A DNA stretch of 64,000 bases. It comes from Bacteroidales bacterium. Lineage in GTDB: Bacteria; Bacteroidota; Bacteroidia; Bacteroidales; WCHB1-69. The stretch spans positions 1,294 through 65,293 of the forward strand of contig JAGOKS010000001.1 in assembly GCA_017994425.1 (NCBI GenBank), in the 5' to 3' direction. The notes beneath the pieces were generated by a model. The model saw nothing but the letters and a program-made list of their open reading frames with translations. It had not been told where the DNA came from and did no database searches. Positions 1 to 64,000 of this stretch are shown piece by piece. A program made the translations under genes and the position numbers. Numbering within the stretch: position 1 is the stretch's first letter; the number at the start of each line of letters is the position of its first letter.

Positions 1-1077
1 TCTATTTTATCAGCGACACATTCATTTGCATATAATCAAAACAATCAAATAATACAAATTAGCAGCATGTTATATGATTCGTGCAGTATAATGAATGATA
101 AGTATTTACTCCCATCCGGAAATTATATAACCAATTATTCGTATGATACAAATGGTGTTATTTTGGAAATAATATGTAAAAATATTAATGGTGATACAAT
201 AGAAAAAATTAACTATAACCATTTTCAAGATTCTTCCATTTATGAATATCAAGCAATGCAAGATAATTTGTTAACCAACCAAATTCGGTTTATTTTTTAT
301 GGCATAAAAGACTTTAACCACACACAAATATTGGATGAGGTTCACCGTAGATTTTTTGATAACATTGATTTGATTTTATATCATTCCGATTCAATAAAAT
401 GTTATGATTGGAAAGATAGTAGTTGGACATTATATCAGCTTAATTATTTTAATTATAATAAAGAAGGACAACCTTTACGATTGCTGTCATTATTTTTGTA
501 TAGCTCGTCCATAACAGGATATTTTTCTGATTCTTTGTACTATGATAGTGACAGTTCATGTGATAAAATAATTATTTCATTATCTGTTCCGTATTGGGGC
601 TCGGAAGGTAAATTATATAGTTTCTCAATTGAAAAAAATAATCAAAAAAAAATAATCAAAAAAACAACTATCACATATAATGATATTTTAACATTTGATT
701 TTTATGGACTTGAAGAAATTTTCATTTATGATAATAATGGTGTTTTATTAAAAGAATGTTATTTTAAAGGATTAACCGAAACCAATTGGAAACCATATTA
801 TACGTATGTATATAACAAAACAAAGATTGATGAACCTTCGACAGAAGAACGTATACTCCTATTCCCAAATCCAACCCCCACAATATTAAATATTTGTAAT
901 GAAAAATTAATATATAAAATTTCTTTTTACAATACAATAGGTCAAAAAGTTAAACAAACCATTGTTAATTCAAATGAAACAACTTTAGATGTAAGCACAT
1001 TACCCGCAGGTATGTACCTTGTAAAAATCAATACCGAGCAAGGAGTACTTACACGGAAAGTACAAATAATAAGATAA
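1..1077 (+). CDS. T9SS-secreted protein (5' end outside window) with C-terminal Por/T9SS sorting domain
   Basis: Frame 1 is open from base 1, with no stop before the listed Met at 67. The last ~75 aa (LFPNPTPTILNI...LPAGMYLVKINTEQGVLTRKVQIIR) fit the Bacteroidota T9SS C-terminal domain pattern. The N/Y/D-rich body has no recognisable catalytic motif. Confidence 0.75.
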   Translation, partial: SILSATHSFAYNQNNQIIQISSMLYDSCSIMNDKYLLPSGNYITNYSYDTNGVILEIICKNINGDTIEKINYNHFQDSSIYEYQAMQDNLLTNQIRFIFYGIKDFNHTQILDEVHRRFFDNIDLILYHSDSIKCYDWKDSSWTLYQLNYFNYNKEGQPLRLLSLFLYSSSITGYFSDSLYYDSDSSCDKIIISLSVPYWGSEGKLYSFSIEKNNQKKIIKKTTITYNDILTFDFYGLEEIFIYDNNGVLLKECYFKGLTETNWKPYYTYVYNKTKIDEPSTEERILLFPNPTPTILNICNEKLIYKISFYNTIGQKVKQTIVNSNETTLDVSTLPAGMYLVKINTEQGVLTRKVQIIR

Positions 1078-1212
1078 TTATAACACATCGGATTCCTTAC
1101 TACGTCATACTAAGAATGAAAATTAATTTTAATAATTTATATTCTCTTTTAATAATTTAAGATACAATTTGGAAAATTTAGAAAATAACTGATTTTTGAA
1201 TTGTTTTTTATT

Positions 1213-1220
1213 TATTTTTG
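1213..1220 (+). promoter_or_regulatory. Bacteroidota -7 box (TAnnTTTG): tatttttg
   Basis: Exact match to the TAnnTTTG consensus in an intergenic region, directly upstream of the hairpin-dense segment. Confidence 0.35.
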
Positions 1221-1520
1221 CACTGTAAAATATAAACCCAAAATGGTTATGAGTACAGTGCTTTTTTATTTATTTATTCCGGCAAAAGTAATAAGCTATG
1301 CTTTTGGGTTGTGTTTTTATGTTTGGGTACTGTTTACACCTTTATTCAAACAGCTAATTTTGCTTGCCAAGCAAGCGTTTGTGTATAAAACGCTGATATT
1401 CACCCCCTCCCTCAACAACAAAACAATGCTCGCTGGGTGTGGGAGGTGATGACTTTTATAGAGGGTGTTTCCCTCAAAGCAATGTTTTATCTCCGAACCC
1501 ACTTACCTTTGGTAAGTATT
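1220..1520 (+). ncRNA. Candidate structured RNA or leader of unknown family (strand uncertain)
   Basis: Series of perfect short stems: 1220-1227/1254-1261, 1362-1367/1371-1376, 1374-1380/1388-1394, 1400-1411/1441-1449, 1461-1465/1471-1475, 1501-1507/1511-1517. Only overlapping opposite-strand ORFs of odd composition cover it. I recognised no known family motif (tmRNA, RNase P, SRP). Confidence 0.3.
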
Positions 1521-1674
1521 TAATCTAAAGTGTAAGCGAATGCGTAAAAAATAATAGCACACCGATGCTCACGAAATAATGAAAACGCAAAAAACACACA
1601 TACCGAAAAATATTAAAACTATAAACTATTACAGTAAATTAACTAGATTTTTAACCCTTTAAAACATAACATAT

Positions 1675-2739
1675 ATGAAAAAGGTAAAAATAATTGTAGC
1701 CGCTATATTGGTAGTGGCTGTAGGAGCAGGTATATTTTGGGCTTGCGAAAAAGAAAATGTTGACAGCACATTAATAAAACAAAAGAATTTTAATTCAAAT
1801 GGATTAATGTATTTTTCAAATTTTGAAGAATTTTCAAATACATTAGATATGTTATTAACAATGGATTTTAATGAATTATGTTCCTATGAAAACCTAAATG
1901 CATATACATCTTTTGGAAGAGAATGTGAAGAATTGTATATCAATAGCTTAGAAGTAGACTCTTTAAGTACTGATGAAGAAATTCAAAATTTTGTAGATGA
2001 ACATAGTGATCGTGTTCAAATATTTACTGATTACGATAACGAGCAATTATATGTCCCAATTTTATTTGATCATCCTTTTAGATATGTTATAAATAATAAT
2101 AGAATGTTTCAAATAGATTCTACGATATATAAAGTTTTTAATTCTGGTATTGTATCTACAAGTAGTAATAACTATAATGATTTACTTGATTTATCAGAAA
2201 GTAATTTGCAATACATTGATTCTAATAGTATTTTCCAATATATACCAAATTCTACTCCTTATATAATGTTTGAAAAAGATTTAGAGAATATTTTAGGCAT
2301 GGATATATTTATTGCAAAAATAAATGGCAATGAAAGAGTCAGATTACGATTAATAGTATCTCCACTTTATTATGCCCCAACTGCTCACCCCTATTACTAT
2401 TATAAAGGTACTGGTGAACTTAGAGGATTTAGATTAATTGGCAATAACTGGTGTTATGCAAAAAGAACATTAGGTTGTAATTTTAATTATACAATTCATT
2501 ATTGGACTGAATATTATAATAATTCAACTCAACAATTTGAAGGAGCAAATTATTATAATTATTCAAATAATAAAAGTTATACTGCAAGTGTTCCAATATA
2601 TAAATATAATTTTGCAACTTTTCCTACAGTTGCTTTAGTTAATAGATTCAATATTTCGGATAATTTTATGATTCACTATGGATCAGTTAATGGTTGCATT
2701 CATATTCCAGCATTTTGGTATTCTTTTAACATTAATTAA
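1675..2739 (+). CDS. Hypothetical lipoprotein
   Basis: 354-aa ORF. N-terminal signal MKKVKIIVAAILVVAVGAGIFWAC ends in Cys (lipobox-like). N/Y-rich and very AT-rich, with no motif I recognise. Confidence 0.7.
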   Translation: MKKVKIIVAAILVVAVGAGIFWACEKENVDSTLIKQKNFNSNGLMYFSNFEEFSNTLDMLLTMDFNELCSYENLNAYTSFGRECEELYINSLEVDSLSTDEEIQNFVDEHSDRVQIFTDYDNEQLYVPILFDHPFRYVINNNRMFQIDSTIYKVFNSGIVSTSSNNYNDLLDLSESNLQYIDSNSIFQYIPNSTPYIMFEKDLENILGMDIFIAKINGNERVRLRLIVSPLYYAPTAHPYYYYKGTGELRGFRLIGNNWCYAKRTLGCNFNYTIHYWTEYYNNSTQQFEGANYYNYSNNKSYTASVPIYKYNFATFPTVALVNRFNISDNFMIHYGSVNGCIHIPAFWYSFNIN

Positions 2740-2741
2740 TT

Positions 2742-3461
2742 ATGTATTTTAAAGTTTTAATTTTAATAATTTTATCTGTTTTTATCAATAAATGTTTCCC
2801 ACAAATTAATTCTATTAATAATCGATGGACAATTAATAGTAATTATTCTTTATATCCAATATATGAAACGACTATGCCATTTATAGAATCAACGAATAAT
2901 CAGAATTTAAATACACAAAGACATAAGCTCAGATCAAATTTTCGATTGAATGTTAATTATGGAGTTTTATACTGTTTGGAAGTAGGAACTTATATAGGAT
3001 TCATGCATTATCCCGTTGAAAAAGTAATATCATCATATCATATAGCTGTTGATTCATTACATTATATGATAGGATTAAATACTGAAGAATTACAAAAATT
3101 AGCTCCTACATTTGGTATAAATATAAATTTGCATATACTTCCTTTTATAAAAACTGATACAAAATTCAAATGGGATTTATATGTAAGCGCCAAATATGGT
3201 GGGTGTTATTTTATTAGTTATAAAAATGGTTATTCAATTCCAATTTCATCCCACTATTATAAAGATGAATTAATCCCTTATCGTCATGAATATGGTCTTG
3301 GAATAGGAGGAAGTGTATTTTTTTGGAATTTAGTTGGATTCAATACCGAGCTTTCGGTTGGACAGTATTCCTATTGGCCTAACATATTTTCAAGTAATTT
3401 TAATTTTCGAGCAGGTATTATTTTTAAACTTAATACAAATCAAAAGAAAATAAAAATTTAG
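2742..3461 (+). CDS. Hypothetical exported protein, possibly an outer-membrane beta-barrel
   Basis: 239-aa ORF starting 2 nt after the previous stop. It has an N-terminal signal (MYFKVLILIILSVFINKCF) and alternating aromatic/small residue stretches with an aromatic-rich C-terminal third (GGSVFFWNLVGFNTELSVGQYSYW...FRAGIIFKL). Confidence 0.6.
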   Translation: MYFKVLILIILSVFINKCFPQINSINNRWTINSNYSLYPIYETTMPFIESTNNQNLNTQRHKLRSNFRLNVNYGVLYCLEVGTYIGFMHYPVEKVISSYHIAVDSLHYMIGLNTEELQKLAPTFGININLHILPFIKTDTKFKWDLYVSAKYGGCYFISYKNGYSIPISSHYYKDELIPYRHEYGLGIGGSVFFWNLVGFNTELSVGQYSYWPNIFSSNFNFRAGIIFKLNTNQKKIKI

Positions 3462-3468
3462 ATTTTCT

Positions 3469-3504
3469 AAGGCTGCCCTTCAAGATAGCCTTTTTCTTTT
3501 TTTT
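3469..3504 (+). terminator. Rho-independent-type hairpin plus T-run
   Basis: aaggct (3469-3474) pairs with agcctt (3487-3492), followed by tttttctttttttt. Confidence 0.45.
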
Positions 3505-3534
3505 GCATTCATTAGGAATGCGTTACTCAATAAT

Positions 3535-3565
3535 AAAAAGGAGGATTTTTCAATCCTCCTTTTTA
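3535..3565. terminator. Bidirectional hairpin terminator
   Basis: aaaaaggaggatt-tttc-aatcctccttttt: a 9-bp stem flanked by an A-run and a T-run, 18 nt downstream of the ppdK stop. Confidence 0.6.
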
Positions 3566-3582
3566 TTGTATATAATCTACGA

Positions 3583-6306
3583 TTATTTAGCGTTTTTAAT
3601 AGCTGCTTGGGCGGCAGCCAAACGAGCTACCGGCACGCGGAAAGGAGAGCAGGAAACATAGTTAAATCCTGTGTTGAAGAAGAATTCAACTGAAACCGGA
3701 TCTCCACCATGTTCGCCACATACACCTACTTTTAATTTGGCTTTGGTAGCACGGCCGCGTTGGGTGCCTAATTGTACCAATTGTCCTACGCCTTCTTGAT
3801 CCAAAGTATTAAACGGGTCAGCCGGAATAATTTTATGGTCAATGTAAGCGTTTACAATGGCATTTACATCATCGCGTGAAAATCCGAGTGTCATTTGTGT
3901 TAAGTCGTTGGTACCAAAAGAGAAGAAATCAGCTACTTTCGCAATTTCATCCGCAACTAAGGTGGCGCGCGGTATTTCTATCATCGTACCGTATAAATAC
4001 TTAATTTTCACTCCGAATTTCGTTTCAATATCAGCAAGTACTTTATCAGCAATTACTTTTTGATGTTTTAATTCGCTTACCGAAATGGTAAGTGGAACCA
4101 TTATTTCCAGTTGAGGGTCAAAACCTTCTTTCATTAATTCAGCCGTAGCCTGAAACAAAGCGCGGAATTGCGTTTCTGTGATTTCGGGATAAACAATACC
4201 GAGACGTACGCCGCGTAATCCCATCATTGGGTTTACTTCATGTAATGCATCAATGCGACTTTTAATATCTTCAAATGCCATTCCTTTTTCTTTGGCTAAT
4301 TCCCGTTGTTTGTCTTCAGTTTGAGGCACAAACTCATGCAAAGGGGGATCCATTAAGCGGAAAGTAAGAGGTTTCCCATTCATTACTTTTAAAGTTCCTT
4401 TGGCAGCTTTGCGGATATAAGGTTCTAATTCATCTAAAGCAGCAATACGTTCCTGCGTATTGTTAGCCAAAATCATATTTCGTAATTTAGCCAAAGGTGC
4501 TTCGCTATTTTTTCCATAGAACATGTGTTCGATGCGGAATAAGCCTATACCTTCGGCACCGAAATTAATTGCATTTTGAGCATCTTCGGGAGTATCAGCA
4601 TTGGTACGAACACCCATGGTACGGTGAGCATCCACTATTTTCATAAATTCTTGAAATCTTGGATTTTCAGTAGCATCTATCATTTTCACGGGAACATCAT
4701 AAACCCAACCTTTAGAGCCGTTTAAGCTTATGACATCGCCTTCTTTATAGGTTTTACCATTGATAGTAATCTGGTTTTTTGAAAGGTCAATTTTGATAAC
4801 ATCGCAACCTACGATACAGCATTTACCCCATCCACGAGCTACTAAAGCCGCATGGGATGTCATACCTCCGCGGGCTGTTAAGATACCATCGGCAGCACGC
4901 ATGCCTTCCACATCTTCAGGATTGGTTTCTTCACGAACTAAAATATTTTTGATATGGAGTTTATTGTATTCCATTGCTTTTTCGCTTGTCAAGGCGATAG
5001 CACCTACTGCTCCTCCCGGACCGGCCGGAAGCCCTTTAGCGATTACTTTTTGTTTGGCTTCATCTTGGGCATCCAAAATAGGGTGAAGTAATTCATCTAA
5101 TTGAGCAGGAGTGAGTCGCATAACAACATCTTTTCCGCTTATTAAATTTTCATGCAACATATCCAAAGCCATATTCAAGGCAGCTACTCCGGTACGTTTT
5201 CCTACGCGGCATTGCAACATAAATAATTTACCTTCTTGAATGGTAAACTCAATGTCGAGCATATCTTTAAAATTGTTTTCTAAGATAGTCCGAATTTCAC
5301 ACAATTCTTTATAGGTTCCGGGCATGGATTCCTGCATGGAATGTAAATGTTTGTTTTGTTCGTTTTTAGTATCATCATTCAACGGGTTAGGTGTACGGAT
5401 ACCTGCAACAACGTCTTCGCCTTGAGCATTGATTAGCCATTCTCCGTAGAACTGGTTTTCACCGGTAGCAGGATTACGAGTAAAAGCAACGCCGGTAGCC
5501 GAATTATTTCCCATGTTTCCAAACACCATAGCTTGTACGTTTACAGCTGTTCCCCATTCATCGGGAATGCCTTCAATGCGACGGTATGAAATGGCTTTTT
5601 TGCCGTTCCAACTTTTGAAAACAGCTTTAATGCCGCCTTCTAATTGTGCTTTGGCATTGTCGGGAAATTCCGTTCCCAACACTTCTTTTATTTTTTTCTT
5701 AAAAGCATTGGACAATTCCAATAATTCATCTGCACTGATATCGGTATCTGATTTATAACCTTTGGCGTGTTTAAATTCATCAAGCATGTCATCCAATACT
5801 TTACGAATTCCTTTCCCATCTTTAGGGTCAATACCTTCTGATTTTTCCATCACCACATCCGCATACATCATGATTAAGCGACGATAGGAGTCGTATACAA
5901 AACGCGGGTTATTGGTTTTCTTAATTAAGCCGGGAATTGTTTTAGAACTTAATCCAATATTTAAAACTGTATCCATCATACCGGGCATGGAACTTCTTGC
6001 TCCTGAACGGCAAGAAATCAGTAAAGGATTATCGGCATCATCGTATTTCAAACCCATGATATTTTCTACATTCTTCATGGCTTCCCATACATCCTCCATT
6101 AAGTATTCCGGAAGTTGGCAATCGTTGGCATAATAAGCGGTACAACATTCTGTTGTAATTGTTAATCCTGCCGGAACAGGCAAGCCTAAATGACACATTT
6201 CAGCCAAATTTGCTCCTTTACCACCTAATAGGTTTTTCATGTCTGCTTTGCCTTCGGCAGATTTTCCTCCAAAAGTATAAACATATTTTATTTTACTCAT
6301 TTTCAA
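3583..6306 (-). CDS. ppdK: Pyruvate, phosphate dikinase
   Basis: 907 aa. N-terminal YVYTFGG..GGKGANLAEM, phospho-His swivel motif GGMTSHAALVARG, and a C-terminal PEP-utilising domain (GVCGEHGGDP). Confidence 0.95.
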   Translation of the reverse strand: MKMSKIKYVYTFGGKSAEGKADMKNLLGGKGANLAEMCHLGLPVPAGLTITTECCTAYYANDCQLPEYLMEDVWEAMKNVENIMGLKYDDADNPLLISCRSGARSSMPGMMDTVLNIGLSSKTIPGLIKKTNNPRFVYDSYRRLIMMYADVVMEKSEGIDPKDGKGIRKVLDDMLDEFKHAKGYKSDTDISADELLELSNAFKKKIKEVLGTEFPDNAKAQLEGGIKAVFKSWNGKKAISYRRIEGIPDEWGTAVNVQAMVFGNMGNNSATGVAFTRNPATGENQFYGEWLINAQGEDVVAGIRTPNPLNDDTKNEQNKHLHSMQESMPGTYKELCEIRTILENNFKDMLDIEFTIQEGKLFMLQCRVGKRTGVAALNMALDMLHENLISGKDVVMRLTPAQLDELLHPILDAQDEAKQKVIAKGLPAGPGGAVGAIALTSEKAMEYNKLHIKNILVREETNPEDVEGMRAADGILTARGGMTSHAALVARGWGKCCIVGCDVIKIDLSKNQITINGKTYKEGDVISLNGSKGWVYDVPVKMIDATENPRFQEFMKIVDAHRTMGVRTNADTPEDAQNAINFGAEGIGLFRIEHMFYGKNSEAPLAKLRNMILANNTQERIAALDELEPYIRKAAKGTLKVMNGKPLTFRLMDPPLHEFVPQTEDKQRELAKEKGMAFEDIKSRIDALHEVNPMMGLRGVRLGIVYPEITETQFRALFQATAELMKEGFDPQLEIMVPLTISVSELKHQKVIADKVLADIETKFGVKIKYLYGTMIEIPRATLVADEIAKVADFFSFGTNDLTQMTLGFSRDDVNAIVNAYIDHKIIPADPFNTLDQEGVGQLVQLGTQRGRATKAKLKVGVCGEHGGDPVSVEFFFNTGFNYVSCSPFRVPVARLAAAQAAIKNAK

Positions 6307-6354
6307 TATATTTTAAATTATTAAATGCGTTAATATTGTTTTTTTTCAGAATCG

Positions 6355-6362
6355 CAAAGGTA
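6355..6362 (-). promoter_or_regulatory. -7 box TAnnTTTG (tacctttg on minus strand) for ppdK
   Basis: Plus-strand caaaggta, about 49 nt upstream of the ppdK ATG. Confidence 0.5.
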
Positions 6363-6457
6363 CAAAAAATATCCTTTCTATTCTTTATCCCATGTTAAAT
6401 CTTCACAAATTAAGTAAAGATAAATTGATTTTTATGTAATCACGACAGAAAAACTTA

Positions 6458-6465
6458 TATTTTTG
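6458..6465 (+). promoter_or_regulatory. -7 box TAnnTTTG (tatttttg)
   Basis: Upstream of the GAF-domain gene start at 6532. Confidence 0.45.
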
Positions 6466-6531
6466 CAGTAATAAGAAAAAAAGTGTAAAATCGTCTTAGT
6501 CATTGCATAAAGATAAATAAAACTAAAAGAC

Positions 6532-7008
6532 ATGAGTGAGCGTTTAAAATATACGAAAAAGGCAGATAAAAAAGATACATATGAAGAAATATTGCCGCAA
6601 ATTAGTTGTTTACTGGCAACTGAAACGGATAACATAGCTAATATGGCAAATGTATGTGCTGTTTTAAAAGAAGTTTTTGATTTTTTTTGGGTCGGTTTTT
6701 ATATAGTTAAAGGAAAAGATTTGGTATTAGGCCCTTTTCAGGGACCTTCGGCGTGTACACGAATTCCTTACGGTAAAGGAGTGTGTGGTACTGCTTGGAA
6801 AAATCGCAAAACTATTATCGTTCCGGATGTAAATGCTTTTGAAGGTCATATTGCCTGCAGTTCTCTTTCACAATCTGAAATTGTTGTTCCGCTCATTATC
6901 AAAAATGAAGTGGTAGCTGTTTTGGATGTTGACAGCAAACAATTACATACTTTTGATAGTATTGACAAGGAATATTTAGAAAAAACTCTTTCTCATCTTC
7001 ATTTGTAG
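6532..7008 (+). CDS. GAF domain protein, free methionine-(R)-sulfoxide reductase-like (YebR/MsrC family)
   Basis: 158 aa. LGPFQGPSACTRIPYGKGVCGTAW...FEGHIACSSLSQSEIVVPL matches the conserved Cys pattern of the fRMsr GAF family. Confidence 0.8.
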   Translation: MSERLKYTKKADKKDTYEEILPQISCLLATETDNIANMANVCAVLKEVFDFFWVGFYIVKGKDLVLGPFQGPSACTRIPYGKGVCGTAWKNRKTIIVPDVNAFEGHIACSSLSQSEIVVPLIIKNEVVAVLDVDSKQLHTFDSIDKEYLEKTLSHLHL

Positions 7009-7028
7009 ACCCGAGAAAGACAGCGATA

Positions 7029-7736
7029 TTATTGATTTACAAAATGCACAGTATTACAAGCCACTAATGCCGCTGTTTCGGTACGTAAGCGACTATTTCC
7101 CAAACTTACGGGAAGAAAGCCGAATTGTTTAGCCAGTTTGATTTCTTCAGGAGTAAAATCTCCTTCAGGACCAATAAGTATTAGGGTGTCGGTTTGAGGT
7201 TTACAAAGCTGCTTTAAGAAAGGTTTTGCATTTGTATCTTCACCACAATAGGCAATAAACTTTTGCTTTTCTTTTGCATCTTTAAGAATAGTTTCAAAGG
7301 TTTTTTGAGTATTAAAAATCGGCAGTACACTATGCATAGATTGCTTGAGCGCTGCAATACTGATACGTTCAATACGTTCGATTTTGATTTTTGTTTTTTC
7401 AGAATTTTTACATTCTACTGCAGAAATTTCCGAAATTCCTATTTCTACAGCTTTTTCAACAAACCATTCAAAGCGATCGGAATTTTTAGTAGGTGCCACA
7501 GCGAGGTGAAGATAAAAGTGAAAAGGATTTCCGATATAGTTTTTATTGACAATTTCAAGGGTACACGCACGCATATTATCATCGCTTATGCGGGCTTCGT
7601 AGACATAGCCTTTCCCATCGATAAGCTGAATAACAGCATTCTTTTTCAGTCGCATGGACTTAATGCAATGTTTTGATTCCGTTTCTGATAAGGTGTAAAA
7701 CGAATGTGTAATATCGGGAGCAAAGAAAATATACAT
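7029..7736 (-). CDS. rsmE: 16S rRNA (uracil1498-N3)-methyltransferase
   Basis: 235 aa. C-terminal SPOUT knot LIGPEGDFTPEE...SLGNSRLRTETAA. Confidence 0.85.
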   Translation of the reverse strand: MYIFFAPDITHSFYTLSETESKHCIKSMRLKKNAVIQLIDGKGYVYEARISDDNMRACTLEIVNKNYIGNPFHFYLHLAVAPTKNSDRFEWFVEKAVEIGISEISAVECKNSEKTKIKIERIERISIAALKQSMHSVLPIFNTQKTFETILKDAKEKQKFIAYCGEDTNAKPFLKQLCKPQTDTLILIGPEGDFTPEEIKLAKQFGFLPVSLGNSRLRTETAALVACNTVHFVNQ

Positions 7737-7741
7737 TTATG

Positions 7742-8314
7742 TTAAAATTTCCATTTCAATCCTATATGTCCGTCCGGTGTTGGTTCGAGATAAATGGAAG
7801 AACGTTCCAAATCCATTAATTTACCGGCTTTATCCACAAAATAAAAACTCCGCAACAGGAAAAATAAACCTCCTGCAGAAGCTATGGTACCGGCAGCAAA
7901 AACAATCCACTCCGATTTTTGGTAATGATTATGAAAATACGTAAGTGCTAAGTTATTAGCGGCGATACCACCGGAGAGTAAACAAATTCCGAGATAAAAA
8001 TTAGTAGTAGATTTTCGCAAATAATAGCCAGGGGTATAGCTTAATAAATCGCCTCCCGAGAGTTTATCTATATTTTTCATTCTTAACAAATCTTCCTTTG
8101 TCGCTTGTCGATAACAAGGCATATATATATTTACCATTTCTTTTTTAATGGCAAATACATAATTATAACTATCAAAGGTATACACATTGTTTGAAGTGTC
8201 GAGCAAACGTCCGTAAATAGTATCGTTGGAAGTAGTAATTAGTAAATCTATGCATTGTCCGTTAACATATGTCAATGCATAGATAAAGAATAATAGTAAT
8301 CCAATTTTTTTCAT
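7742..8314 (-). CDS. Hypothetical membrane protein
   Basis: 190-aa ORF with a signal peptide and two C-terminal hydrophobic segments (FYLGICLLSGGIAANNLAL; WIVFAAGTIASAGGLFFLL). Confidence 0.6.
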   Translation of the reverse strand: MKKIGLLLFFIYALTYVNGQCIDLLITTSNDTIYGRLLDTSNNVYTFDSYNYVFAIKKEMVNIYMPCYRQATKEDLLRMKNIDKLSGGDLLSYTPGYYLRKSTTNFYLGICLLSGGIAANNLALTYFHNHYQKSEWIVFAAGTIASAGGLFFLLRSFYFVDKAGKLMDLERSSIYLEPTPDGHIGLKWKF

Positions 8315-8329
8315 GGTTATAAATAATAT

Positions 8330-9286
8330 TTATTTTTTCCTTTGTATTACCTTTAAGGCAGCTTCAAAAATATGTTCTTTGTCTAATCCGAAATAATTTA
8401 ATAATTCATCAGATTTTCCGCTCATTCCAAATTTATCATCGACTGCAACATATTCTTGCGGACAAGGGAAGTGGCGTACTAGTAGTTGAGCAATGCTATC
8501 TCCCAATCCCCCATTCATCAAATGTTCCTCTGCACTTACTACACATTTTGTTTTTAGCACAGAATCCAAGACAGCCTTTGTGTCAAGTGGTTTGATAGTA
8601 TGGATGTTAATAACTTCAGCAGAAATACCTTTTTGAGAAAGCATATAAGCTGCTTCTAAACTCGGATATACCAGATGACCTGTTGCAAAAATACTTACAT
8701 CAGTGCCTTCATGCAACAATAAAGCTTTTCCTATTTCAAAATTTTGATTTTCCTGCGTAAAATTAGGCATTTTCGGTCTACCGAAGCGTAGATAAACCGG
8801 ACCTTTATAATCCGTTATGGCTAAGGTGGCTGCTTTGGTTTGATTAAAATCACAAGGATTTATAACTACCATATTAGGCAAAGCTTTAATAAAACCAATA
8901 TCTTCCATTACTTGATGAGTAGCCCCATCTTCACCTGCACTAATTCCGGCATGGGAACCGCAAATTTTTACATTATTGTTGGAATAAGCTACTACCATTC
9001 GTATTTGATCCAAAACGCGAGTTGTACAAAAGTTAGCAAAAGATCCTACAAAAGGAATTTTGCCACTTAATGCAAATCCTGCAGCCATACCTATCATATT
9101 AGCTTCGGCAATACCTATTTGAAAAAAACGGTCAGGAAAAGCTTTTGCAAAAGCATCCATTTTTACCGAACCCGTCAAATCAGCACATAAAGCTACTACT
9201 TCTTGATTTTTCTTGCCTGCTTCCAGTAATCCTTCTCCGAAACCTGCTCGGCATTCTTTCTTCTCTTTATATTGTATATCTTTCAT
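8330..9286 (-). CDS. Transketolase family protein, C-terminal (pyrimidine-binding) subunit of a split transketolase
   Basis: 318 aa. FPDRFFQIGIAEANMIGMAAG and GEDGATHQ motifs. Its size corresponds to the C-terminal half only. Confidence 0.85.
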   Translation of the reverse strand: MKDIQYKEKKECRAGFGEGLLEAGKKNQEVVALCADLTGSVKMDAFAKAFPDRFFQIGIAEANMIGMAAGFALSGKIPFVGSFANFCTTRVLDQIRMVVAYSNNNVKICGSHAGISAGEDGATHQVMEDIGFIKALPNMVVINPCDFNQTKAATLAITDYKGPVYLRFGRPKMPNFTQENQNFEIGKALLLHEGTDVSIFATGHLVYPSLEAAYMLSQKGISAEVINIHTIKPLDTKAVLDSVLKTKCVVSAEEHLMNGGLGDSIAQLLVRHFPCPQEYVAVDDKFGMSGKSDELLNYFGLDKEHIFEAALKVIQRKK

Positions 9287-9369
9287 TTTTAATTTGATAA
9301 ATTTATACTCTTGCTTTTATTTTTTGTTATGAATGATACTGCAAAAATAGTTAAATTAATTTTAAATAT

Positions 9370-11829
9370 CTACCTCAGTTTTGCTCCCAATTCTTTTTCA
9401 TAAGCAATAATTAATCGATCCATAATGGCATTAATTTCTTCATTGGTAAGTGTTTTCTTAGTATCTGACAGTACAAAACTTACGGCATACGATTTTTTTC
9501 CTTCTTCCAAGTTTTCTCCTTCGTACACATCGAATAAATTAACAGCTTTAAGATAAGGCTTAGCCGTTTTATAAGCCAATTTTTCAACCTCCTCATACGT
9601 AACATGCTTGTCTAATAACAACGCCAAATCACGATGAACTTCAGGGTATTTATTTAATTCTTTGAACATAATCTTTTTTCTTTCGGAAAGATTGATTAAT
9701 GCATCACAGTCCACTTCGGCAAAATAGACTTTCTGTTTGATTCCAAAAACTTTTATAACAGTAGGGTGAACTTCTCCTATTGTAATAATAGTTTGATTAT
9801 TGATGGTATATGTCAATACTTGTTGGAAAGATCCTTCATTTTTACCGATAACAAGTGAAAATTTATTTACATTAAAATTATTCTTTTGTAATACATTTAA
9901 AATAATATTTTTCAAATAAAAGAAATCCAAATCATTGGCTTTGTTTTGCCAAGAATCTTCGTGTTGTTTCCCGCTGACAAAGAGAGCTAAATGATTATGA
10001 TAAGGGAACCGTTCAATCACCGTATCTTTTTTTGTTTTGCTGCAATCCTTTCTATAAACTGATCCGAATTCATACAAGCGAAGATTAAAATTAGAACGAT
10101 TGATATTGTTTATGATACTTTCCAATCCACCGAACAATAGGGTTTGACGCATGTTTTGAAGGTCTTTACTCAATGGATTCATCAATGAAATGGTTTCTTG
10201 TTTATTGATAAAATCGAAATTTGCATATTCGCTTTTTGTTAACGAATTATTCATAATTTCGTAAAAGCCATTATTACTTAAATAATTAGAAATGCTTTCT
10301 TTCAATTCAATAAGTGGACTTTCCACAATAGCAGAAGGTGTATAGGTAAAATTTTGCTTGAGTTCAATATTATTATACCCATAAATTCGAAGAAATTCTT
10401 CAATGACATCGGCTTCACGTGTAACATCAGTTTTATTAGTAGGGATAAGAATGGAAATGTTTTCGTTCGTTTCATTTAAAATTTTCATTTCCAAAGATGT
10501 AAGTATTTCTTTTACTATTTCTCTTTCAATTTCTTTTCCAATAAGCGTATTTAATCGTTTATAGGATAGAGTAACTTCTTTTTCCTTTATAATAGTAGGA
10601 TATATATCGGTAATATCGGAAATTGTTCCTCCGGCAATTTTTTGGATCAAGAGTGCAGCACGTTTTAAAGCATATAGACAGATGTTTGGATCACAGCCGC
10701 GTTCGAAACGAAAAGAAGCATCAGTTTTTATTCCATGATATTTCGATGTTTTACGTATATTGACGGGATTGAAATAAGCACTTTCGAGAAATACATCCGT
10801 TGTTGCTTGATTAATTCCTGAATCTTCTCCTCCCATTACACCTGCAATACACATTGGTTGAACTGTATTACAAATCATTAAGTCATTTTCACTGAGTTTT
10901 CTTTCTATCCCGTCAAGACTCAAAAAGGGAGTATCCTTTGCAACTTTTTGAATGATAACATGATTCCCTTTTATGTGTTTAGCATCAAATGCATGGAGAG
11001 GTTGCCCCATTTCAAACAATACAAATTGAGTTATATCAACAATATTGTTAATAGGACGAATACCAATGGCGTATAATTTTGTTTTCAACCATGTGGGAGA
11101 TTCCTCTACTTTTACACCAGCAATATGCAAACCTGTATACCTAGGACAAGCCATGGTATCTGCTACTGAAATTTGAATTATATTTTTTGGTGAATTAACA
11201 GGAAAATCGTTCACTTCAGGATAATTAAGTTTTATTTTCTCTGGATAATGCGTATTGATATAAGCCACTAAATCGCGTGCAACTCCTATATGAGAAGTTG
11301 CATCGCTACGATTAGGTGTAAGTCCGATTTCGAAAACAATGTCTGTAGTAACGTTAAAATAATGTTGAGCAGGAGTGCCAATTTCCGGATAATCACTCAA
11401 CACCATGATACCTGCATGTGAATCTCCAATTCCCAATTCGTCTTCGGCACAAATCATCCCTTCGGAAACAATGTCTCTTATTTTTGATTTTTGTATAGTA
11501 AAAGGTTCTTTATTCATAGGATATAAAACAGCACCTACACATGCGACCACTACATGCTGGCCTACTGCCACATTATTTGCTCCACAAACAATTTGCAATA
11601 AGTTTTCTTGTCCAATATCAACATTAGTTACATGAAGTCTATCAGCATTTGGATGTTTTTCGCATGTTATTACTTTCCCAATACACACATTTTTTAGTCC
11701 CCCTTTTATACTTTCAAATGCATGTATTCCTTCTATTTCCAATCCAATGCCAGTAAGTATTTCTGACAATTTTTCAACACTTATATCTATATTGATATAT
11801 TCTTTAAGCCAGTTATATGAAATTTCCAT
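9370..11829 (-). CDS. pheT: Phenylalanine--tRNA ligase beta subunit
   Basis: 819 aa. MEISYNWLKEY start, tRNA-binding domain (HPNADRL), B3/4 and B5 domains, and a C-terminal anticodon-binding domain (KSYAVSFVL). Confidence 0.95.
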   Translation of the reverse strand: MEISYNWLKEYINIDISVEKLSEILTGIGLEIEGIHAFESIKGGLKNVCIGKVITCEKHPNADRLHVTNVDIGQENLLQIVCGANNVAVGQHVVVACVGAVLYPMNKEPFTIQKSKIRDIVSEGMICAEDELGIGDSHAGIMVLSDYPEIGTPAQHYFNVTTDIVFEIGLTPNRSDATSHIGVARDLVAYINTHYPEKIKLNYPEVNDFPVNSPKNIIQISVADTMACPRYTGLHIAGVKVEESPTWLKTKLYAIGIRPINNIVDITQFVLFEMGQPLHAFDAKHIKGNHVIIQKVAKDTPFLSLDGIERKLSENDLMICNTVQPMCIAGVMGGEDSGINQATTDVFLESAYFNPVNIRKTSKYHGIKTDASFRFERGCDPNICLYALKRAALLIQKIAGGTISDITDIYPTIIKEKEVTLSYKRLNTLIGKEIEREIVKEILTSLEMKILNETNENISILIPTNKTDVTREADVIEEFLRIYGYNNIELKQNFTYTPSAIVESPLIELKESISNYLSNNGFYEIMNNSLTKSEYANFDFINKQETISLMNPLSKDLQNMRQTLLFGGLESIINNINRSNFNLRLYEFGSVYRKDCSKTKKDTVIERFPYHNHLALFVSGKQHEDSWQNKANDLDFFYLKNIILNVLQKNNFNVNKFSLVIGKNEGSFQQVLTYTINNQTIITIGEVHPTVIKVFGIKQKVYFAEVDCDALINLSERKKIMFKELNKYPEVHRDLALLLDKHVTYEEVEKLAYKTAKPYLKAVNLFDVYEGENLEEGKKSYAVSFVLSDTKKTLTNEEINAIMDRLIIAYEKELGAKLR

Positions 11830-11838
11830 TTGTTTATA

Positions 11839-12726
11839 TTATTTAATTCTTCTTGATTTTAATATATATATACGGGAATTAATATTTTTATATTTTCTCT
11901 TTTGTGTTTTAGAATAATCATTTACAGGACGTAGGTTTCCTAATTGCTTTTTGCGTCTATATACCTTATGTGTTTGATCAACTCCCATAGCTGAGAATCC
12001 GTAATTACCAGATTGTTTAAAGCTTCTTCGTATCGATGATCTTTGAAACGATGGAAAATCAAAGGCATATTGAAAGCCAAGTGAAGCATACGAAAATCCT
12101 TCAAACTTTTTATAATCTGATGCATACGCATCATATTTATCATTGGCAACCCACCGATACATGAGGTCAAACGTAAATTTCCAGTCATCAGTAATATTAT
12201 AAGAAAATCCTAAACCAAAAGGGATGGAAAAGGCATACGTAAATTGCTGAGGTTTTGGTTGAATAATCAGATTGGTTTCAGAATTTGACAGAGTAGTTTT
12301 GAAAGCATACAATCCTAAGCCGGCATGAATGTTTAAATGCCAATCGTATAAATCGGTAAAAGCAAAAACATCAAATGAATTCAATAAACTAAATTCATGA
12401 GTATAATATGATTTAAATTTAAGGGATAAATCATTACTTTCATTTTGAATATTACCATATAAAGCATTGAATCTCAAATTCCAGAAAGGAAATATATCGT
12501 TGCCGATTGAAAATTGATACATAAAGTTTCTATTTTGGTAAAAATCCTTCGTAAATGGATCGCTAATCAACAATTTATTTTTTGTATTGGAGACATCTCC
12601 AAAAAAATTATTAATCCCTGCATGTAAACTCACATTCCAGTTTTTTTTCTTACTGCCATAATATTGAGCCATCCCTATCTGTACAGAGACACATATAAAA
12701 CACAATATGCAGTAAATATTTTTCAT
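11839..12726 (-). CDS. Hypothetical outer-membrane beta-barrel-like protein with a basic C-terminal tail
   Basis: 295 aa. Signal peptide (MKNIYCILCFICVSVQIGMAQ), alternating-hydrophobic strands, then a K/R-rich tail. Confidence 0.6.
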   Translation of the reverse strand: MKNIYCILCFICVSVQIGMAQYYGSKKKNWNVSLHAGINNFFGDVSNTKNKLLISDPFTKDFYQNRNFMYQFSIGNDIFPFWNLRFNALYGNIQNESNDLSLKFKSYYTHEFSLLNSFDVFAFTDLYDWHLNIHAGLGLYAFKTTLSNSETNLIIQPKPQQFTYAFSIPFGLGFSYNITDDWKFTFDLMYRWVANDKYDAYASDYKKFEGFSYASLGFQYAFDFPSFQRSSIRRSFKQSGNYGFSAMGVDQTHKVYRRKKQLGNLRPVNDYSKTQKRKYKNINSRIYILKSRRIK

Positions 12727-12900
12727 TAATATATTGTATACCTTTCTAAATCTAGTTCTTTCTTAAAAATAAATTTATAATTTTATTAATCTACAAAATT
12801 AAATAAAAAAACAATGAGAAGGCGTATGTTTATTCACATTCGCAATATTAAAGTGATATAAAATTGTTTCTAACGGACGAAAACGTGGAAAAAAATGAAT

Positions 12901-12938
12901 AAAAATAAAAAACGGAAAGATTTTTTAACATCTTTCCG
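12901..12938 (-). terminator. Rho-independent terminator
   Basis: cggaaagat (12913-12921) pairs with atctttccg (12930-12938). On the minus strand it is followed by ttttttatttt. It lies ~50 nt downstream of the 12989 stop. Confidence 0.6.
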
Positions 12939-12988
12939 CAACAATAACAATTAAATAGTACAACAAAACCAGGAGTTTTCAGAATATA

Positions 12989-13789
12989 CTATGACTGAGT
13001 ATACACATATTGAACAATTTTAAAAACTCTATCATTCGTTAATCCGGAATGTTTCTTTGCTCTTTCAATAGAATATCCTTGATTTTTATAATGTAAAAAC
13101 AATCGGAATGCCAAGCATAATGATTGGATGGCATCTTCGTTTTTTATAGCCAAATTCAGATGAGAATTTATTTTTTGATTATCCCGCAAACGACACCAGT
13201 TGACAAAATCATCGAGATATATCAAAGCTTTTTCTTTTAAAAAAGAATAATATATGCTATTTTCATAGTCTTTTGATAACTGACTTAATTGATAGATGTT
13301 TGATAAACATTCTCTTCCTTTTACTTTTTCAAATTCTTGAATGACTAAATCAACAGATTTATTTTTCTTAATAAGAATTTCATTATAAATAAAAAAAGTA
13401 TAAAGATTTAAATCAATTTGTATTTCGGGAAATAAATCAAAAGCTTCTCTTTGTTGTTTCACTCCTTCCATTAATTTGGTTGCCATTGTTTTTTCTTTTG
13501 CAATTTCAAAATCTAACGATTTTTGTTTTAGCTCATCCATAAGAATAGGAATCGCTTCGTTTATATTTTCAGTTACATCAAAAATACTCCAAATCAATTT
13601 TATGTATTTACTCGATAAGGGTAATCCGAAATAAGATAGAATTTCTTTTTCCGCTTTTACTTTTTGTATATATTTCTCGCCATCTTTGGTAGGACCTCCT
13701 CCAAGAGTTAACTCTGTATTTATACGATAATAATTCTTAATAATGTCCTTAATAGTGTAAATATTCTCCATAACATTTCGATATGTCAT
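12989..13789 (-). CDS. Hypothetical protein (no recognisable domain)
   Basis: 266-aa ORF, helical-looking and K/E/I-rich. It is isolated by ~260 bp and ~160 bp AT-rich spacers and has its own terminator. Confidence 0.6.
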   Translation of the reverse strand: MTYRNVMENIYTIKDIIKNYYRINTELTLGGGPTKDGEKYIQKVKAEKEILSYFGLPLSSKYIKLIWSIFDVTENINEAIPILMDELKQKSLDFEIAKEKTMATKLMEGVKQQREAFDLFPEIQIDLNLYTFFIYNEILIKKNKSVDLVIQEFEKVKGRECLSNIYQLSQLSKDYENSIYYSFLKEKALIYLDDFVNWCRLRDNQKINSHLNLAIKNEDAIQSLCLAFRLFLHYKNQGYSIERAKKHSGLTNDRVFKIVQYVYTQS

Positions 13790-13948
13790 CTTATACGCTA
13801 AGGAGGATAAAAAAGTTATATTTAATTTAAAAATTTATGACTATTATAAAAAATAAATAACTTAATTTATATAAATATTTTACTTCAAATGAACATTTTT
13901 GTGTTTTTAATGTTTTTTCATATAAAATACACTAAAAAACATCAAAAA

Positions 13949-14599
13949 ATGAATAACATAAAATTAGTCTTTATTGTAGGTGTTCTTTTATTTATTTCAT
14001 GTAGTTCTGATAATGTAAAACATGAAATAGCTACTACTGCTACAGATAAAAAGAACGCTACGATAGAAACCATAATGAATCGCAGAAGTGTAAGGTCATA
14101 TAAAACAGAGCAAATCAAACAAGAGGAATTAGATAAAATTTTAGAATGTGGTATTAATGCTCCGAGTGCACGTAATTTGCAACCATGGGCAATACGGGTT
14201 ATACAATCGGAAGACATAATAAATAAATTAAACACTGATTTTATTAATTTCACACAAGAAAGCTCTACTTCTGCCTCTGCTAACACTTCCGAACGTCATG
14301 TTTTATTTGGAGCACCTACTTTTATATTGATAGCCGGTGATACTAATAATGCTTATGCTGAAAATGATTGCGGAATGTTGGCACAAAACATCTTACTTGC
14401 AGCAGAATCGATGGATATCGGCACCTGTGTGCTGGGAGGAATAGTTCGATTCATCAACGGTCCAAAAGGAATTGATTTCCGCGCTAAACTTGATTTGCCA
14501 AATAATTATCAGTTATTTATTGGAATAGTCATGGGATATAAAAATGAATATCCAAGCGCTAAACCGAGAGAAAAAACAAAAATTAAAATTATTTCTTAA
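13949..14599 (+). CDS. Nitroreductase family protein with lipoprotein-type signal
   Basis: RRSVRSY...APSARNLQPW nitroreductase motifs. The start is moved to MNNIKLVFIVGVLLFISC (13949) rather than the longer 13889 ORF. Confidence 0.8.
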   Translation: MNNIKLVFIVGVLLFISCSSDNVKHEIATTATDKKNATIETIMNRRSVRSYKTEQIKQEELDKILECGINAPSARNLQPWAIRVIQSEDIINKLNTDFINFTQESSTSASANTSERHVLFGAPTFILIAGDTNNAYAENDCGMLAQNILLAAESMDIGTCVLGGIVRFINGPKGIDFRAKLDLPNNYQLFIGIVMGYKNEYPSAKPREKTKIKIIS

Positions 14600-14642
14600 T
14601 TTATTTATTTTAAAAACTTAAATACTTTAGAGCATAAAAGGC

Positions 14643-14671
14643 GAGAAGCTATCCTTCTAAGATAGCTTCTC
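14643..14671. terminator. Bidirectional hairpin between convergent genes
   Basis: gagaagctatc (14643-14653) pairs with gatagcttctc (14661-14671), an 11-bp perfect stem. Confidence 0.5.
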
Positions 14672-14711
14672 TGTTAAAACTTTTAAACCAATGAAAAAAA
14701 CTCAAAATTAA

Positions 14712-14966
14712 TTAAGCCATTCTATTTAATTTAATCATTAATCCTGATTTTAAATTAGCGGCTTTGTTTTTGTGTATCACACCTTTTTTTGCAACTTTAT
14801 CAATAAGTGAATTAATTGTAGGTATCTTTGATTTTAACTCTGATGTATCACTTAAATTACGTGCTTTCTTGAGTGCATTACGCATTGTTTTTGCCCAATA
14901 ACGATTTTCTAAACGTCTTTTTTCGTTTTGTCTGATTCGTTTCAGTGCTGATTTATGATTTGCCAT
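14712..14966 (-). CDS. rpsT: 30S ribosomal protein S20
   Basis: 84 aa; MANHKSALKRIRQNEKRRLENR is the canonical bS20 N-terminus. Confidence 0.95.
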   Translation of the reverse strand: MANHKSALKRIRQNEKRRLENRYWAKTMRNALKKARNLSDTSELKSKIPTINSLIDKVAKKGVIHKNKAANLKSGLMIKLNRMA

Positions 14967-15097
14967 TATTATTAATGTTTACAAAATTAATCTCTGATTT
15001 TTTAGGCTGCAAAAGTACAATTTTTTTTGATACAATATACCATTTTTTCAGAATTTTATAAAAATTATTTAAACTTTTAATACTGAAACAAATATAT

Positions 15098-16201
15098 TTA
15101 CTCCAACATTAAACTCATATATGGATGACCAAACGGAAAGCAATGAAATTCAGAGCTTAAATTTTTAATTTGATAGCCTGTTAATAATGTAGATAACAAA
15201 TTAATATCAATAATCCTAACATTCGTTTTTAATTTTGGGATAGACCCTAGATTCGTTTTTATACTTTCACCGTTTTTTATCACATAATAGCCACTATTTG
15301 ATATCATTTGATTATCTATAAGCGAAAAATGAAATGAAATTTCAGGATGAACTTTAGCAAAGAGATGTAACATAAAATCAGGGTCAATTATTCTTAACAT
15401 TCCCTTATTACAACACTTTCCATTTTCTACACATGGATTTCTTATTATAATATCGTTTTTCGGATAAGCTTTTATAATATAATTGAGCAATGCATTTTTA
15501 CTTGTTTGATTTGAAACTATCATATCTTTTACAATGATCGACTGATTATTTTGTGAAATAAAACATAATCCATAGATTACATTCTCTTTACAAACAGTTA
15601 TTATTTCACCTTTTTCCAATGTATAAAAAGTAATGATAGCATCAAAATCAGCACGATTTTTTTGAACACAGAGATTTTGTTTTAAAAAATAAGCTGTATA
15701 AAAATGGAAGGCTGTATCAATATTTTTATTTTCTGAACATACCGGAATAATTTCGTAATCATTGAAAGTATCATAACCTGTATAGGATTGCAAAACTTGA
15801 TTGCTGTATTCAAAAGTTTCTGAATAGCCTAATTGCTCATAATATGCAATCAACCAAGGTTCTTGCGGAATTAATATACTAATTGGAATATTTCTTTTTT
15901 GCATTTCATAAAAAGCAAATGTAAGTAACCGTTTCATAATTCCCTTTTTTCGGAATGCCGGCAAAGTAGCAGCCCCTGAAATATAAGCAGTTGGAACAAT
16001 GTGATGATAATATGTAAAATGATATGGCAACATTTGAAGACAAGCTACAGCCTTTCCATCTTCAAGATATACGAGTGTGTTTTCGTTTTTGTATTTTGTA
16101 TCGAAATAAAAGTCGGTAAAGTTTTCCGAATCATCTGGAAAACAAATTTTCCAGATTTTTTTTACCTTTACTTTTAGGATATCGTCAGCATAAACAATCA
16201 T
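15098..16201 (-). CDS. GNAT family acetyltransferase, Eis-like (GNAT plus C-terminal SCP2-like region)
   Basis: 367 aa. GNAT motif A region LPAFRKKGIMKRLL, with the length and layout of Eis-type enzymes. Confidence 0.65.
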   Translation of the reverse strand: MIVYADDILKVKVKKIWKICFPDDSENFTDFYFDTKYKNENTLVYLEDGKAVACLQMLPYHFTYYHHIVPTAYISGAATLPAFRKKGIMKRLLTFAFYEMQKRNIPISILIPQEPWLIAYYEQLGYSETFEYSNQVLQSYTGYDTFNDYEIIPVCSENKNIDTAFHFYTAYFLKQNLCVQKNRADFDAIITFYTLEKGEIITVCKENVIYGLCFISQNNQSIIVKDMIVSNQTSKNALLNYIIKAYPKNDIIIRNPCVENGKCCNKGMLRIIDPDFMLHLFAKVHPEISFHFSLIDNQMISNSGYYVIKNGESIKTNLGSIPKLKTNVRIIDINLLSTLLTGYQIKNLSSEFHCFPFGHPYMSLMLE

Positions 16202-16207
16202 AGATGT

Positions 16208-17101
16208 TTATTTTAAAGTAGCTAGGTATTTTTTTAATAGAATAGACGGATAATAAGAAAGTTTAGCCTGACGTAAACCGGGGTCATTGACATCTTCTTC
16301 TCGATTAACATATAAATAGTTTTGCATTTCATGTTCTACAAATTGTTGATTAATCATTGCATAAGAGCCATGATATTCTTTTAATGCTTTTTCAATTTGT
16401 ACATCAAATACTTTATTGTTCAATGCTTTACCGAGTGTAAAAGCTACTATTCTCCCTTCAACACGTAATACGCCCCCTTTCATATCTAATCGATCAAAAA
16501 TGCTCAATGCTAACTCAGCAGCACAGCTTTCTTGTTCCATTAAACAATTATCCGGGCCACAATCGTTTTCTTCTATCCATAATTGAAGTACTTCCAAACA
16601 CTCCGGAATGTCATCTTTGGTAAGACCCGTATAAGAATACTGGTAGTTTTTTTTAAATCTATTAATATGATTACGTTTTGCTTGATATTTCTTACCTTTT
16701 AAATGCAATAAATTATCAACAAGATATATATAGTCAAAATTATCACGTTTTTCTTCAAATTCAAATTGATTTGGGTATAGTGATTCCAATACATTTTTCA
16801 TTTCATCGGTCAGGTACACCATTTTAAACGTTTGTTTATTTTTTTTTGCGAATATTATTAATGTATCTATTGCCGTTTTAACATCCCCTTTCCCTATTGG
16901 AAAATTATATAAAGGAGAATCTTTATCTTTCAAGACAGCAAGAATCAGCATATCATTAATAAATGTATAATGTGGTAAAAAGACTTCGTTCCACAGTATC
17001 ATATTGGAAAAACTCCAATTACATAAAAGGTGAGGATTTTCATATAAACGAGGCTCTAAAAGAGATTTATCAGATAAAGTTACGGGAATAAATTGAAGCA
17101 T
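16208..17101 (-). CDS. DUF2156 (MprF C-terminal, lysyl-PG-synthase-like) domain protein
   Basis: 297 aa. NFDYIYLVDNLLHLKGKKYQAKRNHINRFKK matches the family hallmark as I remember it. It lies 6 nt upstream of the GNAT gene. Confidence 0.65.
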   Translation of the reverse strand: MLQFIPVTLSDKSLLEPRLYENPHLLCNWSFSNMILWNEVFLPHYTFINDMLILAVLKDKDSPLYNFPIGKGDVKTAIDTLIIFAKKNKQTFKMVYLTDEMKNVLESLYPNQFEFEEKRDNFDYIYLVDNLLHLKGKKYQAKRNHINRFKKNYQYSYTGLTKDDIPECLEVLQLWIEENDCGPDNCLMEQESCAAELALSIFDRLDMKGGVLRVEGRIVAFTLGKALNNKVFDVQIEKALKEYHGSYAMINQQFVEHEMQNYLYVNREEDVNDPGLRQAKLSYYPSILLKKYLATLK

Positions 17102-17190
17102 AAAAAGATTAATATAATAAAACTTTTATTAGTAAATACTTTTAAAACGCGAAAATTTCTATTTTGTTTACTCATTACCTTAAAAAGTGC

Positions 17191-17198
17191 TACCTTTG
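17191..17198 (+). promoter_or_regulatory. -7 box TAnnTTTG (tacctttg) for thiC
   Basis: 45 nt upstream of the thiC ATG. Confidence 0.5.
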
Positions 17199-17209
17199 CA
17201 AATACATAA

Positions 17210-18964
<1,755 letters not shown>

Positions 18965-18989
18965 TTATTGTTTGATTCTGACCGAATAT

Positions 18990-19205
18990 TTATAAAGGAT
19001 TCTTTTCACCACAAATAATATAAATTGTATCTTCTTCTGTTATTTTTTTCGTGTTAAATTCTTCACACATTTGCGGATTATCAATGCTCTTTTCATATTC
19101 ATTAATAATAGTTTCTCCTTTATATTCTTTACAAGTGCATTCATGTTCTTCACAGGAAACAAATAAAAAAACACATAATAACAGTAAGATTGTGTTTATC
19201 TTCAT
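18990..19205 (-). CDS. Small hypothetical lipoprotein
   Basis: 71 aa. MKINTILLLLCVFLFVSCEEHE has a signal plus lipobox Cys, and the mature part is Cys-rich. Confidence 0.5.
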   Translation of the reverse strand: MKINTILLLLCVFLFVSCEEHECTCKEYKGETIINEYEKSIDNPQMCEEFNTKKITEEDTIYIICGEKNPL

Positions 19206-19371
19206 CTATTATCTTTATTTAAAATTACGGCAAAATTACATTATTTTTCGGCTTAAGTTTTAAATCTTTGAAAAAATAAAAAAAATCAAACTCAAGAAGA
19301 ATATATTTCTCAAGCATACAATAAATTATGCAGCATATCTTTCTTCTTATTTTTTAGAAAAAACGCACTTA

Positions 19372-20754
19372 TTAAATCATCTGTTCCGGTTTTACCCATT
19401 CACAGAACTGTTCTTTTGTTACTAAATTCAAGGCGATGGCAGCATCTTCCAATGTTAACTGATTAGCATCGGCATATTGAACAATTTTCGCTGTATTATA
19501 ATATCCGATATGCGGATTTAAAGCTGTTGCCAGCATAAGTGAATTATGAAGATGTTTTTCAATTGAACAAATGTTAGGAGTAATTCCTTCTAAGCAATTT
19601 TTTGTGAATGAAAGGCACATATCTGATAACAAATGAATTGACATTAAAATATTATAAGCAATCATGGGCATAAAAACATTTAACTGTAATTGACCTTGCA
19701 TACCTGCGATGGTAATCGCATGGTCATTACCTATAATTTTTGCACATACCATACACATCGCCTCACACTGTGTAGGATTTACTTTCCCCGGCATAATAGA
19801 AGATCCAGGTTCGTTTTGTGGGAGATTTATTTCACTTAAACCACAACGTGGTCCCGATGCGAGTAAACGTATGTCATTGGCTATCTTTGTCAGACTTACC
19901 GCTAATTGTTTCAATGCTCCCGAGGTTTCAACAAAGGCATCCTGTGAAGCAATTGCTTCATATTTATTTTCAGCAGCAATAAATGTTTGTTTAGTAAACA
20001 TATTGATATAATTAACACAAATTCTATCGTAACCTTTAGGCGCATTAATCCCTGTTCCAACTGCAGTACCACCAATAGGCAAATGTTGAAGGTGAAGTAA
20101 AGTATTTTTTAATGCACGAATACCAAAAGTCAATTGAGAAGAATAAGCTGAGAATTCGCTTCCAAGACGTAAAGGAGTAGCATCCATGAGATGCGTTCTT
20201 CCAATTTTTACTATATCTTTAAACTCTTTTGCTTTGAGAGCCAATGAGGCTTCCATTGTTTCTAAAGCAGGGATACACTTCTCCGTTAAAAGAATATAAG
20301 CTGCTAAACGCATAGCCGTTGGAAAAACATCATTAGTAGATTGAGATTTATTTACATCATCATTGGGAGAGATAAATCGTGTAGTATCATCCAAAGAACC
20401 TTTTAAAAGTAATTCTGCTCTATTTGTAATTACTTCATTGATATTCATATTTGTTTGAGTACCAGACCCTGTTTGCCAAACAACCAGCGGAAAATGTTCC
20501 ATTAAATCTAGATTACTAATTTCATCACAAACCTGAGCAATTATATTTCTTTTTTCCTCACTTAAAACGCCTAATTCACAATTAGCATAAGCTGCCGATT
20601 TTTTTACTATTGCTAACATTTGGATAATTTCCTTGGGCATATGAATATCTCCGATTTTAAAATTCATCAAGGAACGTTGTGTTTGTGCTCCCCAAAGTTT
20701 ATCGCTTTGGACTTCAACTTCTCCCATGCTGTCAAGTTCTATACGCTTTTTCAT
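19372..20754 (-). CDS. fumC: Fumarate hydratase, class II
   Basis: GSSIMPGKVNPTQCEAM signature and FPLVVWQTGSGTQTNMN. The start is set at MKKRIELDSMGEV (20754) because the longer ORF (to 20925) overlaps the upstream gene. Confidence 0.9.
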   Translation of the reverse strand: MKKRIELDSMGEVEVQSDKLWGAQTQRSLMNFKIGDIHMPKEIIQMLAIVKKSAAYANCELGVLSEEKRNIIAQVCDEISNLDLMEHFPLVVWQTGSGTQTNMNINEVITNRAELLLKGSLDDTTRFISPNDDVNKSQSTNDVFPTAMRLAAYILLTEKCIPALETMEASLALKAKEFKDIVKIGRTHLMDATPLRLGSEFSAYSSQLTFGIRALKNTLLHLQHLPIGGTAVGTGINAPKGYDRICVNYINMFTKQTFIAAENKYEAIASQDAFVETSGALKQLAVSLTKIANDIRLLASGPRCGLSEINLPQNEPGSSIMPGKVNPTQCEAMCMVCAKIIGNDHAITIAGMQGQLQLNVFMPMIAYNILMSIHLLSDMCLSFTKNCLEGITPNICSIEKHLHNSLMLATALNPHIGYYNTAKIVQYADANQLTLEDAAIALNLVTKEQFCEWVKPEQMI

Positions 20755-20758
20755 AGCA

Positions 20759-23122
20759 TTATTTAATAAACAATATTTTACCTGCTTTTTTTTCTTTCCC
20801 TGTAATATCAGAAACGAACACAAAATAAACTCCTGAGCTTGCTTTTGTTCCATCAAAGCGAAATCCGTTCCATGTAGCTGTTCCTCCCATAGATTTGGTT
20901 CTATATACCAAGCTTCCGAATGCATCAGTAAATTTAACTTCCGAATTTTCTTTTAATCCTGTAATCGATATGTATCCGGAAAAATTTTCTCTTACTGGAT
21001 TAGGAAAAATTTTAATTTCTTCATAATCATCTTCCCCATCCGTTGCTGTGTAACGAAAAGAAATTAATCCTTTATCTGTTGCAATAAAAATCTCTCCTGT
21101 TCGGCCATCAATATCTATATCTGTAATACAATTCGATAGCAAGGGACTATTATCTGTTGTAAAATGTAATAATTCGGTTTCTCCATCTTCCGAAAGCAAA
21201 AAAACACCGGCATTATCGGTTCCTATCCATTTTCGATTACCTCCATCAACTTTTATACATTTGATTATTTCATAATTTAATAACAATTCCGTAAGACTAT
21301 CCATTTGTACCCGTGGTGCGTAGGGAAGTATCCCCGGATTATTTAATAATTGTGAAGGAGAATAATAAACTTTTATGCCTTTGTTCGTTCCTATCCAAAT
21401 CTTTCCGTCTTTATCTTCAGCCAAGGAATAAATATAATCAAAAGAGCCTTCTGCCTCAGAAAGAGAAGTATTTAATTTAACTAATTGATCGTCGGCTGTA
21501 TTTAAAGGCGTACCGGCAGGATTGAAAATTAAAAGCGATGTTTCTCTATTACCAGTCATCCAAATCCATCCACGACTATCAATCAGCATATTCCCTACAA
21601 TTTCGCCGGACGTATAATAAATATTAAAGGATTGCCATGTGCCGTCATTCATACGTACCAAAAGCGGATTCGTAGATTGTGAATGTAACATCCACAGATT
21701 AAAATTGTTATCAAAAGATAATGCATTAATTTGAACTCTGTTACCATATTTTTCCATTGGAGCGTTAACATCATTATAAATGTTAATCACTTTACCGTCT
21801 TTAATATGCAGCAATCCTGAAATATAAGACGCCACAAACATTTCTTTTGTATTGTTAGGGTTAATTATAATGTCCAAAGCATCATGCGCTTGCTGAGAAC
21901 TAAAAAATAAATCATCATACAAAAGATTATTCCATTTTTCGTTTTCAAACAAGCTGATATTTATTGGCATCCAAAGCGGTACCCAATCGGAATAGGCACC
22001 GGGAACACTTGCTAAAACAGATTGAGAAATATTAATAGACCACACCGCATCTGTTGCTGGTCCTGGCAAAGAATAAGCCATTGATCCATCTGATGTTTGA
22101 CATATTAAACCTTTATTTTTATCAGCAATACAAATATACCCCCATTGATTACAGATTGCATTTGCGGGAAAGAACGATGCACAAGAGTTGTCCATACTTA
22201 AGGTAGCATTTGAATATTTGTAAGCATTTGCTCCCCAACCCCTTGTTATGACTAAACGATTATTGACACTATTGATATTTCGTATTTCCTCAAATCCAAA
22301 AAGACTATCTAAGTCCCACTTCCCATTTTGAAAGACATAAACCAAATCAATAGTTTTTAATACCGTTGTATCTAATGTAAATGAAGAGCTATCTTCATTA
22401 AAAAGTGTATCTATTTGCAAAATGGAGGCATCAGTAACTGTATAAACGTTTTGCTCGAAAGATTCAATGAATGAATAATTTTTTGTTCCTATAGGGCTTT
22501 CTGTTATTTTTCTCCATGAAGAAAATTGAGCTATTGCAACATTATGTAAATCATTTATATAAATCCCTTGAGTAGTAGCGGTAAAAATGGTGTCATTGTT
22601 TATGCACACATCATTAACCGCAAACGTTTGACCATTTACTTGAAAAAACCATGTGTCTTTTATCAATCTATTTTTTAAATCCAGAATTACAATTCCGAAT
22701 CCACATGCCAGATACGCATAATCTCCTTCACAATGAATATTATAGATAGATTTATCCCCGCTTATTTGTTTGTTTGCAATATAAGGAATGTTATATATAT
22801 TACCGTTATTGTACAAATCAATATTTGAATTTAGATAGCAAATAATGAGCGTATTTGTGTTTTTACTTACTTCGATTGTTTGGATACCAATATCATTTAA
22901 TCCTTCAAGGACTCCTAACCGGTGCAATGTTTTGTCTTCAAGATTCATGTAAAATAATGAATTCATGCTTGCCACATAAACTATATCGTTTAAAATTGCA
23001 ATATCCTTACTTTCAGTATAGTTATAATGTGTGCGCCATTCACCTATGGCAATTGGTCCTTGTGAATAAGTAAAAAATGATATAAAAATAAGGATAACAA
23101 TATTAAAAAATTTTAAATTCAT
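20759..23122 (-). CDS. Double beta-propeller protein with T9SS C-terminal domain, PorZ-like
   Basis: 787 aa. Signal peptide, repeated two-component-regulator-propeller motifs (KIWIGTNKGIKVY, RKWIGTDNAGVFLL, IFIATDKGLISF), and the C-terminal domain FPNPVRENF...GVYFVFV...GKILFIK. Size and architecture resemble PorZ. Confidence 0.55.
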   Translation of the reverse strand: MNLKFFNIVILIFISFFTYSQGPIAIGEWRTHYNYTESKDIAILNDIVYVASMNSLFYMNLEDKTLHRLGVLEGLNDIGIQTIEVSKNTNTLIICYLNSNIDLYNNGNIYNIPYIANKQISGDKSIYNIHCEGDYAYLACGFGIVILDLKNRLIKDTWFFQVNGQTFAVNDVCINNDTIFTATTQGIYINDLHNVAIAQFSSWRKITESPIGTKNYSFIESFEQNVYTVTDASILQIDTLFNEDSSSFTLDTTVLKTIDLVYVFQNGKWDLDSLFGFEEIRNINSVNNRLVITRGWGANAYKYSNATLSMDNSCASFFPANAICNQWGYICIADKNKGLICQTSDGSMAYSLPGPATDAVWSINISQSVLASVPGAYSDWVPLWMPINISLFENEKWNNLLYDDLFFSSQQAHDALDIIINPNNTKEMFVASYISGLLHIKDGKVINIYNDVNAPMEKYGNRVQINALSFDNNFNLWMLHSQSTNPLLVRMNDGTWQSFNIYYTSGEIVGNMLIDSRGWIWMTGNRETSLLIFNPAGTPLNTADDQLVKLNTSLSEAEGSFDYIYSLAEDKDGKIWIGTNKGIKVYYSPSQLLNNPGILPYAPRVQMDSLTELLLNYEIIKCIKVDGGNRKWIGTDNAGVFLLSEDGETELLHFTTDNSPLLSNCITDIDIDGRTGEIFIATDKGLISFRYTATDGEDDYEEIKIFPNPVRENFSGYISITGLKENSEVKFTDAFGSLVYRTKSMGGTATWNGFRFDGTKASSGVYFVFVSDITGKEKKAGKILFIK

Positions 23123-23403
23123 ATGGTAGAATTCTTATATATAAACTGTTTTAAATAACTAAAAAAAATAAAATTTATTGTTTATTCCTTCGCTTTGCTG
23201 AAGCAAGTGCGCAATATTTTGTATGAAAAACAAAAAAAATATCATATTTGTATCAATAATTGTTAATTTATTCAGATTTGCTATATTAATTTTCGAACAT
23301 TATAAAAGAAATATTTTGTTGAAATCTGTTTTACAAAACGATAATGTTTTTTACGCGTAATAAAAAACTAGATAAAAATAATTATACATAATAAAAAAAG
23401 TTG

Positions 23404-23411
23404 TACTTTTG
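23404..23411 (+). promoter_or_regulatory. -7 box TAnnTTTG (tacttttg) for tRNA-His
   Basis: The box ends 17 nt before the tRNA 5' end. Confidence 0.6.
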
Positions 23412-23427
23412 CAGTTCAAAAAATCAT

Positions 23428-23502
23428 GGTGGACATAGTTCAGCTGGTTAGAACGTCGGATTGTGGTTCCGAAGGTCGTGGGTTCGAATCCCATTGTCCA
23501 CC
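23428..23502 (+). tRNA. tRNA-His (anticodon GTG)
   Basis: Cloverleaf folded by hand: extra G-1, acceptor gtggaca/tgtccac, anticodon stem tcgga/tccga with loop ttGTGgt, T-arm gtggg-ttcgaat-cccat. CCA is not fully encoded. Confidence 0.9.
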
Positions 23503-23545
23503 CAAATTTTTTTTTATAATTTAATAATTGTATTAAAAAAAAATA

Positions 23546-23553
23546 TACTTTTG
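23546..23553 (+). promoter_or_regulatory. -7 box TAnnTTTG (tacttttg) for rpmE2
   Basis: ~50 nt upstream of the ATG at 23602. Confidence 0.5.
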
Positions 23554-23601
23554 CACAATTTTAATATAGAATAGAAATAATTAAGAATACAGGACGATAA
23601 A

Positions 23602-23868
23602 ATGAAGGCAGAAATTCATCCAAAAGAATATAGATTTGTTGTTTTTAAAGATATATCTAATGATATGGCTTTTCTATGCAAATCTACAGTGAAGACAAAA
23701 GACACCATTGTTTGGGAAGACGGCAAAGAATATCCTTTAGTTAAATTGGAAATATCCAATACATCACACCCATTTTTCACCGGAAAAATGAAACTTGTGG
23801 ATACTGCAGGACGTGTAGACAAATATTTAAATAAATATAAAGCCCGTTTTGATAAAGAGAAAAAGTAG
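23602..23868 (+). CDS. rpmE2: 50S ribosomal protein L31, type B
   Basis: 88 aa. [10 protein letters not shown] start and HPFFTGK motif; it lacks the CxxC zinc pair, as in type B. Confidence 0.9.
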
Positions 23869-23888
23869 TAGTTTTTTTTCATAGTTTT

Positions 23889-23920
23889 CAGGGGTTCTCT
23901 TCGGAGAACCCCTGTTTTTT
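23889..23920 (+). terminator. Rho-independent terminator
   Basis: caggggttctc-ttcg-gagaacccctg followed by tttttt. Confidence 0.8.
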
Positions 23921-23935
23921 ATGCTGTAACAATAT

Positions 23936-23965
23936 AAAAAGGAGATATTAAAATCTCCTTTTTAT
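23936..23965. terminator. Bidirectional hairpin terminator
   Basis: aaaaaggagat-attaaa-atctccttttt between convergent rpmE2 and the DUF1573 gene. Confidence 0.55.
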
Positions 23966-23994
23966 AAATATTGATTAAACGTTATAAACGACCT

Positions 23995-24396
23995 CTATTT
24001 TGGTATAACAACACCTTCAATTTTAATATCTTCTGTCTTATTTTTAGCATTCGTATAAACAGTTATGTTTTTACTAAAAAATCCTTCTCCTTCAGTAGCG
24101 TTATAAGATATTTTTATTGTTCCTGATTTTCCCGGCAAAAAAGGTTCTTTTGGATAGTCAACTTCAGTACAGCCACAAGAAGTATAAATACTTGAAATAA
24201 TCAAAGGCTTATCACCCGTATTTGTAAAAATTACGTTCATTGTTTTAGTTGTTCCTACTTTAATTTCTCCAAAATTGATGAGTGATTTGGATATCGTAAA
24301 ATATGACTTTGGTTTTTCCGCATTGGATTGTGCTATACCTGAATTCATCCATAAACAAAGAAAACTAATTGATAATAAATGCAAATGTTTTATCAT
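23995..24396 (-). CDS. DUF1573 domain protein
   Basis: 133 aa. Signal peptide and hallmark FTNTGDKPLIISSIYTSCGCT. Confidence 0.8.
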   Translation of the reverse strand: MIKHLHLLSISFLCLWMNSGIAQSNAEKPKSYFTISKSLINFGEIKVGTTKTMNVIFTNTGDKPLIISSIYTSCGCTEVDYPKEPFLPGKSGTIKISYNATEGEGFFSKNITVYTNAKNKTEDIKIEGVVIPK

Positions 24397-24453
24397 TATA
24401 GTATATTTTTAATAGTCTATATATATCAAAAATAAAGCCAAAATATAAAACGA

Positions 24454-25689
24454 TTATTTGTCTTCTGGTTTAACCTTTTCAAAATGATATCCAAAAGTAG
24501 GTAAGAAAGGATTTCCTAAAATATTTTTCAAAAAATCTATATATGTATCTGTAAAGGTAAACTCGTTGGTATTATAATAAATATCTTGTAAAGGTTGATT
24601 TCCGATAGATCCCATATCAATGCTTGATGTATTGTATTCTTCTAATTCTTCTTTTTTAACAATTTTATTCATTACGGGCATTTTACCATAATCTTCACGT
24701 AACAATAAATCCAACACTTTATCAGCAAGCGTAGAAGTAAGCATGGCATCATATTTACAACATTCTCCTGACCGTGGATAATAACCTGATATTTGTGAGC
24801 GAGCAGAAATTCCCAATCTATTTGAAATTTCTGATGCGATAACACCACTAACACCACCGAAGCGTTTATGTCCGTATTCATCCGTTTCAGCACTTGCATA
24901 TACCATATTTAATTGCTTACATGTATCGTCCCACCATCTTACTCCTTCAGATACGGCAATGATTAAGTTTTTCTTTTCATTATATTTTTTCTTAACCATT
25001 TCAAAAAAAAGTTCTTTATTCTCCTTTGTCATTTGATGTTCCGGTATTAAGGATAATTCAGCGCCACCAAAAACAGCACTTCCTGTTAACCATCCTGCAT
25101 CTCGTCCCATTACTTCTACCACCATAATGCGTTGATGTGATTCGTTAGTAGATCGCAAATGACGCACCATCTCACTAACTCTTAATGCTCCTGAAGGAAA
25201 GCCAGGACAAAGTACCGCTTCTATCGCTTTATTTTGGAATGTATGAATAGTTCTTGTACGTAAATCATTATCGATCGTTTTTGGAAAACCTATTACCGGA
25301 ATTCCTTCTTGTTCATACAATCGTTTAGCTGCACCGTTGGTATCATCACCTCCAATGGTAATCAAAACATCAATTTTATATCTTTTTAAATTATTAATAA
25401 TTTGAGGAATTCTTGATTCAGGATTGTTCTTTGTTGGGAATGGATTGGTTCTACTGGATAAAAGTGCAGTTCCTCCATAGATACCGTTATACGGTTGATT
25501 GGTCAAATCTACAATATCGCCATCGCCTAATAATCCTTTCCAGCCGGCACGAATTCCATACACTTTATAACCTAGAATTAATGCTCTGTTTCTGATATGT
25601 TCGATACTTGAATTTATAGCAGGAGTATCGCCTCCTCCCGATAAAATAGCTAAAACTTTGCCTTTGAAAATTTTTTCTGCACGTTGCAT
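24454..25689 (-). CDS. pfp: 6-phosphofructokinase family, probably PPi-dependent
   Basis: 411 aa. ILSGGGDTPAINS, TIGGDDTNGAA (Asp where ATP-dependent enzymes have GGDGS) and PKTIDND. Confidence 0.7.
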   Translation of the reverse strand: MQRAEKIFKGKVLAILSGGGDTPAINSSIEHIRNRALILGYKVYGIRAGWKGLLGDGDIVDLTNQPYNGIYGGTALLSSRTNPFPTKNNPESRIPQIINNLKRYKIDVLITIGGDDTNGAAKRLYEQEGIPVIGFPKTIDNDLRTRTIHTFQNKAIEAVLCPGFPSGALRVSEMVRHLRSTNESHQRIMVVEVMGRDAGWLTGSAVFGGAELSLIPEHQMTKENKELFFEMVKKKYNEKKNLIIAVSEGVRWWDDTCKQLNMVYASAETDEYGHKRFGGVSGVIASEISNRLGISARSQISGYYPRSGECCKYDAMLTSTLADKVLDLLLREDYGKMPVMNKIVKKEELEEYNTSSIDMGSIGNQPLQDIYYNTNEFTFTDTYIDFLKNILGNPFLPTFGYHFEKVKPEDK

Positions 25690-25949
25690 AGTAACTTATT
25701 TTTATATTCTACAAAATTAGTATAAATTTTAATAAGAAAAGCAATTTAACTCCCAAATAGCATTAAAATTCTTCAGATTCTAAAATCGACCTGATAGATA
25801 ATTCATTATATAAATTATCACAAACAATCAAAAAAATGCAAATAGTATACATTTGCTATTGATTTTTATTATAATTTTGAAAAATATTAGATGCAGTAAT
25901 ATTTTTACTGCGTTTTAGAACATTAGTATTTATAAAACAGGAGGTTATT

Positions 25950-26348
25950 ATGAATGAAATAAAAGGATCTCTACGATATTCGGATGAGGAATTGCAAGAA
26001 TTTAAAGAATTAATTCTCGAAAAACTGGAGCAAGCCAAGCAAGATATGAAAATGTATGTTGACGCCCTTAGTGGAACTACCGGGAATGACATTGCCGATA
26101 CTTCTCCCACCTTTAAAGTTTTAGAAGAAGGGCAGCAAACATTGTTTAAAGAAGAAACAGGAAGACTCGCCTCCAGACTTGAAAAATATATAAGTAATTT
26201 AGAAGCCGCATTAATACGTATCGAAAACAAAACGTATGGTATTTGTAGAGAAAGCGGAGAATTAATCCCAAAAGAAAGATTAAAAATCGTACCCCATGCT
26301 ACTTTATCTTACGACGCAAAGATTAATGAAAAAAAAAGTAATAAGTGA
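25950..26348 (+). CDS. DksA/TraR family protein (degenerate zinc finger)
   Basis: 132 aa. Coiled-coil N-terminus and C-terminal YGICRESGELIPKERLKIVPHATL. It is immediately upstream of and overlapping lspA. Confidence 0.7.
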   Translation: MNEIKGSLRYSDEELQEFKELILEKLEQAKQDMKMYVDALSGTTGNDIADTSPTFKVLEEGQQTLFKEETGRLASRLEKYISNLEAALIRIENKTYGICRESGELIPKERLKIVPHATLSYDAKINEKKSNK

Positions 26349-26953
26349 AACGAAAATCATTAATTGCTGTTAGTATCATAGTATTCATTTTACTTGCCGA
26401 TCAGGTACTGAAATTTTGGATAAAAACTTCTTTTATATTAGGCGAAGAAATTGCTGTTTTTGGCTCTTGGTTTAAAATTCATTTTATTGAAAATGAAGGA
26501 ATGGCTTTTGGTATTGTTTTCTTTGGAGGCTATTGGGGAAAATTATTATTAACCTTATTTAGAATCATAGCTTCCGGATGCATTATCTGGTTAATATATA
26601 AAATGATAAAATCGTATGTTTCTATGGGTCTTCTTATATGCATGTCACTGATAGCAGCAGGAGCCATTGGAAATATAATTGATTGCGTTTTTTATGGAAG
26701 AATTTTCTCTGAAAGTAATTACTTTTCCCCACCCGCCGAATTTTTGCCCACTTCAGGAGGATACGCTCCCTTTATGCAGGGGAAAGTAGTCGATATGCTT
26801 CAAATTGATTTATTTACTATAGGAAACTTCAACTTCTTCCCCGCTATTTTTAATATTGCAGATGCCAGCATCACTATAGGACTCTTTGTGATGATATTAT
26901 TTTTCTATAAAACATTATCTTCTTTTATTTCTACTTTTGAAAAAAAAGAATAA
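26345..26953 (+). CDS. lspA: Lipoprotein signal peptidase II
   Basis: 202 aa with a GTG start, four TM segments, and GNIIDC and FNIADASI motifs. Confidence 0.9.
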   Translation: MKRKSLIAVSIIVFILLADQVLKFWIKTSFILGEEIAVFGSWFKIHFIENEGMAFGIVFFGGYWGKLLLTLFRIIASGCIIWLIYKMIKSYVSMGLLICMSLIAAGAIGNIIDCVFYGRIFSESNYFSPPAEFLPTSGGYAPFMQGKVVDMLQIDLFTIGNFNFFPAIFNIADASITIGLFVMILFFYKTLSSFISTFEKKE

Positions 26954-27303
26954 AACTAAGCCCCATTTTATTTTCATTTAAAAACATTTTCAAATTCTGA
27001 TTTGATGCATTTTCTACTAACCAATTGTATTACACAGAGAGATACAAATTATAGAATCTTTTTAAAATGATGAATTTTCATACTATTTGACGCAAAAAAA
27101 AGCCATTTATATATTTTTTTTTACAAATTATTTTTTTAATAAAAAAACTTATATATCTGTTTATTAAGATTATAAGTAATTTCGTATTTTTTTTAGAATC
27201 AGCCTATTACAAATAAATATTTTTTTTCTATCTGTCATTCTGCGTTTTATAAAATATTTAAAAAAAAAAATTAAATTAATGTTTTTGATATTTAAAATAA
27301 TTT

Positions 27304-27311
27304 TATCTTTG
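27304..27311 (+). promoter_or_regulatory. -7 box TAnnTTTG (tatctttg) for HU gene
   Basis: ~50 nt upstream of the ATG at 27362. Confidence 0.45.
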
Positions 27312-27361
27312 CCAACAAGAAACAAAAAAATAATTAATTCATCATTAAAAACAATTGTAAC

Positions 27362-27646
27362 ATGACAAAAGCAGAAGTAGTAGCTGAAATAGCTAACAAA
27401 ACTGGCATTGAAAAAGTAGCCGTTCAAGAAGTAGTTGAAACATTTATGTCAACTGTAAAAAACTCTTTATTAAAGAAAGACAATGTGTATTTAAGAGGCT
27501 TTGGCAGCTTTGTAGTAAAAGAAAGAGCTCAAAAAACCGGTAGAAATATTTCAAAGAATACAACTATCGTTATACCCGCTCACAAAATTCCTGCATTTAA
27601 ACCTGCAAAATCTTTTACAAGTACAATTAAAACCAAATTAAAATAA
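27362..27646 (+). CDS. hup: HU family DNA-binding protein
   Basis: 94 aa. LRGFGSFVVKERAQKTGRNISKNTTIVIPAHKIPAFKP is the HU arm motif. Confidence 0.9.
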   Translation: MTKAEVVAEIANKTGIEKVAVQEVVETFMSTVKNSLLKKDNVYLRGFGSFVVKERAQKTGRNISKNTTIVIPAHKIPAFKPAKSFTSTIKTKLK

Positions 27647-27662
27647 ATAAAGAGTAGCAACT

Positions 27663-27752
27663 ATGCCAAGCGGAAAGAAAAGAAAGAGACACAAGATGGC
27701 AACTCACAAAAAGAAAAAACGTCTACGAAAAAATAGACATAAGAAGAAATAA
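27663..27752 (+). CDS. 29-aa highly basic peptide, bS22 (AURKAIP1/COX24-like) ribosomal protein candidate; below the ORF-track size cutoff
   Basis: ATG at 27663, TAA at 27750-27752. The translation is MPSGKKRKRHKMATHKKKKRLRKNRHKKK. It sits between hup and rng in the same orientation. Confidence 0.5.
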   Translation: MPSGKKRKRHKMATHKKKKRLRKNRHKKK

Positions 27753-27856
27753 TCTTTTTGTGAAAAATTACCTTTATGAAATTAAACTACATATTCATAA
27801 TCTTGAATATGTAGTTTGATTTTGTATATAAACATCATTTGTAGTTTTTTATAAGA

Positions 27857-29443
27857 ATGCAGGAAAAAGAAACTCACAAAAAATTATTTGTTAATATTTC
27901 TGATTCCAATATAGAAATTGCCTTACTTGAAGATAGTAATCTTGTTGAATTTACGCGAGAAATTGTAAATAACGAGTTTACTGTAGGAGACATTTATGTT
28001 GGGCGTGTTAAGAAAATTTTACCCGGATTAAATGCGGCATTTATTGATATAGGGCATCCTAAAGATGCCTTTTTGCATTATTTAGATTTAGGAGTTAAAA
28101 TTAATACTATAAACAAATTTGTAAAAAACCGTTTACAAAATCATCCAAAATACAATAATCTGGATGCATTATCTTTTGAAAATGAAATTTCGAAAAATGG
28201 AAACATTAAAGATGTGCTAACTGTTAACCAGTTAGTACTAGTTCAAATCATTAAAGAATCTATCTCTACCAAAGGACCAAGGGTCTCGGGGGAAATATCT
28301 TTAGCTGGAAGATTTTTCGTGCTTATTCCTTTTTCGAATCAAATTATGGTTTCGCAAAAAATAAAAGATGATAAAGAAAAAAATCGTTTAAAAGAAATCA
28401 TTAAAAAATATAAGCCAAGAAATATAGGGGTAATTATCAGAACTGTTTCCGAGAATCAAGGCGAAGAAGAATTGCGCGTTGATATGGAAAACCTCATGGA
28501 CCGATGGAATAAAGCAGTTTTAAATATCAATGGTATTAAATTTCCTAAAAAAGTCGTCAGTGAATATAATCGCATAACTTCCATGTTACGCGATCTATTA
28601 AACGACAGCTTTGAAGCTATTTATATCAATGATAGTTATAGTTATAATGAAATTCGATCCTTTATTCAAGTCATCGCTCCTGAACGTGTAGACATTGTTA
28701 AATTACATCAAAAAAATATCCCTTTATTTGAATATTATGGAATAGATAAACAGATACGAAGCGGTTTTGGAAAAATTGTAGCTATTAAATCCGGCATTTA
28801 TCTGGTTATTGAACATACAGAAGCGCTACATGTGATTGATGTAAATAGCGGACATCGCATGGATGCAGGTAAAACACAAGAAGAAAATGTTTTACATGTG
28901 AATATGGAAGCTGCTATCGAGATAGCTCGACAACTGCGTTTACGAGATATCGGAGGAATTATTGTTATTGATTTTATAGACATGCATACCTCAGAAAATC
29001 AAAAAATTCTTTATAATACACTTAAAGAAGAAATGAAAAAGGACAGGGCATGTCATACAATTCTACCCCCCAATAAATTTGGATTGGTTCAATTAACCCG
29101 ACAAAGAGTCAGACCTTCAACCGATATTGAAGTAAAAGAAAAATGCCCCTCCTGCCAGGGAACAGGAAAAATAAAACCTCCCCTACTCTTTATTGATGAA
29201 ATTGAAAGTAATCTTCAATTTTTAGTTGAAAAACAACAAGAAAAAGAGTTAAACCTTATTGTACATCCTTTCCTTTATGCCTATTTAACCAAAGGTTTTT
29301 TTAATATAAAGCGTAAATGGAAAAAGAAATATAAATGTCATTTAACAATTAATTACGATGCCTCTTATAATTTTCTGGAATATCGTTTTTTTAACGATAC
29401 TTTAGGTGAAATAAACATGTGGACATATGTATATAATAAATAA
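27857..29443 (+). CDS. rng: Ribonuclease E/G family (RNase G)
   Basis: 528 aa. N-terminal S1 domain (GDIYVGRVKKILPGLNAAFIDIG), a catalytic core with HVIDVNSG, and a zinc-link CPSCQGTG. Confidence 0.9.
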   Translation: MQEKETHKKLFVNISDSNIEIALLEDSNLVEFTREIVNNEFTVGDIYVGRVKKILPGLNAAFIDIGHPKDAFLHYLDLGVKINTINKFVKNRLQNHPKYNNLDALSFENEISKNGNIKDVLTVNQLVLVQIIKESISTKGPRVSGEISLAGRFFVLIPFSNQIMVSQKIKDDKEKNRLKEIIKKYKPRNIGVIIRTVSENQGEEELRVDMENLMDRWNKAVLNINGIKFPKKVVSEYNRITSMLRDLLNDSFEAIYINDSYSYNEIRSFIQVIAPERVDIVKLHQKNIPLFEYYGIDKQIRSGFGKIVAIKSGIYLVIEHTEALHVIDVNSGHRMDAGKTQEENVLHVNMEAAIEIARQLRLRDIGGIIVIDFIDMHTSENQKILYNTLKEEMKKDRACHTILPPNKFGLVQLTRQRVRPSTDIEVKEKCPSCQGTGKIKPPLLFIDEIESNLQFLVEKQQEKELNLIVHPFLYAYLTKGFFNIKRKWKKKYKCHLTINYDASYNFLEYRFFNDTLGEINMWTYVYNK

Positions 29444-29456
29444 GGAAGCGTTTAGA

Positions 29457-30263
29457 TTAATGATTGCCTTTTATTTTTAATTTCTTCCACATATTACGTT
29501 TTATTCTTTGAATAACAAAGGGTGGAACAAGCAACACAAAACACACACTAACTTTAGCCAGAAATCCCGGAATATATAAAAATTGCTTTTTAAACATAGC
29601 AGAGAGACTCTTTTTCGCTAAGGCATGCGGACACATCATTACTCCTGTTTTTAGAGCTAAACTTCTATGCTTTTCACTCAAATTATATAAATCGGTATCA
29701 ATAGCACTTGGACAAACAACGCTTATATTTACATGATAATCTTTCATTTCATAACGCAGTGAGCGAGCAAATTTCTTTAAATACCCTTTAGTCGCACCAT
29801 AAAGTGAAATCCCGGGATAGGACATCCAAGCCGTTATGGAAGATATAAATAGGATATGCCCTGATTGTTTTTGTCGCATATAATTTGAAAAGTAAGTAGA
29901 TAATAAACTAGGAGTCAAAACATGTAAGCTTATTATTTTTCTCACTGATTCAGGGGAAGTATCGGGTATTTCCTTAAAAAAAAACATTCCTGCATTGTTG
30001 ATAAGAATATCTACATCTAATTGTTGTTCTATGCAAAAATTAAAAAGTATTTGCGCCGATTCAGGTTGTGTTAAATCGATAAAAAAAGGTATCGCTTGGA
30101 TATGAAATTCTTGTGCAAGTGTATTACAGACTTCTTTATTTTTTAAATCTTCATTACTTACTATTATCAGATTATATTTTTTTTTCGCTAATTCGCGAGC
30201 GAATTGATAGCCGATACCGGAACTCCCTCCGGTGATTAAAGCATACGAGCTTAGATTATTCAT
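29457..30263 (-). CDS. SDR family oxidoreductase
   Basis: 268 aa. ITGGSSGIGY, NNAG and YGATK motifs. Confidence 0.85.
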   Translation of the reverse strand: MNNLSSYALITGGSSGIGYQFARELAKKKYNLIIVSNEDLKNKEVCNTLAQEFHIQAIPFFIDLTQPESAQILFNFCIEQQLDVDILINNAGMFFFKEIPDTSPESVRKIISLHVLTPSLLSTYFSNYMRQKQSGHILFISSITAWMSYPGISLYGATKGYLKKFARSLRYEMKDYHVNISVVCPSAIDTDLYNLSEKHRSLALKTGVMMCPHALAKKSLSAMFKKQFLYIPGFLAKVSVCFVLLVPPFVIQRIKRNMWKKLKIKGNH

Positions 30264-30280
30264 AGTATAAAAAATATTGG

Positions 30281-32860
30281 TTAATGAATGTTCATTACTT
30301 TATACCCAAGTTCTTCAATAGTTTTAATTAAGATACTATCATCAATTTCACAGGATAAAATGACTGATGCTGTTTGTGTTTCAAGGTCAACGTGAGCATT
30401 TACGCCCTCCATTTTGTTTAAAACTTCTTCCACTCGATTGCTACAATGCGCACAACTCATTCCACTTATTGTAATTACTTTATTTACATTCATCTTGTTT
30501 TTTTGTTTTTTAATTTTTTTTCTAATTTCATTTTTTTCAAAGTTATGTAACTTTAACCGTAAAGCATTTAAAACAACACTTATCGAGCTGAAACTCATGG
30601 CTGCTGCTGCTACCATAGGATTTAATTTCCATCCTAGCAAAAAATAGAAAACTCCGGCAGCCATCGGAATTCCGATAGTATTATATATAAAAGCCCAAAA
30701 TAAATTTTCTTTTATGGTTTTCATTACAGCATGACTTAATTTTACCATTTTTACAATATCTTTAATGTTGTTTTTAATTAAAACAACATCTGCTGCTTCT
30801 ATAGCTATATCTGTGCCTGCACCTATGGCAATTCCTATATTCGCTCGAGCTAATGCCGGTGCGTCGTTTATGCCATCACCTACCATTGCTACTATTCTTC
30901 CTTCTTTAATTATTTGACTAATTATTTCATCTTTTTCATGAGGTAGAATTTCGGCATATACTTGAATACCTCCAATTTGATTTTTAATTGCGTTTGCAGT
31001 TGTTATATTATCACCCGTTAGCATGAAAACTTCCATTCCCATTGCTTGTAAAGAATGAATCCCTTGAATACTATCCGGTTTTATTGTATCTGCAATGCCG
31101 ATAATACCTAAAACATTGGAAGCATCAGCACAATAAATAACAGTTTGTCCTTTGATTGCCAATTCGGCTGCTTTTTCATCAAATCCATTTATATTGATAG
31201 TATTATCACTAATAAAAGATAAATTACCTACATAATAATATTTATCTTCGATTTGAGCTTTGATTCCTCTTCCAGGGAAAGTAAAATAATTATAGACGTT
31301 TAGAAGCTTTATTCCTACCTGATTTGCCTTATCCAAAATAGCTAAAGCCAAGGGATGTTCCGATTTTTTTTCAATAGAAGCGGCTAATTGCAATACTTTT
31401 TCATTGCGTATATGACTAACTATCTCTACTACTTTTGGTTTCCCCTCTGTGATTGTTCCTGTTTTATCAAAAACAACCGTATTTATTTTATCCGTATTTT
31501 CAAGAATTTCAGCAGATTTTATTAAAATTCCGTTTTTGGCTCCTAATCCTGTGCCTACCATAATTGCTGTTGGAGTAGCTAATCCTAATGCACATGGACA
31601 AGATATTACTAAGACTGATATTCCCATAGACATGGCAAACTCAAAGGATTGCCCTGAAATTAACCAAATAACAGTCGTAAATAACGCTATTATAATAACT
31701 ATAGGAACAAAATAAAAACTTATCTTATCGGCAAGTTTTGAAATTGGAGCTTTACCGGAATTTGCTACTTCAACTAATTGAATAATTTTTGATAAAAGCG
31801 TGTTATCTCCTATCTTTTCTGCTTTACATTCAATATAACCGGATTTAACTATCGTAGAACCTATTACAGTATCTCCTGCTTTTTTAAATACCGGAATACT
31901 TTCTCCTGTCATAACCGATTCATCTATATAAGCATCTCCTGAAATGATAATTCCGTCAACAGGAACTATTCCTCCGGCTTTCACTATAATTATATCGCCG
32001 ACTTCTATAGTTTCAATTCTAACTTCATATTCTGTATTCTCTTTCCTGATAATTGCTTTATCCGGTTTAAGTTCAATTAATTTTTTTAATGCATCCGATG
32101 TTTTATTTTTTGCTTTTACTTCCAAATATTTTCCAAGAGTAATCAATGTAAGAATGGTTCCCGCTGATTCAAAGTACAAACTATTAATATATAAATGTAT
32201 CGTACTTTCATCAACAGAAACAATATTATTTCCAATTTTAAATATAGCAAATATGCTGTATAATAATGCGGAAGCAGCACCTATGCTTATCAAAGAATCC
32301 ATATTTGGAGAAAGTTTATATAATTGTTTAAATCCATTTATAAAATAATTCCTATTGATATAAAAGATTGGTATTGTTAAAAGAAATTGTAAAAAGGCAA
32401 ACGAAACTGCATGTTTTATTCCCACCAAAAAAAAAGGCAATGGCATTGTTAGCATATGTCCCATTGACACATACAATAAAAGCACTAAAAATAGTATCGA
32501 AACAATTAATCTTGTTTTAATTATTTTTAGTTCCTGTTCGTAAATATTTTCAGTATTGGATTGTATGGATTTATCTTCTTTAATAAAGGCACGGTATCCA
32601 ATACTATCAACTATTTCAATGATTTGCTTCATATCGGTTACGTTTTCATCAAAAACAACCCACATAGTATTTGTCATGAGGTTTACATCTACAGATGAAA
32701 CACCTTTCATTTCTTTTACCGATTTTTCAATTCGGGCAGCACAGGCGGCACATGTCATGCCCGTAAGATAGAATTTTTGTTTTATCACATTATTATAGTC
32801 TTTATCCCTTTTCAGCTTTTTCAATCTCCTTTTGTAGTTTTTTCGGAAGATGTTTAACAC
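30281..32860 (-). CDS. copA: Copper-translocating P1B-type ATPase with N- and C-terminal HMA domains
   Basis: GMTCAACAARIE (N-terminal) and GMSCAHCSNRVE (C-terminal) HMA motifs, plus SCPCALGLATP, DKTGTIT and GDGINDAP. The listed start overlaps the upstream gene by 59 nt; a GTG at 32788 would remove the overlap. Confidence 0.9.
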   Translation of the reverse strand: MLNIFRKNYKRRLKKLKRDKDYNNVIKQKFYLTGMTCAACAARIEKSVKEMKGVSSVDVNLMTNTMWVVFDENVTDMKQIIEIVDSIGYRAFIKEDKSIQSNTENIYEQELKIIKTRLIVSILFLVLLLYVSMGHMLTMPLPFFLVGIKHAVSFAFLQFLLTIPIFYINRNYFINGFKQLYKLSPNMDSLISIGAASALLYSIFAIFKIGNNIVSVDESTIHLYINSLYFESAGTILTLITLGKYLEVKAKNKTSDALKKLIELKPDKAIIRKENTEYEVRIETIEVGDIIIVKAGGIVPVDGIIISGDAYIDESVMTGESIPVFKKAGDTVIGSTIVKSGYIECKAEKIGDNTLLSKIIQLVEVANSGKAPISKLADKISFYFVPIVIIIALFTTVIWLISGQSFEFAMSMGISVLVISCPCALGLATPTAIMVGTGLGAKNGILIKSAEILENTDKINTVVFDKTGTITEGKPKVVEIVSHIRNEKVLQLAASIEKKSEHPLALAILDKANQVGIKLLNVYNYFTFPGRGIKAQIEDKYYYVGNLSFISDNTININGFDEKAAELAIKGQTVIYCADASNVLGIIGIADTIKPDSIQGIHSLQAMGMEVFMLTGDNITTANAIKNQIGGIQVYAEILPHEKDEIISQIIKEGRIVAMVGDGINDAPALARANIGIAIGAGTDIAIEAADVVLIKNNIKDIVKMVKLSHAVMKTIKENLFWAFIYNTIGIPMAAGVFYFLLGWKLNPMVAAAAMSFSSISVVLNALRLKLHNFEKNEIRKKIKKQKNKMNVNKVITISGMSCAHCSNRVEEVLNKMEGVNAHVDLETQTASVILSCEIDDSILIKTIEELGYKVMNIH

Positions 32861-34025
32861 AATGATGACATTTCATTTCAAGTGTATACATTCTTCCGAT
32901 ACAATAGTTAGAATGCTTACATTCACTGCGTTCAAGTCCGGCTTTCATTTTATTTACAAATGCAGTATCATTGATTAGTACCCGTGCCATTTGTAATAAT
33001 TCAAAACCTTCCGCCAAGACTTCTTCCATTTTTTGTCGGGAAATCAAACCTCCGACATAGATGAGCGGCATATTTACTGCCTTTCTGAATTTTTTAGCTT
33101 CTTCGAGAAAATACGCTTCTTTAAAAGGTACTGCCGGTACCATCCATTTCCCAATCAAGCGAAGTGCTATCTTCAACCACCAAAATTTCCAGGCATTCAT
33201 GTAATAAGTCATGGTTTTTATTGGCATAGCTCCCCGCATTACTTCCATGGGAGCCTTGCTTACAAAACCCGCTGAAAGTACTAAAGCATGTACTTTCAAT
33301 TTCTCCAATTCCTTAGCAACGAGAATACATTCATCGATATGCATTCCTTTTTTAAAACCGTCATACATATTTATTTTAACAACAACTGCCATATCATCAC
33401 CGGCAACTTGCATAACTTCTTCCATCACCATTTTCATAAAACGCATGCGATTTTCGAGAGAACCACCGTATTTGTCTTTCCTTTTATTCGTATAAGGTGA
33501 AAGAAATTGAGAAATAAGATACCCATGTCCGGCATGAATTTCAACACCATCAAATCCGGCTTCACGGGCAAGCTGCACTGCTTTTCCAAAATCTTTTACC
33601 AGCGCTTCTATTTCTTTTTCTTTCAAAGCCCTCACAATAGTAGGAGAATATAAATTGAATCCATTCGAAGCCCCTACGGGTATTTGTCCGCAGGTATAAA
33701 AATGTGTCATGTTCCCACAATGTCCGAGTTGTATAGAGGCTTTTGCCCCTTCAGCGTGTATGGCATCGGTTAATTTTTTTAAATCAGGAATAATTTCTTC
33801 ACGCATCCACAGCTGACCTTTAAAAGATAATCCGCTACGATTTACGGCTGCATAAGCTATGGTTGTCATCCCTACTCCTCCTTTGGCAACATTGACATGA
33901 TAATCGAATAAATCTTGAGAAGGTTTATTATCATAACACATGTTTTCAAAAGCAGCTGAACGTATGGTTCGGTTACGTAAGGTAACAGGACCTAATTGAT
34001 AAGGTGTAAATAAGATATCATTCAT
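32802..34025 (-). CDS. NADH:flavin oxidoreductase (Old Yellow Enzyme family)
   Basis: 407 aa. TIM-barrel OYE motifs (RNRTIRSA, GFDGVEIHAGHGYLISQFLSP) and a Cys-rich tail (CKHSNYC...CHHC). Confidence 0.85.
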   Translation of the reverse strand: MNDILFTPYQLGPVTLRNRTIRSAAFENMCYDNKPSQDLFDYHVNVAKGGVGMTTIAYAAVNRSGLSFKGQLWMREEIIPDLKKLTDAIHAEGAKASIQLGHCGNMTHFYTCGQIPVGASNGFNLYSPTIVRALKEKEIEALVKDFGKAVQLAREAGFDGVEIHAGHGYLISQFLSPYTNKRKDKYGGSLENRMRFMKMVMEEVMQVAGDDMAVVVKINMYDGFKKGMHIDECILVAKELEKLKVHALVLSAGFVSKAPMEVMRGAMPIKTMTYYMNAWKFWWLKIALRLIGKWMVPAVPFKEAYFLEEAKKFRKAVNMPLIYVGGLISRQKMEEVLAEGFELLQMARVLINDTAFVNKMKAGLERSECKHSNYCIGRMYTLEMKCHHCVKHLPKKLQKEIEKAEKG

Positions 34026-34044
34026 TTTCCTGTATTTTTATAGG

Positions 34045-35184
34045 CTAGTTTTTAGCAGTTTCTATGGCTTTCAATAAATTAGAAGTAATATAGTCTAATT
34101 GTTCCTGATCCAATTCCGTATGCATAGGTAAAGAAATAACATTCGCCGATAAATGTTCGCTCACCGGGAAATCGCCTTTTTTGTAACGAGGATCCTGATA
34201 GGCCTTTTGTAAATGCAAAGGAACGGGATAATAAATCATTACCGGAATTTCTTTTTCTTGCATGTAAGCAATAACTTTTGCTCTTTCTACATTATGAAGC
34301 ACTAAAGTATATTGGTGAAACACATGCGTTGTTTGGTTATTTACAACAGGAGTGGAAATATTTTCATGATTAGCAAATGCCTTGTTGTAAAATTCGGCTG
34401 CTTTATTCCGTCTTTCAGCGTAAGCATCCAGATGTTTTAATTTTACATCCAACACAGCGGCTTGAATACTATCCAAACGTGAGTTAACACCTATAATATC
34501 ATGATAATAACGAATGAACATGCCATGATTCACGATGCCTCTCAATTTTTTTGCCAATTCATCATCGTTGGTAAAAGCAGCACCTCCGTCTCCGTAGCAT
34601 CCCAAATTTTTAGAGGGGAAAAAAGAAGTACATCCTATGGTGCCAATCGTTCCGGCTTTTTTGGTTTCTCCATTCGAAAAATAATAGCTGGCGCCGATTG
34701 CTTGACAAGCATCTTCAACAACAAAGAGATTGTGTTTCTCTGCCAGCTTCATCAAAGCTTCCATATTGACACATTGACCAAATAAATGAACCGGTATAAT
34801 GGCTTTGGTTTTTGGAGTAATGGCTCTCTCTACTGCATTGATATCAATATTAAACGTATCAGGTTCGACATCTACCAATACAGGAGTTAATTTCAATAAT
34901 GCAATTACTTCTGCTGTGGCTATAAATGTAAATGTTGTGGTAATCACCTCATCCCCGGGTTGGAGATCAAGTGCCATAAGGGCTACTTGCAATGAATCGG
35001 TGCCATTACCACATGGAATCACATGTTTAACATTAAGGTATTTTTCAAGGTTCGCTTGAAATTGTTTCACTGTCGGACCATTAATAAAAGTACAATTATT
35101 AATCACCTCTTGGATAGAATTATCCACTTCTACTTTGATTTCTTGATATTGCTTTTGCAAATCAACCATTTGAATTTTTCGCAT
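34045..35184 (-). CDS. DegT/DnrJ/EryC1/StrS family sugar aminotransferase
   Basis: 379 aa. FFPSKNLGCYGDGGA contains the PLP lysine. Confidence 0.85.
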   Translation of the reverse strand: MRKIQMVDLQKQYQEIKVEVDNSIQEVINNCTFINGPTVKQFQANLEKYLNVKHVIPCGNGTDSLQVALMALDLQPGDEVITTTFTFIATAEVIALLKLTPVLVDVEPDTFNIDINAVERAITPKTKAIIPVHLFGQCVNMEALMKLAEKHNLFVVEDACQAIGASYYFSNGETKKAGTIGTIGCTSFFPSKNLGCYGDGGAAFTNDDELAKKLRGIVNHGMFIRYYHDIIGVNSRLDSIQAAVLDVKLKHLDAYAERRNKAAEFYNKAFANHENISTPVVNNQTTHVFHQYTLVLHNVERAKVIAYMQEKEIPVMIYYPVPLHLQKAYQDPRYKKGDFPVSEHLSANVISLPMHTELDQEQLDYITSNLLKAIETAKN

Positions 35185-35198
35185 TTTTTATATTTTTA

Positions 35199-35633
35199 TT
35201 ATTTTTTAACTTGTATGGTTTTCAAATCACTTTTTATTTTTTTTAAATCTGTTGTCGTTTGTTTTCGCGATTTTTGAACTTCGATGGTCGCTTCTGTTTC
35301 CATTTTCACCAATCGATTCACTACTTGTTCCATTAATTCTTTCGATAAATCTTCATGCCCCATGTAATAATTATAATTATTTACAAAGCGTGTGTAAGTT
35401 ACATTCTTTTTATCAAGAACGGCATTCATTTGTTGAGCCGTCCAAATGTCAAGGCTGTCCATTTGATTGGTAATAACACAATTACGAATAGAAGCTTCTG
35501 TCATATAAACTTCAACAAGAATATCTTCCATTTGTTGCTTATTTATCAAATCCTTAGGAGTGGAGCTTTCATATTTTCTTGTGCAAGAACACAAACAACA
35601 AATAGAAAGCATTAAAAGTATAGTTTTTTTCAT
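35199..35633 (-). CDS. Lipoprotein, DUF4296-like
   Basis: 144 aa. MKKTILLMLSICCLCSC lipobox. Its ATG overlaps the pyrC stop (ATGA). Confidence 0.6.
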   Translation of the reverse strand: MKKTILLMLSICCLCSCTRKYESSTPKDLINKQQMEDILVEVYMTEASIRNCVITNQMDSLDIWTAQQMNAVLDKKNVTYTRFVNNYNYYMGHEDLSKELMEQVVNRLVKMETEATIEVQKSRKQTTTDLKKIKSDLKTIQVKK

Positions 35634-36982
35634 CGGTTGAAAAATAATGGTTTTCCGTTAGGTTCGTTTGAAAAGACACCATTGTCGAAAGCTAAAACAC
35701 CATTTACAAAGGTCTTTTCGATGCTTGTATGCAATTCCGTATTTTCAAAAGGCGACCATCCGCAATGATAATAAATAGATTCGGGAGTTATTTTTACAGA
35801 AGTATTTACATTAACCAATACCAAATCGGCATAAAAATTTTCTTTAATATAACCTCTCTTTTCTATTTGAAATAAACGAGCGGGAGCATGACACATTTTT
35901 TCTACTATGGTTTGCAATTTAATTTCTTTACGCCAATATAGTTCAAGCATTAAGGGAAGAGTATGTTGAACCATAGGTATTCCCGACGGAGCTTTCAAGT
36001 AAGAATTATTTTTTTCTTCTGCTGTATGAGGGGCGTGGTCTGAAGCAATGCTTGCAATACGCGTATCGGAAAGGGCTTTTACCAGTTCACGTTTATCATC
36101 GATGGTTTTAATAGCCGGATTACATTTTATCTTTGTACCTAAGTTTTGATAATGCGTATCATCGAAAAATAAATACGCTACACAAATTTCACCACTTATG
36201 AATGGAAATTCTTTCGTAAACAATGCCAATTCCTTGGCAGTGCTAATATGTAAAATATGTAAAGGTGCATTGTATTTTTTTGCCAGCTCTATCAAATTAC
36301 AGGATGAAAGATAACACGCTTCTTCGGAACGAATCAGCGGATGTTTTTCAATAGGAATATCTTCCCCATACATAGCTTTCATGCTTTCGGTATTCGTACG
36401 TATAATGCTTTCATCTTCACAATGCGCTACCAAAGGGACTTTTTGAAATTGCAATATTTCTTCTAACACACGGCTATCGTTAATCAACATATTACCAGTA
36501 GAAGAACCGATAAATAATTTAATGCCACAGACACGTTTGGGATCAAGATGCTTAATTTCTTCCCAATTAGTATCTGTTGCAGCCAGATAAAATGCATAAT
36601 TGGTATACATTTTTTTCTCTGCCAATTGCATTTTTTCTTTCCAATGTGTCAAAGTAGTCGTTTGTGGAATTACATTGGGCATATCCATAACCGAGGTTAC
36701 TCCACCGGCGACAGCCGCTTTACTTTCCGATAAGAAAGAACCTTTGTGTGTTAATCCGGGTTCTCTGAAATGTACATGTTCATCAATGACTCCCGGAAGC
36801 AAATACAAATCTGTTGCATCGATAAACTGGGTATCGTTTGCCATGCATATTTCTTCGATGGCAGCCCCTTCTTTAATTATTTTATCTATTTTTCCGTATT
36901 GAATCAACACATCGCCACGAAATATCTTTTTTTCAGAAACTATAGTTGCGTTGTAAATAAAATAATTATTATTGAGACTCAT
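35630..36982 (-). CDS. pyrC: Dihydroorotase (amidohydrolase superfamily)
   Basis: 450 aa. DEHVHFREPG HxH metal site and SDHAPH. Confidence 0.85.
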   Translation of the reverse strand: MSLNNNYFIYNATIVSEKKIFRGDVLIQYGKIDKIIKEGAAIEEICMANDTQFIDATDLYLLPGVIDEHVHFREPGLTHKGSFLSESKAAVAGGVTSVMDMPNVIPQTTTLTHWKEKMQLAEKKMYTNYAFYLAATDTNWEEIKHLDPKRVCGIKLFIGSSTGNMLINDSRVLEEILQFQKVPLVAHCEDESIIRTNTESMKAMYGEDIPIEKHPLIRSEEACYLSSCNLIELAKKYNAPLHILHISTAKELALFTKEFPFISGEICVAYLFFDDTHYQNLGTKIKCNPAIKTIDDKRELVKALSDTRIASIASDHAPHTAEEKNNSYLKAPSGIPMVQHTLPLMLELYWRKEIKLQTIVEKMCHAPARLFQIEKRGYIKENFYADLVLVNVNTSVKITPESIYYHCGWSPFENTELHTSIEKTFVNGVLAFDNGVFSNEPNGKPLFFNR

Positions 36983-36993
36983 TGAGTGTATAT

Positions 36994-38778
36994 TTATTCA
37001 ATCCAAGCGACGATATCCCCTTTTGTAACCATACTCCCTTGAGGAGCATAGGTGTCTACCAGCTTACCGCTATGCAAAGCCACAACATCTTCGTTTCCAT
37101 AATAGGCTTGAACTACGGCGATGACATCGTTTTCTTTGTACTTTTTACCCGGAGGAGGGGCTATTGATTTATCGGTAAAATCTAAATCCCATAGTATTTT
37201 TCCCGTTACCGGAGCAATAATCGGTTTTGCATTGGGGTATTTATCGCTTATATATGCTAAAGTTTTTTTAGTTGCCTCTTCTTTCGAAACGACAGGTGCT
37301 GATGATGTTGCCTGTGCTTCGGTTTTTACTTTTTGTAATTCTTCATCAAAGCGTTTTTTTGCCAAGCCCGATTTATAATCTCTATATTGTCTATCGTGCA
37401 TAGCCAGTTCGAAGAGCTCCTCATCGTCAGGACCGAACTCCCAATTGTTATCGAGCATTTCCTTTTTATAATCTTCTAAGGCATTCGGAAAAGCATCTTG
37501 CGGATTTGCAGTATAGAATTCCATATTGCTTTTCTTTGCCAGCTCGATAATTTTCGGGTCTAAAGGACCGGGTAGATTTCCGGTTTTTCCCAAAATCATA
37601 TTCCAACTGTCTTTGTCAATCATTGAGAATCTTTCTTCTCCTTTGGCAAGGGAAAAAATATTCATTAAAGCAATGTTTTTCACATATTGGCTAAAAGGAG
37701 TTACCAATGGAGGATATCCTAATTTAGGCCATACATATTCCACTTCTTGAAACAATTGAACCACCAATTCGTCCAATGTAACTTCTTCTTTTTTATGTTG
37801 TTTCAAGGCAGTATTTATCACGCTATGCATTCCTTTCAAATCAGCCATCATAGAGCCCATCATGCCCCCCGGTAATCCGCTGCCTACCAATAATGAAGTC
37901 ATGATTTTATTTTTAGGGTCTATAAAATAGCCTAAGAAATCATCGATAAAAGATTGTGTTAATCGGCGTGCTTCCATATAGGCTTTCATATTTATATCGG
38001 GAACAGAGAAGCCGGCATCTTTTAACATGGCTTGTATGGTAATCACGTCGGGATGCACCATCCCCCAGGAAAGCGGTTCCATGGCAACGTCAATATAATC
38101 AACGCCATTATGTGCTACTTCCAGCATGGAAGCTACTGAGAATCCCGGTCCGGAATGTCCATGATATTGAACGATAATATGCGGATATTTGGTTTTAATT
38201 GCTTTCACTAAACGACCTAGGGATACCGGACGTCCTACTCCTGCCATGTCTTTCAATGCGATTTCATCGGCACCGTATTCCACCAATTTATCGACTATTT
38301 GCATGAAATATTCAACCGTATGAATTTCAGAATATGTAATACTCAATGCCGCTTGTGAAATCATTCCTGCTTCTTTGGCATATTTAATAGACAGTTCTAA
38401 ATTGCGATGGTCGTTTAATCCGCAAAACGAACGCATAATGTCGACACCTTGTGCTTTTTTAACTTTGGGCATTAATTGACGAACATCTGCAGGTACCGGG
38501 TACATACGCAATCCATTCAACGCTCTTTCTAACATATGTGTTTGAATGCCTGCCTTATTAAAGGGTTTTACCCATTCTCTAACCGCTGTATTCGGATTTT
38601 CGCCATACAATAAATTAACTTGTTCAAATGCTCCTCCGTTGGTTTCTATACGGGCAAAACATCCCATATCAACAATAACAGGAGCTATTTGTATCAATTG
38701 ATCCACTCGTGGCACATATTTTCCGGAAGATTGCCACATGTCACGGTATAACAAACTGAATTTAATCTCTTTCGCCAT
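36994..38778 (-). CDS. Carboxyltransferase (oxaloacetate decarboxylase alpha / transcarboxylase 5S type) with degenerate C-terminal biotinyl-like domain
   Basis: HMGL-like TIM barrel plus a conserved carboxyltransferase region. The C-terminal ~70 aa is shaped like a biotinyl domain but reads VVQAYYGNEDV where EAMKM is expected. The ATG at 38778 (MAKEIKF) is preferred over the TTG at 38796. Confidence 0.8.
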   Translation of the reverse strand: MAKEIKFSLLYRDMWQSSGKYVPRVDQLIQIAPVIVDMGCFARIETNGGAFEQVNLLYGENPNTAVREWVKPFNKAGIQTHMLERALNGLRMYPVPADVRQLMPKVKKAQGVDIMRSFCGLNDHRNLELSIKYAKEAGMISQAALSITYSEIHTVEYFMQIVDKLVEYGADEIALKDMAGVGRPVSLGRLVKAIKTKYPHIIVQYHGHSGPGFSVASMLEVAHNGVDYIDVAMEPLSWGMVHPDVITIQAMLKDAGFSVPDINMKAYMEARRLTQSFIDDFLGYFIDPKNKIMTSLLVGSGLPGGMMGSMMADLKGMHSVINTALKQHKKEEVTLDELVVQLFQEVEYVWPKLGYPPLVTPFSQYVKNIALMNIFSLAKGEERFSMIDKDSWNMILGKTGNLPGPLDPKIIELAKKSNMEFYTANPQDAFPNALEDYKKEMLDNNWEFGPDDEELFELAMHDRQYRDYKSGLAKKRFDEELQKVKTEAQATSSAPVVSKEEATKKTLAYISDKYPNAKPIIAPVTGKILWDLDFTDKSIAPPPGKKYKENDVIAVVQAYYGNEDVVALHSGKLVDTYAPQGSMVTKGDIVAWIE

Positions 38779-38924
38779 ATAAAAAATTTTATGCAAATAT
38801 ACAAAATTTACTGATATGTAAAAAAGAAAATTTCAAAAATATCCTGTCGTATACTAAACGTTCCATTCTATCGTAGAATATATGGAGAAAATAATTATCA
38901 ATATATTACTATTCTACATTCTTT

Positions 38925-39479
38925 TTATGGCTTAGCATCCACACGTAGAATTTTCATTTCCGTTCTTCTATTTAAATCGTGGGCAGCTTCTTTTTCTTTT
39001 CTGTCGGCAATACTGTTAATGTATTCCGGGATTAATAAGGTTCCCTTTTTAAAAGTAAAACCACGTGACTCCATATCTTTTTCCAATTTTCTCGGTTCAT
39101 GTTCCCCATAGCCTTTCGCTGTAAGTCGTTTGGGGTCTATGCCTTTTTCAATGAAATATTCCACTATCCTCATTGCCTTTCTTTGCGATAAGGTATCGTT
39201 GGTCATGGGTATGGGTCGGAAATCAGTATGGCATCCGATTTCGACAATTAAAATAGGATTTTTCTTTAAAAAAAGTACAATAGAATCTAAAATGCCATGT
39301 GAAGAAAAATCAATCCCCCAACCTCCACTCAAATTAAAAATAATATCGGGTAAAACACAATAACTGCTTTCTGTAAAAACCGTATCGGTAAGCAAAAAAT
39401 ATGTTTTATCCCGGCTTTTTTGAGAGAAGCTTTGAAAACCAATAAGAATAATACAAATGAATAGAACTGGTTTTTTCAT
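38925..39479 (-). CDS. OmpA family protein
   Basis: 184 aa. Signal peptide and a C-terminal OmpA-like domain (GCHTDFRP...NDTLSQRKA...NRRTEMKIL). Confidence 0.8.
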   Translation of the reverse strand: MKKPVLFICIILIGFQSFSQKSRDKTYFLLTDTVFTESSYCVLPDIIFNLSGGWGIDFSSHGILDSIVLFLKKNPILIVEIGCHTDFRPIPMTNDTLSQRKAMRIVEYFIEKGIDPKRLTAKGYGEHEPRKLEKDMESRGFTFKKGTLLIPEYINSIADRKEKEAAHDLNRRTEMKILRVDAKP

Positions 39480-39583
39480 GCTTGCTAATTGATTTATATC
39501 AGCAAAAATACTCTTTTTCTTTATGATGGAATGAAAAAAAATCTTTTTTATTTAAAAACCATGAATCATAAAAGAAAAAATAT

Positions 39584-39591
39584 TACTTTTG
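39584..39591 (+). promoter_or_regulatory. -7 box TAnnTTTG (tacttttg) for metK
   Basis: ~130 nt upstream of the metK ATG, which implies a long leader. Confidence 0.5.
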
Positions 39592-39723
39592 CAGAAGAAA
39601 AAAGTGGATAGATTTGATTTGATTGCAACCACTCAAAAATGCTAAAACAACGACATTTTCCATCAATCATTAGAATCCATTCCTTTTAAAAATTAGTTAT
39701 TTAACAATTAAAATTTTTAAAAT

Positions 39724-41061
39724 ATGGCTTATTTATTTACATCCGAATCGGTTTCGGAAGGACATCCCGACAAAGTATCAGACCAAATATCAGACGCATT
39801 GTTAGACGAGTTTTTACGTCATGACCCACATTCAAAAGTAGCTTGTGAAACACTTGTTACCACCGGATTGGTAGTCTGTGCCGGCGAAGTAAAAACAAAA
39901 GGATATGTTGACATTCAAACTATTGCTCGTAAAGTAATCCAAGAAATCGGATATACAAAAGGCGAATACATGTTCGAAAGTAACTCTTGTGGCATTGTAT
40001 CGGCAATACACGAGCAATCGCCTGATATCAATCAAGGTGTTGAGAGATCGAAAATTGAGAATCAAGGTGCCGGCGACCAAGGCATGATGTTCGGCTATGC
40101 GGTGAAAGAAATGGATAACTTGATGCCTGTTCCCATCGAATTGGCACATATCTTTATGCAAGAATTGGCTGCCATTCGTAAAGAAGGGAAAAAGATGAAA
40201 TATTTACGTCCTGATTCCAAATCACAGGTAACAGTAGCTTACAACGAAAAAGGAGTGCCGGTAAACATCAATACCATCGTAATATCCACACAGCACGATG
40301 ATTTTGTAAAGCCGAAAGAAAGCGGGAAAAAAGCACAAGAAAAAGCAGACAATGAAATGCTTTCCATCATTAAAAACGATGTTGAAAAAATACTGATTCC
40401 ACGGGTAAAAAAAGCATGTCCCGAACATATTCGCAAGCTTTTCAAAGGCGATTATCAATTATATGTAAATCCTACGGGTAAATTTGTAATCGGTGGACCT
40501 CACGGTGACACCGGTTTGACGGGAAGAAAAATCATTGTCGACACCTACGGAGGCAAAGGTGCCCATGGCGGTGGTGCTTTTTCAGGCAAAGACTCCTCGA
40601 AAGTAGATCGTTCGGCGGCTTATGCAGCACGACATATTGCTAAAAACTTAGTGGCAGCAGGCGTTGCCAAAGAAGTATTGGTACAAGTTGCCTACGCTAT
40701 CGGCATTGCCAAACCGGTAGGCTTATTTATTAATACCTTTAATTCCTGCTTGCTGAAAGACAAAAACGGAAAGAAAATCACCGATGCTGATATAGCTGAT
40801 AAAGTTAATGCCGTTTTTGATTTACGCCCTTATGCCATCATCCAACGTTTTGGATTACAAAATCCTATTTTTCAATTAACTGCTTCTTACGGACATTTTG
40901 GAAGAGACCCTTTTACCAAAGAAATTGAAGTCTATTATACTGATGAGAATGTCAAAGCAAAGAAAGTTAATGGGGAAACAAAATATTTTAAAGAAGTAGA
41001 ATTTTTTGCTTGGGAAAAACTGGATTATGTACACAAGATTCAAAAGGCATTTGATTTATAA
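39724..41061 (+). CDS. metK: S-adenosylmethionine synthetase
   Basis: 445 aa. [30 protein letters not shown] and GGGAFSGKD motifs. Confidence 0.95.
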
Positions 41062-41122
41062 GATTTTCTTAAAATATTTAATGAAATAAAAAAATAAATG
41101 CTGTTTTTGTAATTTTTTTTTC

Positions 41123-41130
41123 TACTTTTG
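41123..41130 (+). promoter_or_regulatory. -7 box TAnnTTTG (tacttttg)
   Basis: 26 nt upstream of the ATG at 41156. Confidence 0.5.
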
Positions 41131-41155
41131 TCAACCTAACAAAACATTATTCTAA

Positions 41156-43063
41156 ATGGAAATTACAAGAACATTTGAATTATTAGATTGGATAGTAGAA
41201 AAATATCAAAAAAAAGATATCCTTGCGGGGAAAAAAGACGGGGAATGGATAACCTATAGCACCAACGATTACTACAAATATTCCGTATTGATGAGTTACG
41301 GTTTTCATGAAATCGGACTCCGAAAAGGGGATAAAGTGGTTAGTATTACAAACAATCGTCCCGAGTTTAATATTATCGACATGGCTCTTAGTATATTAGG
41401 AGTTATCCATGTGCCTATATATCCCACATTAAATCCTCACGACTACGAAATTATCGTAAATCATTCCGATGCCAAAGTTGTCATTATCGGTATACAGCAG
41501 ATATATAATCGCGTGCAACCGGCTTTTGCCAATTTCAAGCATCATCCCGAGATTTATACCTTAGATAAAATTGAGAATGAAAAGACATTGTATGATATTT
41601 TAAAGATTGGCATTTCAACTCGTAAAAAGAATGAAGAGCTTATCAACGAAATCAAAAAAACAATAGACACTGACGATATAGCTACCATTATTTATACTTC
41701 GGGTACTACCGGTGACCCTAAAGGAGTAATGTTATCGCATCGTAATTTGATTTCGAACTTCACTGCTCATGCCGAAGCCCAACCTTTGAACCATAATCAT
41801 AGAATTGTCAGTTTTTTACCATTGTGTCACATTTATGAACGCAGCATGAACTACGAATACCAATATTTGGGAGTAAGTATTTATTATGCGGAAAGTTTAG
41901 CTACCATTGCAGCAGATATTTTAGACGTTAAGGCAAACGGTTTTTGCTCCGTCCCCAGAATATTGGAAATGGTATACGATAAATTCATTGCTGCCGGTAA
42001 AGACCTTCACGGAATTAAGAAAATTATTTATTCTCTTGCTATTAATCACGGTCATCGTTACGACTTTAACAAAAATTTCTGGTATAACTTCTGGCAAAAA
42101 GTATTCGATAAACTGGTATATGTAAAATGGAGAGAGAAATTCGGCGGAAATAGAATGGCTATTGTTTGCGGCAGTTCTGCCGTGAGAGATAAAATTGTTC
42201 GTTTGTTCCATGCGGCCGGCTTAGAAGTGTATGAAGGATACGGTCTTTCGGAAACTTCTCCCGTTGTTGCTGTTAACAATGCAAATAACAAACGTGTTAA
42301 ACTCGGTACGGTAGGCACCATCCTCAAAGGTGTTGAGGTGAAACTCGCCGACGACGGAGAAATACTAACCAAAGGTCCTTGTTTGATGTTAGGTTATTAC
42401 AAAGATCCGGAATACACCAAACAAGTCATAGACGAAGAAGGGTGGTTTCATACTGGTGATATCGGTAAATTTGTAGATGGAGTTTATTTAAAAATTACCG
42501 ATAGGAAAAAAGAAATCTTCAAGCTATCGTCAGGGAAATACATCGCTCCGCAGTTGATAGAGAATAAGCTGAAAGAGTCGCCTTTAATTGTTGATTCGAT
42601 GGTGATTGGAGAAAACGAAAAGTTTGCCTCCGCCATCATTTCTCCAAATTTCAACTACCTGCATTTCTGGGCAGGGAAACACAAACTGCATTACAAAGAT
42701 AACGATGAACTTATTGCCCTCAAAGAAACCAATAAGCGTTTTCAAAAAGAACTTGATAGCTGTAATAAAACATTGGCACCGCACGAACAAATTAAATTTT
42801 TCCGTCTCGTTGCCGATGAATGGAGTCCGCAAACAGGAGAACTTTCGCCTACACTCAAATTAAAACGTAACGTATTAATGATTAAATACCAAAATCTTAT
42901 CAATCAAATTTATAAGAAACATACCGATTCCAACGGGCATGGATTTAGTTTGAAAAACATTAATTTATCCTTAATACAATTACGATCAACCATCGATACA
43001 GCCATTAAAAAAACAGGAGATACGCTCAAACCCGGGAATCCCAACAAAGAAAATAAAGATTAA
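41156..43063 (+). CDS. Long-chain fatty acid--CoA ligase (AMP-binding), paralog 1
   Basis: 635 aa. IIYTSGTTGDPKGVMLSHRN, GYGLSETSP and GWFHTGDIG motifs, plus a ~40-aa C-terminal extension absent from paralog 2. Confidence 0.85.
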   Translation: MEITRTFELLDWIVEKYQKKDILAGKKDGEWITYSTNDYYKYSVLMSYGFHEIGLRKGDKVVSITNNRPEFNIIDMALSILGVIHVPIYPTLNPHDYEIIVNHSDAKVVIIGIQQIYNRVQPAFANFKHHPEIYTLDKIENEKTLYDILKIGISTRKKNEELINEIKKTIDTDDIATIIYTSGTTGDPKGVMLSHRNLISNFTAHAEAQPLNHNHRIVSFLPLCHIYERSMNYEYQYLGVSIYYAESLATIAADILDVKANGFCSVPRILEMVYDKFIAAGKDLHGIKKIIYSLAINHGHRYDFNKNFWYNFWQKVFDKLVYVKWREKFGGNRMAIVCGSSAVRDKIVRLFHAAGLEVYEGYGLSETSPVVAVNNANNKRVKLGTVGTILKGVEVKLADDGEILTKGPCLMLGYYKDPEYTKQVIDEEGWFHTGDIGKFVDGVYLKITDRKKEIFKLSSGKYIAPQLIENKLKESPLIVDSMVIGENEKFASAIISPNFNYLHFWAGKHKLHYKDNDELIALKETNKRFQKELDSCNKTLAPHEQIKFFRLVADEWSPQTGELSPTLKLKRNVLMIKYQNLINQIYKKHTDSNGHGFSLKNINLSLIQLRSTIDTAIKKTGDTLKPGNPNKENKD

Positions 43064-43074
43064 AATATTATAGC

Positions 43075-44856
43075 ATGGAAATTACAAGGACATTCGATTT
43101 TCTTGAACAATTAAAAGAAAAATATGCGCATAAAACAGATATTTTAGCGCAAAAAAAGAATGGAGTATGGAAAAAAATAAGTGTCGACGAATATTATGAA
43201 AAGGCACATCTGCTTAGTTACGGCTTTTTAGCTTTGGGATTGCAACCACAAGATAAAGTGGTTACGGTTACTAACAATCGTCCCGAATGGAATTTTATTG
43301 ATATGGCCTTGGGAATGGCAAATTTAGTCCATGTGCCGGTATATCCTACCTTAGGAATTGAAGATTACAAATACATCATCCATCATAGCGATGCCAAGCT
43401 TGTTATTATAGGAAATGAAATTATTTTTAATGTAGTATATCCCGCTATTCAAGCCCTGGAAGTTAAACCGATTGTCTATACCGTGAATCCCATCGAAAAT
43501 CAAAAACATTTAGATGATATTAGCTTGTTGGGATTAAACACAAAAAACATCTATAACAAAACAATAGAGGAAAACAAAAAGAACATCAAACCTGAAGATT
43601 TATGTACCATTATTTATACCTCGGGCACTACCGGCACTCCCAAAGGAGTTATGCTGTCACATCGCGCCATCACTTTTAATGCAATGGCACATGGCAATAT
43701 GCAAATTGTTGACCACCGCCACAGGATGTTAAGTTTTCTCCCGCTTTGCCATATTTACGAACGTAGCATGAACTATTCTTTTCAATACCTTGGCGTTAGC
43801 ATTTATTATGCGGAAAGTCTAAGCACCATCGGTGCCGACTTGAAAGATGGCAATGTAAACGGATTCTGTTCCGTTCCCCGTGTATTGGAAATGACCTTTG
43901 AAAAGTTCCGTTCTGCAGGCAAAGACCTGAAAGGAATGAAAAAGAAAATCTACTTTTGGGCTTTTAATGCCGGACAGATTTTCGACAATAACAATAAATC
44001 ACCTTTCTATAGATTGAAATATTTCATTGCCGATAAATTGATATACAGCAAATGGAGAGAGAATTTAGGAGGCAACGAATTATTGATAGTCTCGGGAGGC
44101 TCTTCCATACAACCTAAGATAGTCAGACTTTTTACCGCAGCAAAAATGAAAGTAGTGGAAGGCTACGGATTGACCGAAACCTCTCCCGTTATTGCCGTTA
44201 ACAGACCCAAAGACAATCTCGTTCTCATCGGCTCTGTCGGGAAACTTATCGATGGTATCGAAGTGAAACTTGCCGATGACGGTGAAATCTTAACCAAAGG
44301 AGTATGCCTGATGATGGGCTATTACAAAGACCCTGCATATACCCAAGAAGTCATAGACGAAGAAGGCTGGTTCCATACCGGTGATATCGGCGAATTTACC
44401 AAAGACGGCTACCTCCGCATTACCGATCGTAAAAAAGATATTTTCAAATTATCGTCCGGAAAATACATTTCCCCACAGCTATTAGAAAATAAAATTAAAG
44501 AATCGCCATTTATCGAAAATGTCATGATAATCGGTGAAAACCAAAAATTTGTTTCTGCTTTGATATCTCCGAATTTCAATTATTTGCATTTCTGGGGAAG
44601 CAAACATAAACTTCATTATCGCGATAATGACGAATTGGTTGAAAATCCTCTGACAGTACAACGCATTAAAAAAGAAATCGACCAGATTAACGAGAAATTA
44701 GCCCCTCACGAACAAGTAAAACGCTTCCGCGTTGTGCACGAAGAATGGGGAAGCGCTACCGGCGAACTCTCCCCTACCTTGAAATTGAAAAGAAATGCCA
44801 TGCTGAAAAAATACGAAGCTACCATTGCCGAAATATTCGGCTCCTATTTCGATTAA
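43075..44856 (+). CDS. Long-chain fatty acid--CoA ligase (AMP-binding), paralog 2
   Basis: 593 aa. Colinear with paralog 1 from MEITRTF to the C-terminus, with the same AMP-binding motifs. Confidence 0.85.
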   Translation: MEITRTFDFLEQLKEKYAHKTDILAQKKNGVWKKISVDEYYEKAHLLSYGFLALGLQPQDKVVTVTNNRPEWNFIDMALGMANLVHVPVYPTLGIEDYKYIIHHSDAKLVIIGNEIIFNVVYPAIQALEVKPIVYTVNPIENQKHLDDISLLGLNTKNIYNKTIEENKKNIKPEDLCTIIYTSGTTGTPKGVMLSHRAITFNAMAHGNMQIVDHRHRMLSFLPLCHIYERSMNYSFQYLGVSIYYAESLSTIGADLKDGNVNGFCSVPRVLEMTFEKFRSAGKDLKGMKKKIYFWAFNAGQIFDNNNKSPFYRLKYFIADKLIYSKWRENLGGNELLIVSGGSSIQPKIVRLFTAAKMKVVEGYGLTETSPVIAVNRPKDNLVLIGSVGKLIDGIEVKLADDGEILTKGVCLMMGYYKDPAYTQEVIDEEGWFHTGDIGEFTKDGYLRITDRKKDIFKLSSGKYISPQLLENKIKESPFIENVMIIGENQKFVSALISPNFNYLHFWGSKHKLHYRDNDELVENPLTVQRIKKEIDQINEKLAPHEQVKRFRVVHEEWGSATGELSPTLKLKRNAMLKKYEATIAEIFGSYFD

Positions 44857-44889
44857 TACAGAAACTGATTTCGTGCCGAAAAAAGAATT

Positions 44890-44917
44890 GTAGAGACATA
44901 GAATGCTATGTCTCTAC
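44890..44917 (+). terminator. Perfect 12-bp hairpin after the second ligase gene (weak T-tract)
   Basis: gtagagacatag-aatg-ctatgtctctac. Confidence 0.4.
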
Positions 44918-44929
44918 GTTATTCCAATA

Positions 44930-45577
44930 ATTACTGTTTTGAAAGCAACAAAAAATATTAATAAAAGGATGTTTTTTGTTATCGTACGTTGTAAAAAGAA
45001 TAATACATAGTTATGCTCCAGTGATTAGATGCTTATCTGTTATTGTTAGGGTGCCCACCTTAGTCCGATTTGCCAGCTATGTAATGCTTCTTGGAAAGCC
45101 ATCAAATGAACCTAAGGAGCGCTCCCTAACACCGAAGGATGCTTATCAAATGATTGGACGATGCCTTTGCGTTTATCGTTTACTAACTGTGTAAATCAAA
45201 TTTCACGGCTTTACGCTCAGAAACTACTGAATTTAGTTGAACTATAATGATTCATGATTCATAATTTCTCTCGTGATTTACTTTTTACTTTTACCTTGTC
45301 CCTTTCCCCTTGGTTAGCGAGTTTGTTGCAAGTATTTCCCACCTTCATTAAAACGCCGTGCCTGTCTTTTTCATAGGAGATTGGGGAGTAGTTGCAAGGA
45401 GCTCCCATGCTCGTTGAAACGAGATTGCAATCTCATTTGAAAGAGTAAGGCAGGCCGTTTTAACGGACTTGGGACGTCCGGCGTACGACCTTGGGAACTC
45501 ATAAATGAGGCTATTACTATTGTTATCATTTATGTTTTTTTTTCAATGAAACAAATAAAAGTATATTTTTGCAAAAA
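44930..45577. other. ORF-poor, GC-richer, hairpin-dense spacer of unknown nature (candidate structured RNA and/or decayed recombination modules)
   Basis: Only one ORF of at least 60 aa, with non-protein-like composition. Nested stems 45045-45051/45124-45130 and 45058-45063/45112-45117, and local hairpins at 45410-45423, 45421-45434 and 45455-45466. Degenerate copies of the tggggag..ttgcaag module occur at 45382-45398 and near 45326. Confidence 0.35.
45564..45571 (+). promoter_or_regulatory. -7 box TAnnTTTG (tatttttg), copy 0 of the repeated promoter module
   Basis: gtatatttttgcaaaaacc resembles the two downstream promoter modules. It abuts the first 34-bp element. Confidence 0.4.
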
Positions 45578-45611
45578 CCACCCCTCTAAATCTCCCCAAG
45601 TGGGGAGACTT
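45578..45611 (-). repeat. 34-bp element, copy 1 (ccacccctctaaatctccccaagtggggagactt), inverted relative to the cassette copy
   Basis: 33/34 identical to the reverse complement of 49791-49824. It contains the palindrome tctcccca-ag-tggggaga. Confidence 0.85.
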
Positions 45612-45671
45612 GCAAGTGCAAGAGAGTTACAACAAACATTCATTTTTTTGTAAACCGATATAATTTATTTG

Positions 45672-45679
45672 TATTTTTG
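45672..45679 (+). promoter_or_regulatory. -7 box TAnnTTTG (tatttttg) driving the truncated stub ORF
   Basis: 22 nt upstream of the ATG at 45701. Confidence 0.5.
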
Positions 45680-45700
45680 CAAAACCAAATCATATAAAAA

Positions 45701-45820
45701 ATGAACCAAAGCTACAAGGCAATAAACTATCAATACGCTGTGGGGCAAAGTCTCCCCATTACCCACCCCTCTAAATCTCCCCAAATGGGGAGACTTGCGA
45801 AGGCGAGAGGGTTACATTAA
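45701..45820 (+). pseudogene. Truncated Rhs-tip cassette head (39 codons)
   Basis: MNQSYKAINYQYAVGQSLPI matches the cassette heads up to the left palindrome arm. It then reads through the inverted 34-bp element to a stop. Confidence 0.55.
45763..45796 (-). repeat. 34-bp element, copy 2 (ccacccctctaaatctccccaaatggggagactt)
   Basis: 34/34 identical to the reverse complement of 49791-49824. Confidence 0.9.
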
Positions 45821-45856
45821 ACAAGCATTTTTTCGTAAACCGATATAATTAATTTG

Positions 45857-45864
45857 TACCTTTG
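45857..45864 (+). promoter_or_regulatory. -7 box TAnnTTTG (tacctttg) for the first full toxin cassette
   Basis: 22 nt upstream of the ATG at 45886. Confidence 0.55.
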
Positions 45865-45885
45865 CATATCGAAATCATATAAAAA

Positions 45886-46719
45886 ATGAACCAAACCTAC
45901 AAGGCAACACTCTCACAACACGCACTACCGCAGTTCCTCCCCATTTATTCGTGGGGCTGTTTGAATTTTACATTAAGGTACTCATGCTTTCCGCTTCGCT
46001 CCAAGTGGGGAGGGAAGGGAGGGGTGATTTGGGGAGATTTAGAGGAGTGGAGCCTTAAAACTATGATGTTTGAGAAATATCCTTCCATTTCACCGTATAC
46101 CTATTGTGCAAATAATCCGATTCTTTTAGTAGATGATGATGGTCAAGAAATAAGAATTTATTATAAAGAAAAAACAGGTATTGCAAGGTTGTTTGAAAAG
46201 CCAAAATCAATAGTTTATACACCTGGAATGGTATATAGTGGAGGAAATAATTTTGTGAATAATGCCGTAAAAGCATTAAATTATGTAAAACAAGGGGATC
46301 AATTAGGGATTATAGAAAAAATTGCAAAAAATAATAAATTAATAAAAATAAAAGAAACTAAAGGTAATACTTTATATAATCCTTTTTCAAATACGGTAAG
46401 ATTTAATACAAAATTAGGACTGGCTTGTGTTGATGAAAATTTAGATGAAACAGGTGGAAAACAATCACCTGCGTTAGGTTTATTACATGAACTTGGTCAT
46501 GGATTTGTTGATATTTTTAAATCAATGAGTGAGAAATTATTTTTGTTAGGAACAGATGACCAATATGATAATAAAGAAGACGAATTTGTAATAACTCAAA
46601 TTGAAACACCAGCAGCAAAGATATTGGGGGAAGGAATAAGAGAAAATCATGATGGGAATGATTTTATAGCTAAAGATGTTAATTCAAAAGAAGAAATAAA
46701 TTCAAAAGAAAAGGAATAA
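45886..46719 (+). CDS. Rhs-tip polymorphic toxin cassette B: HExxH zincin-like metallopeptidase toxin domain
   Basis: The head ends in FEKYPSISPYTYCANNPILLVDDDGQE, the Bacteroidota Rhs core terminus pattern. The variable C-terminal part contains LLHELGHGF. The head carries a 28-aa insertion relative to cassette E. Confidence 0.75.
   Translation: MNQTYKATLSQHALPQFLPIYSWGCLNFTLRYSCFPLRSKWGGKGGVIWGDLEEWSLKTMMFEKYPSISPYTYCANNPILLVDDDGQEIRIYYKEKTGIARLFEKPKSIVYTPGMVYSGGNNFVNNAVKALNYVKQGDQLGIIEKIAKNNKLIKIKETKGNTLYNPFSNTVRFNTKLGLACVDENLDETGGKQSPALGLLHELGHGFVDIFKSMSEKLFLLGTDDQYDNKEDEFVITQIETPAAKILGEGIRENHDGNDFIAKDVNSKEEINSKEKE
46030..46119 (+). repeat. Conserved cassette-head homology block (partial) in cassette B
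   Basis: tggggagatttagaggagtgg...atgatgtttgagaaatatccttccatttcaccgtatacctattgtgcaaataatccg is shared with C, D and E. Confidence 0.8.
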
Positions 46720-46724
46720 TAAAG

Positions 46725-47213
46725 ATGAAAATTTTATTTTTAATTTTATATATGATGATTTCTTATTTGTCATTTTCACAATCAGATACTATAAATAATT
46801 TAATTAATAAGGTTTTATTTGATGAAAATGTCAAAATAAAAATAACATACAAAAAAACAACAATACCAAATTCAATAAAAAAAGAATTAAAAAATAAATA
46901 TGGCGTTTTTAGAATTGCAAATCCAAATATAAAGTATCAGCAAAACGATGTTATTAGATTTCCATGGCAATTACCAGATAATCAAATGTTATTTCTTATT
47001 AATAAAGGAAATTATTATGCTTTTATTTTTATTCATGGAGGTAGAGGAAAATCAATAAATTTTATTTTTTGTGAATTAGATAGAAACAAAAAAATTAGAA
47101 ATATTGATTATTTCTATATGCTATATAAAGTAAAAAGCATAGATGATTTTTTTTATGCAATAAAAAATGAAAAATATAAAAAAAATAAAATGATGTATGG
47201 TAACATAGAATAG
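46725..47213 (+). CDS. Putative immunity protein for cassette B (exported)
   Basis: 162 aa. It starts 5 nt after the toxin stop and has a signal peptide (MKILFLILYMMISYLSFSQS). Confidence 0.6.
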   Translation: MKILFLILYMMISYLSFSQSDTINNLINKVLFDENVKIKITYKKTTIPNSIKKELKNKYGVFRIANPNIKYQQNDVIRFPWQLPDNQMLFLINKGNYYAFIFIHGGRGKSINFIFCELDRNKKIRNIDYFYMLYKVKSIDDFFYAIKNEKYKKNKMMYGNIE

Positions 47214-47320
47214 TGGAAAATGTACCATCGGGTCCTTTATGTGGTAGTGTGCCATTTTAGGTATTTTCAAAAAATGAAAAATATAGTACAGAAATTCAAA
47301 GAGATAAGAAAAAGTAGAGA

Positions 47321-47527
47321 GAAAAACAAGGCTAAAGCAAAGCGATGAAGGATTATGTAGTTAATAATTTCAAGGCAATAAACTATCAATACGCTGTGGG
47401 GCAACTCTCCACTTACATTGATTTAGAGGGGTGTAGCCTTGAAACTATGATGTTTGAGAAATATCCTTCCATTTCACCCTATACCTATTGTGCTAATAAT
47501 CCGATGAAGTATGTAGACCCGACGGGG
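47321..47527 (+). repeat. Conserved cassette-head homology block, cassette C
   Basis: It runs from gaaaaacaaggctaaagcaaagcgATG through ..gtagacccgacgggg and includes ~24 nt of non-coding leader. Confidence 0.8.
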
Positions 47528-48139
47528 GAGGAAGGAGAAGATAGTGAATCATGGATTAAACGTAAGGATGGAACTTATGTTTTTGACAGTAGAGTGATAA
47601 CTCAAAAAGATGCAGAAAAATATTATGGAAAAGATGCTGAAGCAATTGCAGACGGGTACTATATTCAAACAACAAAGGGAGAGGTAATATTCTTAGACAA
47701 TGGGGTATACATGTTAAATGATAAAAAATATCAAGTAAAGGATCAAGCAAAAGGAATAGCTAAAGTAGTGGCTGAAATCAGAAATTTTGATGCTTCATTA
47801 GAAGGGCATAATGATGGTGATAATAGCGGCGACCCTTGGTTACAAAAAAATGTGGCTCCGGTATTAGAAGGATTGGCATTATTAAATCCACTTATTGGTA
47901 TTGCCAATGGCGTATATACAGCCGCTGCAGGTGAAGATATTTATGGAAATGAAGCCAGCACTGCAAATAGGATAATTTCAGGAGTGGGTGTGATTGCAGG
48001 AGGAGTGAGTAATGTTGCCAAAGGAACGGTGTCTACAGTTTCAAAAGGAATTGACAAAGCTATTGATGCTTGGACAGTGTATCAAACAATAAAAGCAGGG
48101 TATAAAAAACAAAATAATAATGAAAACAAGAAAAAATAA
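47345..48139 (+). CDS. Rhs-tip polymorphic toxin cassette C: Gly/Ala-rich C-terminal module (pre-toxin-TG-like or membrane-active)
   Basis: Head MKDYVVNNFKAINYQYAVGQ...FEKYPSISPYTYCANNPMKYVDPTGE. The tail reads LLNPLIGIANGVYTAAAGEDIYGNEASTANRIISGVGVIAGGVS. Confidence 0.7.
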   Translation: MKDYVVNNFKAINYQYAVGQLSTYIDLEGCSLETMMFEKYPSISPYTYCANNPMKYVDPTGEEGEDSESWIKRKDGTYVFDSRVITQKDAEKYYGKDAEAIADGYYIQTTKGEVIFLDNGVYMLNDKKYQVKDQAKGIAKVVAEIRNFDASLEGHNDGDNSGDPWLQKNVAPVLEGLALLNPLIGIANGVYTAAAGEDIYGNEASTANRIISGVGVIAGGVSNVAKGTVSTVSKGIDKAIDAWTVYQTIKAGYKKQNNNENKKK

Positions 48140-48383
48140 AGCCATTCTTTTCTCTTGTGGTTTTTTTGGCATTCTGGGATTTATTACTCTTTCGTCAAAG
48201 TTTCTTAATATTTTTAAAATGGGACCTTCCAGTTGGGAAGAAATAGGTCAATATTTACCTTTATCAATTATTTGTTCTTTGGTATTTGCAGCATGGGTAA
48301 CATGGGGTGGAGTTGGCGATAGTTTAATAAAGTTCTTTGCAAATCGCCGTAAAAATAAAAAAAAGGATAATAATGGGAAGTGA
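48120..48383 (+). CDS. Putative membrane immunity protein for cassette C
   Basis: 87 aa. It overlaps the toxin 3' end by 20 nt and has two hydrophobic segments (AILFSCGFFGILGFITL; LPLSIICSLVFAAWVTWGGV). Confidence 0.55.
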   Translation: MKTRKNKAILFSCGFFGILGFITLSSKFLNIFKMGPSSWEEIGQYLPLSIICSLVFAAWVTWGGVGDSLIKFFANRRKNKKKDNNGK

Positions 48384-48400
48384 TAAATTCTATGGATAAA

Positions 48401-48610
48401 AGAAAAAAACAAGACTAAACCAAAGCGATGAAAAATTATATAGTCAATAATTTCAAGGCAATAAACTCGCAATACACTGTGGGGCAACTCTCTATTGGTA
48501 TTGATTTAGAGGGGTGCAGCCTTAAAGCTATGATGTTTGAGAAATATCCTTCCATTTCACCGTATACCTATTGTGCGAATAATCCGGTAATGTTTGTTGA
48601 CCCGACGGGG
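48401..48610 (+). repeat. Conserved cassette-head homology block, cassette D
   Basis: Same block as in C and E, with scattered substitutions. Confidence 0.8.
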
Positions 48611-49207
48611 AAAGAGTGGGATTTAAGTGGTTTGACCGAATCTCAAAAGAAAACATGGGAATCAACAATGGCGTTTGCCTGTAAGTATAGTAAGTCATTC
48701 AATAAGATGTATAATCAATTGAACAAGTCTTCAACAGTCTATAAAGTAGCTGTTGATACAAAAATAAATACCAAAGGGGAATTTAATGCTAAGAATAACA
48801 CAGTTGCATTTAATTCTGAAGAATCAATAAAACAAGGAGACGTATATATTGAAGAATTATTTCATGCTTATCAAAAGGATAATGCTGATTTATATGAAAG
48901 TGGCAAAAGTTTTAATAAAGAATTTGAGGCAAAAGTTGCAAAACTTATTATAAAGAGTGAAATGGGTTCACCAATTATGAATTTTAAAAATACTAATATG
49001 GAAGGAATGGCTAATTATTTATTTGATAACGAAACGTATAAATTTTGTTTTCCGGATGAATTAGAAAGTAAAGAATTTAATGATAAATATATGAAAGAGG
49101 CAGAAAATTTTAAAAAATGGAATATTGAAAATAATTATGGAGATTCTCATTACAGAACTTTAACAAATCAATCGCCGAAATCATTATTAAAATTATTTGG
49201 AAAATGA
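48428..49207 (+). CDS. Rhs-tip polymorphic toxin cassette D: paralog of the cassette B toxin fold with EELFH in place of HELGH
   Basis: Head ..FEKYPSISPYTYCANNPVMFVDPTGKE. The body shares TKG..(Y/F)N...NTVxFN with cassette B, then reads YIEELFHAYQ. Confidence 0.7.
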   Translation: MKNYIVNNFKAINSQYTVGQLSIGIDLEGCSLKAMMFEKYPSISPYTYCANNPVMFVDPTGKEWDLSGLTESQKKTWESTMAFACKYSKSFNKMYNQLNKSSTVYKVAVDTKINTKGEFNAKNNTVAFNSEESIKQGDVYIEELFHAYQKDNADLYESGKSFNKEFEAKVAKLIIKSEMGSPIMNFKNTNMEGMANYLFDNETYKFCFPDELESKEFNDKYMKEAENFKKWNIENNYGDSHYRTLTNQSPKSLLKLFGK

Positions 49208-49650
49208 AAAAAACAGTAATTATAATAGGACTTACAATCTGTGTATTTTATAGTAATCATGTGTCAACTCAAAACGACATTGGTTATAAATTAGGTTGTT
49301 TAAATTATTATACAAATAATGTTTTTGAGAAATTATTATCTATTATAGACACAACTACAAGAAAAAATTTAATTGAGAAAAGGGATTGTCCTTTTAATAT
49401 TCATATAATGTTGGATACTGTAACAGGGTATCCTATTGAAATTAATATTAAAGATAATTGCAGTATTTTGTCAGAAAAACAAAAGGAGAAGTTTAAAGAA
49501 ATTTTATTTAAAACCCAATTTGATTTTTGTCATGAAGAGCATGATGTTCCTGATAAGCTTGCCAAAAGTCTTTCTCCAGGTTCATTTGGTTTTTTAACAG
49601 GGAGTTTTAGTACTTGGTGGAATATAAAAGTATTATATGAAGAGAAATAG
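49204..49650 (+). CDS. Putative immunity protein for cassette D (exported)
   Basis: 148 aa. Its ATG overlaps the toxin stop (ATGA), and it has a signal peptide (MKKTVIIIGLTICVFYSNHVSTQ). Confidence 0.6.
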   Translation: MKKTVIIIGLTICVFYSNHVSTQNDIGYKLGCLNYYTNNVFEKLLSIIDTTTRKNLIEKRDCPFNIHIMLDTVTGYPIEINIKDNCSILSEKQKEKFKEILFKTQFDFCHEEHDVPDKLAKSLSPGSFGFLTGSFSTWWNIKVLYEEK

Positions 49651-49705
49651 GTAGTGTATCAAGTTAGGGCATAGAAAAATAAAGAATTAAAAGACAAAAG
49701 AATAA

Positions 49706-49914
49706 GAAAAAAACAAGGCTAAAGCAAAGCGATGAAGGATTATGTAGCTAATAATTTCAAGGCAACATACTCGCAATATGCTATGGAGCAAAGTCTCCCC
49801 ATTTGGGGAGATTTAGAGGGGTGGAGCAGAGAAACGATGTTTGAAAAATATCCTTCCATTTCACCGTATACTTATTGTGCGAATAATCCGATGAAGTTTG
49901 TAGACCCAACGGGG
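49706..49914 (+). repeat. Conserved cassette-head homology block, cassette E
   Basis: Same block; it contains the intact palindrome. Confidence 0.8.
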
Positions 49915-50124
49915 GAAGATTGGTATGAAGCCGAAGATGGAAAGGTTACATGGACAGATTGTACAAACAAAAAAGATTTTACAGCATCTGGTATAAAAGG
50001 AACATATTTAGGAAAAACACATAAAGCAGATGGAAAATATTACAGTCTGTTTGGGCAAACAATGAATGCCAATTCAAAACAACTCAAAATCAAAAAAAAA
50101 TTGATGTATTGGAGTATGAAATAA
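49732..50124 (+). CDS. Rhs-tip cassette E: short (130 aa) variable tail, no cognate immunity ORF
   Basis: Head MKDYVANNFKATYSQYAMEQSLPIWGDLEGWS..FEKYPSISPYTYCANNPMKFVDPTGE, with only ~65 aa of variable tail. The next gene is convergent rlmN. Confidence 0.6.
   Translation: MKDYVANNFKATYSQYAMEQSLPIWGDLEGWSRETMFEKYPSISPYTYCANNPMKFVDPTGEDWYEAEDGKVTWTDCTNKKDFTASGIKGTYLGKTHKADGKYYSLFGQTMNANSKQLKIKKKLMYWSMK
49791..49824 (+). repeat. 34-bp element in coding orientation (aagtctccccatttggggagatttagaggggtgg)
   Basis: It encodes SLPIWGDLEGW and contains the palindrome tctcccca-tt-tggggaga. Confidence 0.9.
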
Positions 50125-50197
50125 GGTAATTAAAATAAGTTATAACCGGTCAACCTTATTTAGGCATTAACACTTTTCACTATTCACTCTTCACTTT

Positions 50198-51247
50198 TCA
50201 GCCTTTCTCGTTGGCTAATTGTCCGCAGGCGGCGGCAATATCTTTTCCTTTGCTGAGGCGGAGATTCACAATCAGATTTTTGCTTTCAAGCAGTTCCATA
50301 AAAAGTCTCAGGTTTTGTTTGTTGCTGCTTTTAAAGTCGGCATAGGGATGGGGGTTGTATTCGATAAGGTTTATTTTAACCGGAAACCGTTTGCAAAAAA
50401 CAGCCAGTTTACGGGCATGCTCAGCCGTATCGTTAACGGCATGGAGTAAAAGATACTCGATAGAGATGCGTAATCCTGTTTTTTGATAGTAATAAGCAAG
50501 GGCATTGGAAAGTTGAGTAAGGGAATTTGTTTGGGTAATGGGCATGAGTTCCGCCCGTTGGCTATTGTCGGCGCTATGTAGTGAGAGTGCCAGATGCACT
50601 TTTATTCCGTCGTCGGCTAAGCGGCGTATTCCGTTGCCAATGCCGGAAGTTGAGAGGGTAATCCTGTCTTTCGACATTGCCAGGCCCTTGGCTGAAGTAA
50701 TATAATTGATTGCCTGTATCACATTCTCGTAATTCAGCAGAGGTTCGCCCATCCCCATCCATACAATATTGGTAAGAGGATGCCCGAAAAGCTGTTTGCT
50801 TTCTTCGTTGGCAATAAACACTTGTTCGTACATTTCATGGGCAAGCAGGTTGCGTGTAAATCCCAGCTTGGCAGTAGCACAAAAGCGGCATCCCAGTCCG
50901 CAGCCTACCTGAGAGGAAACACAAACGGTAGTGCGGTTTTTCGAGGGTATCAATACCATTTCTATCACTTGAGCATCGGCTAATTTCAACGCATATTTCA
51001 GGCTGCCGTCGCTGCTTTGTTGGCGTTCGTCTATGCTAATTTTTTGCAGGAAGAAATTCTCTTTAAGGGCTTGTCGCAAAGGAAGGGGAATGTTAATCAT
51101 ATCGTCGAAAGCAGCGACATTTTTCTTCCACAACCATTCGGAAATTTGTTTTGCCCGAAAGGCTTTTTCAACATGAGCAACTACCCAAGCGGATAGTTGC
51201 TCATCGTTTAATGTTCTGATATCGTCTTTGGGAGTATTCCCATCCAT
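50198..51247 (-). CDS. rlmN: 23S rRNA/tRNA (adenine-C2)-methyltransferase, radical SAM
   Basis: 349 aa. CGLGCRFCAT CxxxCxxC motif and MGMGEPL. Confidence 0.9.
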   Translation of the reverse strand: MDGNTPKDDIRTLNDEQLSAWVVAHVEKAFRAKQISEWLWKKNVAAFDDMINIPLPLRQALKENFFLQKISIDERQQSSDGSLKYALKLADAQVIEMVLIPSKNRTTVCVSSQVGCGLGCRFCATAKLGFTRNLLAHEMYEQVFIANEESKQLFGHPLTNIVWMGMGEPLLNYENVIQAINYITSAKGLAMSKDRITLSTSGIGNGIRRLADDGIKVHLALSLHSADNSQRAELMPITQTNSLTQLSNALAYYYQKTGLRISIEYLLLHAVNDTAEHARKLAVFCKRFPVKINLIEYNPHPYADFKSSNKQNLRLFMELLESKNLIVNLRLSKGKDIAAACGQLANEKG

Positions 51248-51248
51248 C

Positions 51249-52340
51249 TTATACTTTATAAAAAGGCATTTTTACCACAACGGCTTTCAAGGCTTTCTCT
51301 CTGATAATAACAAATATTTCTGTGCCTGCTTTGGCAAATTCGGCTTTGATTAAAGCAGTACCTATGGCTTTTTTAACCGAAGGACCTTGCGTGCCGGAGC
51401 AAACATGTCCTATGTTATTGCCTTTATCGTCGACAATTTCATAACCCTGACGAGGAATACCTCTGTCTATCATTTCAAAGCCTACAATTTTACGACTCAC
51501 GCCTTCTTGTTTTTGTTTCAGCAAGGCAGCTTTGTTGATAAAGTTTTTATGGTCAACAAATTTGGTTATCCAACCCAAACCGGCTTCAATGGGGGAAGTG
51601 GTGTCGTTTATTTCGTGACCGTATAAGCAGAAACCCATTTCCAGGCGGAGGGTATCGCGGGCACCCAAACCGATAGGCTTGATACCGTATTCTTTACCGG
51701 CTTCAAAAACGGCATCCCATATTTTGAAAGCATCGGCATTTTTAAAATAAATTTCACAGCCGCCGGAACCGGTATAACCCGTTGTCGACAAGAGCACATT
51801 GGGGATACCTGCAAAGGTAAGGTATTTAAATGTATAATACTCCATGTTCTCAATCGGCTCGGAGCAAAGTTTCTGCATGGCTTTCAATGCCAAAGGACCT
51901 TGTATCGCCAATTGTGATGTTTCGTCGGAAGCATTGTACAATTCAGCTCCGAATTTTTTATTTTGGCTTACCAGCCAATTCCAGTCTTTGTCGATGTTGG
52001 AAGCATTGACTACCAATAAATAATGATCTTCCTTGATACGATAGGTTAAAAAATCGTCCACAATACCGCCTGTTTCGTTGGGGAAACAGCAATATTGCAC
52101 TTTGCCGTCGGTCAATGCCGCCGTATCATTAGAAGACACCCATTGAACAAATTCCAATGCTTTCGGTCCTTTTACATATATCTCGCCCATGTGCGAAACA
52201 TCGAAAACACCTACTGCCTTGCGAACATGTTCATGTTCGATAACAAGACCTTCGTATTGCACAGGCATGTAAAAACCTGCAAATTCTACCATTTTACCAC
52301 CAATTTCTTCATGCTTTTTAGCATATACCGTATACTTCAT
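51249..52340 (-). CDS. gcvT: Glycine cleavage system aminomethyltransferase
   Basis: 363 aa. VFDVSHMGE and [12 protein letters not shown] motifs. Confidence 0.9.
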
Positions 52341-52563
52341 AAATCTAATATTTAATTTGTTGTAAAATTATATACCCTCATTTTTTTATTTTGCAAACGT
52401 ACATAAATTTTGAATGCAAGTGACGTGTTTTCGCATTTTTATATTACTTCTACATACTATTTTATTTATTTTAAAACTATTTAAAATTTTTTTATGATTG
52501 CTTCGTTATAAAAAATACGTATAAAAAAAATCAATCTATCACTATAAAAATAATAATAAAAGA

Positions 52564-55470
52564 ATGAAAAAATTAGCACTTATTCTCTTTTTGTGTGCAG
52601 GTATAGCATACAATGCATTCAGTCAGAAAAACTACACCTATGAAACCGTGCCCAACGATCCGCTCAAAGCGCGTATTTACACTTTAGACAATGGTTTAAA
52701 AGTGTATATGTCAGTGAACCCCGATGAGCCGAAAATCAAAATTACCATTGCCACCAAGGCAGGGAGTAAATTAGACCCTGCTGAAACAACCGGTTTGGCT
52801 CACTATTTTGAGCATCTGATGTTTAAAGGCACTAAAAATTTCGGTACAACCAATTGGGCAGCCGAAGAACCCCTGTTAAACGAGATTGAACGTCTTTTTG
52901 AAGAATACCGTAAAATTGACGAATCCAAAGAAGCCGAACGCAATGCCATTTATGCAAAAATAGACAGCATTTCACAAATAGCCGCTTCTTATGCTATTCC
53001 CAACGAATACGATAAGCTTATGTCTATCATCGGCTCCAGTGGCACCAACGCCGGCACATGGGTCGACTTTACCAATTACTATGAAAACATCCCTTCCAAT
53101 CAGTTGGAAAACTTCTTGATAATCCAAGCCGACCGTTTTCAAAATCCGGCTATCCGTTTATTCCACACTGAATTGGAAACTATTTATGAAGAAAAAAACA
53201 TGACATTGACACAAGACGGACGCCGTGTGAATGCTGCTTTGATGGAAGCTCTTTTCCCCAACCACCCTTATGGCACGCAAACCACCATAGGCACCCAAAA
53301 AGATTTACGCAATCCTTCTATTACCAATGTTAAGAAATTTTTCTCTACCTATTATGTCCCTAACAATATGGCATTTATTTTAGCCGGCGATTTCAATCCT
53401 GAAGAAGCCATTGCTTTAATAGATAAATATTTCGGAGGCATGAAATCCTCTCCTCTTCCTGAGTTTACCTTCAAACCCGAAGAGCCGATTACCGCTCCCA
53501 TCGTTAAAGAAGTGGTAGGTAAAGAAGCTGAAAACATCCGATTAGCATGGCGTTTTAACAATCCCCGCTCCGAAGAAATACCGGTGTTGATATTGGCAGA
53601 AATGATACTTACTAACGGTAATGCCGGTTTAGTAGATTTAAACATTAACCAAAAACAACGTACCTTGGGAGCAGGTTCAGCACCGTCCATGTTGTATGAC
53701 TATACCTATATGATGATGTACGGCAGCCCCAAAGCCGGACAAAGCTTAGAAGAAGTGAGAGATATACTGCTTGAACAAATCGACTCCCTCCAACAGGGTG
53801 CTTTCCCCGAATGGTTGTTGCAAGCATGTATCAACGATTTACGCTTACGCGAAATCCAAGGCTACGAAAGCAATGAAGGACGTGCCGGCGCCCTTGAAGA
53901 AGCTTTTTACCTTGATATTCCTTGGGCTGACCAAGTAGTGTCTCTCGATCGTTTGGAAAAAATTACCAAACAAGAAATCATGGATTTTGCTAAGAAATAT
54001 TTACGCAGAGATAATTACGTTGTCATTTATAAACGCAAAGGCAAACCTACCGATATCGAAAAAGTGAAAAAACCTAAAGTTACCCCTATCAAAATTAACA
54101 GAGCGGATAAAAGTGATTTTGTTAAAATGATAGAAACCCGCAAAGTAAACCCTATCGAACCCGTATTTATCGATGTATCGAAAGTAGGATATCTCATGTT
54201 AGACGATTATACCAAAATGTTTCATACCAAGAATTATGACAATGAATTATTTGAATTGAATTATGTGTACGACATCGGCACCTATCATGACAAATATTTA
54301 AACTTAGCTTCTTCTTATTTGGAATATTTGGGAACCGATAAATTTACCCCCGAACAAATCAAGGAAGAATTCTATAAGTTAGGATGTACGTTCAGTATGT
54401 CGGCAGGCAGTAACCGCAGCTACATTACCATCTCCGGTTTATCGAAAAACATGGATGCCGCCATGCAATTGTTTGAAGATATTGTTAAAAATGCAAAACC
54501 AAACAAAGAAGCGTTGGATAATCTGGTAAGCGACATATTAAAATCACGAGAAAATGCAAAACAAAATCAAAATGCTATTTTCTCTTATTTGGTTACTTAC
54601 GGCATGTATGGGCAAAACTCTCCCGTATTTGCCAATCAGCTTTCCGAAACGGAATTAAAAGCACTTACGCCGGAACAAATGATAACCAAAATACAAGAAT
54701 GGATGACCTATAAACATTTTGTTATTTATTACGGTCCCGATAATTCGGCAATTGTTACCAAAAGTATCAAGGCACACCACAACCTCAACAACCTTAAAGA
54801 TGTACCGGCAGAAATACATTTTACCGAAGACGTACCTGCCAAAAACCGTGTTTTTGTTGTAAACTACGACTCTCCTCAAACAACTATGTTAAGTCTTTCT
54901 TTTGGAGATACCTACCAACGTATGCTCACTCCTAAAATAAGATTATACAATGAATATTTTGGTGGCAGCATGAATTCTATTGTCTTCCAGGAAATGCGTG
55001 AAGCCCGTGCATTGGCTTATACCGCTATGTCTCAATATACCTCTCCTTCAGATTTGAAAGCATTGCACCAGAATATTTCTTATATTGCCTGTGGTACCGA
55101 TAAATTAGCTCAAGCCATCACAACTTTTGATGAATTAATGAGCAATATGCCCGAGAATGAAGCTGCCTTTGCTATTGCCAAAGAATCGGCTATCAATAGC
55201 TATCGTACTGCCCGTATTACCAAAGACAGAATTGTTTGGACCTATCTGGCATGGGAAAAACTGGGATTGAAAGAAGACCCGCGCAAAGAAAATTTTGAAG
55301 GACTCTTCCCCCTCACGCTACAAGACATCAAACAATTCCAAAAAGAGTATGTAACCGGAAAACCCCGCACCTTTGTCATTCTTGGTAATACCAAAGAAAT
55401 GGATATGAAATATCTGAAAAAAATTGGCAAAGTGAAAGTGTTGACCTTAGAAGAAATATTCGGATATTAA
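52564..55470 (+). CDS. M16 family (insulinase-like) zinc peptidase
   Basis: 968 aa. Signal peptide and inverted zincin motif HYFEHLMFKG. Confidence 0.85.
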   Translation: MKKLALILFLCAGIAYNAFSQKNYTYETVPNDPLKARIYTLDNGLKVYMSVNPDEPKIKITIATKAGSKLDPAETTGLAHYFEHLMFKGTKNFGTTNWAAEEPLLNEIERLFEEYRKIDESKEAERNAIYAKIDSISQIAASYAIPNEYDKLMSIIGSSGTNAGTWVDFTNYYENIPSNQLENFLIIQADRFQNPAIRLFHTELETIYEEKNMTLTQDGRRVNAALMEALFPNHPYGTQTTIGTQKDLRNPSITNVKKFFSTYYVPNNMAFILAGDFNPEEAIALIDKYFGGMKSSPLPEFTFKPEEPITAPIVKEVVGKEAENIRLAWRFNNPRSEEIPVLILAEMILTNGNAGLVDLNINQKQRTLGAGSAPSMLYDYTYMMMYGSPKAGQSLEEVRDILLEQIDSLQQGAFPEWLLQACINDLRLREIQGYESNEGRAGALEEAFYLDIPWADQVVSLDRLEKITKQEIMDFAKKYLRRDNYVVIYKRKGKPTDIEKVKKPKVTPIKINRADKSDFVKMIETRKVNPIEPVFIDVSKVGYLMLDDYTKMFHTKNYDNELFELNYVYDIGTYHDKYLNLASSYLEYLGTDKFTPEQIKEEFYKLGCTFSMSAGSNRSYITISGLSKNMDAAMQLFEDIVKNAKPNKEALDNLVSDILKSRENAKQNQNAIFSYLVTYGMYGQNSPVFANQLSETELKALTPEQMITKIQEWMTYKHFVIYYGPDNSAIVTKSIKAHHNLNNLKDVPAEIHFTEDVPAKNRVFVVNYDSPQTTMLSLSFGDTYQRMLTPKIRLYNEYFGGSMNSIVFQEMREARALAYTAMSQYTSPSDLKALHQNISYIACGTDKLAQAITTFDELMSNMPENEAAFAIAKESAINSYRTARITKDRIVWTYLAWEKLGLKEDPRKENFEGLFPLTLQDIKQFQKEYVTGKPRTFVILGNTKEMDMKYLKKIGKVKVLTLEEIFGY

Positions 55471-55490
55471 TCGTTTAACACCCTTTCGCT

Positions 55491-55865
55491 ATGCTTTTGC
55501 AAGAAATAATGAAATCGCTGTATTATAAAAAAGAAGCTTACTTCCTGGATATGTTCGGGAAAGTAAAACACAACCAAACTACCCTCTACAGCGACCGCAA
55601 CAATTGTATTTCGGGAAAGCATATCGAACGTTGGCTGTTGATAAACGATCTATTAAATGTATCGGCTTTTTTGAATGAAGGTTGGACTCCCGACTGGGAA
55701 AATGCCGATGAAGCCAAATACATTATTAGCCTGGAGAAAAATAAGCTATCAAGCAAAAAGGTAAACACCCCTTGCAGCTTTACGTATTTTAAAAATCCGT
55801 CCTTAGCCACCACCGCTATAGAGGTGTTGGGAGAGAAACAGATAAAAGCAATACTGCTGGGGTAA
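55491..55865 (+). CDS. Hypothetical protein
   Basis: 124-aa ORF in the same orientation as the peptidase gene, with no recognisable motif. Confidence 0.5.
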   Translation: MLLQEIMKSLYYKKEAYFLDMFGKVKHNQTTLYSDRNNCISGKHIERWLLINDLLNVSAFLNEGWTPDWENADEAKYIISLEKNKLSSKKVNTPCSFTYFKNPSLATTAIEVLGEKQIKAILLG

Positions 55866-55885
55866 GGATTAACGATACCAAGTAA

Positions 55886-55916
55886 AAAGGAGGCTTTCGT
55901 TGCCTCCTTTTTTATT
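55886..55916 (+). terminator. Rho-independent terminator
   Basis: ggaggc (55889-55894) pairs with gcctcc (55902-55907), followed by ttttttatttt. Confidence 0.7.
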
Positions 55917-55934
55917 TTGCATGCAAATTATTAT

Positions 55935-55942
55935 TACTTTTG
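55935..55942 (+). promoter_or_regulatory. -7 box TAnnTTTG (tacttttg) for the FKBP gene
   Basis: 28 nt upstream of the ATG at 55970. Confidence 0.55.
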
Positions 55943-55969
55943 CAGACAATAATTAATAAAAAAAGATAA

Positions 55970-56569
55970 ATGACATTAGAAGAAAAAAGATCCTATGCCT
56001 TAGGTGCTGCCATAGGAAGTAATTATGCAACATCAGGTTTGAAATTTGATGCACAAGCACTAGCCAGAGGATTTAACGCAGTAGGTAATAGAGAAGCCTT
56101 GGAAATATCACCCGATGAAATTCAACGTTTGTTGCAAGATATGCAAACTGAAATAGAAAACAATTGCAATACGGATAGCAAAAAAGAAATGGAAAAAGGA
56201 GAAGCCTTCCTGGCTGAGAATAGGAAAAAAGAAGGAGTAGTCGAAACCGCCAGCGGCTTACAATATAAAATTATACGCCAAGGCAATGGCAAACAACCCA
56301 CCGCCGAGAATACGGTAGAAGTACATTATCACGGCACTTTAATCGACGGAACCGTTTTCGATTCTTCGGTAGTGAGAAAAAAAACTATTGAATTTCCATT
56401 AAATCAAGTCATCCCGGGATGGACAGAAGGGGTACAACTCATGAAAGAAGGAGCCAAATACGAATTTTATATTCCCTCTCATCTGGCTTATGGCGACCAA
56501 GGAGCAGGTAACCTCATTAAAGGAGGCGCGACGCTTATCTTCGAAGTGGAATTGTTTAAAGTGAAATAA
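55970..56569 (+). CDS. FKBP-type peptidyl-prolyl cis-trans isomerase
   Basis: 199 aa. VEVHYHGTLIDGTVFDSS and GGATLIFEVELF motifs. Confidence 0.9.
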   Translation: MTLEEKRSYALGAAIGSNYATSGLKFDAQALARGFNAVGNREALEISPDEIQRLLQDMQTEIENNCNTDSKKEMEKGEAFLAENRKKEGVVETASGLQYKIIRQGNGKQPTAENTVEVHYHGTLIDGTVFDSSVVRKKTIEFPLNQVIPGWTEGVQLMKEGAKYEFYIPSHLAYGDQGAGNLIKGGATLIFEVELFKVK

Positions 56570-56623
56570 TCTATATCCCCTAAGGGGACAACATACGCAA
56601 AGCAAATTAAATATTTTAACACT

Positions 56624-58039
56624 ATGCCTATTGATAGTTTACGCACTTTATTTACACAAACTTTTTCTCAACCACCCTTAAGCATTAAGGAATTGTCAGC
56701 ATCGGGTTCCAACCGCCGGTATTTCCGTATGCTTGGAAAAGGTTTTACGATAATAGGAGCTTATAACAAAGACTTCAAAGAAAATCAAGCCTTTATCAGC
56801 TTTAGCAAGCATTTTCATGCACAAGGCTTTGCCGTTCCGGAAGTACTTGCCGAAGACGCAAACAATTACATCTATCTATTGAGCGATTTAGGCGATGAGA
56901 CCCTCTATAGTTATCGCTGTAAGTTTAACGAATTTACTTCCGAGTTGATTCAAACCTACAAAGAGGCATTGAAAAATTTGCTTACTTTTCAAACCCGTGG
57001 CAGCCAAGGTCTCGACTATTCCCTCTGCTACCCTCGCAACGCTTTCGACCGTCAGTCTATCTATTGGGACTTGAATTACTTCAAATATTATTTTCTGAAA
57101 CTGGCTCATATTTCCTTTGATGAACAATTGCTTGAAAACGATTTTGAGCTCTTCACCAATTTTCTGCTCGAAGCGGAAGCCGATTTCTTTCTGTTTCGTG
57201 ATTTTCAATCCCGCAATATCATGTTGCACGACAACAAACTTTTCTTTATCGACTATCAAGGTGGAAGAAAAGGGGCTCTCCCCTATGATGTAGCCTCTTT
57301 ACTCTACGACGGAAAAGCAGCCATACCGCAAAACATCAGAGAAGAATTGCTTGAATATTACATTCAACAACTTACACACGCAAAGGTATGGGATGCTGCT
57401 TTGTTTCGCAAATACTATTACGCTTTTGTGTTAGTACGTATCATGCAAGCGATGGGCTCTTACGGGTATCGCGGGTTTTACGAACGCAAAGAACATTTCC
57501 TGCAAAGTATACCCTTTGCCCTCAAAAATTTGGAATGGATACTCGAAAACGTACACCTCCCTCTTTCATTACCCAGCCTTTGGAAAGTCTTTGAGCAGCT
57601 TGTTCAATCCGACAAATTACAATCACTCAAACAAGTTAAACTCAAGATAGATATAAGCAGTTTCTCATATAAAAACGGCTATCCCGAAGATAGCAGCGGC
57701 AACGGAGGCGGCTTTGTTTTCGATTGTCGGTGTTTACCTAATCCGGGGCGACAAGAAGCGTATACTCATTTAACAGGTCAACATGCTGAGGTCATCAACT
57801 TTCTGGAAAAAGAAAAAGAAGTCATTCTTTATTTCGAACATATTACATCCATTATTGATTTGGCAGTTAAAAATTACCTGGACAGAGATTTTTCACATCT
57901 GTCAATCTCTTTCGGCTGCACCGGCGGGCAACACCGTTCCGTGTATTTTGCTGAAAAGCTATCGCATTACTTGCTTGGCAAATACCCTGTATCGACTTCC
58001 GTACACCATACAGCAGAAAAAAATTGGGAGTTGCAATAA
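56624..58039 (+). CDS. Fusion protein: AmgK-like (APH-fold) sugar kinase domain plus RapZ C-terminal domain
   Basis: N-terminal part has FRDFQSRNIM...FFIDYQGG...PYDVASLLYD. C-terminal part has FVFDCRCLPNPGR...LTGQHAEVINFL...FGCTGGQHRSVYFAEKL. Confidence 0.7.
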   Translation: MPIDSLRTLFTQTFSQPPLSIKELSASGSNRRYFRMLGKGFTIIGAYNKDFKENQAFISFSKHFHAQGFAVPEVLAEDANNYIYLLSDLGDETLYSYRCKFNEFTSELIQTYKEALKNLLTFQTRGSQGLDYSLCYPRNAFDRQSIYWDLNYFKYYFLKLAHISFDEQLLENDFELFTNFLLEAEADFFLFRDFQSRNIMLHDNKLFFIDYQGGRKGALPYDVASLLYDGKAAIPQNIREELLEYYIQQLTHAKVWDAALFRKYYYAFVLVRIMQAMGSYGYRGFYERKEHFLQSIPFALKNLEWILENVHLPLSLPSLWKVFEQLVQSDKLQSLKQVKLKIDISSFSYKNGYPEDSSGNGGGFVFDCRCLPNPGRQEAYTHLTGQHAEVINFLEKEKEVILYFEHITSIIDLAVKNYLDRDFSHLSISFGCTGGQHRSVYFAEKLSHYLLGKYPVSTSVHHTAEKNWELQ

Positions 58040-58052
58040 GATAATTACGTAT

Positions 58053-58910
58053 TTACACCCAATCGTCAGACAAAATATCTCCTTGAATGCCAACAACGAT
58101 ACGGCGAACCGGGACAGTGCGTGTAGCGGTTTCTCTGGCTAAATTTATCAATTGCAGCAAACCTCCGCAACAAGGAACTTCCATAATAGCCAATGTAATG
58201 GTGTTGATACGCGCTTCATCTATCATAATACGAAGTTTTTCGACATATACTTCTTTGTTGGTATCCAATTTCGGACAGGCAATGGCAAGTGTTTTTCCTT
58301 TTAATAATTGTGGATGAAAACTTCCTAAGGTAAAAGCCGTACAATCGGCGGCTAACAACAAATCGCTGTTTTTCAGAAAACTTGCATTCGGATTGATAAG
58401 ATGCAATTGTATGGGCCAATGCGTTAATTGTGAAGCCTGGCTTTGTGCCTCTTGCACAGGAGCAGCCTCAGCTTTGGCAAAAGATTGTTCACGACTCCCC
58501 GGACAACCACCTTCTCCTTTTTCAGCACAACCGCTGCTCTTAGATTGATACAAGGAGCTGAGGTCAATATCTATGTTGTTTACCTTCAAATAGTCTAATC
58601 CCTGCTGAAAATAACCCATCTCATTAAAATCTTTTAAATGCTTTAAATGCGCAAGGATGGTTTTTTCGCCTTTGGCTGCCATACGTTCCATGACTTTTAT
58701 TTCATCATAAGGTTCGGCTTCGCGCTCTTCGATAGAGATTGCCCCTTCGGGACAGTCCCCTATACAGGCTCCCAGCCCATCGCAAAATAAATCACTCACC
58801 ATTCTCGCTTTACCGTCGATTAACTGCAAAGCCCCTTCATGGCAACCGCTGACACACAAGCCGCATCCGTTGCATTTATCTTCATCTATTTTTATTATAT
58901 TACGTTTCAT
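58053..58910 (-). CDS. 4Fe-4S dicluster domain protein with conserved C-terminal domain of unknown function
   Basis: CNGCGLCVSGC and CDGLGACIGDC ferredoxin motifs, and C-terminal ADCTAF...ACPKLD...MEVPCCGGL. The start is set at MKRNIIKIDEDKC. Confidence 0.75.
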   Translation of the reverse strand: MKRNIIKIDEDKCNGCGLCVSGCHEGALQLIDGKARMVSDLFCDGLGACIGDCPEGAISIEEREAEPYDEIKVMERMAAKGEKTILAHLKHLKDFNEMGYFQQGLDYLKVNNIDIDLSSLYQSKSSGCAEKGEGGCPGSREQSFAKAEAAPVQEAQSQASQLTHWPIQLHLINPNASFLKNSDLLLAADCTAFTLGSFHPQLLKGKTLAIACPKLDTNKEVYVEKLRIMIDEARINTITLAIMEVPCCGGLLQLINLARETATRTVPVRRIVVGIQGDILSDDWV

Positions 58911-59016
58911 CGCATTAAAATTTTTTAGTTTAATTTGAAACAAAAGTAATTCAAAGCAAAGAGATATATGGTAACCTATGTTACAAAAACAAAAAAATAT
59001 GAAATGTAAGGTGATT

Positions 59017-59547
59017 TTAGTCTATTTCTTCTGCCGGATTTGCCTCCATGGGATAGAGCAAGGGGTGTAGATACGAAAGCAAAACGACAATCGTTTTTCC
59101 CCATCTTTCATAAAAATTCTGTCGTAGGTTTCGCACTGCATTGATTTGAGCGGTAAAGGTATTTTTTTGATAAAGCAGAATAAAATCTTTCATGTCTTGG
59201 TATATATCCGTTATCATTTCGGACATATCATAGGTTTCCATTTGATTTGTGAGACTATCGAAACTTTCAAAATAATTATATTTTTCAAATTTATCTTTGA
59301 CATTCACGTAGGTAATTTCGTAATCTTCTTCGGTAAGAAAACGCGAGGCAAGGATGTCGTCTTCTTCCGGCTCTACAGCGGGTATGAGAAGTCCTTTAAT
59401 GTAGAGCAAGGGGATGATTTTCAATGAATAATCCATAGCATCGAAGGGCTCAAAGAGATTAATCTTTTCGACAAAAGTGGTATATTGATTGGCAACAAGC
59501 AATATATCTTTCGTATTGGGGGCATCCACAATTTTTTCTATGTCCAT
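59017..59547 (-). CDS. Hypothetical protein (possibly DUF5063-like)
   Basis: Start set at MDIEKIVDAP (59547). The 49 upstream codons of the called ORF are translated tRNA sequence. Confidence 0.6.
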   Translation of the reverse strand: MDIEKIVDAPNTKDILLVANQYTTFVEKINLFEPFDAMDYSLKIIPLLYIKGLLIPAVEPEEDDILASRFLTEEDYEITYVNVKDKFEKYNYFESFDSLTNQMETYDMSEMITDIYQDMKDFILLYQKNTFTAQINAVRNLRQNFYERWGKTIVVLLSYLHPLLYPMEANPAEEID

Positions 59548-59569
59548 AATTTTCAGGTATATTCTTTTG

Positions 59570-59642
59570 TGGAGTATACGAGACTCGAACTCGTTACCTT
59601 TTGATTGCGAACCAAACGCTCTACCAGATGAGCTAATACCCC
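59570..59642 (-). tRNA. tRNA-Ala (anticodon CGC)
   Basis: Hand-folded 73-nt cloverleaf: acceptor ggggtat/atactcc with G3:U70, anticodon loop ttCGCaa, T-loop ttcgagt. Confidence 0.9.
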
Positions 59643-59652
59643 ATTGCGGATG

Positions 59653-59660
59653 CAAAAATA
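59653..59660 (-). promoter_or_regulatory. -7 box TAnnTTTG (tatttttg on minus) for tRNA-Ala(CGC)
   Basis: Plus-strand caaaaata, 11 nt upstream of the tRNA 5' end. Confidence 0.45.
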
Positions 59661-59690
59661 CACAAAATAGAAATAAAAGTTTCCATAAAA

Positions 59691-59720
59691 ACATAAAAAA
59701 AACAGCGAATAATCGCTGTT
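59691..59720 (-). terminator. Hairpin plus T-run after tRNA-Ala(GGC)
   Basis: aacagcga-ataa-tcgctgtt, followed on the minus strand by ttttttatg. Confidence 0.6.
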
Positions 59721-59730
59721 TGAATGGAGG

Positions 59731-59804
59731 TGGAGCATACGAGAATCGAACTCGTCACCTTTTGACTGCCAGTCAAACGCTCTAGCCAAATGAGCTAATG
59801 CCCC
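59731..59804 (-). tRNA. tRNA-Ala (anticodon GGC)
   Basis: Hand-folded 74-nt cloverleaf: acceptor ggggcat/atgctcc with G3:U70, anticodon loop ctGGCag, T-loop ttcgatt. Confidence 0.9.
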
Positions 59805-59820
59805 TTTTTTTTCAACGCTG

Positions 59821-59828
59821 CAAAAATA
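59821..59828 (-). promoter_or_regulatory. -7 box TAnnTTTG (tatttttg on minus) for tRNA-Ala(GGC)
   Basis: Plus-strand caaaaata, 17 nt upstream of the tRNA 5' end, the same spacing as at tRNA-His. Confidence 0.55.
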
Positions 59829-59858
59829 TAAAAAATTTGCTTATGTTTTCCATTTATT

Positions 59859-61772
59859 TTAATGCAAACTCTCTACCAGTCCGTATATCCATTCATTGTC
59901 TTTATAAGCAGTAACAGAAGCATGTAGAGGGAGTACCCCCTTTGTTTTGTCCGGATTCCAAAGATAGACTTTCACATATACATCTTTCATTTTCCGACTG
60001 TTTTTAAACAACAATTCATAACGTAAAGGGACGTAAAGGATTTGTTTTTCGCTGCTGTTTCGATAGAAGTGCTTGCTTTCAACAGAACGCCAATCGACGG
60101 ATTTATTTTTATAAAAGGTTTCCAAAATAAGATGTACATTGGTATTGCTGTCAAGATTCCGGTATTCAAAAGCGACGGCAAGCATGGTAAAACGTGAGTC
60201 GTTGATTTTTAAAAAAGGAAACTCATCAATTATGATATATTCTTCAACTTTGTCGGTAGTTACGCTATCAAAATGAAACTCGGAAACATATAATGGAGTA
60301 TAGCTTATTGTATCCGAAGAAGGATAGCTGGAGAACAAGTATATTTCCGTAGTAAAACATTTTTCGACAAACAATAGATACGGATATTTCTCTTTAATCA
60401 TGAGAAGCTGTTCATTCGATAAAGCTGCGGCAAGCAGATAATCAGCTTGTGTGTTCTCTAATAAAGCATGAAATTCTTTAGTGCTCAAGGGAGTTTCAAC
60501 ACATACAAGATTGTTTATGGTTTCATTGTACTTCCGCTCATAATAATGTAAAAAAGGTTTTTCCATACGGACCATCACTGCAAGCTTATCGTCTCCATAT
60601 ATTTTTTTACAATCGATGGCTTTCTTAGTCGCAAGTTCGAACCATTGCTGATGCATGATTTGGTAATGCTTCCGCTGGTAAATCAAACTGTAAAACATAA
60701 GCCCCATTAAAACAAAAAGTAAAATACCTTTCAATGCGTCTTTCCGTTCATCTATCATGGAAAACAATAGAAACGCCAGGAAGGGGAATGAAAAAATCAA
60801 CACATTAAATTGCAGGACAGGGTTTACATATACAGAATAAAAATAAGCGATTAATAAAGGAATTAAAAAGAGCAAAAGGGCAATGAGTTGTTTTTTCCAA
60901 AGCGATTTCCAGCGTGATTTATTTTTAATCGCATAAAAGACCACAATAAAAACTATTGTAAGATAAACATAGCGGGAGAAGTGAAAAAGATATTTGGGAT
61001 AAAGGATAAAAAATTCGGGAGTAGGTTTTCCCAGCCAACCATCGGGACCGCCAACGCCGCCCATTTGTATTTGTTTAAAGAGAATCGTGAAGTGCGGAAG
61101 GTATAAAAACACTGCCAAAAAACAAGCTGCCACGTATCTCCAGGCATATTTTTTTTCAACTAACAGCAAGCCGGCAATTCCCAACAAAAAAGCAAACAAC
61201 ATGGAAAACTGATGAGTATAGGCACATAAAGCTGCGAAAATACCCATCAGGAGTATGTTTTTCCGGGAATAATCCAAATCGTATATTATTTTCGACCAAT
61301 ACCATAACATGCATAAAGCAAAGAAAAGCCCGGGTATATACGGTCGTATTACCACACTATGAAAAATAATATATTGGCTGGAAGCAAAATAAGCAGCCAC
61401 AAACAAACCTACGTTTTCATTAAACCATTTTGCTGCGACTTTGTACACTAAAGGAATGCATACGATACCCAGCAGTAAAAACGGTAAACGCAAAGCCAAT
61501 TCCGAATAGCCGACAAGTTTCGACCAATACCAAATAAAAATCTGTACGCCTGCAGGATGGCCTTCACATAAGACCCCTTCTTGTATTAATTGTGCGAAAG
61601 AAGTATAATGTAAACGTGCTTCAACACTGAGTTCATCATCGGTAAAGGGCATATCCGTTATCCCGTATAAACGAGCCATCGCCCCTAAGAGCGTAATTCC
61701 ACACATAAGGAGCAAAGAGGAATTCCGTTGTGAATAAATTCTCAGTCTATTAAGAAAAGCCGTTAGCGACAT
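59859..61772 (-). CDS. Glycosyltransferase family 39 (ArnT/PMT-like) membrane protein with C-terminal soluble domain
   Basis: 637 aa with ~11 hydrophobic segments in the N-terminal 370 aa. Its start overlaps the fmt stop by 10 nt. Confidence 0.7.
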   Translation of the reverse strand: MSLTAFLNRLRIYSQRNSSLLLMCGITLLGAMARLYGITDMPFTDDELSVEARLHYTSFAQLIQEGVLCEGHPAGVQIFIWYWSKLVGYSELALRLPFLLLGIVCIPLVYKVAAKWFNENVGLFVAAYFASSQYIIFHSVVIRPYIPGLFFALCMLWYWSKIIYDLDYSRKNILLMGIFAALCAYTHQFSMLFAFLLGIAGLLLVEKKYAWRYVAACFLAVFLYLPHFTILFKQIQMGGVGGPDGWLGKPTPEFFILYPKYLFHFSRYVYLTIVFIVVFYAIKNKSRWKSLWKKQLIALLLFLIPLLIAYFYSVYVNPVLQFNVLIFSFPFLAFLLFSMIDERKDALKGILLFVLMGLMFYSLIYQRKHYQIMHQQWFELATKKAIDCKKIYGDDKLAVMVRMEKPFLHYYERKYNETINNLVCVETPLSTKEFHALLENTQADYLLAAALSNEQLLMIKEKYPYLLFVEKCFTTEIYLFSSYPSSDTISYTPLYVSEFHFDSVTTDKVEEYIIIDEFPFLKINDSRFTMLAVAFEYRNLDSNTNVHLILETFYKNKSVDWRSVESKHFYRNSSEKQILYVPLRYELLFKNSRKMKDVYVKVYLWNPDKTKGVLPLHASVTAYKDNEWIYGLVESLH

Positions 61773-62710
61773 AATATCAAATGCATATGTTTATTTCCAA
61801 GCAAAAACTCCTTAATGCCCATGCGTTTTTTTCCTTGCATTTGTAGTTCTTCCACATAGATAAATCCATCGGAGCATGCGATACGGAAATACTGTTTATC
61901 ATCGGTTTCGATTATCCCGAATTTTTGTTGATGTGCGGATTTCTCCGCTTTGCTTTTAAAAATTTTCAGTATTTGCCTGTTCCCGTGTTTATCAGTAAAA
62001 GTTGTAAAGGCAACAGGATAAGGAGATAGTCCTCTGATGAGGTTATGAATTTGCATTACCGGTTGATTCCAATCTATTTGGCAATGCTGTTTGAATATTT
62101 TGGGAGCTGTTTTGAGGGAATCAAGTATTTCTTGCTTTTGTTCACGATAGCTGTGATGTTCAATTTGTGTAAGGGTTTCAAGAACCGCTTCCTTCCCTAT
62201 TTCCAATAATTTATCGTGTAGACTACCGGCATTATCCTCTACATCAATCTGTAAACTACGAGCAAGGAGAATATTGCCCTCATCAATTTTATCATTAATA
62301 AAGAAAGTACTTACGCCTGTTTGCGTTTCTCCGTTGATGATTGCCCAATTGATGGGAGCTGCACCTCTATACTGCGGTAAGAGAGAAGCATGTAAGTTAA
62401 AAGTGCCTTTGGGAGGAATTTTCCAAACTGCTTCAGGTAACATTCTAAAAGCAACCACCACAAAGACATCGGCTTGAAGCCGTGTTAATGTTTCGATAAA
62501 AGCCGCATCTTTTAATTTCTCAGGCTGTAGAATGGGCAGGTTTCTTTTTTCGGCATATAGTTTCACTGCAGACTTCATGGCTTGCATTCCTCTTCCGGCC
62601 GGTTTGTCGACGGCAGTTACCACTGCTGCTATTTCATGCTTTCCGGATAGCCACAGTGCATCCAATATAGCGCTTGCAAATTCGGGAGTACCCATGAAAA
62701 CAATTTTCAT
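61763..62710 (-). CDS. fmt: Methionyl-tRNA formyltransferase
   Basis: 315 aa. MKIVFMGTPEFA and HASLLPQYRGAAPINWAIING motifs. Confidence 0.95.
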   Translation of the reverse strand: MKIVFMGTPEFASAILDALWLSGKHEIAAVVTAVDKPAGRGMQAMKSAVKLYAEKRNLPILQPEKLKDAAFIETLTRLQADVFVVVAFRMLPEAVWKIPPKGTFNLHASLLPQYRGAAPINWAIINGETQTGVSTFFINDKIDEGNILLARSLQIDVEDNAGSLHDKLLEIGKEAVLETLTQIEHHSYREQKQEILDSLKTAPKIFKQHCQIDWNQPVMQIHNLIRGLSPYPVAFTTFTDKHGNRQILKIFKSKAEKSAHQQKFGIIETDDKQYFRIACSDGFIYVEELQMQGKKRMGIKEFLLGNKHMHLILCR

Positions 62711-62728
62711 ACCTTATATTCTTCCTGT

Positions 62729-63529
62729 TTATTTATTAAATGAATAATTTTGAATATCTTTTGGCATTAACGACTGTATATTATATTGATTGCATAATTG
62801 AAATACTGCCTCAAGATACGCAGGGTCAACGCTATAATCTTCTTTGGAATCATTGATTTGATGTGCATATAGGAATAGGACTTCATTGTTTTTAACTGCT
62901 CTTTGAATGGCTTTTTCCAAATTATCTATGGATATGTTGTAATTGTAATCTATCCCCATCGCATTGCTGACGGAGGTTTTATTATCTGAAACATAAATAC
63001 AATCATAGGTGTCGATGCTTGTATCATTTATATTATAGGTAGCTTTTCGCAGAAAAGAGAAATACGTTAAAAGGATAGAGTCCATATAATCCGTTGATTT
63101 TCCGAAAGGATAAGCAAAAGAATGCACTTGAAAGCCGAGCTCTTGTAAAAATGTAATGGAGGGCTTGATTTCTTTTTCAATATATACATCGAATGAATCA
63201 ATATAATCCATGCTATTTAAATGATAGTATCCGTGGCTGGCGATTTCATGACCTTCTTTTTCCAATAATTTAAGTTTTTTACAGTCTGCTGTATCGAGCA
63301 AATGAGGATGAGCGATAAAAAAAGTAGCCTTGATATGATATTTATGAAACACCTCTTTATAATTATACCATTCCTTTATATAATTATCGTCAAAAGAAAA
63401 GATAATACCTCCTTGTTTTTGAGGATTCCTGCATCCACAACAAAGGAAAATAAGGCAGGGTAAAATGAGTAAATAATATTTTTTTATCATGGTTTCCAAA
63501 ATAGTATGTAATAATAAAACCATACACAT
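62729..63529 (-). CDS. Polysaccharide deacetylase (NodB homology) family lipoprotein
   Basis: FSFDDNY and HEIASHGYYH motifs. The internal start MIKKYYLLILPCLIFLCCGC (63490) is probably the real one. Confidence 0.8.
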   Translation of the reverse strand: MCMVLLLHTILETMIKKYYLLILPCLIFLCCGCRNPQKQGGIIFSFDDNYIKEWYNYKEVFHKYHIKATFFIAHPHLLDTADCKKLKLLEKEGHEIASHGYYHLNSMDYIDSFDVYIEKEIKPSITFLQELGFQVHSFAYPFGKSTDYMDSILLTYFSFLRKATYNINDTSIDTYDCIYVSDNKTSVSNAMGIDYNYNISIDNLEKAIQRAVKNNEVLFLYAHQINDSKEDYSVDPAYLEAVFQLCNQYNIQSLMPKDIQNYSFNK

Positions 63530-63560
63530 CCATTCCGGTTAAGCAAAAGGAAATTGGTTG

Positions 63561-64000
63561 CTACAATTCCAGCATTTTCAGACACGTCATGGCAGCTTCC
63601 ACCCCTTTGTTGCCGTGTTTACCACCGGCTCTGTCTACGGCTTGCTTCATCGTTTGGGTTGTCAACACCCCAAAAATTACAGGCGTATTAGTTTGCAATC
63701 CTACATTCATAATGCCGTTGGCAGTTGCTTCGGCAATAAAGTCGAAATGGCGGGTTTCCCCTTGGATGATACATCCTAAACAAATAACAGCATCCATTCC
63801 TCTTCCGATTAATTGTTTTGCCGTAAAGGGCAATTCGAAACTTCCCGGAGTGCTTATTTGGGTAATATCTTTTTCGTGCACCTTATGTTCAAGCAATGTT
63901 TGATAACAAGCCGTGCGGAGGGCTTCCGTAACTTCCGGATTCCACTCAGAAGTAACTATCCCTATGCGTTTGCCATGAATACACGGAGATGATTGATGTA
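63561..64000 (-). CDS. ribH: 6,7-dimethyl-8-ribityllumazine synthase (5' end beyond window)
   Basis: The frame stays open to base 64000 (..HGKRIGIVTSEWNPEVTEAL..). GSFELP and QGETRHFDF motifs are present. The ORF track starts it at an internal TTG. Confidence 0.9.
   Translation of the reverse strand, partial: HQSSPCIHGKRIGIVTSEWNPEVTEALRTACYQTLLEHKVHEKDITQISTPGSFELPFTAKQLIGRGMDAVICLGCIIQGETRHFDFIAEATANGIMNVGLQTNTPVIFGVLTTQTMKQAVDRAGGKHGNKGVEAAMTCLKMLEL

Follow-up and report, generated by a model that had tools for sequence, protein, structure and literature searches.

A non-coding head of degenerate 22-bp repeats precedes an orphan Rhs toxin/immunity cassette array in uncultured Bacteroidales and may act as a protein-binding region

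The spacer at 44930-45577 of the window, by which we mean the whole 64-kb stretch of DNA analyzed, has no credible ORF and no Rfam match, and its predicted folds are unusually stable. Judged from comparison with related loci, it is a ~650-bp non-coding head which accompanies a toxin/immunity array in several uncultured Bacteroidales. The explanation we prefer, and to which we give an even chance, is that of a DNA-level protein-binding head, i.e. an operator- or iteron-like array combined with an insulating terminator and a promoter, of a mobile Rhs toxin/immunity cassette array. In this explanation, the array itself would be a horizontally mobile set of orphan Rhs C-terminal toxin and immunity cassettes having no adjacent recombinase, while the binding protein and the function of the head are what we infer. 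Orphan toxin/immunity arrays shape bacterial warfare, and their switching on, moving and enlarging are known only where a recombinase is found at the head, as in rAID-1 arrays and integrons. Here, the position of the recombinase is taken by a conserved non-coding head built of repeats, which is also found together with homologous cassettes at other loci. Binding of a regulator to its units would make the head the region from which a toxin arsenal is controlled; binding of a recombinase would instead make it a cassette platform of a new kind, a counterpart in uncultured Bacteroidales of rAID-1 and integrons, but without a recombinase of its own. Either way, the palindrome GAGATTGCAATCTC offers a concrete bait for finding the protein.

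The head recurs in another genome at a different chromosomal locus (L100), where the homology to the window extends from ~44922 to ~45575 with 83% identity, fairly evenly distributed along the whole head (75-92%). In L100 it is located directly upstream of a promoter, an MNQTYKATLSQ leader and an Rhs C-terminal toxin cassette, and it adjoins a gene for an FKBP-type isomerase. The 3′ ~240 bp of the head are also present in L087, L088 and L089, and recur thereby at two locus types beyond that of L100, one of which is an array head. In L087 they adjoin a MeaB-family gene and are followed by a promoter repeat and a cassette. The module is hence found at three chromosomal loci, beside a ligase gene, an FKBP-type isomerase gene and a MeaB-family gene. 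An earlier annotation of this DNA, made without database searches (the sequence-only reading), had suggested looking for conservation near rhs arrays, and recurrence upstream of homologous Rhs cassettes is what was obtained, for the full head in L100 and for its 3′ part in L087. The same reading had divided the spacer into an explained 3′ half and a 5′ half that could be a structured RNA. This division was abandoned, as the two halves belong to a single module whose entire length is conserved in L100.

Distinct homologues numbered four for the 3′ repeat block (block B) and two for the 5′ repeat block (block A; L001 and L100). Profile HMM searches of all 101 compared loci detected no head copies beyond L001, L087-L089 and L100. 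No further copies were present within the 64-kb window, where the head is single-copy, or among 94 other loci (~1.3 Mb), and in L092/L093, a distantly related array, another type of head is present and the window type is missing. A conserved 20-mer of the head was found in 2 contigs among 241 million metagenome records; another 20-mer, GGCAGGCCGTTTTAACGGAC, gave no match in metagenomes because its last two bases are window-specific. Searches of the head against viral contigs, plasmids and phages gave no match, and none of its motifs was found in a literature search. Mismatches between the window and L001 begin at 44918 and amount to 11 in 415 nt of the head versus 1 in 3690 nt of the adjacent ligase genes, indicating that the head has a history separate from that of its flank; L001 departs from the window at 45272. 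In a synteny comparison of 80 species genomes, the order metK-ligase-ligase was kept in L002-L004, with the spacer absent. The ORF-free DNA downstream of the ligases in L003 is an rRNA operon.

The head is made up of two blocks, each of degenerate 22-bp units in tandem, with an A+T-rich linker between them (Table 1).

Table 1. Features of the head module and its surroundings in the window, with G+C contents of reference segments.
Feature	Position	Strand	G+C	Remarks
Whole window (64 kb)			34.2%
Two ligase genes, upstream of the spacer			37.6%
Perfect 12-bp hairpin after the second ligase gene	44890..44917			Left boundary of the head; T-run on the minus-strand side
Whole conserved non-coding head module of the cassette array	44922..45577	+		83% identity to L100 2030-2660; no ORF signal, Pfam or Rfam match
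Spacer	44930..45577		37.0%
Block A, degenerate array with 22-bp period	45020..45175			Autocorrelation: lag-22 z = 4.8, lag-44 z = 3.2
66-nt (3 x 22) segment	45047..45112			In window and L001, missing in L100; inner part of the 5′ hairpin
A+T-rich linker with 7-nt micro-repeats	45176..45354			~80% conserved in L100
Only really GC-rich part of the spacer	45291..45500		48.6%
Block B, seven contiguous degenerate 22-bp units	45355..45508			Each unit a GAG-N8-CTC core, then a GTTGAAAC-like spacer
Perfect 14-bp palindrome GAGATTGCAATCTC	45421..45434			Candidate protein-binding core
A+T-rich hairpin CATAAATGA / TCATTTATG, then T9	45500..45543	+		Terminator-like; T-run doubles as -33 region of the next promoter
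Bacteroidota-type -7 box TATTTTTG	45564..45571	+		Outward promoter of the head; first of three tandem promoters facing the array
Two promoter-plus-leader repeat units following the head	45578..45945	+		Bounded by 22-24-nt inverted repeats of the junction site 46027-46050
Cassette array	45886..50124		30.6%

Block B, the GC-rich and hairpin-dense core of the head, comprises 7-9 units in the different homologues. Its lag-22 autocorrelation reached z = 5.7 in the window (4.3 sd over the mean of the 64-kb window), 5.3 in L089, 8.4 in L087 and 10.6 in L100, for which Tandem Repeats Finder also returned a period of 22. Homologues are distinguished by two large indels, whose lengths of exactly 44 and 66 nt correspond to 2 and 3 units; copies are gained or lost as entire units. 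TTGCAA-like hexamers return at intervals of about 11 bp. In L100, the site of the 66-nt segment is occupied by the 20-bp perfect palindrome GTTAAGGAGCGCTCCTTAAC. Block A, absent from L087, L088 and L089, contains repeats spaced by 110 nt (45028/45138) and 44 nt (45101/45145). Local alignment of blocks A and B was no better than that of shuffled sequences, with some units similar by eye.

Several statements of the sequence-only reading could be placed in this framework. The absence of a credible ORF on either strand was confirmed, the sole ORF of at least 60 aa being 44976..45194 (TTG start, 72 aa). The complementary segments were recovered exactly where they had been described: gttaggg 45045-45051 / ccctaac 45124-45130, ccttag 45058-45063 / ctaagg 45112-45117, ctcgttgaaacgag at 45410-45423, gagattgcaatctc at 45421-45434, ccgttttaacgg at 45455-45466 and ggacgtcc at 45472-45479. 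Of the direct repeats, cttggga lies at 45468 and 45490 as reported, whereas gatgcttatc had to be shifted by one base to 45028 and 45138; their spacings of 22 and 110 nt are multiples of the 22-bp period, so that the idea of decayed repeats in the spacer holds in spirit. The proposed likeness of parts of the 3′ half to a tggggag-NN-ttgcaag module at the downstream junctions had to be dropped, as it is window-specific and the homologues have TGGGGAC, TGTGGAT and TGTGAAC at this place. A profile of the 22-bp units gave no match when scored on the cassette junction sites, and a kinship between head units and junction site was rejected. The description of the spacer as GC-richer is valid only relative to the cassette array, and within the spacer only the part between 45291 and 45500 is high.

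The element of the head which stands out by its conservation is the palindrome GAGATTGCAATCTC. At least one perfect copy was found in every homologue, with 1-3 phased copies overall: three perfect ones, phased at 22 bp, in L087, and two perfect ones plus a third with a single mismatch in L100, the spacers in between having diverged. Over 42 nt, the three L087 copies do not differ from one another, whereas the 8-nt spacers do so at 3-5 of 8 positions, which argues for selection on the palindrome. Elsewhere in the window and in 94 other loci (~1.3 Mb), GAGATTGCAATCTC was absent. Between the window and L087, block B diverged by 10% compared to 28% at four-fold sites of a housekeeping gene in the same two lineages, i.e. 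~2.8 times less, while between L088 and L100 block B diverged by ~20%, compared to 24% at four-fold sites; the phylogenetic distance of the host genomes is uncalibrated for the window and the L088/L100 lineage, which have no orthologues in common in the compared DNA. Because of this near four-fold rate between L088 and L100 and the even window-L100 identity, most of the head module may be unconstrained. Characteristics of an iteron- or operator-type array were found in the head, namely a constant period of 22 in all four homologues, an invariant core palindrome, and indels of two and three units.

According to the preferred explanation, the phased palindromic units would be sites for a dimeric DNA-binding protein encoded elsewhere, which might bind cooperatively on one face of the helix (22 bp corresponding to two turns, with the TTGCAA-like hexamers about every 11 bp). 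Bound protein would then control the head promoter and hence expression of the toxin/immunity array, while the hairpin and T-run may keep transcription of the upstream housekeeping operon from reading through into the array. L089 and L100 have an equivalent of this hairpin in which stem bases have changed; the terminator scan missed the hairpin at 45500-45543 due to too few G-C pairs in the stem. The -7 box TATTTTTG is the sole TAnnTTTG match in 44930-45577 when both strands are scanned, and it is kept in L100, L089 and L087. The palindromes are located 130-290 bp upstream of the promoter with the terminator-like hairpin between them, which is far for a simple repressor. No candidate gene for a binding protein or recombinase is encoded near any head copy, and no regulator, replication or partition gene is adjacent to the head at any locus.

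The strong folding of the region raises the question of a structured non-coding plus-strand RNA, an sRNA of ~200-550 nt ending at the hairpin and T9, which we consider improbable. The plus strand of 45300-45500 folds with -76.4 kcal/mol (z = -4.99; none of 200 shuffles was as good) and that of 45000-45220 with z = -2.86; together with a long imperfect inverted repeat of 66 nt (45337-45402 / 45409-45474), this bears out the description of the spacer as hairpin-dense. Such an RNA would fit the plus-strand folding z-scores of the window (-5.0), L089 (-4.7), L087 (-6.6) and L100 (-6.4), the better folding of the plus than of the minus strand in the window and L089, a terminator-like hairpin kept with different stem bases, and one compensatory pair in block A (45010/45187, G-C to A-U). 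That two of four homologues fold better on the plus strand counts against a purely DNA-level role. However, L100 and L087 have no strand asymmetry, and no TAnnTTTG promoter was found upstream of the putative RNA in any homologue. The Rfam search that had been proposed returned nothing at gathering threshold or at E <= 10, in agreement with the RNA families already named as unmatched: the best scores in the region were 14-23 bits versus thresholds of 37-200 bits (E > 1), L087 and L089 had no match either, and a tRNA/tmRNA scan of the region found nothing. Covariation, also put forward as a check, was analyzed by RNAalifold and amounted to 1 of 53 compensated pairs (covariation term +0.13), a figure of low power given only 3-4 distinct sequences. 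In the long block B hairpin, 16 of 21 changed pairs are broken in L100 without compensation, and in L087 and L089 about half of the changed pairs are kept, near the unconstrained expectation. The inner 26 pairs of the block A hairpin are deleted in L100 by the 66-nt indel; the hairpin at 45045-45130 in the 5′ half, for which the sequence-only reading had suggested a structured RNA, is largely a lineage-specific 66-nt insertion replaced by the palindrome GTTAAGGAGCGCTCCTTAAC in L100. Palindromic repeat units account for the fold stability, and the predicted hairpins are, as far as the aligned homologues indicate, a by-product of these units and not selected RNA structure; very good folding z-scores stem here from palindromic tandem DNA repeats and not from an RNA gene. 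A degenerate small protein gene on the minus strand is barely conceivable. A gene caller reports a 104-aa ORF across block B in L100 (2302-2616, minus strand), and open frames of partial length are found in the window (52 and 57 aa), in L089 (85 aa) and in L087, but substitutions at codon positions 1, 2 and 3 number 5, 11 and 13 with no third-position excess, the other frames being flat. Moreover, the 44-nt indel shifts the frame between homologues, the 66-nt and 44-nt indels together shift or interrupt open frames, and neither a Pfam match nor a similar protein among 5.8 billion was found. Codon-position counts and frame-shifting indels led us to reject a small minus-strand ORF. For a pseudogene, comparisons of six-frame pieces with Pfam, by tblastx with all loci, and of a concatenated six-frame peptide with 5.8 billion proteins gave nothing.

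Two further explanations accept the repeats as DNA and assign them a different role. In one, which is rather unlikely, the head is a mostly functionless hitch-hiker, a decayed minisatellite-like tract that descent or transfer carries along with the array, and of which only the last ~80 bp (hairpin, T-run and promoter) are active. The even window-L100 identity over the whole head, the divergence of block B between L088 and L100 at about the rate of four-fold sites, the free gain and loss of units by 44- and 66-nt indels, and the dispensability of block A, missing in L087, L088 and L089, would all be expected from such a tract, as would the finding that, within the L084 array, a cassette is driven by the same promoter 24-mer in the absence of the remaining head. 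It is at odds with a perfect 14-bp palindrome in every homologue, with multiple copies within an array, while spacers decay, with the ~2.8 times lower divergence of block B between window and L087, and with retention of the module at three chromosomal loci. Unlikely in our view is also a recombination or transposition platform, in which the phased repeats bind a recombinase or transposase encoded elsewhere. In this case, the head would resemble attI and its accessory sites, or the multi-site end of a Tn7-like element, and would define the left end of a mobile island; as the cis-acting assembly site of an integron- or transposon-like system, a role we regard as equally doubtful, it would serve to move the whole array between loci and to capture or reshuffle cassettes at its 3′ edge. 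Tn7 ends typically carry contiguous 22-bp binding sites, and at three loci the head always borders core genes on one side and variable low-GC cargo on the other. L088 and L089 are 97% identical up to the 3′ end of the head and unrelated beyond, strain-level divergence jumps exactly at its left edge, and inverted repeats of 22-24 nt (95-96% complementarity) lie on either side of the promoter units in the array. These observations are opposed by the lack of a recombinase or transposase in the window or any related locus, of a matching right end or target duplication, and of direct repeats linking the two island ends. The unit profile does not match the cassette junction site, the L092/L093 array has a different head (that of L084 lies outside the sequence examined), and the promoter units observed in the window, L084, L087, L090 and L094 all point the same way; in a test for an inverton, no invertase gene was found.

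Returning to the protein-binding head we favor, its relation to known systems is one of partial likeness. In rAID-1 arrays of Bacteroidales, a gene for a XerD-like tyrosine recombinase is located at the 5′ end, and the layout was called integron-like by its authors (Ross et al. 2019, bioRxiv 10.1101/471110; PMC12247911). The window shares with them co-oriented low-GC arrays of short toxin-remnant and immunity genes, repetitive intergenic sequences, and a conserved non-coding stretch between head and first gene. Unlike in rAID-1, an ORF-free head of 22-bp repeats is found at the recombinase's position, no recombinase is present in the window or any related locus, and the cassettes keep the Rhs core end (FEKYPSISPYTYCANNP), the toxin domain and a private leader. 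A Pfam search for an integrase in 30 flanking ORFs and six-frame spacer pieces gave only a chance-level match to Arm-DNA-bind_1, the Arm DNA-binding domain of lambda integrase (E = 0.18), and no XerD-like recombinase was found beside L087, L088 or L100. An integron platform (intI, attI, Pc) is resembled by the conserved head, the outward promoter and the co-oriented, promoter-poor and variable cassette array. Integron attI carries multiple protein-binding direct repeats next to the insertion end, and multiple putative protein-binding repeats are likewise present here beside such an end. In contrast to integrons, there is no integrase gene and no sequence similarity, several cassettes have their own promoter unit, and the cassette boundaries are homologous leader repeats of ~215 bp instead of imperfect palindromes of the attC type.

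Precedents for the repeat array itself are the 22-bp iterons of R6K and pPS10, the three 14-bp operators of phage 434, and the parC repeats upstream of parMR. Common to these and the head are contiguous repeats of about two helical turns, 14-bp palindromic cores in 1-3 phased copies, a position upstream of a promoter, and copy variation by whole units; in the head, however, no replication initiator, repressor or partition gene is adjacent, binding is putative, and the array is chromosomal, single-copy and placed at the head of a toxin array. The ~190-nt imperfect hairpins and strong z-scores recall structured sRNAs such as 6S RNA as well as MITE or REP hairpin elements. Rfam matches and conserved pairing, as in the former, are missing, and in contrast to the latter the head occurs once in 64 kb and not at all in 94 other loci (~1.3 Mb). 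In Enterobacteria, orphan rhs-CT/immunity arrays are located downstream of full-length rhs genes, and these are not known to possess a dedicated non-coding head. The window likewise has tandem C-terminal toxin/immunity modules with a common core-end sequence (here FEKYPSISPYTYCANNP) able to recombine, but lacks a main rhs gene over its 64 kb, and every cassette comes with a start codon and leader of its own. The array at 45886-50124 consists of co-oriented, low-GC short genes and contains three copies of a 215-nt repeat.

The ORF-free stretch between the second ligase gene and the toxin-cassette array (44930-45577, here called the head) is a real feature and no artefact. It represents a conserved non-coding module, not described before, that belongs to a small family of toxin-cassette arrays in uncultured Bacteroidales, and for which we infer a function and a binding partner. 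Only one ORF in it reaches 60 aa (44976..45194), as the sequence-only reading had reported; the repeats and complementary segments listed there were also recovered in place, except that gatgcttatc was one base off. Small immunity-like genes come after two of the four cassettes. A Pfam scan of the ORFs, starting some 20 kb upstream and reaching the 3′ end of the window, turned up no gene for a recombinase, transposase or regulator. The best species-level relatives of the second ligase are from digester and sediment MAGs (78-83% amino-acid identity).

Features in and around the head, with folding and periodicity scores (window coordinates unless a comparison contig, L, is named; block A, 45020-45175; block B, 45336-45576)
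Feature	Position	Strand	Value or context
SAM-II riboswitch (RF01726)	39598-39655		61 bits vs gathering score 44 (Rfam); upstream of metK
metK			between SAM-II riboswitch and ligase genes
Two AMP-binding ligase genes	end at 44856		after metK, before hairpin
Perfect 12-bp hairpin	44890-44917		between second ligase gene and head
A+T-rich hairpin	stem 45500-45508 / 45526-45534		upstream of -7 box
T9 run	45535-45543		after A+T-rich hairpin, before -7 box
Two 183-nt promoter-plus-leader repeats	45578-45760 and 45763-45945		directly after head
Four cassettes			after the repeats; each starts with common leader and Rhs core-end motif FEKYPSISPYTYCANNP
rlmN and gcvT			convergent; beyond cassettes
Promoter-plus-leader units within inverted repeats	45578-46050; L090 58-345; L094 ~1055-1290; L084 2676-2900 and 8350-8580
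Folding z-score	45300-45500	+	-4.99
Folding z-score	45300-45500	-	-2.41
Folding z-score	45000-45220	+	-2.86
Folding z-score	45000-45220	-	-0.83
Lag-22 autocorrelation peak z	block B, window		5.7
Lag-22 autocorrelation peak z	block B, L089		5.3
Lag-22 autocorrelation peak z	block B, L087		8.4
Lag-22 autocorrelation peak z	block B, L100		10.6
Lag-22 autocorrelation peak z	block A, window		4.8 (lag 44: 3.2)

In a contig of the same species (L001), the ligase genes differ from those of the window at 1 of 3690 nt and at no synonymous site, whereas the 415 nt past the ligase stop codon (44857-45271) contain 11 differences, the first at 44918; at 45272, where the L001 contig ends, the two part completely. 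The spacer therefore has a history different from that of the adjoining ligase gene. These counts mark a sharp boundary, left by recombination or transfer, at the terminator hairpin of the ligases. On its minus-strand side this hairpin carries a T-run (AATTCTTTTTT), and on the plus strand an A-run lies upstream; it would stop leftward transcription from the head no less effectively than rightward transcription from the ligase operon. Related species keep metK-ligase-ligase, followed by DNA unrelated to the spacer. In one of these species (contig L003, 5930-6710), the ORF-free DNA after the ligases, likewise unrelated, is 5S rRNA and the 3′ end of 23S rRNA from an opposite-strand rRNA operon.

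Further homologues were obtained from the contigs of matches to the cassette leader peptide and from one metagenome scan with an invariant 20-mer. Block B, the 3′ ~240 bp of the spacer, recurs in three places. In L087 it is preceded by a MeaB-family gene and followed by a promoter repeat with the first cassette. The strains L088 and L089 share 97% identity over 701 nt, which take in the last part of an FKBP gene and the element, and are unrelated directly beyond, where L089 has a TATATTTG promoter and then a lipoprotein-like frame rich in A+T. L100 was reached via its FKBP protein (gene 90.6% DNA-identical to that of L088/L089). Its positions 2030-2660 align with window ~44922-45575, the entire spacer, at 83% identity, which may reflect transfer or constraint, as the DNA compared contains no orthologues shared by the window and L088/L100 hosts with which to gauge their distance. 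Directly after the L100 head come TATTTTTG, the MNQTYKATLSQ leader and an Rhs C-terminal cassette. The division by the sequence-only reading into a possibly structured 5′ half and a 3′ half of possible decayed junction repeats had to be given up: since L100 carries the whole spacer, aligned end to end, directly before a cassette, both halves are one module, the head of the array. The left edge (~44922) is the point where divergence from L001 starts. Upstream of the heads (L087 8900-9450, L089 230-272, L100 1700-1760), dense short dispersed repeats such as AATCAATTAAAAATTAAGAATTAAAAATTAA and CAAGGCTCTAAAATA occur together with small hairpin and T-run elements common to unrelated loci. The L089 frame (~846-1396, ~180 codons, after the head promoter) has a lipoprotein-like signal (LFTGC) and no ATG, GTG or TTG before codon ~118, and may represent a pseudogene or an immunity-type gene whose start is unusual.

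The head is built on a 22-nt period. Window and L100 differ by two large indels of exactly 66 and 44 nt, and Tandem Repeats Finder reported period 22 with 4.1 copies in L100. Elsewhere in the 64-kb window, a lag-22 value equal to that of block B was reached at one site only (2621-2700, match fraction 0.46-0.50), an A+T-rich junction of two ORFs without sequence similarity to the head. When its repeats are stacked in phase, block B has seven units in both the window and L089, against nine in L087 and L100; a unit consists of GAG-N8-CTC and then a GTTGAAAC-like spacer. The same lattice holds the copies of cttggga (22 nt apart) and gatgcttatc (110 nt apart) as well as a 31-nt repeat at 45325/45391 (66 nt apart). 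The unit at the centre, GAGATTGCAATCTC, is a perfect palindrome present once in the window (45421-45434), L088 and L089, in three perfect copies in L087 and in three copies in L100, one with a single mismatch; it is absent from the rest of the window and the other 94 loci compared (~1.3 Mb). The three L087 copies are identical over 42 nt, with differences between their 8-nt spacers at 3-5 of the 8 positions, a pattern which points to selection on the palindrome itself. Between the window and L087 lineages, block B differs by 10% and four-fold sites of a housekeeping gene by 28%; for L088 and L100 the values are about 20% and 24%. Window-to-L100 identity is fairly even along the head (75-92%). 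The palindrome, GGAGCTCC and the promoter are clearly kept, and much of the remaining head may drift.

Predicted folds of the spacer are far more stable than those of shuffled sequence. Its supposed higher G+C content holds against the array (37.0% vs 30.6%), but not against the neighbouring ligase genes (37.6%), and only 45291-45500 is distinctly GC-rich (48.6%). In agreement with the named RNA families missed by eye, Rfam gave no match to the spacer at the gathering threshold or at E ≤ 10, and a tRNA/tmRNA scan found none in it. When the minimum-energy structures of the window were projected onto the homologues, 16 of 21 changed block B pairs were broken in L100, with the right arm replaced without compensation, and about half were kept in L087 and L089, near the expectation for unconstrained change. 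In block A, 26 inner pairs lie inside the 66-nt indel, where L100 has a 20-bp perfect palindrome (GTTAAGGAGCGCTCCTTAAC), and a single pair, in the outer 10-bp inverted repeat, is compensated. RNAalifold found compensation in 1 of 53 pairs; folding favours one strand in the window and L089, but shows no such preference in L087 or L100. The proposed structured RNA is not supported. A coding function was rejected, because substitutions lack codon periodicity in any frame, the 44-nt indel shifts reading frames between homologues, and Pfam and tblastx searches with the spacer gave no match, nor did its six-frame peptides among 5.8 billion proteins. The minus-strand ORF of 104 aa called in L100 joins two frames which the window has separately.

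A search of both spacer strands for the Bacteroidota-type -7 box (TAnnTTTG) returned only TATTTTTG at 45564-45571; the boxes of the two downstream repeats are at 45672 and 45857. Equivalent 3′ hairpins with altered stem bases occur in L089 and L100, and L087 has a different strong hairpin there. The promoter 24-mer AAATAAAAGTATATTTTTGCAAAA also precedes, and is predicted to drive, a cassette within the long L084 array, where the other parts of the head are missing.

The most economical reading is that the head acts at the DNA level and not as RNA. The phased palindromic 22-bp units would bind a dimeric protein encoded elsewhere, the hairpin and T-run would insulate the array, and the head would supply its first promoter. 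Such a mode of action would resemble operator and iteron arrays, among them the 22-bp iterons of R6K and pPS10, the three 14-bp operators of phage 434, and parC, which sits upstream of parMR.

That the bound protein mediates recombination rather than transcription control is a live alternative, as the head lies at a core/island boundary at three loci, L088 and L089 diverge exactly at its 3′ edge and the adjoining promoter units are flanked by inverted repeats; however, neither a recombinase nor a matching right end was found, and the 22-bp units lack similarity to the cassette junction site. In rAID-1 (recombinase-associated acquired interbacterial defence) arrays, a XerD-like recombinase gene and downstream motif occupy the array head (bioRxiv 10.1101/471110; PMC12247911). 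The head described here holds that position, whereas the defining recombinase is absent.

The promoter-plus-leader units are bracketed by 22-24-nt inverted repeats, CCACCCCTCTAAATCTCCCCAA(AT) versus TTGGGGAGATTTAGAGG(A/G)GTGG, which are 95-96% complementary; in L084, L090 and L094 the unit directly follows the ATGAAGGAT start of a cassette. Such a unit resembles a promoter cassette able to invert or transpose, but all copies seen (window, L084, L090, L094) have the same orientation and no invertase was found. The first cassette with its immunity gene (46150-47503) recurs in L082 (1-1354) with 99.2% identity. In other samples (L082, L084, L090, L091), a cassette truncated right after YCANNP is followed by Zip-Era-deaminase genes instead of cas2...rlmN, so that the array, or a copy, is at another locus or recombined; the L084 array at this locus has at least 13 genes. 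L092/L093 hold a more distantly related array, which lies after a peptidase M13 gene. Its 810-nt head (9191-10000), without detectable similarity to that of the window, is ORF-free and contains a pair of direct repeats of ~85 nt as well as TCCCCAAGTGGGGA-type palindromes; heads that lack ORFs and are rich in repeats may be common to such arrays in general. The first cassette there retains the last Rhs repeat (NAKELDEENGMYYYSARYY).

Follow-up and report, generated by a model that had tools for sequence, protein, structure and literature searches.

A triplex-type hairpin repeat as a probable recombination joint in an orphan Rhs-tip toxin/immunity array of Bacteroidales

Why does a 34-nt element stand in opposite orientations at the two ends of an orphan toxin/immunity array of a Bacteroidales bacterium, and is it a site of inversion? 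In the window, i.e., the whole 64-kb stretch of DNA that was analysed, the element was confined to the array (Table 1). Its palindrome TCTCCCCANNTGGGGAGA occurred three times, compared to none in 100 shuffles. The copy in the head of cassette E reads AAGTCTCCCCATTTGGGGAGATTTAGAGGGGTGG; copy 2 is its exact reverse complement (34/34), and copy 1 matches at 33/34 positions with the sole mismatch within the 2-nt centre, as had been described in a sequence-only reading of the locus. On the G-rich strand, the order of parts is a TCTCCCC arm, a variable loop, GGGGAGA, a linker TTT(A), a mirror arm AGAGGGG, and TG(G), and the mirror repeat CCCCTCT-AAA-TCTCCCC, then GGGGAGA, is directly legible in the sequence. 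By its letters, the 34-nt element is a short repeat with sharp borders, composed of a predicted hairpin and a mirror-symmetric third arm. The earlier description of an 8+8 palindrome with a 2-nt spacer held for the palindrome and its copies, but the "spacer" turned out to be a hairpin loop, which measures 3–8 nt across the family (among the matches listed).

Table 1. Positions of the element, its promoter modules, and the toxin/immunity cassettes in the window.
Feature	Position	Strand	Remarks
TAnnTTTG box TATTTTTG	45564..45571	+	6 nt upstream of copy 1; putative promoter, read from sequence
Element copy 1	45578..45611	-	CCACCCCTCTAAA-TCTCCCC-AAGT-GGGGAGA-CTT; C-rich strand on +; opening 34 nt of tandem unit 1
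Promoter module 1, remainder	45609..45700	+	hairpin CTTGC-AAGT-GCAAG (45609-45622), T-run (45643-45649), TATTTTTG box (45672-45679)
Stub	45701..45762	+	ATG and leader MNQSYKAINYQYAVGQ, left arm only AAGTCTCCCCA (45748-45758), TTAC, abuts copy 2
Element copy 2	45763..45796	-	loop AAAT; opening 34 nt of tandem unit 2; exact reverse complement of copy 3
Promoter module 2, remainder	45794..45885	+	hairpin CTTGC-GAAG-GCGAG (45794-45807), T-run (45828-45833), TACCTTTG box (45857-45864)
Orphan toxin/immunity array	45886..50124	+	cassettes B, C, D, E
Cassette B	45886-46719, with 46725-47213	+	
Composite head of cassette B	45936..46050	+	variant hairpin with loop insertion, mirror arm, half-element
Cassette C	47345-48139, with 48120-48383	+	
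Decayed element, cassette C head	47405..47433	+	palindrome gone; tail GATTTAGAGGGGTG retained
Cassette D	48428-49207, with 49204-49650	+	
Decayed element, cassette D head	48488..48516	+	degenerate version
Cassette E	49732-50124	+	
Element copy 3	49791..49824	+	G-rich strand on +; in frame, cassette E head (SLPIWGDLEGW)

The architecture read from the sequence is that of potential intrastrand-triplex repeats such as BoxC/PIT/"TMECO" of E. coli. These are known as triplex-motif repeats (Hoyne et al. 2000; Holder et al. 2015, PMC4666352), for which the latter study described conserved stems and loops that vary, with TTA as the second loop, and a tie to variable genome regions. Shared features are a pyrimidine arm, a 3–6 nt loop, a complementary purine arm, a 3-nt second loop (TTA, type A), and a mirror purine arm, as well as conserved stems with varying loops, a numerous and mostly intergenic occurrence, and the tie to locally variable or rearranged DNA. 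In contrast, the present element has another sequence and arms of 7–8 nt rather than 9, its hosts are Bacteroidota/Balneolaceae instead of Proteobacteria or cyanobacteria, and it stands in frame in ORF heads and bounds a promoter insertion.

Scanning one genome per species with a 19-mer core yielded at least 113 matching stretches. Among the matches listed, the core-bearing taxa were Balneolaceae/Rhodohalobacter (multi-copy), Flavobacteriales, Chitinophagaceae, Sphingobacteriales, Marinifilum, and Paludibacter, along with a few Binatia and Chloroflexota MAGs. Right arm, trailing CTT, and loop lengths lay outside the search pattern; among the matches listed, the right arm was kept in 93/111 family copies and CTT followed it directly in 75/93, with at least four T within the next 8 nt in 64/93. 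Also among these matches, 92/111 copies were intergenic, and flanking genes were convergent in 23 cases and tandem in 36, but divergent in only 3. The motif Y7-loop-R7-N2-5-mirror(R7) was detected 237 times in 767 kb of core-bearing loci versus 0 in five shuffles. Where other arm sequences occurred in these loci, all three arms stayed in register, as they did in the array variant CCTCCCC/GGGGAGG/GGAGGGG. The element is a generic repeat that stands singly, mostly in 3'-intergenic positions, at over 100 unrelated sites of Bacteroidota/Balneolaceae genomes.

In one Bacteroidales lineage, comparison of related arrays showed that the element belongs to the unit that is repeated in orphan Rhs-tip toxin arrays, in which it takes two fixed places. 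In G-strand sense, it lies in the cassette head, where it joins a short leader ORF to variously (nested) truncated Rhs core ends. In C-strand sense, it forms the opening 34 nt of a ~125-nt insertion (a second hairpin and a T-run accompany its TAnnTTTG promoter), which interrupts the leader of some cassettes and whose position is taken by a DUF559 gene in other contigs. Alignments showed that an MNQ-type head equals an MKDY-type head plus a ~125-nt insertion starting exactly at CCACCCC (alignments A1, A2), and the distance from the upstream element to the ATG was 116–123 nt in the window, in L005 (twice), and in L007. For the same immunity gene with its upstream flank, the module follows in contig L005, but in L149 and L150 the head that follows is uninterrupted, and the junction of promoter then element also opens the arrays in L076, L146, L135, L007, L124, and L137. 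In the window, each unit of a tandem 185-bp direct repeat (45578-45760 and 45763-45945, 82% identical) has one of copies 1 and 2 at its 5' end, and cassette B is preceded by two tandem promoter units. Opposed copies stand at the two ends of the window's array because of this unit design. Cassette E is the sole module-less cassette of the window with an undecayed head hairpin; overall, the hairpin was intact in ~20/21 module-preceded heads and lost in 8/10 module-less ones, so that pairing between upstream and head copies may matter.

Of the RHS-associated core (TIGR03696), every toxin ORF of the array retains only positions 52/56-76, the final ~20–25 residues, and GATTTAGAGGGGTG is present in all heads, 14 nt of the head copy surviving even in the decayed ones. 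The site had previously been called absent from cassettes C and D; an intact site is indeed missing there, but degenerate versions were found in both heads. In cassette B, it had been described as split by an 84-bp insertion. The loop is split, but comparison with homologous heads showed that the true partner of the left arm CCTCCCCA (45936-45943) is TGGGGAGG (46006-46013), and therefore the loop insertion comprises 60 nt (45946-46005). Mirror arm GAAGGGAGGGGTG (46014-46026) and half-element TGGGGAGATTTAGAGGAGTGG (46030-46050) follow, and the remaining 24 nt represent an extra half-motif normal for that head type. The stub's left arm joins the inverted copy 2 at 45748-45762, in agreement with the earlier description, and the identical junction recurred in L134 and L136.

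In related heads, four types of leader are combined in many ways with several types of hairpin and of downstream junction, and hybrid hairpins were found in L134 and L007. The hairpin tail is fused to the RHS-core profile at position 18 in L003, at 52–56 in the window, and, as read from the sequence, at about position 30 in L140. The break lies in the loop for the stub as well as for the 60-nt insertion, and each was seen again in other contigs. These data favour the hairpin as a putative mosaic joint of cassette heads and as the likely breakpoint of the deletion stub and the loop insertion. This comes close to a cruciform or template-switch hotspot, which the sequence-only reading had kept as a fallback. 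Among the roles considered, a structure-prone recombination joint that is also an upstream 3'-end hairpin is the most likely, and we regard it as probable that the element is this and neither a dedicated invertase site nor the border of a 4-kb invertible segment. Structure-prone DNA (hairpin, cruciform, or triplex) would then be a preferred breakpoint and joint, at which leaders, promoter modules, and toxin bodies would be recombined, deleted, and duplicated, and the upstream copy might double as a 3'-end or insulating hairpin before the cassette promoter. Against a passive hotspot stands that the arms are ~99% identical compared to 66–70% in the flanks, even within ORFs, though fetching many loci by exact pattern inflates this figure. 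Arm changes were compensatory, not synonymous; together with the conservation, this points to active constraint at the nucleotide level or to repeated conversion, and a passive hotspot would account for neither. The window copies also fail a simple terminator rule, which counts against a role as 3'-end hairpin. Further points against the probable joint are the confinement of the element to the array within the window, the importance of pairing suggested by intact hairpins in module-preceded heads, and contig L131, whose promoter/leader segment is inverted between the copies.

Several other readings have to be weighed against this probable joint. Among Bacteroidales, promoters that are inverted by a recombinase encoded far away are widespread. 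Upstream and head copies could correspondingly flank an invertible ~130–190-bp segment with TAnnTTTG promoter and ATG leader, by which an unlinked recombinase would switch the toxin cassette on or off. This has a small chance of being right. In L129, the copies form 33/33 identical inverted repeats, 129 nt apart, around the promoter, and hairpins are intact in module-associated heads. One contig, L131, hints that a ~150-bp promoter segment between opposed copies may be invertible: upstream flank and element are followed by the leader and then the promoter, both in reverse, which matches the flipped junction that was predicted exactly, and L148 with the same upstream cassette lacks the insert. 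However, L131 is a 1.3-kb contig of ~3x coverage that ends 92 nt past the element and could be an assembly chimera at the 33-nt repeat or a product of between-array recombination; the other junction was not found among the metagenome contigs. Furthermore, ~20/21 readable units were in the ON arrangement, centres of paired copies agreed in only 5/13 units, arms differed in many (TCTCCCC vs CCTCCCC), and neither window unit has an intact partner (one truncated to 11 nt, the other split by 60 nt). Unlike Bacteroidales invertons, which the one flipped contig and some units, with perfect 33-bp inverted repeats around a ~130-bp segment, resemble, the present repeats are generic hairpins, often non-identical within a unit, and no recombinase was found.

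Somewhat less probable is a function in the RNA, in which the upstream copy, together with the second hairpin and the T-run, would terminate transcripts that come in from upstream or insulate against them, and a 34-nt pairing with the head copy would mask the start region in read-through RNA, so that only internal-promoter transcripts are translated. The modules are predicted to fold three-way (-21.7 and -23.5 kcal/mol; z -3.4, -2.9) with an outer stem CCCUCU/AGAGGG surrounding both hairpins, and the T-rich 3'-end positions of the wider family, the TAnnTTTG box immediately before copy 1, and the GATTTAGAGGGGTG kept in all heads are consistent with it. No U-run follows the copies in the window, comparison with Rfam gave no matching family, and the mirror third arm is given no role, all of which, like the failed terminator rule, speak against it.

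We give little credence to the element as the end of, or the target for, a small mobile unit (promoter module or DUF559 gene) or as an attC-like capture site for Rhs tips with an enzyme encoded elsewhere. Its border at CCACC is sharp and does not vary, and at least four different sequences adjoin it on the left; identical flanks occur with and without the module, a DUF559 (PD-(D/E)XK-type) gene lies between opposed copies in L121, L134, and L136, and arrays occupy differing housekeeping contexts. But the 125-nt module lacks a target-site duplication and a second terminal repeat, DUF559 was near the element in only 1–2 of 109 other loci (among the matches listed), neither integrase nor transposase was seen, and C and D are normal cassettes without the site. 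RAYT-mobilised REP/BIME sequences share short palindromes at gene 3' ends, both orientations, often in opposed pairs, and the avoidance of divergent promoter regions, but the present palindrome has neither a GTAG nor a CGTC tag beside it, RAYT genes were not seen, and a mirror third arm is foreign to REP.

Very improbable is the model of the sequence-only reading, in which copy 2 (or copy 1) and copy 3 are hix/gix-type sites and the ~4 kb of array between them is flipped by a serine invertase: the 34/34 inverted repeat, the 8+8 palindrome around a 2-nt centre, and centres AA and TT, as fits inverted sites, resemble hix/gix/cix sites, but the element has no sequence similarity to these, its centre varies in sequence and length, its copies elsewhere are mostly solitary, and the 34/34 identity is accounted for by the roughly 30 positions that do not vary within the family. 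As already noted in that reading, the 64-kb window encodes no recombinase, and none lies beside related arrays; inversion would create no ORF. Comparing related arrays revealed cassettes co-oriented throughout every one of them, the array was inverted in none of the contigs, and the predicted stub-plus-reversed-leader junction appeared in none of 26 metagenome contigs, with 0 matches for the reciprocal junction pattern.

With orphan Rhs/CdiA toxin-immunity arrays (Zhang et al. 2012, PMC3482391), the locus shares tandem toxin tips with immunity genes and the common short Rhs core end PxxYxYxxNNP...DPxG. It differs from them in that no full-length Rhs gene is nearby, an ATG leader is present in every single cassette and a separate promoter in some, and the core homology is cut to about 20 residues and fused to a hairpin repeat.

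By its gene content, the window is housekeeping DNA from a Bacteroidota organism that has type IX secretion genes. The orphan array of Rhs-tip toxin/immunity cassettes has two acyl-CoA ligase-type genes on one side and rlmN on the other; no full-length Rhs gene was detected in the window. Its toxin open reading frames (ORFs) carry only the last ~20–25 residues of the RHS-associated core (TIGR03696 positions 52/56–76). Re-reading of the three copies of the 34-nt palindrome-centred element showed that the coordinates and identities in the sequence-only reading (34/34 and 33/34 for the two inverted copies) were all correct, and the 8+2+8 palindrome occurred three times in the window versus 0 in 100 shuffles. 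Both upstream copies represent the first 34 nt of tandem 185-bp direct repeat units (45578–45760 and 45763–45945). In cassette B, the site is indeed split by an insertion, as had been described, but the insertion is smaller than the 84 bp given for it: the left arm reads CCTCCCCA and its real partner, TGGGGAGG, is located at 46006–46013, so that the loop insertion amounts to 60 nt, the remainder of the supposed 84 bp being an extra half-motif that is normal for the head type of B. This insertion occupies 45946–46005 and leaves the ORF open. The same 60-nt loop insertion was also identified in the compared loci L005 (gene 4154–5032), L134, and L139, and in protein P0009.

Coordinates of the element copies and of accompanying features (window positions unless a locus is named)
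Feature	Position	Strand	Remarks
Element copy in the head of cassette E	49791–49824	+	AAGTCTCCCCATTTGGGGAGATTTAGAGGGGTGG, inside ORF 49732–50124
Exact reverse complement of the E copy	45763–45796	-	34/34
Second inverted copy	45578–45611	-	33/34; sole difference is the central dinucleotide
DUF559 genes	L121 1445–1831; L134 4889–5275; L136 992–1378	minus strand of each locus	PF04480, E 9e-35
Conserved non-coding block	45335–45500; L076 4380–4560; L020 3575–3770; L007 9480–9720	L020: minus	
Palindrome with 12-bp stem	44890–44917		GTAGAGACATAG...CTATGTCTCTAC
SAM-II riboswitch	39598–39655		61 bits, gathering threshold 44
S-adenosylmethionine synthetase gene	39724–41061		

Through homologues of the cassette heads (the 5' coding starts), related arrays were reached in other Bacteroidales MAGs and in metagenomes; they occupy different housekeeping contexts, and neither Rhs nor recombinase genes were found in them. 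Heads of the MKDY type (cassettes C, D, and E of the window) begin ...gcaaagcgATGAAGGAT, and those of the MNQ type (cassette B and the stub, a truncated cassette start at 45701–45762) correspond to an MKDY head with an insertion of ~125 nt directly after ATGAAGGAT (alignments A1 and A2). The first bases of this insertion, termed the module, are exactly CCACCCC...; besides the element, it comprises a small second hairpin together with a T-run and a TAnnTTTG box, and it gives rise to a new ATG. Since the insertion starts at CCACCCC and provides the new ATG, the element is always positioned 116–123 nt upstream of the MNQ start codon, and it forms the front end of a putative promoter insertion. 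Behind one and the same immunity gene, whose downstream flank is identical, L005 has a module, and the contigs L149 and L150 have an uninterrupted MKDY head. Two module units start the window array, in which E alone among the module-less cassettes has an undecayed head hairpin; opposed copies are present at both array ends because of this fixed unit design. The exact 34/34 match is explained by ~30 positions that are invariant family-wide, together with a coincident loop.

In three loci (L121, L134, and L136), a DUF559 gene encoding 129 aa takes the position of the module between opposed copies. Remnants of such endonuclease-fold genes were noticed in L127, L128, L139, and L140. A general link between DUF559 and the element was rejected after a jackhmmer search of all ORFs in 109 loci, in which a DUF559 gene was near the element only in L057 and lay 1.3 kb off in L048. 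In regard to the orphan cassettes themselves (window 45886–50124 and arrays L003, L005, L007, and L076), every one harbors an ATG of its own and a conserved leader of ~20 residues and keeps only the last ~20–60 residues of the Rhs core. All five arrays are distant from any full-length Rhs gene; fadD/rlmN, mutY/Zip, an M13 peptidase, and MeaB were recorded as array contexts.

On its G-rich strand, the element displays the order TCTCCCC-loop-GGGGAGA-TTT-AGAGGGG-TG, and the other strand carries a perfect homopyrimidine mirror repeat, CCCCTCT-AAA-TCTCCCC, with its complement behind it. The three-arm order TCTCCCC-ATTT-GGGGAGA-TTT-AGAGGGG is present in all three window copies. Scanning 767 kb of fetched genome loci with a generic pattern (pyrimidine arm, loop, complementary arm, 2–5 nt, mirror arm) resulted in 237 instances versus 0 in five dinucleotide shuffles; about ten further arm sequences in these loci hold all three arms in register, and the mirror arm of the array-specific variant CCTCCCC/GGGGAGG/GGAGGGG is likewise in register. 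Triplex-motif repeats of class II are composed of a pyrimidine arm, a loop, the complementary purine arm, a short second loop, and a mirror arm, and their triads are G·G-C, A·A-T, or T·A-T. The BoxC/PIT/TMECO repeats, which have intrastrand-triplex potential, follow the consensus CCCTCNCCC-N3-6-GGGNGAGGG-N3-GGGNGAGGG, type A having TTA as its second loop; they reportedly combine conserved stems with loops that vary and are located in unusually variable regions of E. coli genomes (PMC4666352). The element shares this design of a potential intrastrand-triplex repeat. Judged by the order of its arms, it is a new, Bacteroidota representative of the known hairpin-plus-mirror-arm repeats with triplex potential, folding having covered the Watson-Crick hairpin only. 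The range of BoxC-type hairpin-plus-mirror-arm repeats thereby includes Bacteroidota, with one near-invariant sequence of ~30 nt common to several orders.

The element is not specific to orphan Rhs-tip arrays. Its 19-mer core, CACCCCTCTAAATCTCCCC, was detected in at least 113 stretches of a one-genome-per-species collection, and the matches listed belong to Balneolaceae/Rhodohalobacter (several copies per genome), Flavobacteriales, Chitinophagaceae, Sphingobacteriales, Marinifilum, and Paludibacter, with a few in MAGs outside Bacteroidota. Among these listed matches, the core continued with a 3–8-nt loop and the complementary arm GGGGAGA in 93 of the 111 non-array copies, and CTT directly followed the right arm in 75 of those 93; neither the right arm nor CTT formed part of the query. 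By a simple ORF criterion, 92 of the 111 listed copies are intergenic, and the flanking genes, again among the matches listed, are convergent in 23 cases, tandem in 36, and divergent in only 3. REP-like repeats are usually placed in this manner, in convergent or tandem and hardly in divergent gene gaps. Since the same element stands singly at more than 100 unrelated sites, the supposed specificity of the site to switch loci was not borne out. In Balneolaceae/Rhodohalobacter (loci between L009 and L120, e.g., L021, L039, L053, and L081), it forms the centre of a longer multi-copy repeat with the flanks ...GGGGGATGTT(C/T)ATCAG...CCGATGAA before and ...ATTAATCGAACTCAGGTT after the element, and a further G-run/mirror motif in opposite sense is found upstream.

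Within the arrays, the 40-odd distinct heads compared join four types of leader to several types of hairpin and of downstream continuation in many combinations; hybrid hairpins with the left arm CCTCCCC and the right arm GGGGAGA are among them. The stub of the window, which comprises ATG, leader, and left arm, terminates in the loop, where AAGTCTCCCCATTAC directly abuts CCACCCC, and an identical junction was found in L134 and L136. The GGTGG tail joins the Rhs core at profile position 18 in L003 versus 52–56 in the window, and at about position 30 in L140 by sequence reading; fusions at such differing depths are nested truncations with the element as their anchor. The arms hardly vary, versus flanks that are 66–70% identical, a contrast that is overstated since exact patterns served to retrieve many of the loci and that also holds in loci retrieved via proteins. 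Changes are compensatory and not synonymous, and the constraint therefore acts on the nucleotides and not on the peptide SLPxWGDLEGW. Altogether, the element probably acts in the arrays as a recombination joint for the parts of orphan Rhs-tip cassettes (leaders, promoter modules, and toxin bodies), which would tie a BoxC-type repeat to a concrete genomic role. A cruciform or template-switch hotspot had been the fallback of the sequence-only reading, and its structure-prone hotspot comes close to this best-supported account, given the joints of the heads and the breakpoints in the loop.

It is conceivable, if improbable, that the opposed copies of each unit serve as inverted repeats around a small invertible cassette (promoter plus start codon, or the DUF559 nuclease gene) on which an unlinked enzyme acts, with contig L131 as the flipped state. 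If this were true, phase variation would switch silent Rhs toxin tips, remote from any Rhs gene, on and off, and a small promoter flip would be a new mode of regulation for silent toxin cassettes. L131 (1.3 kb, ~3x coverage) carries the upstream cassette, ATGAAGGATAC, the element, a reversed MNQ leader, and a reversed promoter, the arrangement expected from flipping a promoter segment of ~150 bp, and L129 displays 33/33 inverted repeats, 129 nt apart, around a TAnnTTTG promoter. An assembly chimera at the repeat or inter-array recombination could equally have produced L131 and would look the same. The contig ends 92 nt after the element, and the reciprocal junction was not found in metagenome contigs; the junction predicted for a flip between module copy and head copy (second hairpin reversed, element, head body) had 0 matches there. 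L131 is the one flipped contig versus about 20 ON units. Starting from the upstream immunity proteins of L131 and L005, only contigs with an uninterrupted head were reached, and in no case the same unit in both orientations, and L148 has the same upstream cassette as L131, followed by an uninterrupted head. The head partners of the promoter modules in the window are truncated or interrupted. As to the centres of paired copies, those of the window pair agree (AA/TT), and 5 of 13 pairs agree across units, about the chance rate given two common loops.

Inversion of the whole array of about 4 kb between hix/gix-type invertase sites, the tempting claim of the sequence-only reading, was removed as unsupported, with no recombinase, no flipped array, and a generic repeat. 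In line with the absence of a recombinase gene noted before, domain searches of window ORFs of at least 100 aa returned no recombinase or transposase domain, and none was found beside the arrays L003, L005, and L007. Cassettes and modules have a single orientation in every array compared, and no contig shows the junction of a 4-kb flip (stub plus reversed leader). Literature searches resulted in no match for the element sequence and in no inversion switch at Rhs arrays. A generic hairpin repeat can thus yield perfect inverted repeats at orphan Rhs-tip arrays; as these would be flagged by inverton finders based on inverted repeats, the case serves as a useful caution.

REP elements with a RAYT possess a conserved GTAG or CGTC tetranucleotide beside the palindrome, and their genome encodes a RAYT. 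A REP/RAYT assignment was rejected, the element being flanked by (A/C)CACCCC and CTT without a GTAG/CGTC tag; no RAYT-like ORF was seen in the 64-kb window. Intrinsic terminators consist of a G+C-rich hairpin with a T/U run immediately behind it. The window copies do not fit a simple terminator: the scan did not call them, and their nearest T-run is 30 nt away. Among the matches listed, at least five T were counted in the 8 nt after the element in 30 of 93 copies and at least four in 64 of 93. Rfam searches of the whole window at gathering threshold, of 44.8–50.3 kb at E ≤5, and of 18 element loci revealed nothing relevant, the lone match near the element being whalefall-1 at chance level (E 4.9).

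Fragments of the window locus were found in JGI sample 3300010353, and exact-protein look-ups of window genes resulted only in short fragments of this same sample. Its contig L001 (4245 nt, corresponding to ~41.0–45.3 kb of the window) carries both acyl-CoA ligase genes and stops ~430 nt past the second one, just short of the conserved block and the repeat units; assemblies thus appear to break at the array repeats. Six-frame translation of 44860–45580 revealed no hidden gene. The conserved non-coding block of ~170 nt immediately precedes the array start in four loci with different gene neighbourhoods, and contains the palindrome GAGATTGCAATCTC once in the window and L076, twice in L020, and three times in L007. 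Its consensus fold has −37.9 kcal/mol, from a set of sequences too small for covariation, and no Rfam match was obtained for the block. The 12-bp-stem palindrome just 3' of the second acyl-CoA ligase gene resembles a terminator on the minus strand and is kept in L076. Apart from that, a SAM-II riboswitch was identified upstream of the S-adenosylmethionine synthetase gene.

Follow-up and report, generated by a model that had tools for sequence, protein, structure and literature searches.

In this Bacteroidales bacterium, a low-GC island amid housekeeping genes carries a row of short ORFs whose common head ends in a piece of Rhs protein, and the question raised by this locus is whether such ORFs are displaced, silent fragments or genes to be expressed where they stand. 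The answer we favor on balance, and with modest confidence, is that the array consists of orphan Rhs C-terminal toxin/immunity cassettes, a polymorphic-toxin reservoir that, though it has no shell, is transcribed and translated. It would be a toxin reservoir of a known kind assembled in a new way, and it looks built for expression.

The array and its setting

The window, meaning the whole stretch of 64 kb that was analyzed, holds four co-oriented ORFs with a common head, here called cassettes B, C, D and E (Table 1). The repeat is about 215 nt long (47318-47532, 48401-48615 and 49705-49919, with identities of 87% and 76% in a repeat search), and a 98-nt core of it is found in all four cassettes. 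The neighbors of the array are metK, two AMP-binding acyl-CoA ligases, rlmN, gcvT and an M16 peptidase, and the GC content is 25-35% in the array as against 35-44% in the flanks. No Rhs shell is present in the 64 kb; tblastn with six long Rhs proteins as queries matched the four tips only, at the positions listed in Table 1. No terminators were predicted between the cassettes, and no recombinase or transposase adjoins the array. The sequence-only reading had thus been right about the four ORFs, the immunity-like ORFs behind B, C and D, and the missing YD-repeat shell. Its count of four heads holds for the ORFs but overlooks the remnant of a fifth head and a duplicated promoter module, and E, which it took as one more cassette, does share the head but is a truncated remnant and has no immunity gene behind it.

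Table 1. Features of the array, in window coordinates
Feature	Position	Strand	Basis and remarks
First promoter-like -7 box (TATTTTTG at 45564-45571), left edge of the array	45555..45577	+	TAnnTTTG scan
Hairpin repeat, inverted, copy 1 (CCACCCCTCTAAATCTCCCCAAGTGGGGAGACTT)	45578..45611	-	97% complementary to 49791-49824; motif enrichment
Canonical Bacteroidetes-type promoter, TTTG-N21-TATTTTTG, ahead of the remnant head	45647..45679	+	-33/-7 scan
Remnant fifth head, ATG and 20 codons (MNQSYKAINYQYAVGQSLPI), ended by the next hairpin repeat	45703..45762	+	Sequence, alignments
Hairpin repeat, inverted, copy 2, 34 nt	45763..45796	-	100% complementary to 49791-49824
-7 box TACCTTTG, 21 nt before the ATG of B; -33 degenerate (TTCG)	45857..45864	+	TAnnTTTG scan, sequence
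Cassette B, 277 aa	45886..46719	+	N-part 45886-46065; Rhs tip 46066-46143
Immunity-like ORF of B, 162 aa, signal-peptide-like N-terminus	46725..47213	+	Starts 5 nt past the B stop
A-rich leader module of C (GGTAGTGTGCCATTTTAGG ... CTAAAGCAAAGCG), in-frame TAA inside	47240..47344	+	15-leader alignment
Cassette C, 264 aa	47345..48139	+	N-part 47345-47449, degenerate hairpin; Rhs tip 47450-47527
Immunity-like ORF of C, 87 aa, two hydrophobic segments	48120..48383	+	20-nt overlap with the end of C
Conserved leader of D	48401..48427	+	Repeats, alignments
Cassette D, 259 aa	48428..49207	+	Rhs tip 48533-48610
Immunity-like ORF of D, 148 aa, signal-peptide-like N-terminus	49204..49650	+	ATG overlaps the D stop (ATGA)
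Leader module of E	49651..49731	+	Alignments
Cassette E, 130 aa, truncated remnant, right end of the array	49732..50124	+	Rhs tip 49837-49914

The toxin of B has an HExxH motif and is a distant relative of Peptidase_M91, while that of C gives a weak PT-TG match and has a glycine-rich C-terminus. The C-terminal toxin of D falls into a family whose EExxH...N.E.EA motif is invariant; in other proteins the domain always sits at the C-terminus, RHS-repeat/DUF6443 proteins included, and in P0314 it follows a true Rhs core. Its AF2 model has a pLDDT of 94.6 and gave no significant match to the PDB. E is considered truncated because the full-length members of its 90% cluster, with 238-268 aa, diverge from it after ...NANSKQ; its 10-bp hairpin is intact (49791-49824). 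The toxins are intact, with a dN/dS of 0.12-0.22 for well-diverged pairs, and 74% of 185 toxin-to-next-ORF junctions are overlapping or no more than 10 nt apart.

A composite head with a start codon of its own

The head of about 60 residues had been taken as an Rhs core terminus throughout, but its Rhs portion comprises only the final ~26 codons (MFEKYPSISPYTYCANNPxxxVDPTGE), and the TIGR03696 match is limited to model positions 52/56-76 of 76, with a score under the model cutoff. The rest is a non-Rhs module built around the hairpin repeat: about 35 codons on the 5' side of the tip, the ATG, and an A-rich leader of about 25-110 nt. At the corresponding position, the Rhs genes of the lineage, and its longer Rhs fragments too, read ...YAFNAKELDEENGMYYYSARYYAPPTFISRDP directly before MFEKYPS..., and none of the fetched loci has the leader within a long Rhs ORF, so that the refuting case named in the sequence-only reading, an rhs gene colinear with leader and head, did not arise there. 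These comparisons support the view, already put forward from the sequence alone, that leader and N-terminal head part are no piece of an Rhs reading frame. The in-frame TAA reported 12 nt before the ATG (GGC TAA AGC AAA GCG ATG) is indeed there in C, D and E, and this TAA is invariant in an alignment of related leaders (15 of 15). In this alignment the final ~25 nt of the leader are nearly invariant, a ~110-nt module is kept inside leader families, and the ATG and its CTAAAGCAAAGCG context do not vary among related leaders. At -3 the MKDY-type start carries a G, not the A favored in Bacteroidetes (PMC6847099), and its context is therefore not an optimal one.

Judged by its substitutions, the tip is under strong purifying selection at the protein level (pN/pS 0.05, with 6 of the 8 variable sites at third codon positions). 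Protein constraint on the N-terminal part is low, with a pN/pS of 0.38 and 11, 7 and 11 variable sites across the codon positions, and an 84-nt in-frame indel in it separates strains with identical toxins. The indels of this part are multiples of three (24, 60 and 84 nt); in B there is an 84-nt in-frame insertion within the hairpin loop.

Among the fetched loci, 35 of 36 hairpin-type forward leaders are joined to the Rhs tip downstream by a single uninterrupted reading frame. The distances from leader to tip span 47 to 768 nt in at least nine classes, with joints directly before ITAGYLYAPFGEI, NAKELDEE, LDEENG, RYYAPP and SRDPMFEKY, and between ..TM and MFEKY. These joints show that the in-frame joining of the non-Rhs module to C-terminal pieces of Rhs has taken place at many different points. 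Since nearly all leaders are in frame at that many fusion points, the pattern argues for selection that keeps the cassettes translatable.

The promoter-bearing versions of the module are located at the start of the array. Four copies of the 18-nt hairpin motif are present, where 0.01 would be expected by chance, and the promoter module is doubled (45578-45760 and 45763-45945, 82% identity); the second inverted hairpin copy is also 96% complementary, over 24 nt, to 46027-46050. Cassette B had been credited with a canonical promoter, but its -33 element is imperfect, and the sole full match (TTTG-N21-TAnnTTTG) on the + strand within 44000-51000 is the one ahead of the remnant head, whose module also precedes "MNQ" cassettes in the arrays of the relative described below. 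The TAnnTTTG scan gave no promoter of this type for C, D or E. Because the ATG and its context are invariant, the leaders are in frame and the first module carries promoters, the independent translation proposed earlier receives indirect but strong support from these comparisons.

Recombination within the Rhs tip

The syntenic relative L007 is 95-99% identical to the window across 40001-54000, without 47533-49684, and this identity breaks down at the left edge of the array (45555-45577). The tip and toxin of B are identical in the two across 218 codons. L007 lacks C and D, and its single head is a recombinant of C and E, with the 5' side of window C, the 3' side of window E, and a crossover within AAATATCCTTCCATTTCACC, inside the tip. 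L007 is a metagenome assembly, and the missing cassettes could in principle reflect an assembly path; this is unlikely, since the longest identical run between the C and E heads of the window is about 20 nt. The B toxin is seen behind three different heads. With the C/E crossover sitting inside the tip, the alignments show the Rhs-tip block as a handle for homologous recombination by which cassettes are added, deleted and re-paired. The sequence-only reading had set expression of the cassettes against their being recombination substrates, and this opposition does not hold. The assembly of L007 contains 25 such cassettes on 8 contigs, and the three loci examined there are flanked by housekeeping genes. 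In the relative, complete Rhs stretches on the 5' side of a tip reach at most 161 aa; two more copies are cut by contig ends.

What the cassettes may do in place

In our proposal, each cassette would be a unit of A-rich leader, ATG, ~35 non-Rhs codons with the hairpin repeat, ~26 Rhs codons, toxin and immunity gene, the last two being tightly spaced. The Bacteroidetes-type promoters of the first module would drive transcription of the array as an operon, and in every shell-less cassette translation would begin at the cassette's own ATG. The toxin ORF would remain translated mainly because expression of the downstream immunity gene needs it, and the toxin could be put to use only once it had recombined into a full-length rhs gene at another place in the genome. 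Bacteroidetes do not use Shine-Dalgarno sites (PMC6847099, PMC7797042), and immunity-gene expression is the likely gain from translation in such a phylum; translational coupling or the avoidance of polarity is the rationale that we purely infer. Against it, close toxin-immunity spacing is often seen in Shine-Dalgarno-using phyla as well. Other points against the proposal are that C, D and E lack promoters of their own, that the start has G at -3, and that the N-terminal part is little constrained.

The same lack of promoters and weak constraint, together with the recombination in the tip, would suit the canonical model for orphans (PMC3150448), in which displaced Rhs tips are an untranslated reservoir, ATG and leader are chance leftovers of the junction, and a cassette matters only through recombination into a main rhs gene. 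We think this unlikely for the present array. It leaves unexplained the in-frame leaders at no fewer than nine independent joints (chance ~(1/3)^8 or less), the invariant ATG with its context and upstream stop, the N-part indels in multiples of three, and the promoter modules interspersed in the arrays. The likeness to the orphan rhs-CT/rhsI and cdiA-CT/cdiI pairs and Rhs displacement described by Poole et al. (2011, PMC3150448) is nonetheless close: tandem toxin/immunity pairs with a short core stretch ending in DPxG, which provides homology for recombination, and toxin domains that also occur on full-length Rhs proteins. Those proteobacterial orphans mostly have no start signals, while Shine-Dalgarno sites are present at their immunity genes; here every cassette has a dedicated non-Rhs leader with an in-frame ATG, no rhs gene precedes the array within the 64 kb, and the 25 cassettes of the relative are spread over 8 contigs.

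Shell-less expression could also mean that the toxins act in the producer, with the immunity proteins as antitoxins, in addiction or growth-control modules that stabilize the islands. There is a precedent in Salmonella, where main and orphan Rhs-CT toxins and their immunity genes are expressed from independent starts with TA-like function (Starsta et al. 2020, PMC7043789); the cassettes here have starts and promoters too, and the arrays persist at no fewer than eight chromosomal sites with no adjoining rhs. In Salmonella, however, the promoter and the CTG/ATG starts are inside the conserved Rhs core, whereas here they belong to a foreign, hairpin-containing module upstream of the core remnant. 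By sequence prediction, moreover, the toxins have no export signal while the immunity ORFs of B and D have signal-peptide-like N-termini and that of C encodes a membrane protein, so the two partners would occupy different compartments. Immunity proteins that look exported or membrane-bound argue against a cytoplasmic TA function, which we regard as quite improbable.

The earlier suggestion that the tip, with or without the N-terminal part, is the handle of a stand-alone effector onto a secretion apparatus or an Rhs shell in trans found no support and strikes us as very improbable. The conservation of the tip, the intact toxins and the discrete larger shell fragments often retained by related cassettes (protein classes of ~490 and ~740 aa) would be in its favor. 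Yet gene conversion can bring a conserved tip in from main rhs genes, most heads of the window type lack the first catalytic Asp (RDP) of the autoprotease motif, and no partner is known. The retained Rhs also varies from 26 to ~290 residues, and may be longer still in the ~740-aa class, which leaves no constant handle past the recombination block.

The hairpin-bounded promoter/ATG module might itself be a mobile or site-specific element, MITE-like or attC-like, which seeds and rearranges the arrays and yields in-frame fusions as a by-product of insertion. Its promoter module is flanked by 34-nt inverted repeats, the Rhs joint always abuts the 3' arm of the hairpin, insertions are nested in the hairpin loop, module copy number varies between strains, array ends are bare leaders or hairpins, and in L159 a head-to-head junction sits at a hairpin. 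The Correia elements of Neisseria are promoter-carrying MITEs of this sort, short, with terminal inverted repeats, no ORF of their own, and an outward promoter that alters the adjacent gene. The module resembles them in these features but supplies a start codon and reading frame besides the promoter. Moreover, neither a target-site duplication nor dispersed copies turned up here; the motif is confined to the arrays in 170 kb of same-species DNA and absent from viral contigs. The array has no adjoining recombinase or transposase, and insertion alone does not yield in-frame products. Mobility as the explanation is thus improbable in our estimate, although it is compatible with expression in place and not exclusive of it.

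Among Bacteroidales, there is a close likeness in layout to the recombinase-associated acquired interbacterial defense clusters, rAID-1 (Ross et al. 2019, doi 10.1101/471110), a low-GC, co-oriented array of orphan immunity genes with repetitive intergenic sequences that is probably expressed for defense. The present array differs from it in having no 5' XerD-like tyrosine recombinase, in its intact toxin genes, which are absent there, and in repeats that include coding Rhs-tip sequence.

The array and its surroundings

The array holds four Rhs-tip cassettes, B, C, D and E, all in the same orientation, at a GC content of 25-35% (46000-50000) against 35-44% in the flanks. Its neighbours are housekeeping genes, namely metK, two AMP-binding ligase genes, rlmN, gcvT and an M16 peptidase gene; the sequence-only reading had already placed housekeeping acyl-CoA ligases upstream, and it was right about these two, with metK to be added. 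Equally well founded was its statement that the window has no YD-repeat shell, the long part of a full-length Rhs protein: tblastn over the 64 kb with six long Rhs proteins matched the four tips only, and the cassettes have no Pfam match to RHS_repeat (PF05593). Full-length Rhs was taken to mean a PF05593 shell, at least about 1000 aa long, ahead of the core. A 215-nt direct repeat is present in three copies (identity 87% and 76%), with a 98-nt core common to all four cassettes. There is also the remnant of a fifth head, the head being the N-terminal stretch that the cassettes share, and E is itself a truncated toxin remnant; the proteins of its 90% cluster are 238-268 aa long and differ from E after ...NANSKQ.

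Features of the array and of its upstream flank
Feature	Coordinates	Strand	Remark
SAM-II (long-loop) riboswitch	39598-39655	+	61 bits vs gathering score 44
metK ORF	39724-41061
First AMP-binding ligase gene	41156-43063	+
Second AMP-binding ligase gene	43075-44856	+
Stretch without convincing ORF	44857-45560
Terminator-like hairpin	44890-44917
Palindrome	45391-45464		imperfect, 39 nt
-7 boxes	45564 and 45857	+	TTTG/TAnnTTTG scan
Inverted hairpin copy	45578-45611		34 nt, 97% complementary
Fully canonical promoter	45647-45679	+	TTTG/TAnnTTTG scan, single such site
Fifth head	45703-45762		remnant
Inverted hairpin copy	45763-45796		34 nt, 100% complementary
Cassette B	45886-46719	+	277 aa
Inverted-repeat partner of 45763-45796	46027-46050
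Remaining -7 boxes	46248, 46538	+	both within B ORF
Direct repeat	47318-47532, 48401-48615, 49705-49919		215 nt
Cassette C	47345-48139	+	264 aa
Cassette D	48428-49207	+	259 aa
Cassette E	49732-50124	+	130 aa
Intact hairpin repeat	49791-49824		in E

The sequences of the cassettes diverge right after VDPTGE. As had been proposed, B, C and D are each followed by a small ORF with a signal peptide or TM segments: these ORFs begin at +5, -20 and -4 nt and encode 162, 87 and 148 aa, with a signal-peptide-like N-terminus after B and D and two hydrophobic segments after C, while the toxins themselves have no predicted export signal. Over 185 cassettes, the toxin stop and the next start overlap or lie <=10 nt apart in 74%, ATGA being the commonest arrangement. 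The layout is that of a variable C-terminal toxin after DPxG followed by its putative cognate immunity gene, and, judged by its sequence, the array is genuinely one of orphan Rhs toxin/immunity cassettes.

As for the toxins, B has a distant Peptidase_M91-like HExxH domain (Pfam E 0.06), which aligns at HELxHG with a true PF14891 domain (BLASTP E 3e-5); it has no sequence match in the PDB. C gives a weak PT-TG match (E 2e-4) and has a glycine-rich tail. D belongs to a family in which an EExxH...N.E.EA motif is invariant across 163 representative clusters, and the D tail is C-terminal in all of them, RHS/DUF6443 proteins included. The AF2 model of D is confident (pLDDT 94.6) and has no significant structural match in the PDB, and its list of non-significant matches is enriched in zincin-like peptidases; no record was found of contigs encoding the exact D protein.

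Since a sigma-70 scan is uninformative for Bacteroidota, promoters were sought on the + strand with the TTTG/TAnnTTTG pattern, which predicts Bacteroidetes-type promoters at the start of the array. The canonical promoter claimed earlier for B stands only in part: a -7 box is present there, but the sole fully canonical site is another one (see the table). The same scan gave no -7 boxes upstream of C, D or E.

The upstream flank has some features of its own. The riboswitch lies directly 5' of metK, and the tandem paralogous ligase genes (long-chain acyl-CoA ligase-like) cross-match at ~66% nucleotide identity in the BLAST comparison of the window with L007, a syntenic contig of a relative. The stretch of ~700 nt that separates the second ligase gene from the array contains the terminator-like hairpin and the palindrome and has no Rfam match; its identity to L007 is 91-98% up to ~45400 and collapses at the array boundary.

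A composite head and its reading frame

The head had been read as ~60 aa of Rhs core. The tip, MFEKYPSISPYTYCANNPxxxVDPTGE, is indeed Rhs, but by the profile of the Rhs-associated core (TIGR03696) only these ~26 codons are: just the last 20-24 positions of the model were matched (52/56-76 of 76), at 17-26 bits under a cutoff of 32.5, and a complete core domain is, on this profile, absent from the cassettes. In relatives, the native Rhs sequence at this position reads ...YAFNAKELDEENGMYYYSARYYAPPTFISRDP and then the tip. The window residues before MFEKY, which we call the N-part (~35 codons), read MKDYVVNNFKAINYQYAVGQ(S)LP-I-WGDLEGW-S... and are unrelated to Rhs; an example of the junction peptide is AINYQYAVGQLSTYIDLEGCSLETMMFEK. 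The earlier view that the heads are not fragments of a longer Rhs reading frame thus holds for the N-part.

The A-rich leader common to C, D and E reads ...CTAAAGCAAAGCG-ATG, and the in-frame TAA that had been noted 12 nt 5' of the ATG is present in all three. Within the N-part DNA lies a hairpin repeat, AAGTCTCCCCATTTGGGGAGATTTAGAGGGGTGG, whose copy in E is intact. Downstream of each of its inverted copies stand a Bacteroidetes-type promoter module and an ATG (ATGAACCAAACCTACAAGGCAA...). Inverted repeats of 24-34 nt lie ~240 nt apart at B, a layout also seen in the related loci L003, L005, L008 and L009. Rfam returned nothing relevant in the array, either at gathering thresholds over the whole window or at E of 1 or less in 44800-50250; leader and hairpin do not belong to any known RNA family. 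On folding of the heads, a strong 10-bp hairpin forms in E only; because those of C and D are degenerate (z-scores -1.1 to -2.0), a conserved RNA structure is not required.

Related loci, 157 in total, were fetched from genomes and metagenomes, and 36 forward hairpin leaders were found upstream of an Rhs tip. All but one (35/36) share one uninterrupted frame with the tip, each with a Met ~20-25 codons 5' of the hairpin; under a frame-neutral expectation, each joint would have a one-in-three chance of being in frame. The leader-to-tip distances fall into nine or more classes, from 47 to 768 nt, and right after the 3' arm of the hairpin the Rhs sequence begins at ITAGYLYAPFGEI, NAKELDEE, LDEENG, RYYAPPTF, SRDPMFEKY, MFEKY (preceded by ..TM) or FNAFNCMKAYSF. 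In a second leader type (MKNY...NYCVNNFGFDIQ...), the joint lies 161 aa 5' of the tip, and length variants of the N-part differ by 24, 60 and 84 nt. These comparisons show that a foreign start module has been fused in frame at many joints.

The case for cassette expression is likewise a comparative one. In 13 copies of the MKDY type, the ATG and its context are invariant (13/13), the tip is strongly constrained (variable sites 1/1/6 by codon position, pN/pS 0.05) and the N-part weakly so (11/7/11, pN/pS 0.38). The toxin domains are intact, with dN/dS of 0.12-0.22 in well-diverged pairs.

Exchange of heads and cassettes among relatives

A one-genome-per-species scan led to the Bacteroidales MAG JAQVNO01, which holds L007. 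This contig is syntenic with window 40001-54000, to which it is 95-99% identical, and has cassettes B and E only. The one head that lies downstream there agrees with window C in its 5' part and with window E in its 3' part, the crossover being in a 20-nt tip run (AAATATCCTTCCATTTCACC). By its appearance, it is what homologous recombination between two heads would be expected to produce; that it arose as an assembly artefact is unlikely, since the C and E heads in the window are nowhere identical over more than ~20 nt. The tip and toxin of B show 0 differences in 218 codons between window and L007. The N-parts of B, in contrast, are set apart by several substitutions and by an insertion of 84 nt, in frame and within the hairpin loop, and the window has ~290 nt of extra hairpin/promoter modules. 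Over B and its immunity gene (46029-47532) 1/381 codons differ, and the upstream housekeeping flank (40001-45576) is ~97% identical and falls to 83% in some 200-nt segments (metK 40201-40400); this mosaic suggests recent cassette exchange or local recombination of the flank.

The JAQVNO01 MAG has 25 tips on 8 contigs. Its fetched loci yielded no full-length rhs gene, the Rhs sequence upstream of the tips being <=161 aa, with two more copies cut by contig ends. Colinearity with long Rhs was examined by locus scans, and a search with the 65-aa head gave short proteins only. Full-length rhs genes do exist in the lineage, because partial Rhs proteins of >1000 aa are found there. The arrays of L001 and L003 also lack an adjacent full-length rhs and have housekeeping flanks; in L003, a run of eight consecutive cassettes has a mutY-like gene on one side and a ZIP-transporter gene on the other. 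Array ends carry bare leaders or heads. The B toxin occurs behind three different heads, the D toxin also behind a true Rhs core, and the homology retained in the tip supports, by these comparisons, recombination with other rhs copies. A phage or mobile-element origin was rejected, as the hairpin and tip patterns are absent from viral contigs.

Other rearrangements were seen along the way. L003 has a pair of toxin cassettes ~4.5 kb apart (positions 4112 and 8633) that are 99% identical and whose immunity genes do not differ, which indicates a recent duplication within that array. In L159 (3104-3283, protein P0018), a leader/N-part head gives way, exactly at the hairpin, to another leader in reverse complement, flanked by an immunity-like ORF of opposite orientation; this is either a head-to-head fusion of two arrays at the palindrome or a metagenome assembly chimera. 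A leader variant with a 21-nt tandem repeat, read as NYCVNK(Y/F) two to three times (L005 1669, L006 965 and 4486, L011 1602 and 3413), is fused to a 161-aa Rhs fragment or stands bare at array ends. The Rhs homologues of the lineage (P0191-P0309) come in two discrete sizes, ~490 aa and ~740 aa, each with a short non-Rhs Met leader, which suggests propagation of a few founder truncations, with exchange of their toxin tips along the way.

Translation, function and known systems

Orphan toxin cassettes are usually seen as silent spare parts, with the immunity protein as the sole expressed product. A silent reservoir of untranslated tips, however, leaves the conservation of frame and start unexplained. 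The reading we prefer is that the array would form one operon, because no terminator is predicted between cassettes, and that each cassette would be translated from its own start. The preferred reason is that expression of the immunity gene would depend on translation of the toxin ORF before it, because the toxin-immunity spacing is tight and Shine-Dalgarno sequences are not used by the ribosomes of Bacteroidetes (PMC6847099, PMC7797042). Transcriptional polarity, and the need to avoid it, would have the same effect. To be deployed, the toxin would still need recombination into a full-length rhs gene. The sequence-only reading had instead made the Rhs segment a handle for loading in trans. This idea finds no support, since the Rhs part retained varies from 26 to ~290 residues, and is larger still in the ~740-aa class.

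For the expression of Rhs-CT without the shell there is a real precedent in Salmonella, where it has a TA-like function (Starsta 2020; PMC7043789). There the promoter and start lie in the Rhs core upstream of PxxxxDPxGL, whereas here they lie in a non-Rhs module and 26 Rhs codons are left; neutralisation there is cytoplasmic, whereas here the immunity proteins are predicted to be exported or membrane-bound (signal-peptide-like/TM) and the toxins have no signal, a prediction that speaks against neutralisation in the cytoplasm. It could also be imagined that the module of promoter and ATG bounded by hairpins serves as a dedicated "expression adaptor" which captures Rhs C-terminal cassettes in frame, the shell-less operons being expressed independently and their products having their own function (island addiction, growth control or shell-independent delivery), an idea that we hold to be rather improbable. 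The inverted repeats, the loop insertions and the constant position of the joint would all be in keeping with a hairpin that is a MITE-like or site-specific element; the pair of repeats at B resembles the terminal inverted repeats of a short MITE. MITEs, however, are dispersed and have target-site duplications, whereas in 170 kb of same-species DNA the hairpin, promoter and leader motifs are confined to arrays, with no recombinase found and no target-site duplication recognised at the hairpin modules.

Among the known arrangements, the orphan rhs-CT/rhsI pairs (Poole 2011, PMC3150448) retain core homology and are sited downstream of a full-length rhs. The tip homology for recombination is alike here, as the C/E recombinant head in L007 indicates, but the window has no full-length rhs and the flanks are housekeeping genes; the invariant ATG, the upstream TAA and the predominantly in-frame leaders also set the present cassettes apart by their sequence. 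In Proteobacteria, starts are mostly missing from the orphan toxins, and the orphan immunity genes bring Shine-Dalgarno sites of their own (PMC3150448). With rAID-1 (Ross 2019), the array has in common at least two co-oriented genes at a GC of 41% or less and repetitive intergenic sequence, here the conserved leader modules; this assignment was rejected, as the upstream gene is an AMP-binding ligase gene, ORF-free DNA of ~1 kb precedes the array and there is no recombinase. An integron was rejected as well: the flanks have no integrase, which in an integron accompanies attI, and integron cassettes are attC-bounded and promoterless, whereas those here bear starts and some have putative promoters. 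What is unusual about this array, and real, is that it has no adjacent rhs gene, is one of many dispersed arrays, and carries a lineage-specific promoter/leader/start module in frame.

An entire Bacteroidales lineage of anaerobic digesters has repeatedly joined Rhs tips, in frame, to a foreign start module, and rumen Bacteroidales, read by eye, appear to do likewise with different leaders. This suggests either that orphans need translation to be useful in a Shine-Dalgarno-independent phylum, or that Rhs toxins without a shell themselves serve some purpose. In both cases, the answer matters for the upkeep and deployment of large toxin/immunity repertoires in bacteria. The array offers a concrete testable case, with start-codon mutants possible in genetically tractable Bacteroides. 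Annotation is affected too: all four cassette proteins (KBA86_00200 to KBA86_00230) are "hypothetical" in GenBank.

Start-bearing leaders may be general in the order. Short Rhs fragments of other Bacteroidales carry, by eye, analogous Met-bearing leaders, such as MP(H/R)xLS...PPPAAR joined to HY(H/N)S.LSIWLSVDP, or MIKKRVSNRSQNNMGE directly before the joint. Rumen and gut orphans of the sister "WLSVDPMSDKYPS" Rhs lineage have their own recurrent leaders (L021, L022, L024, L051, L063, L067, L070, L071 and others), for example MPHHLS...PPPAAR before HYHS, and YRPQNQ.LPQGNL..SYTFSAKEKD. In other Bacteroidales lineages, orphans also occur 3' of full-length genes of 2000-2860 aa (L021, L027, L033, L054).
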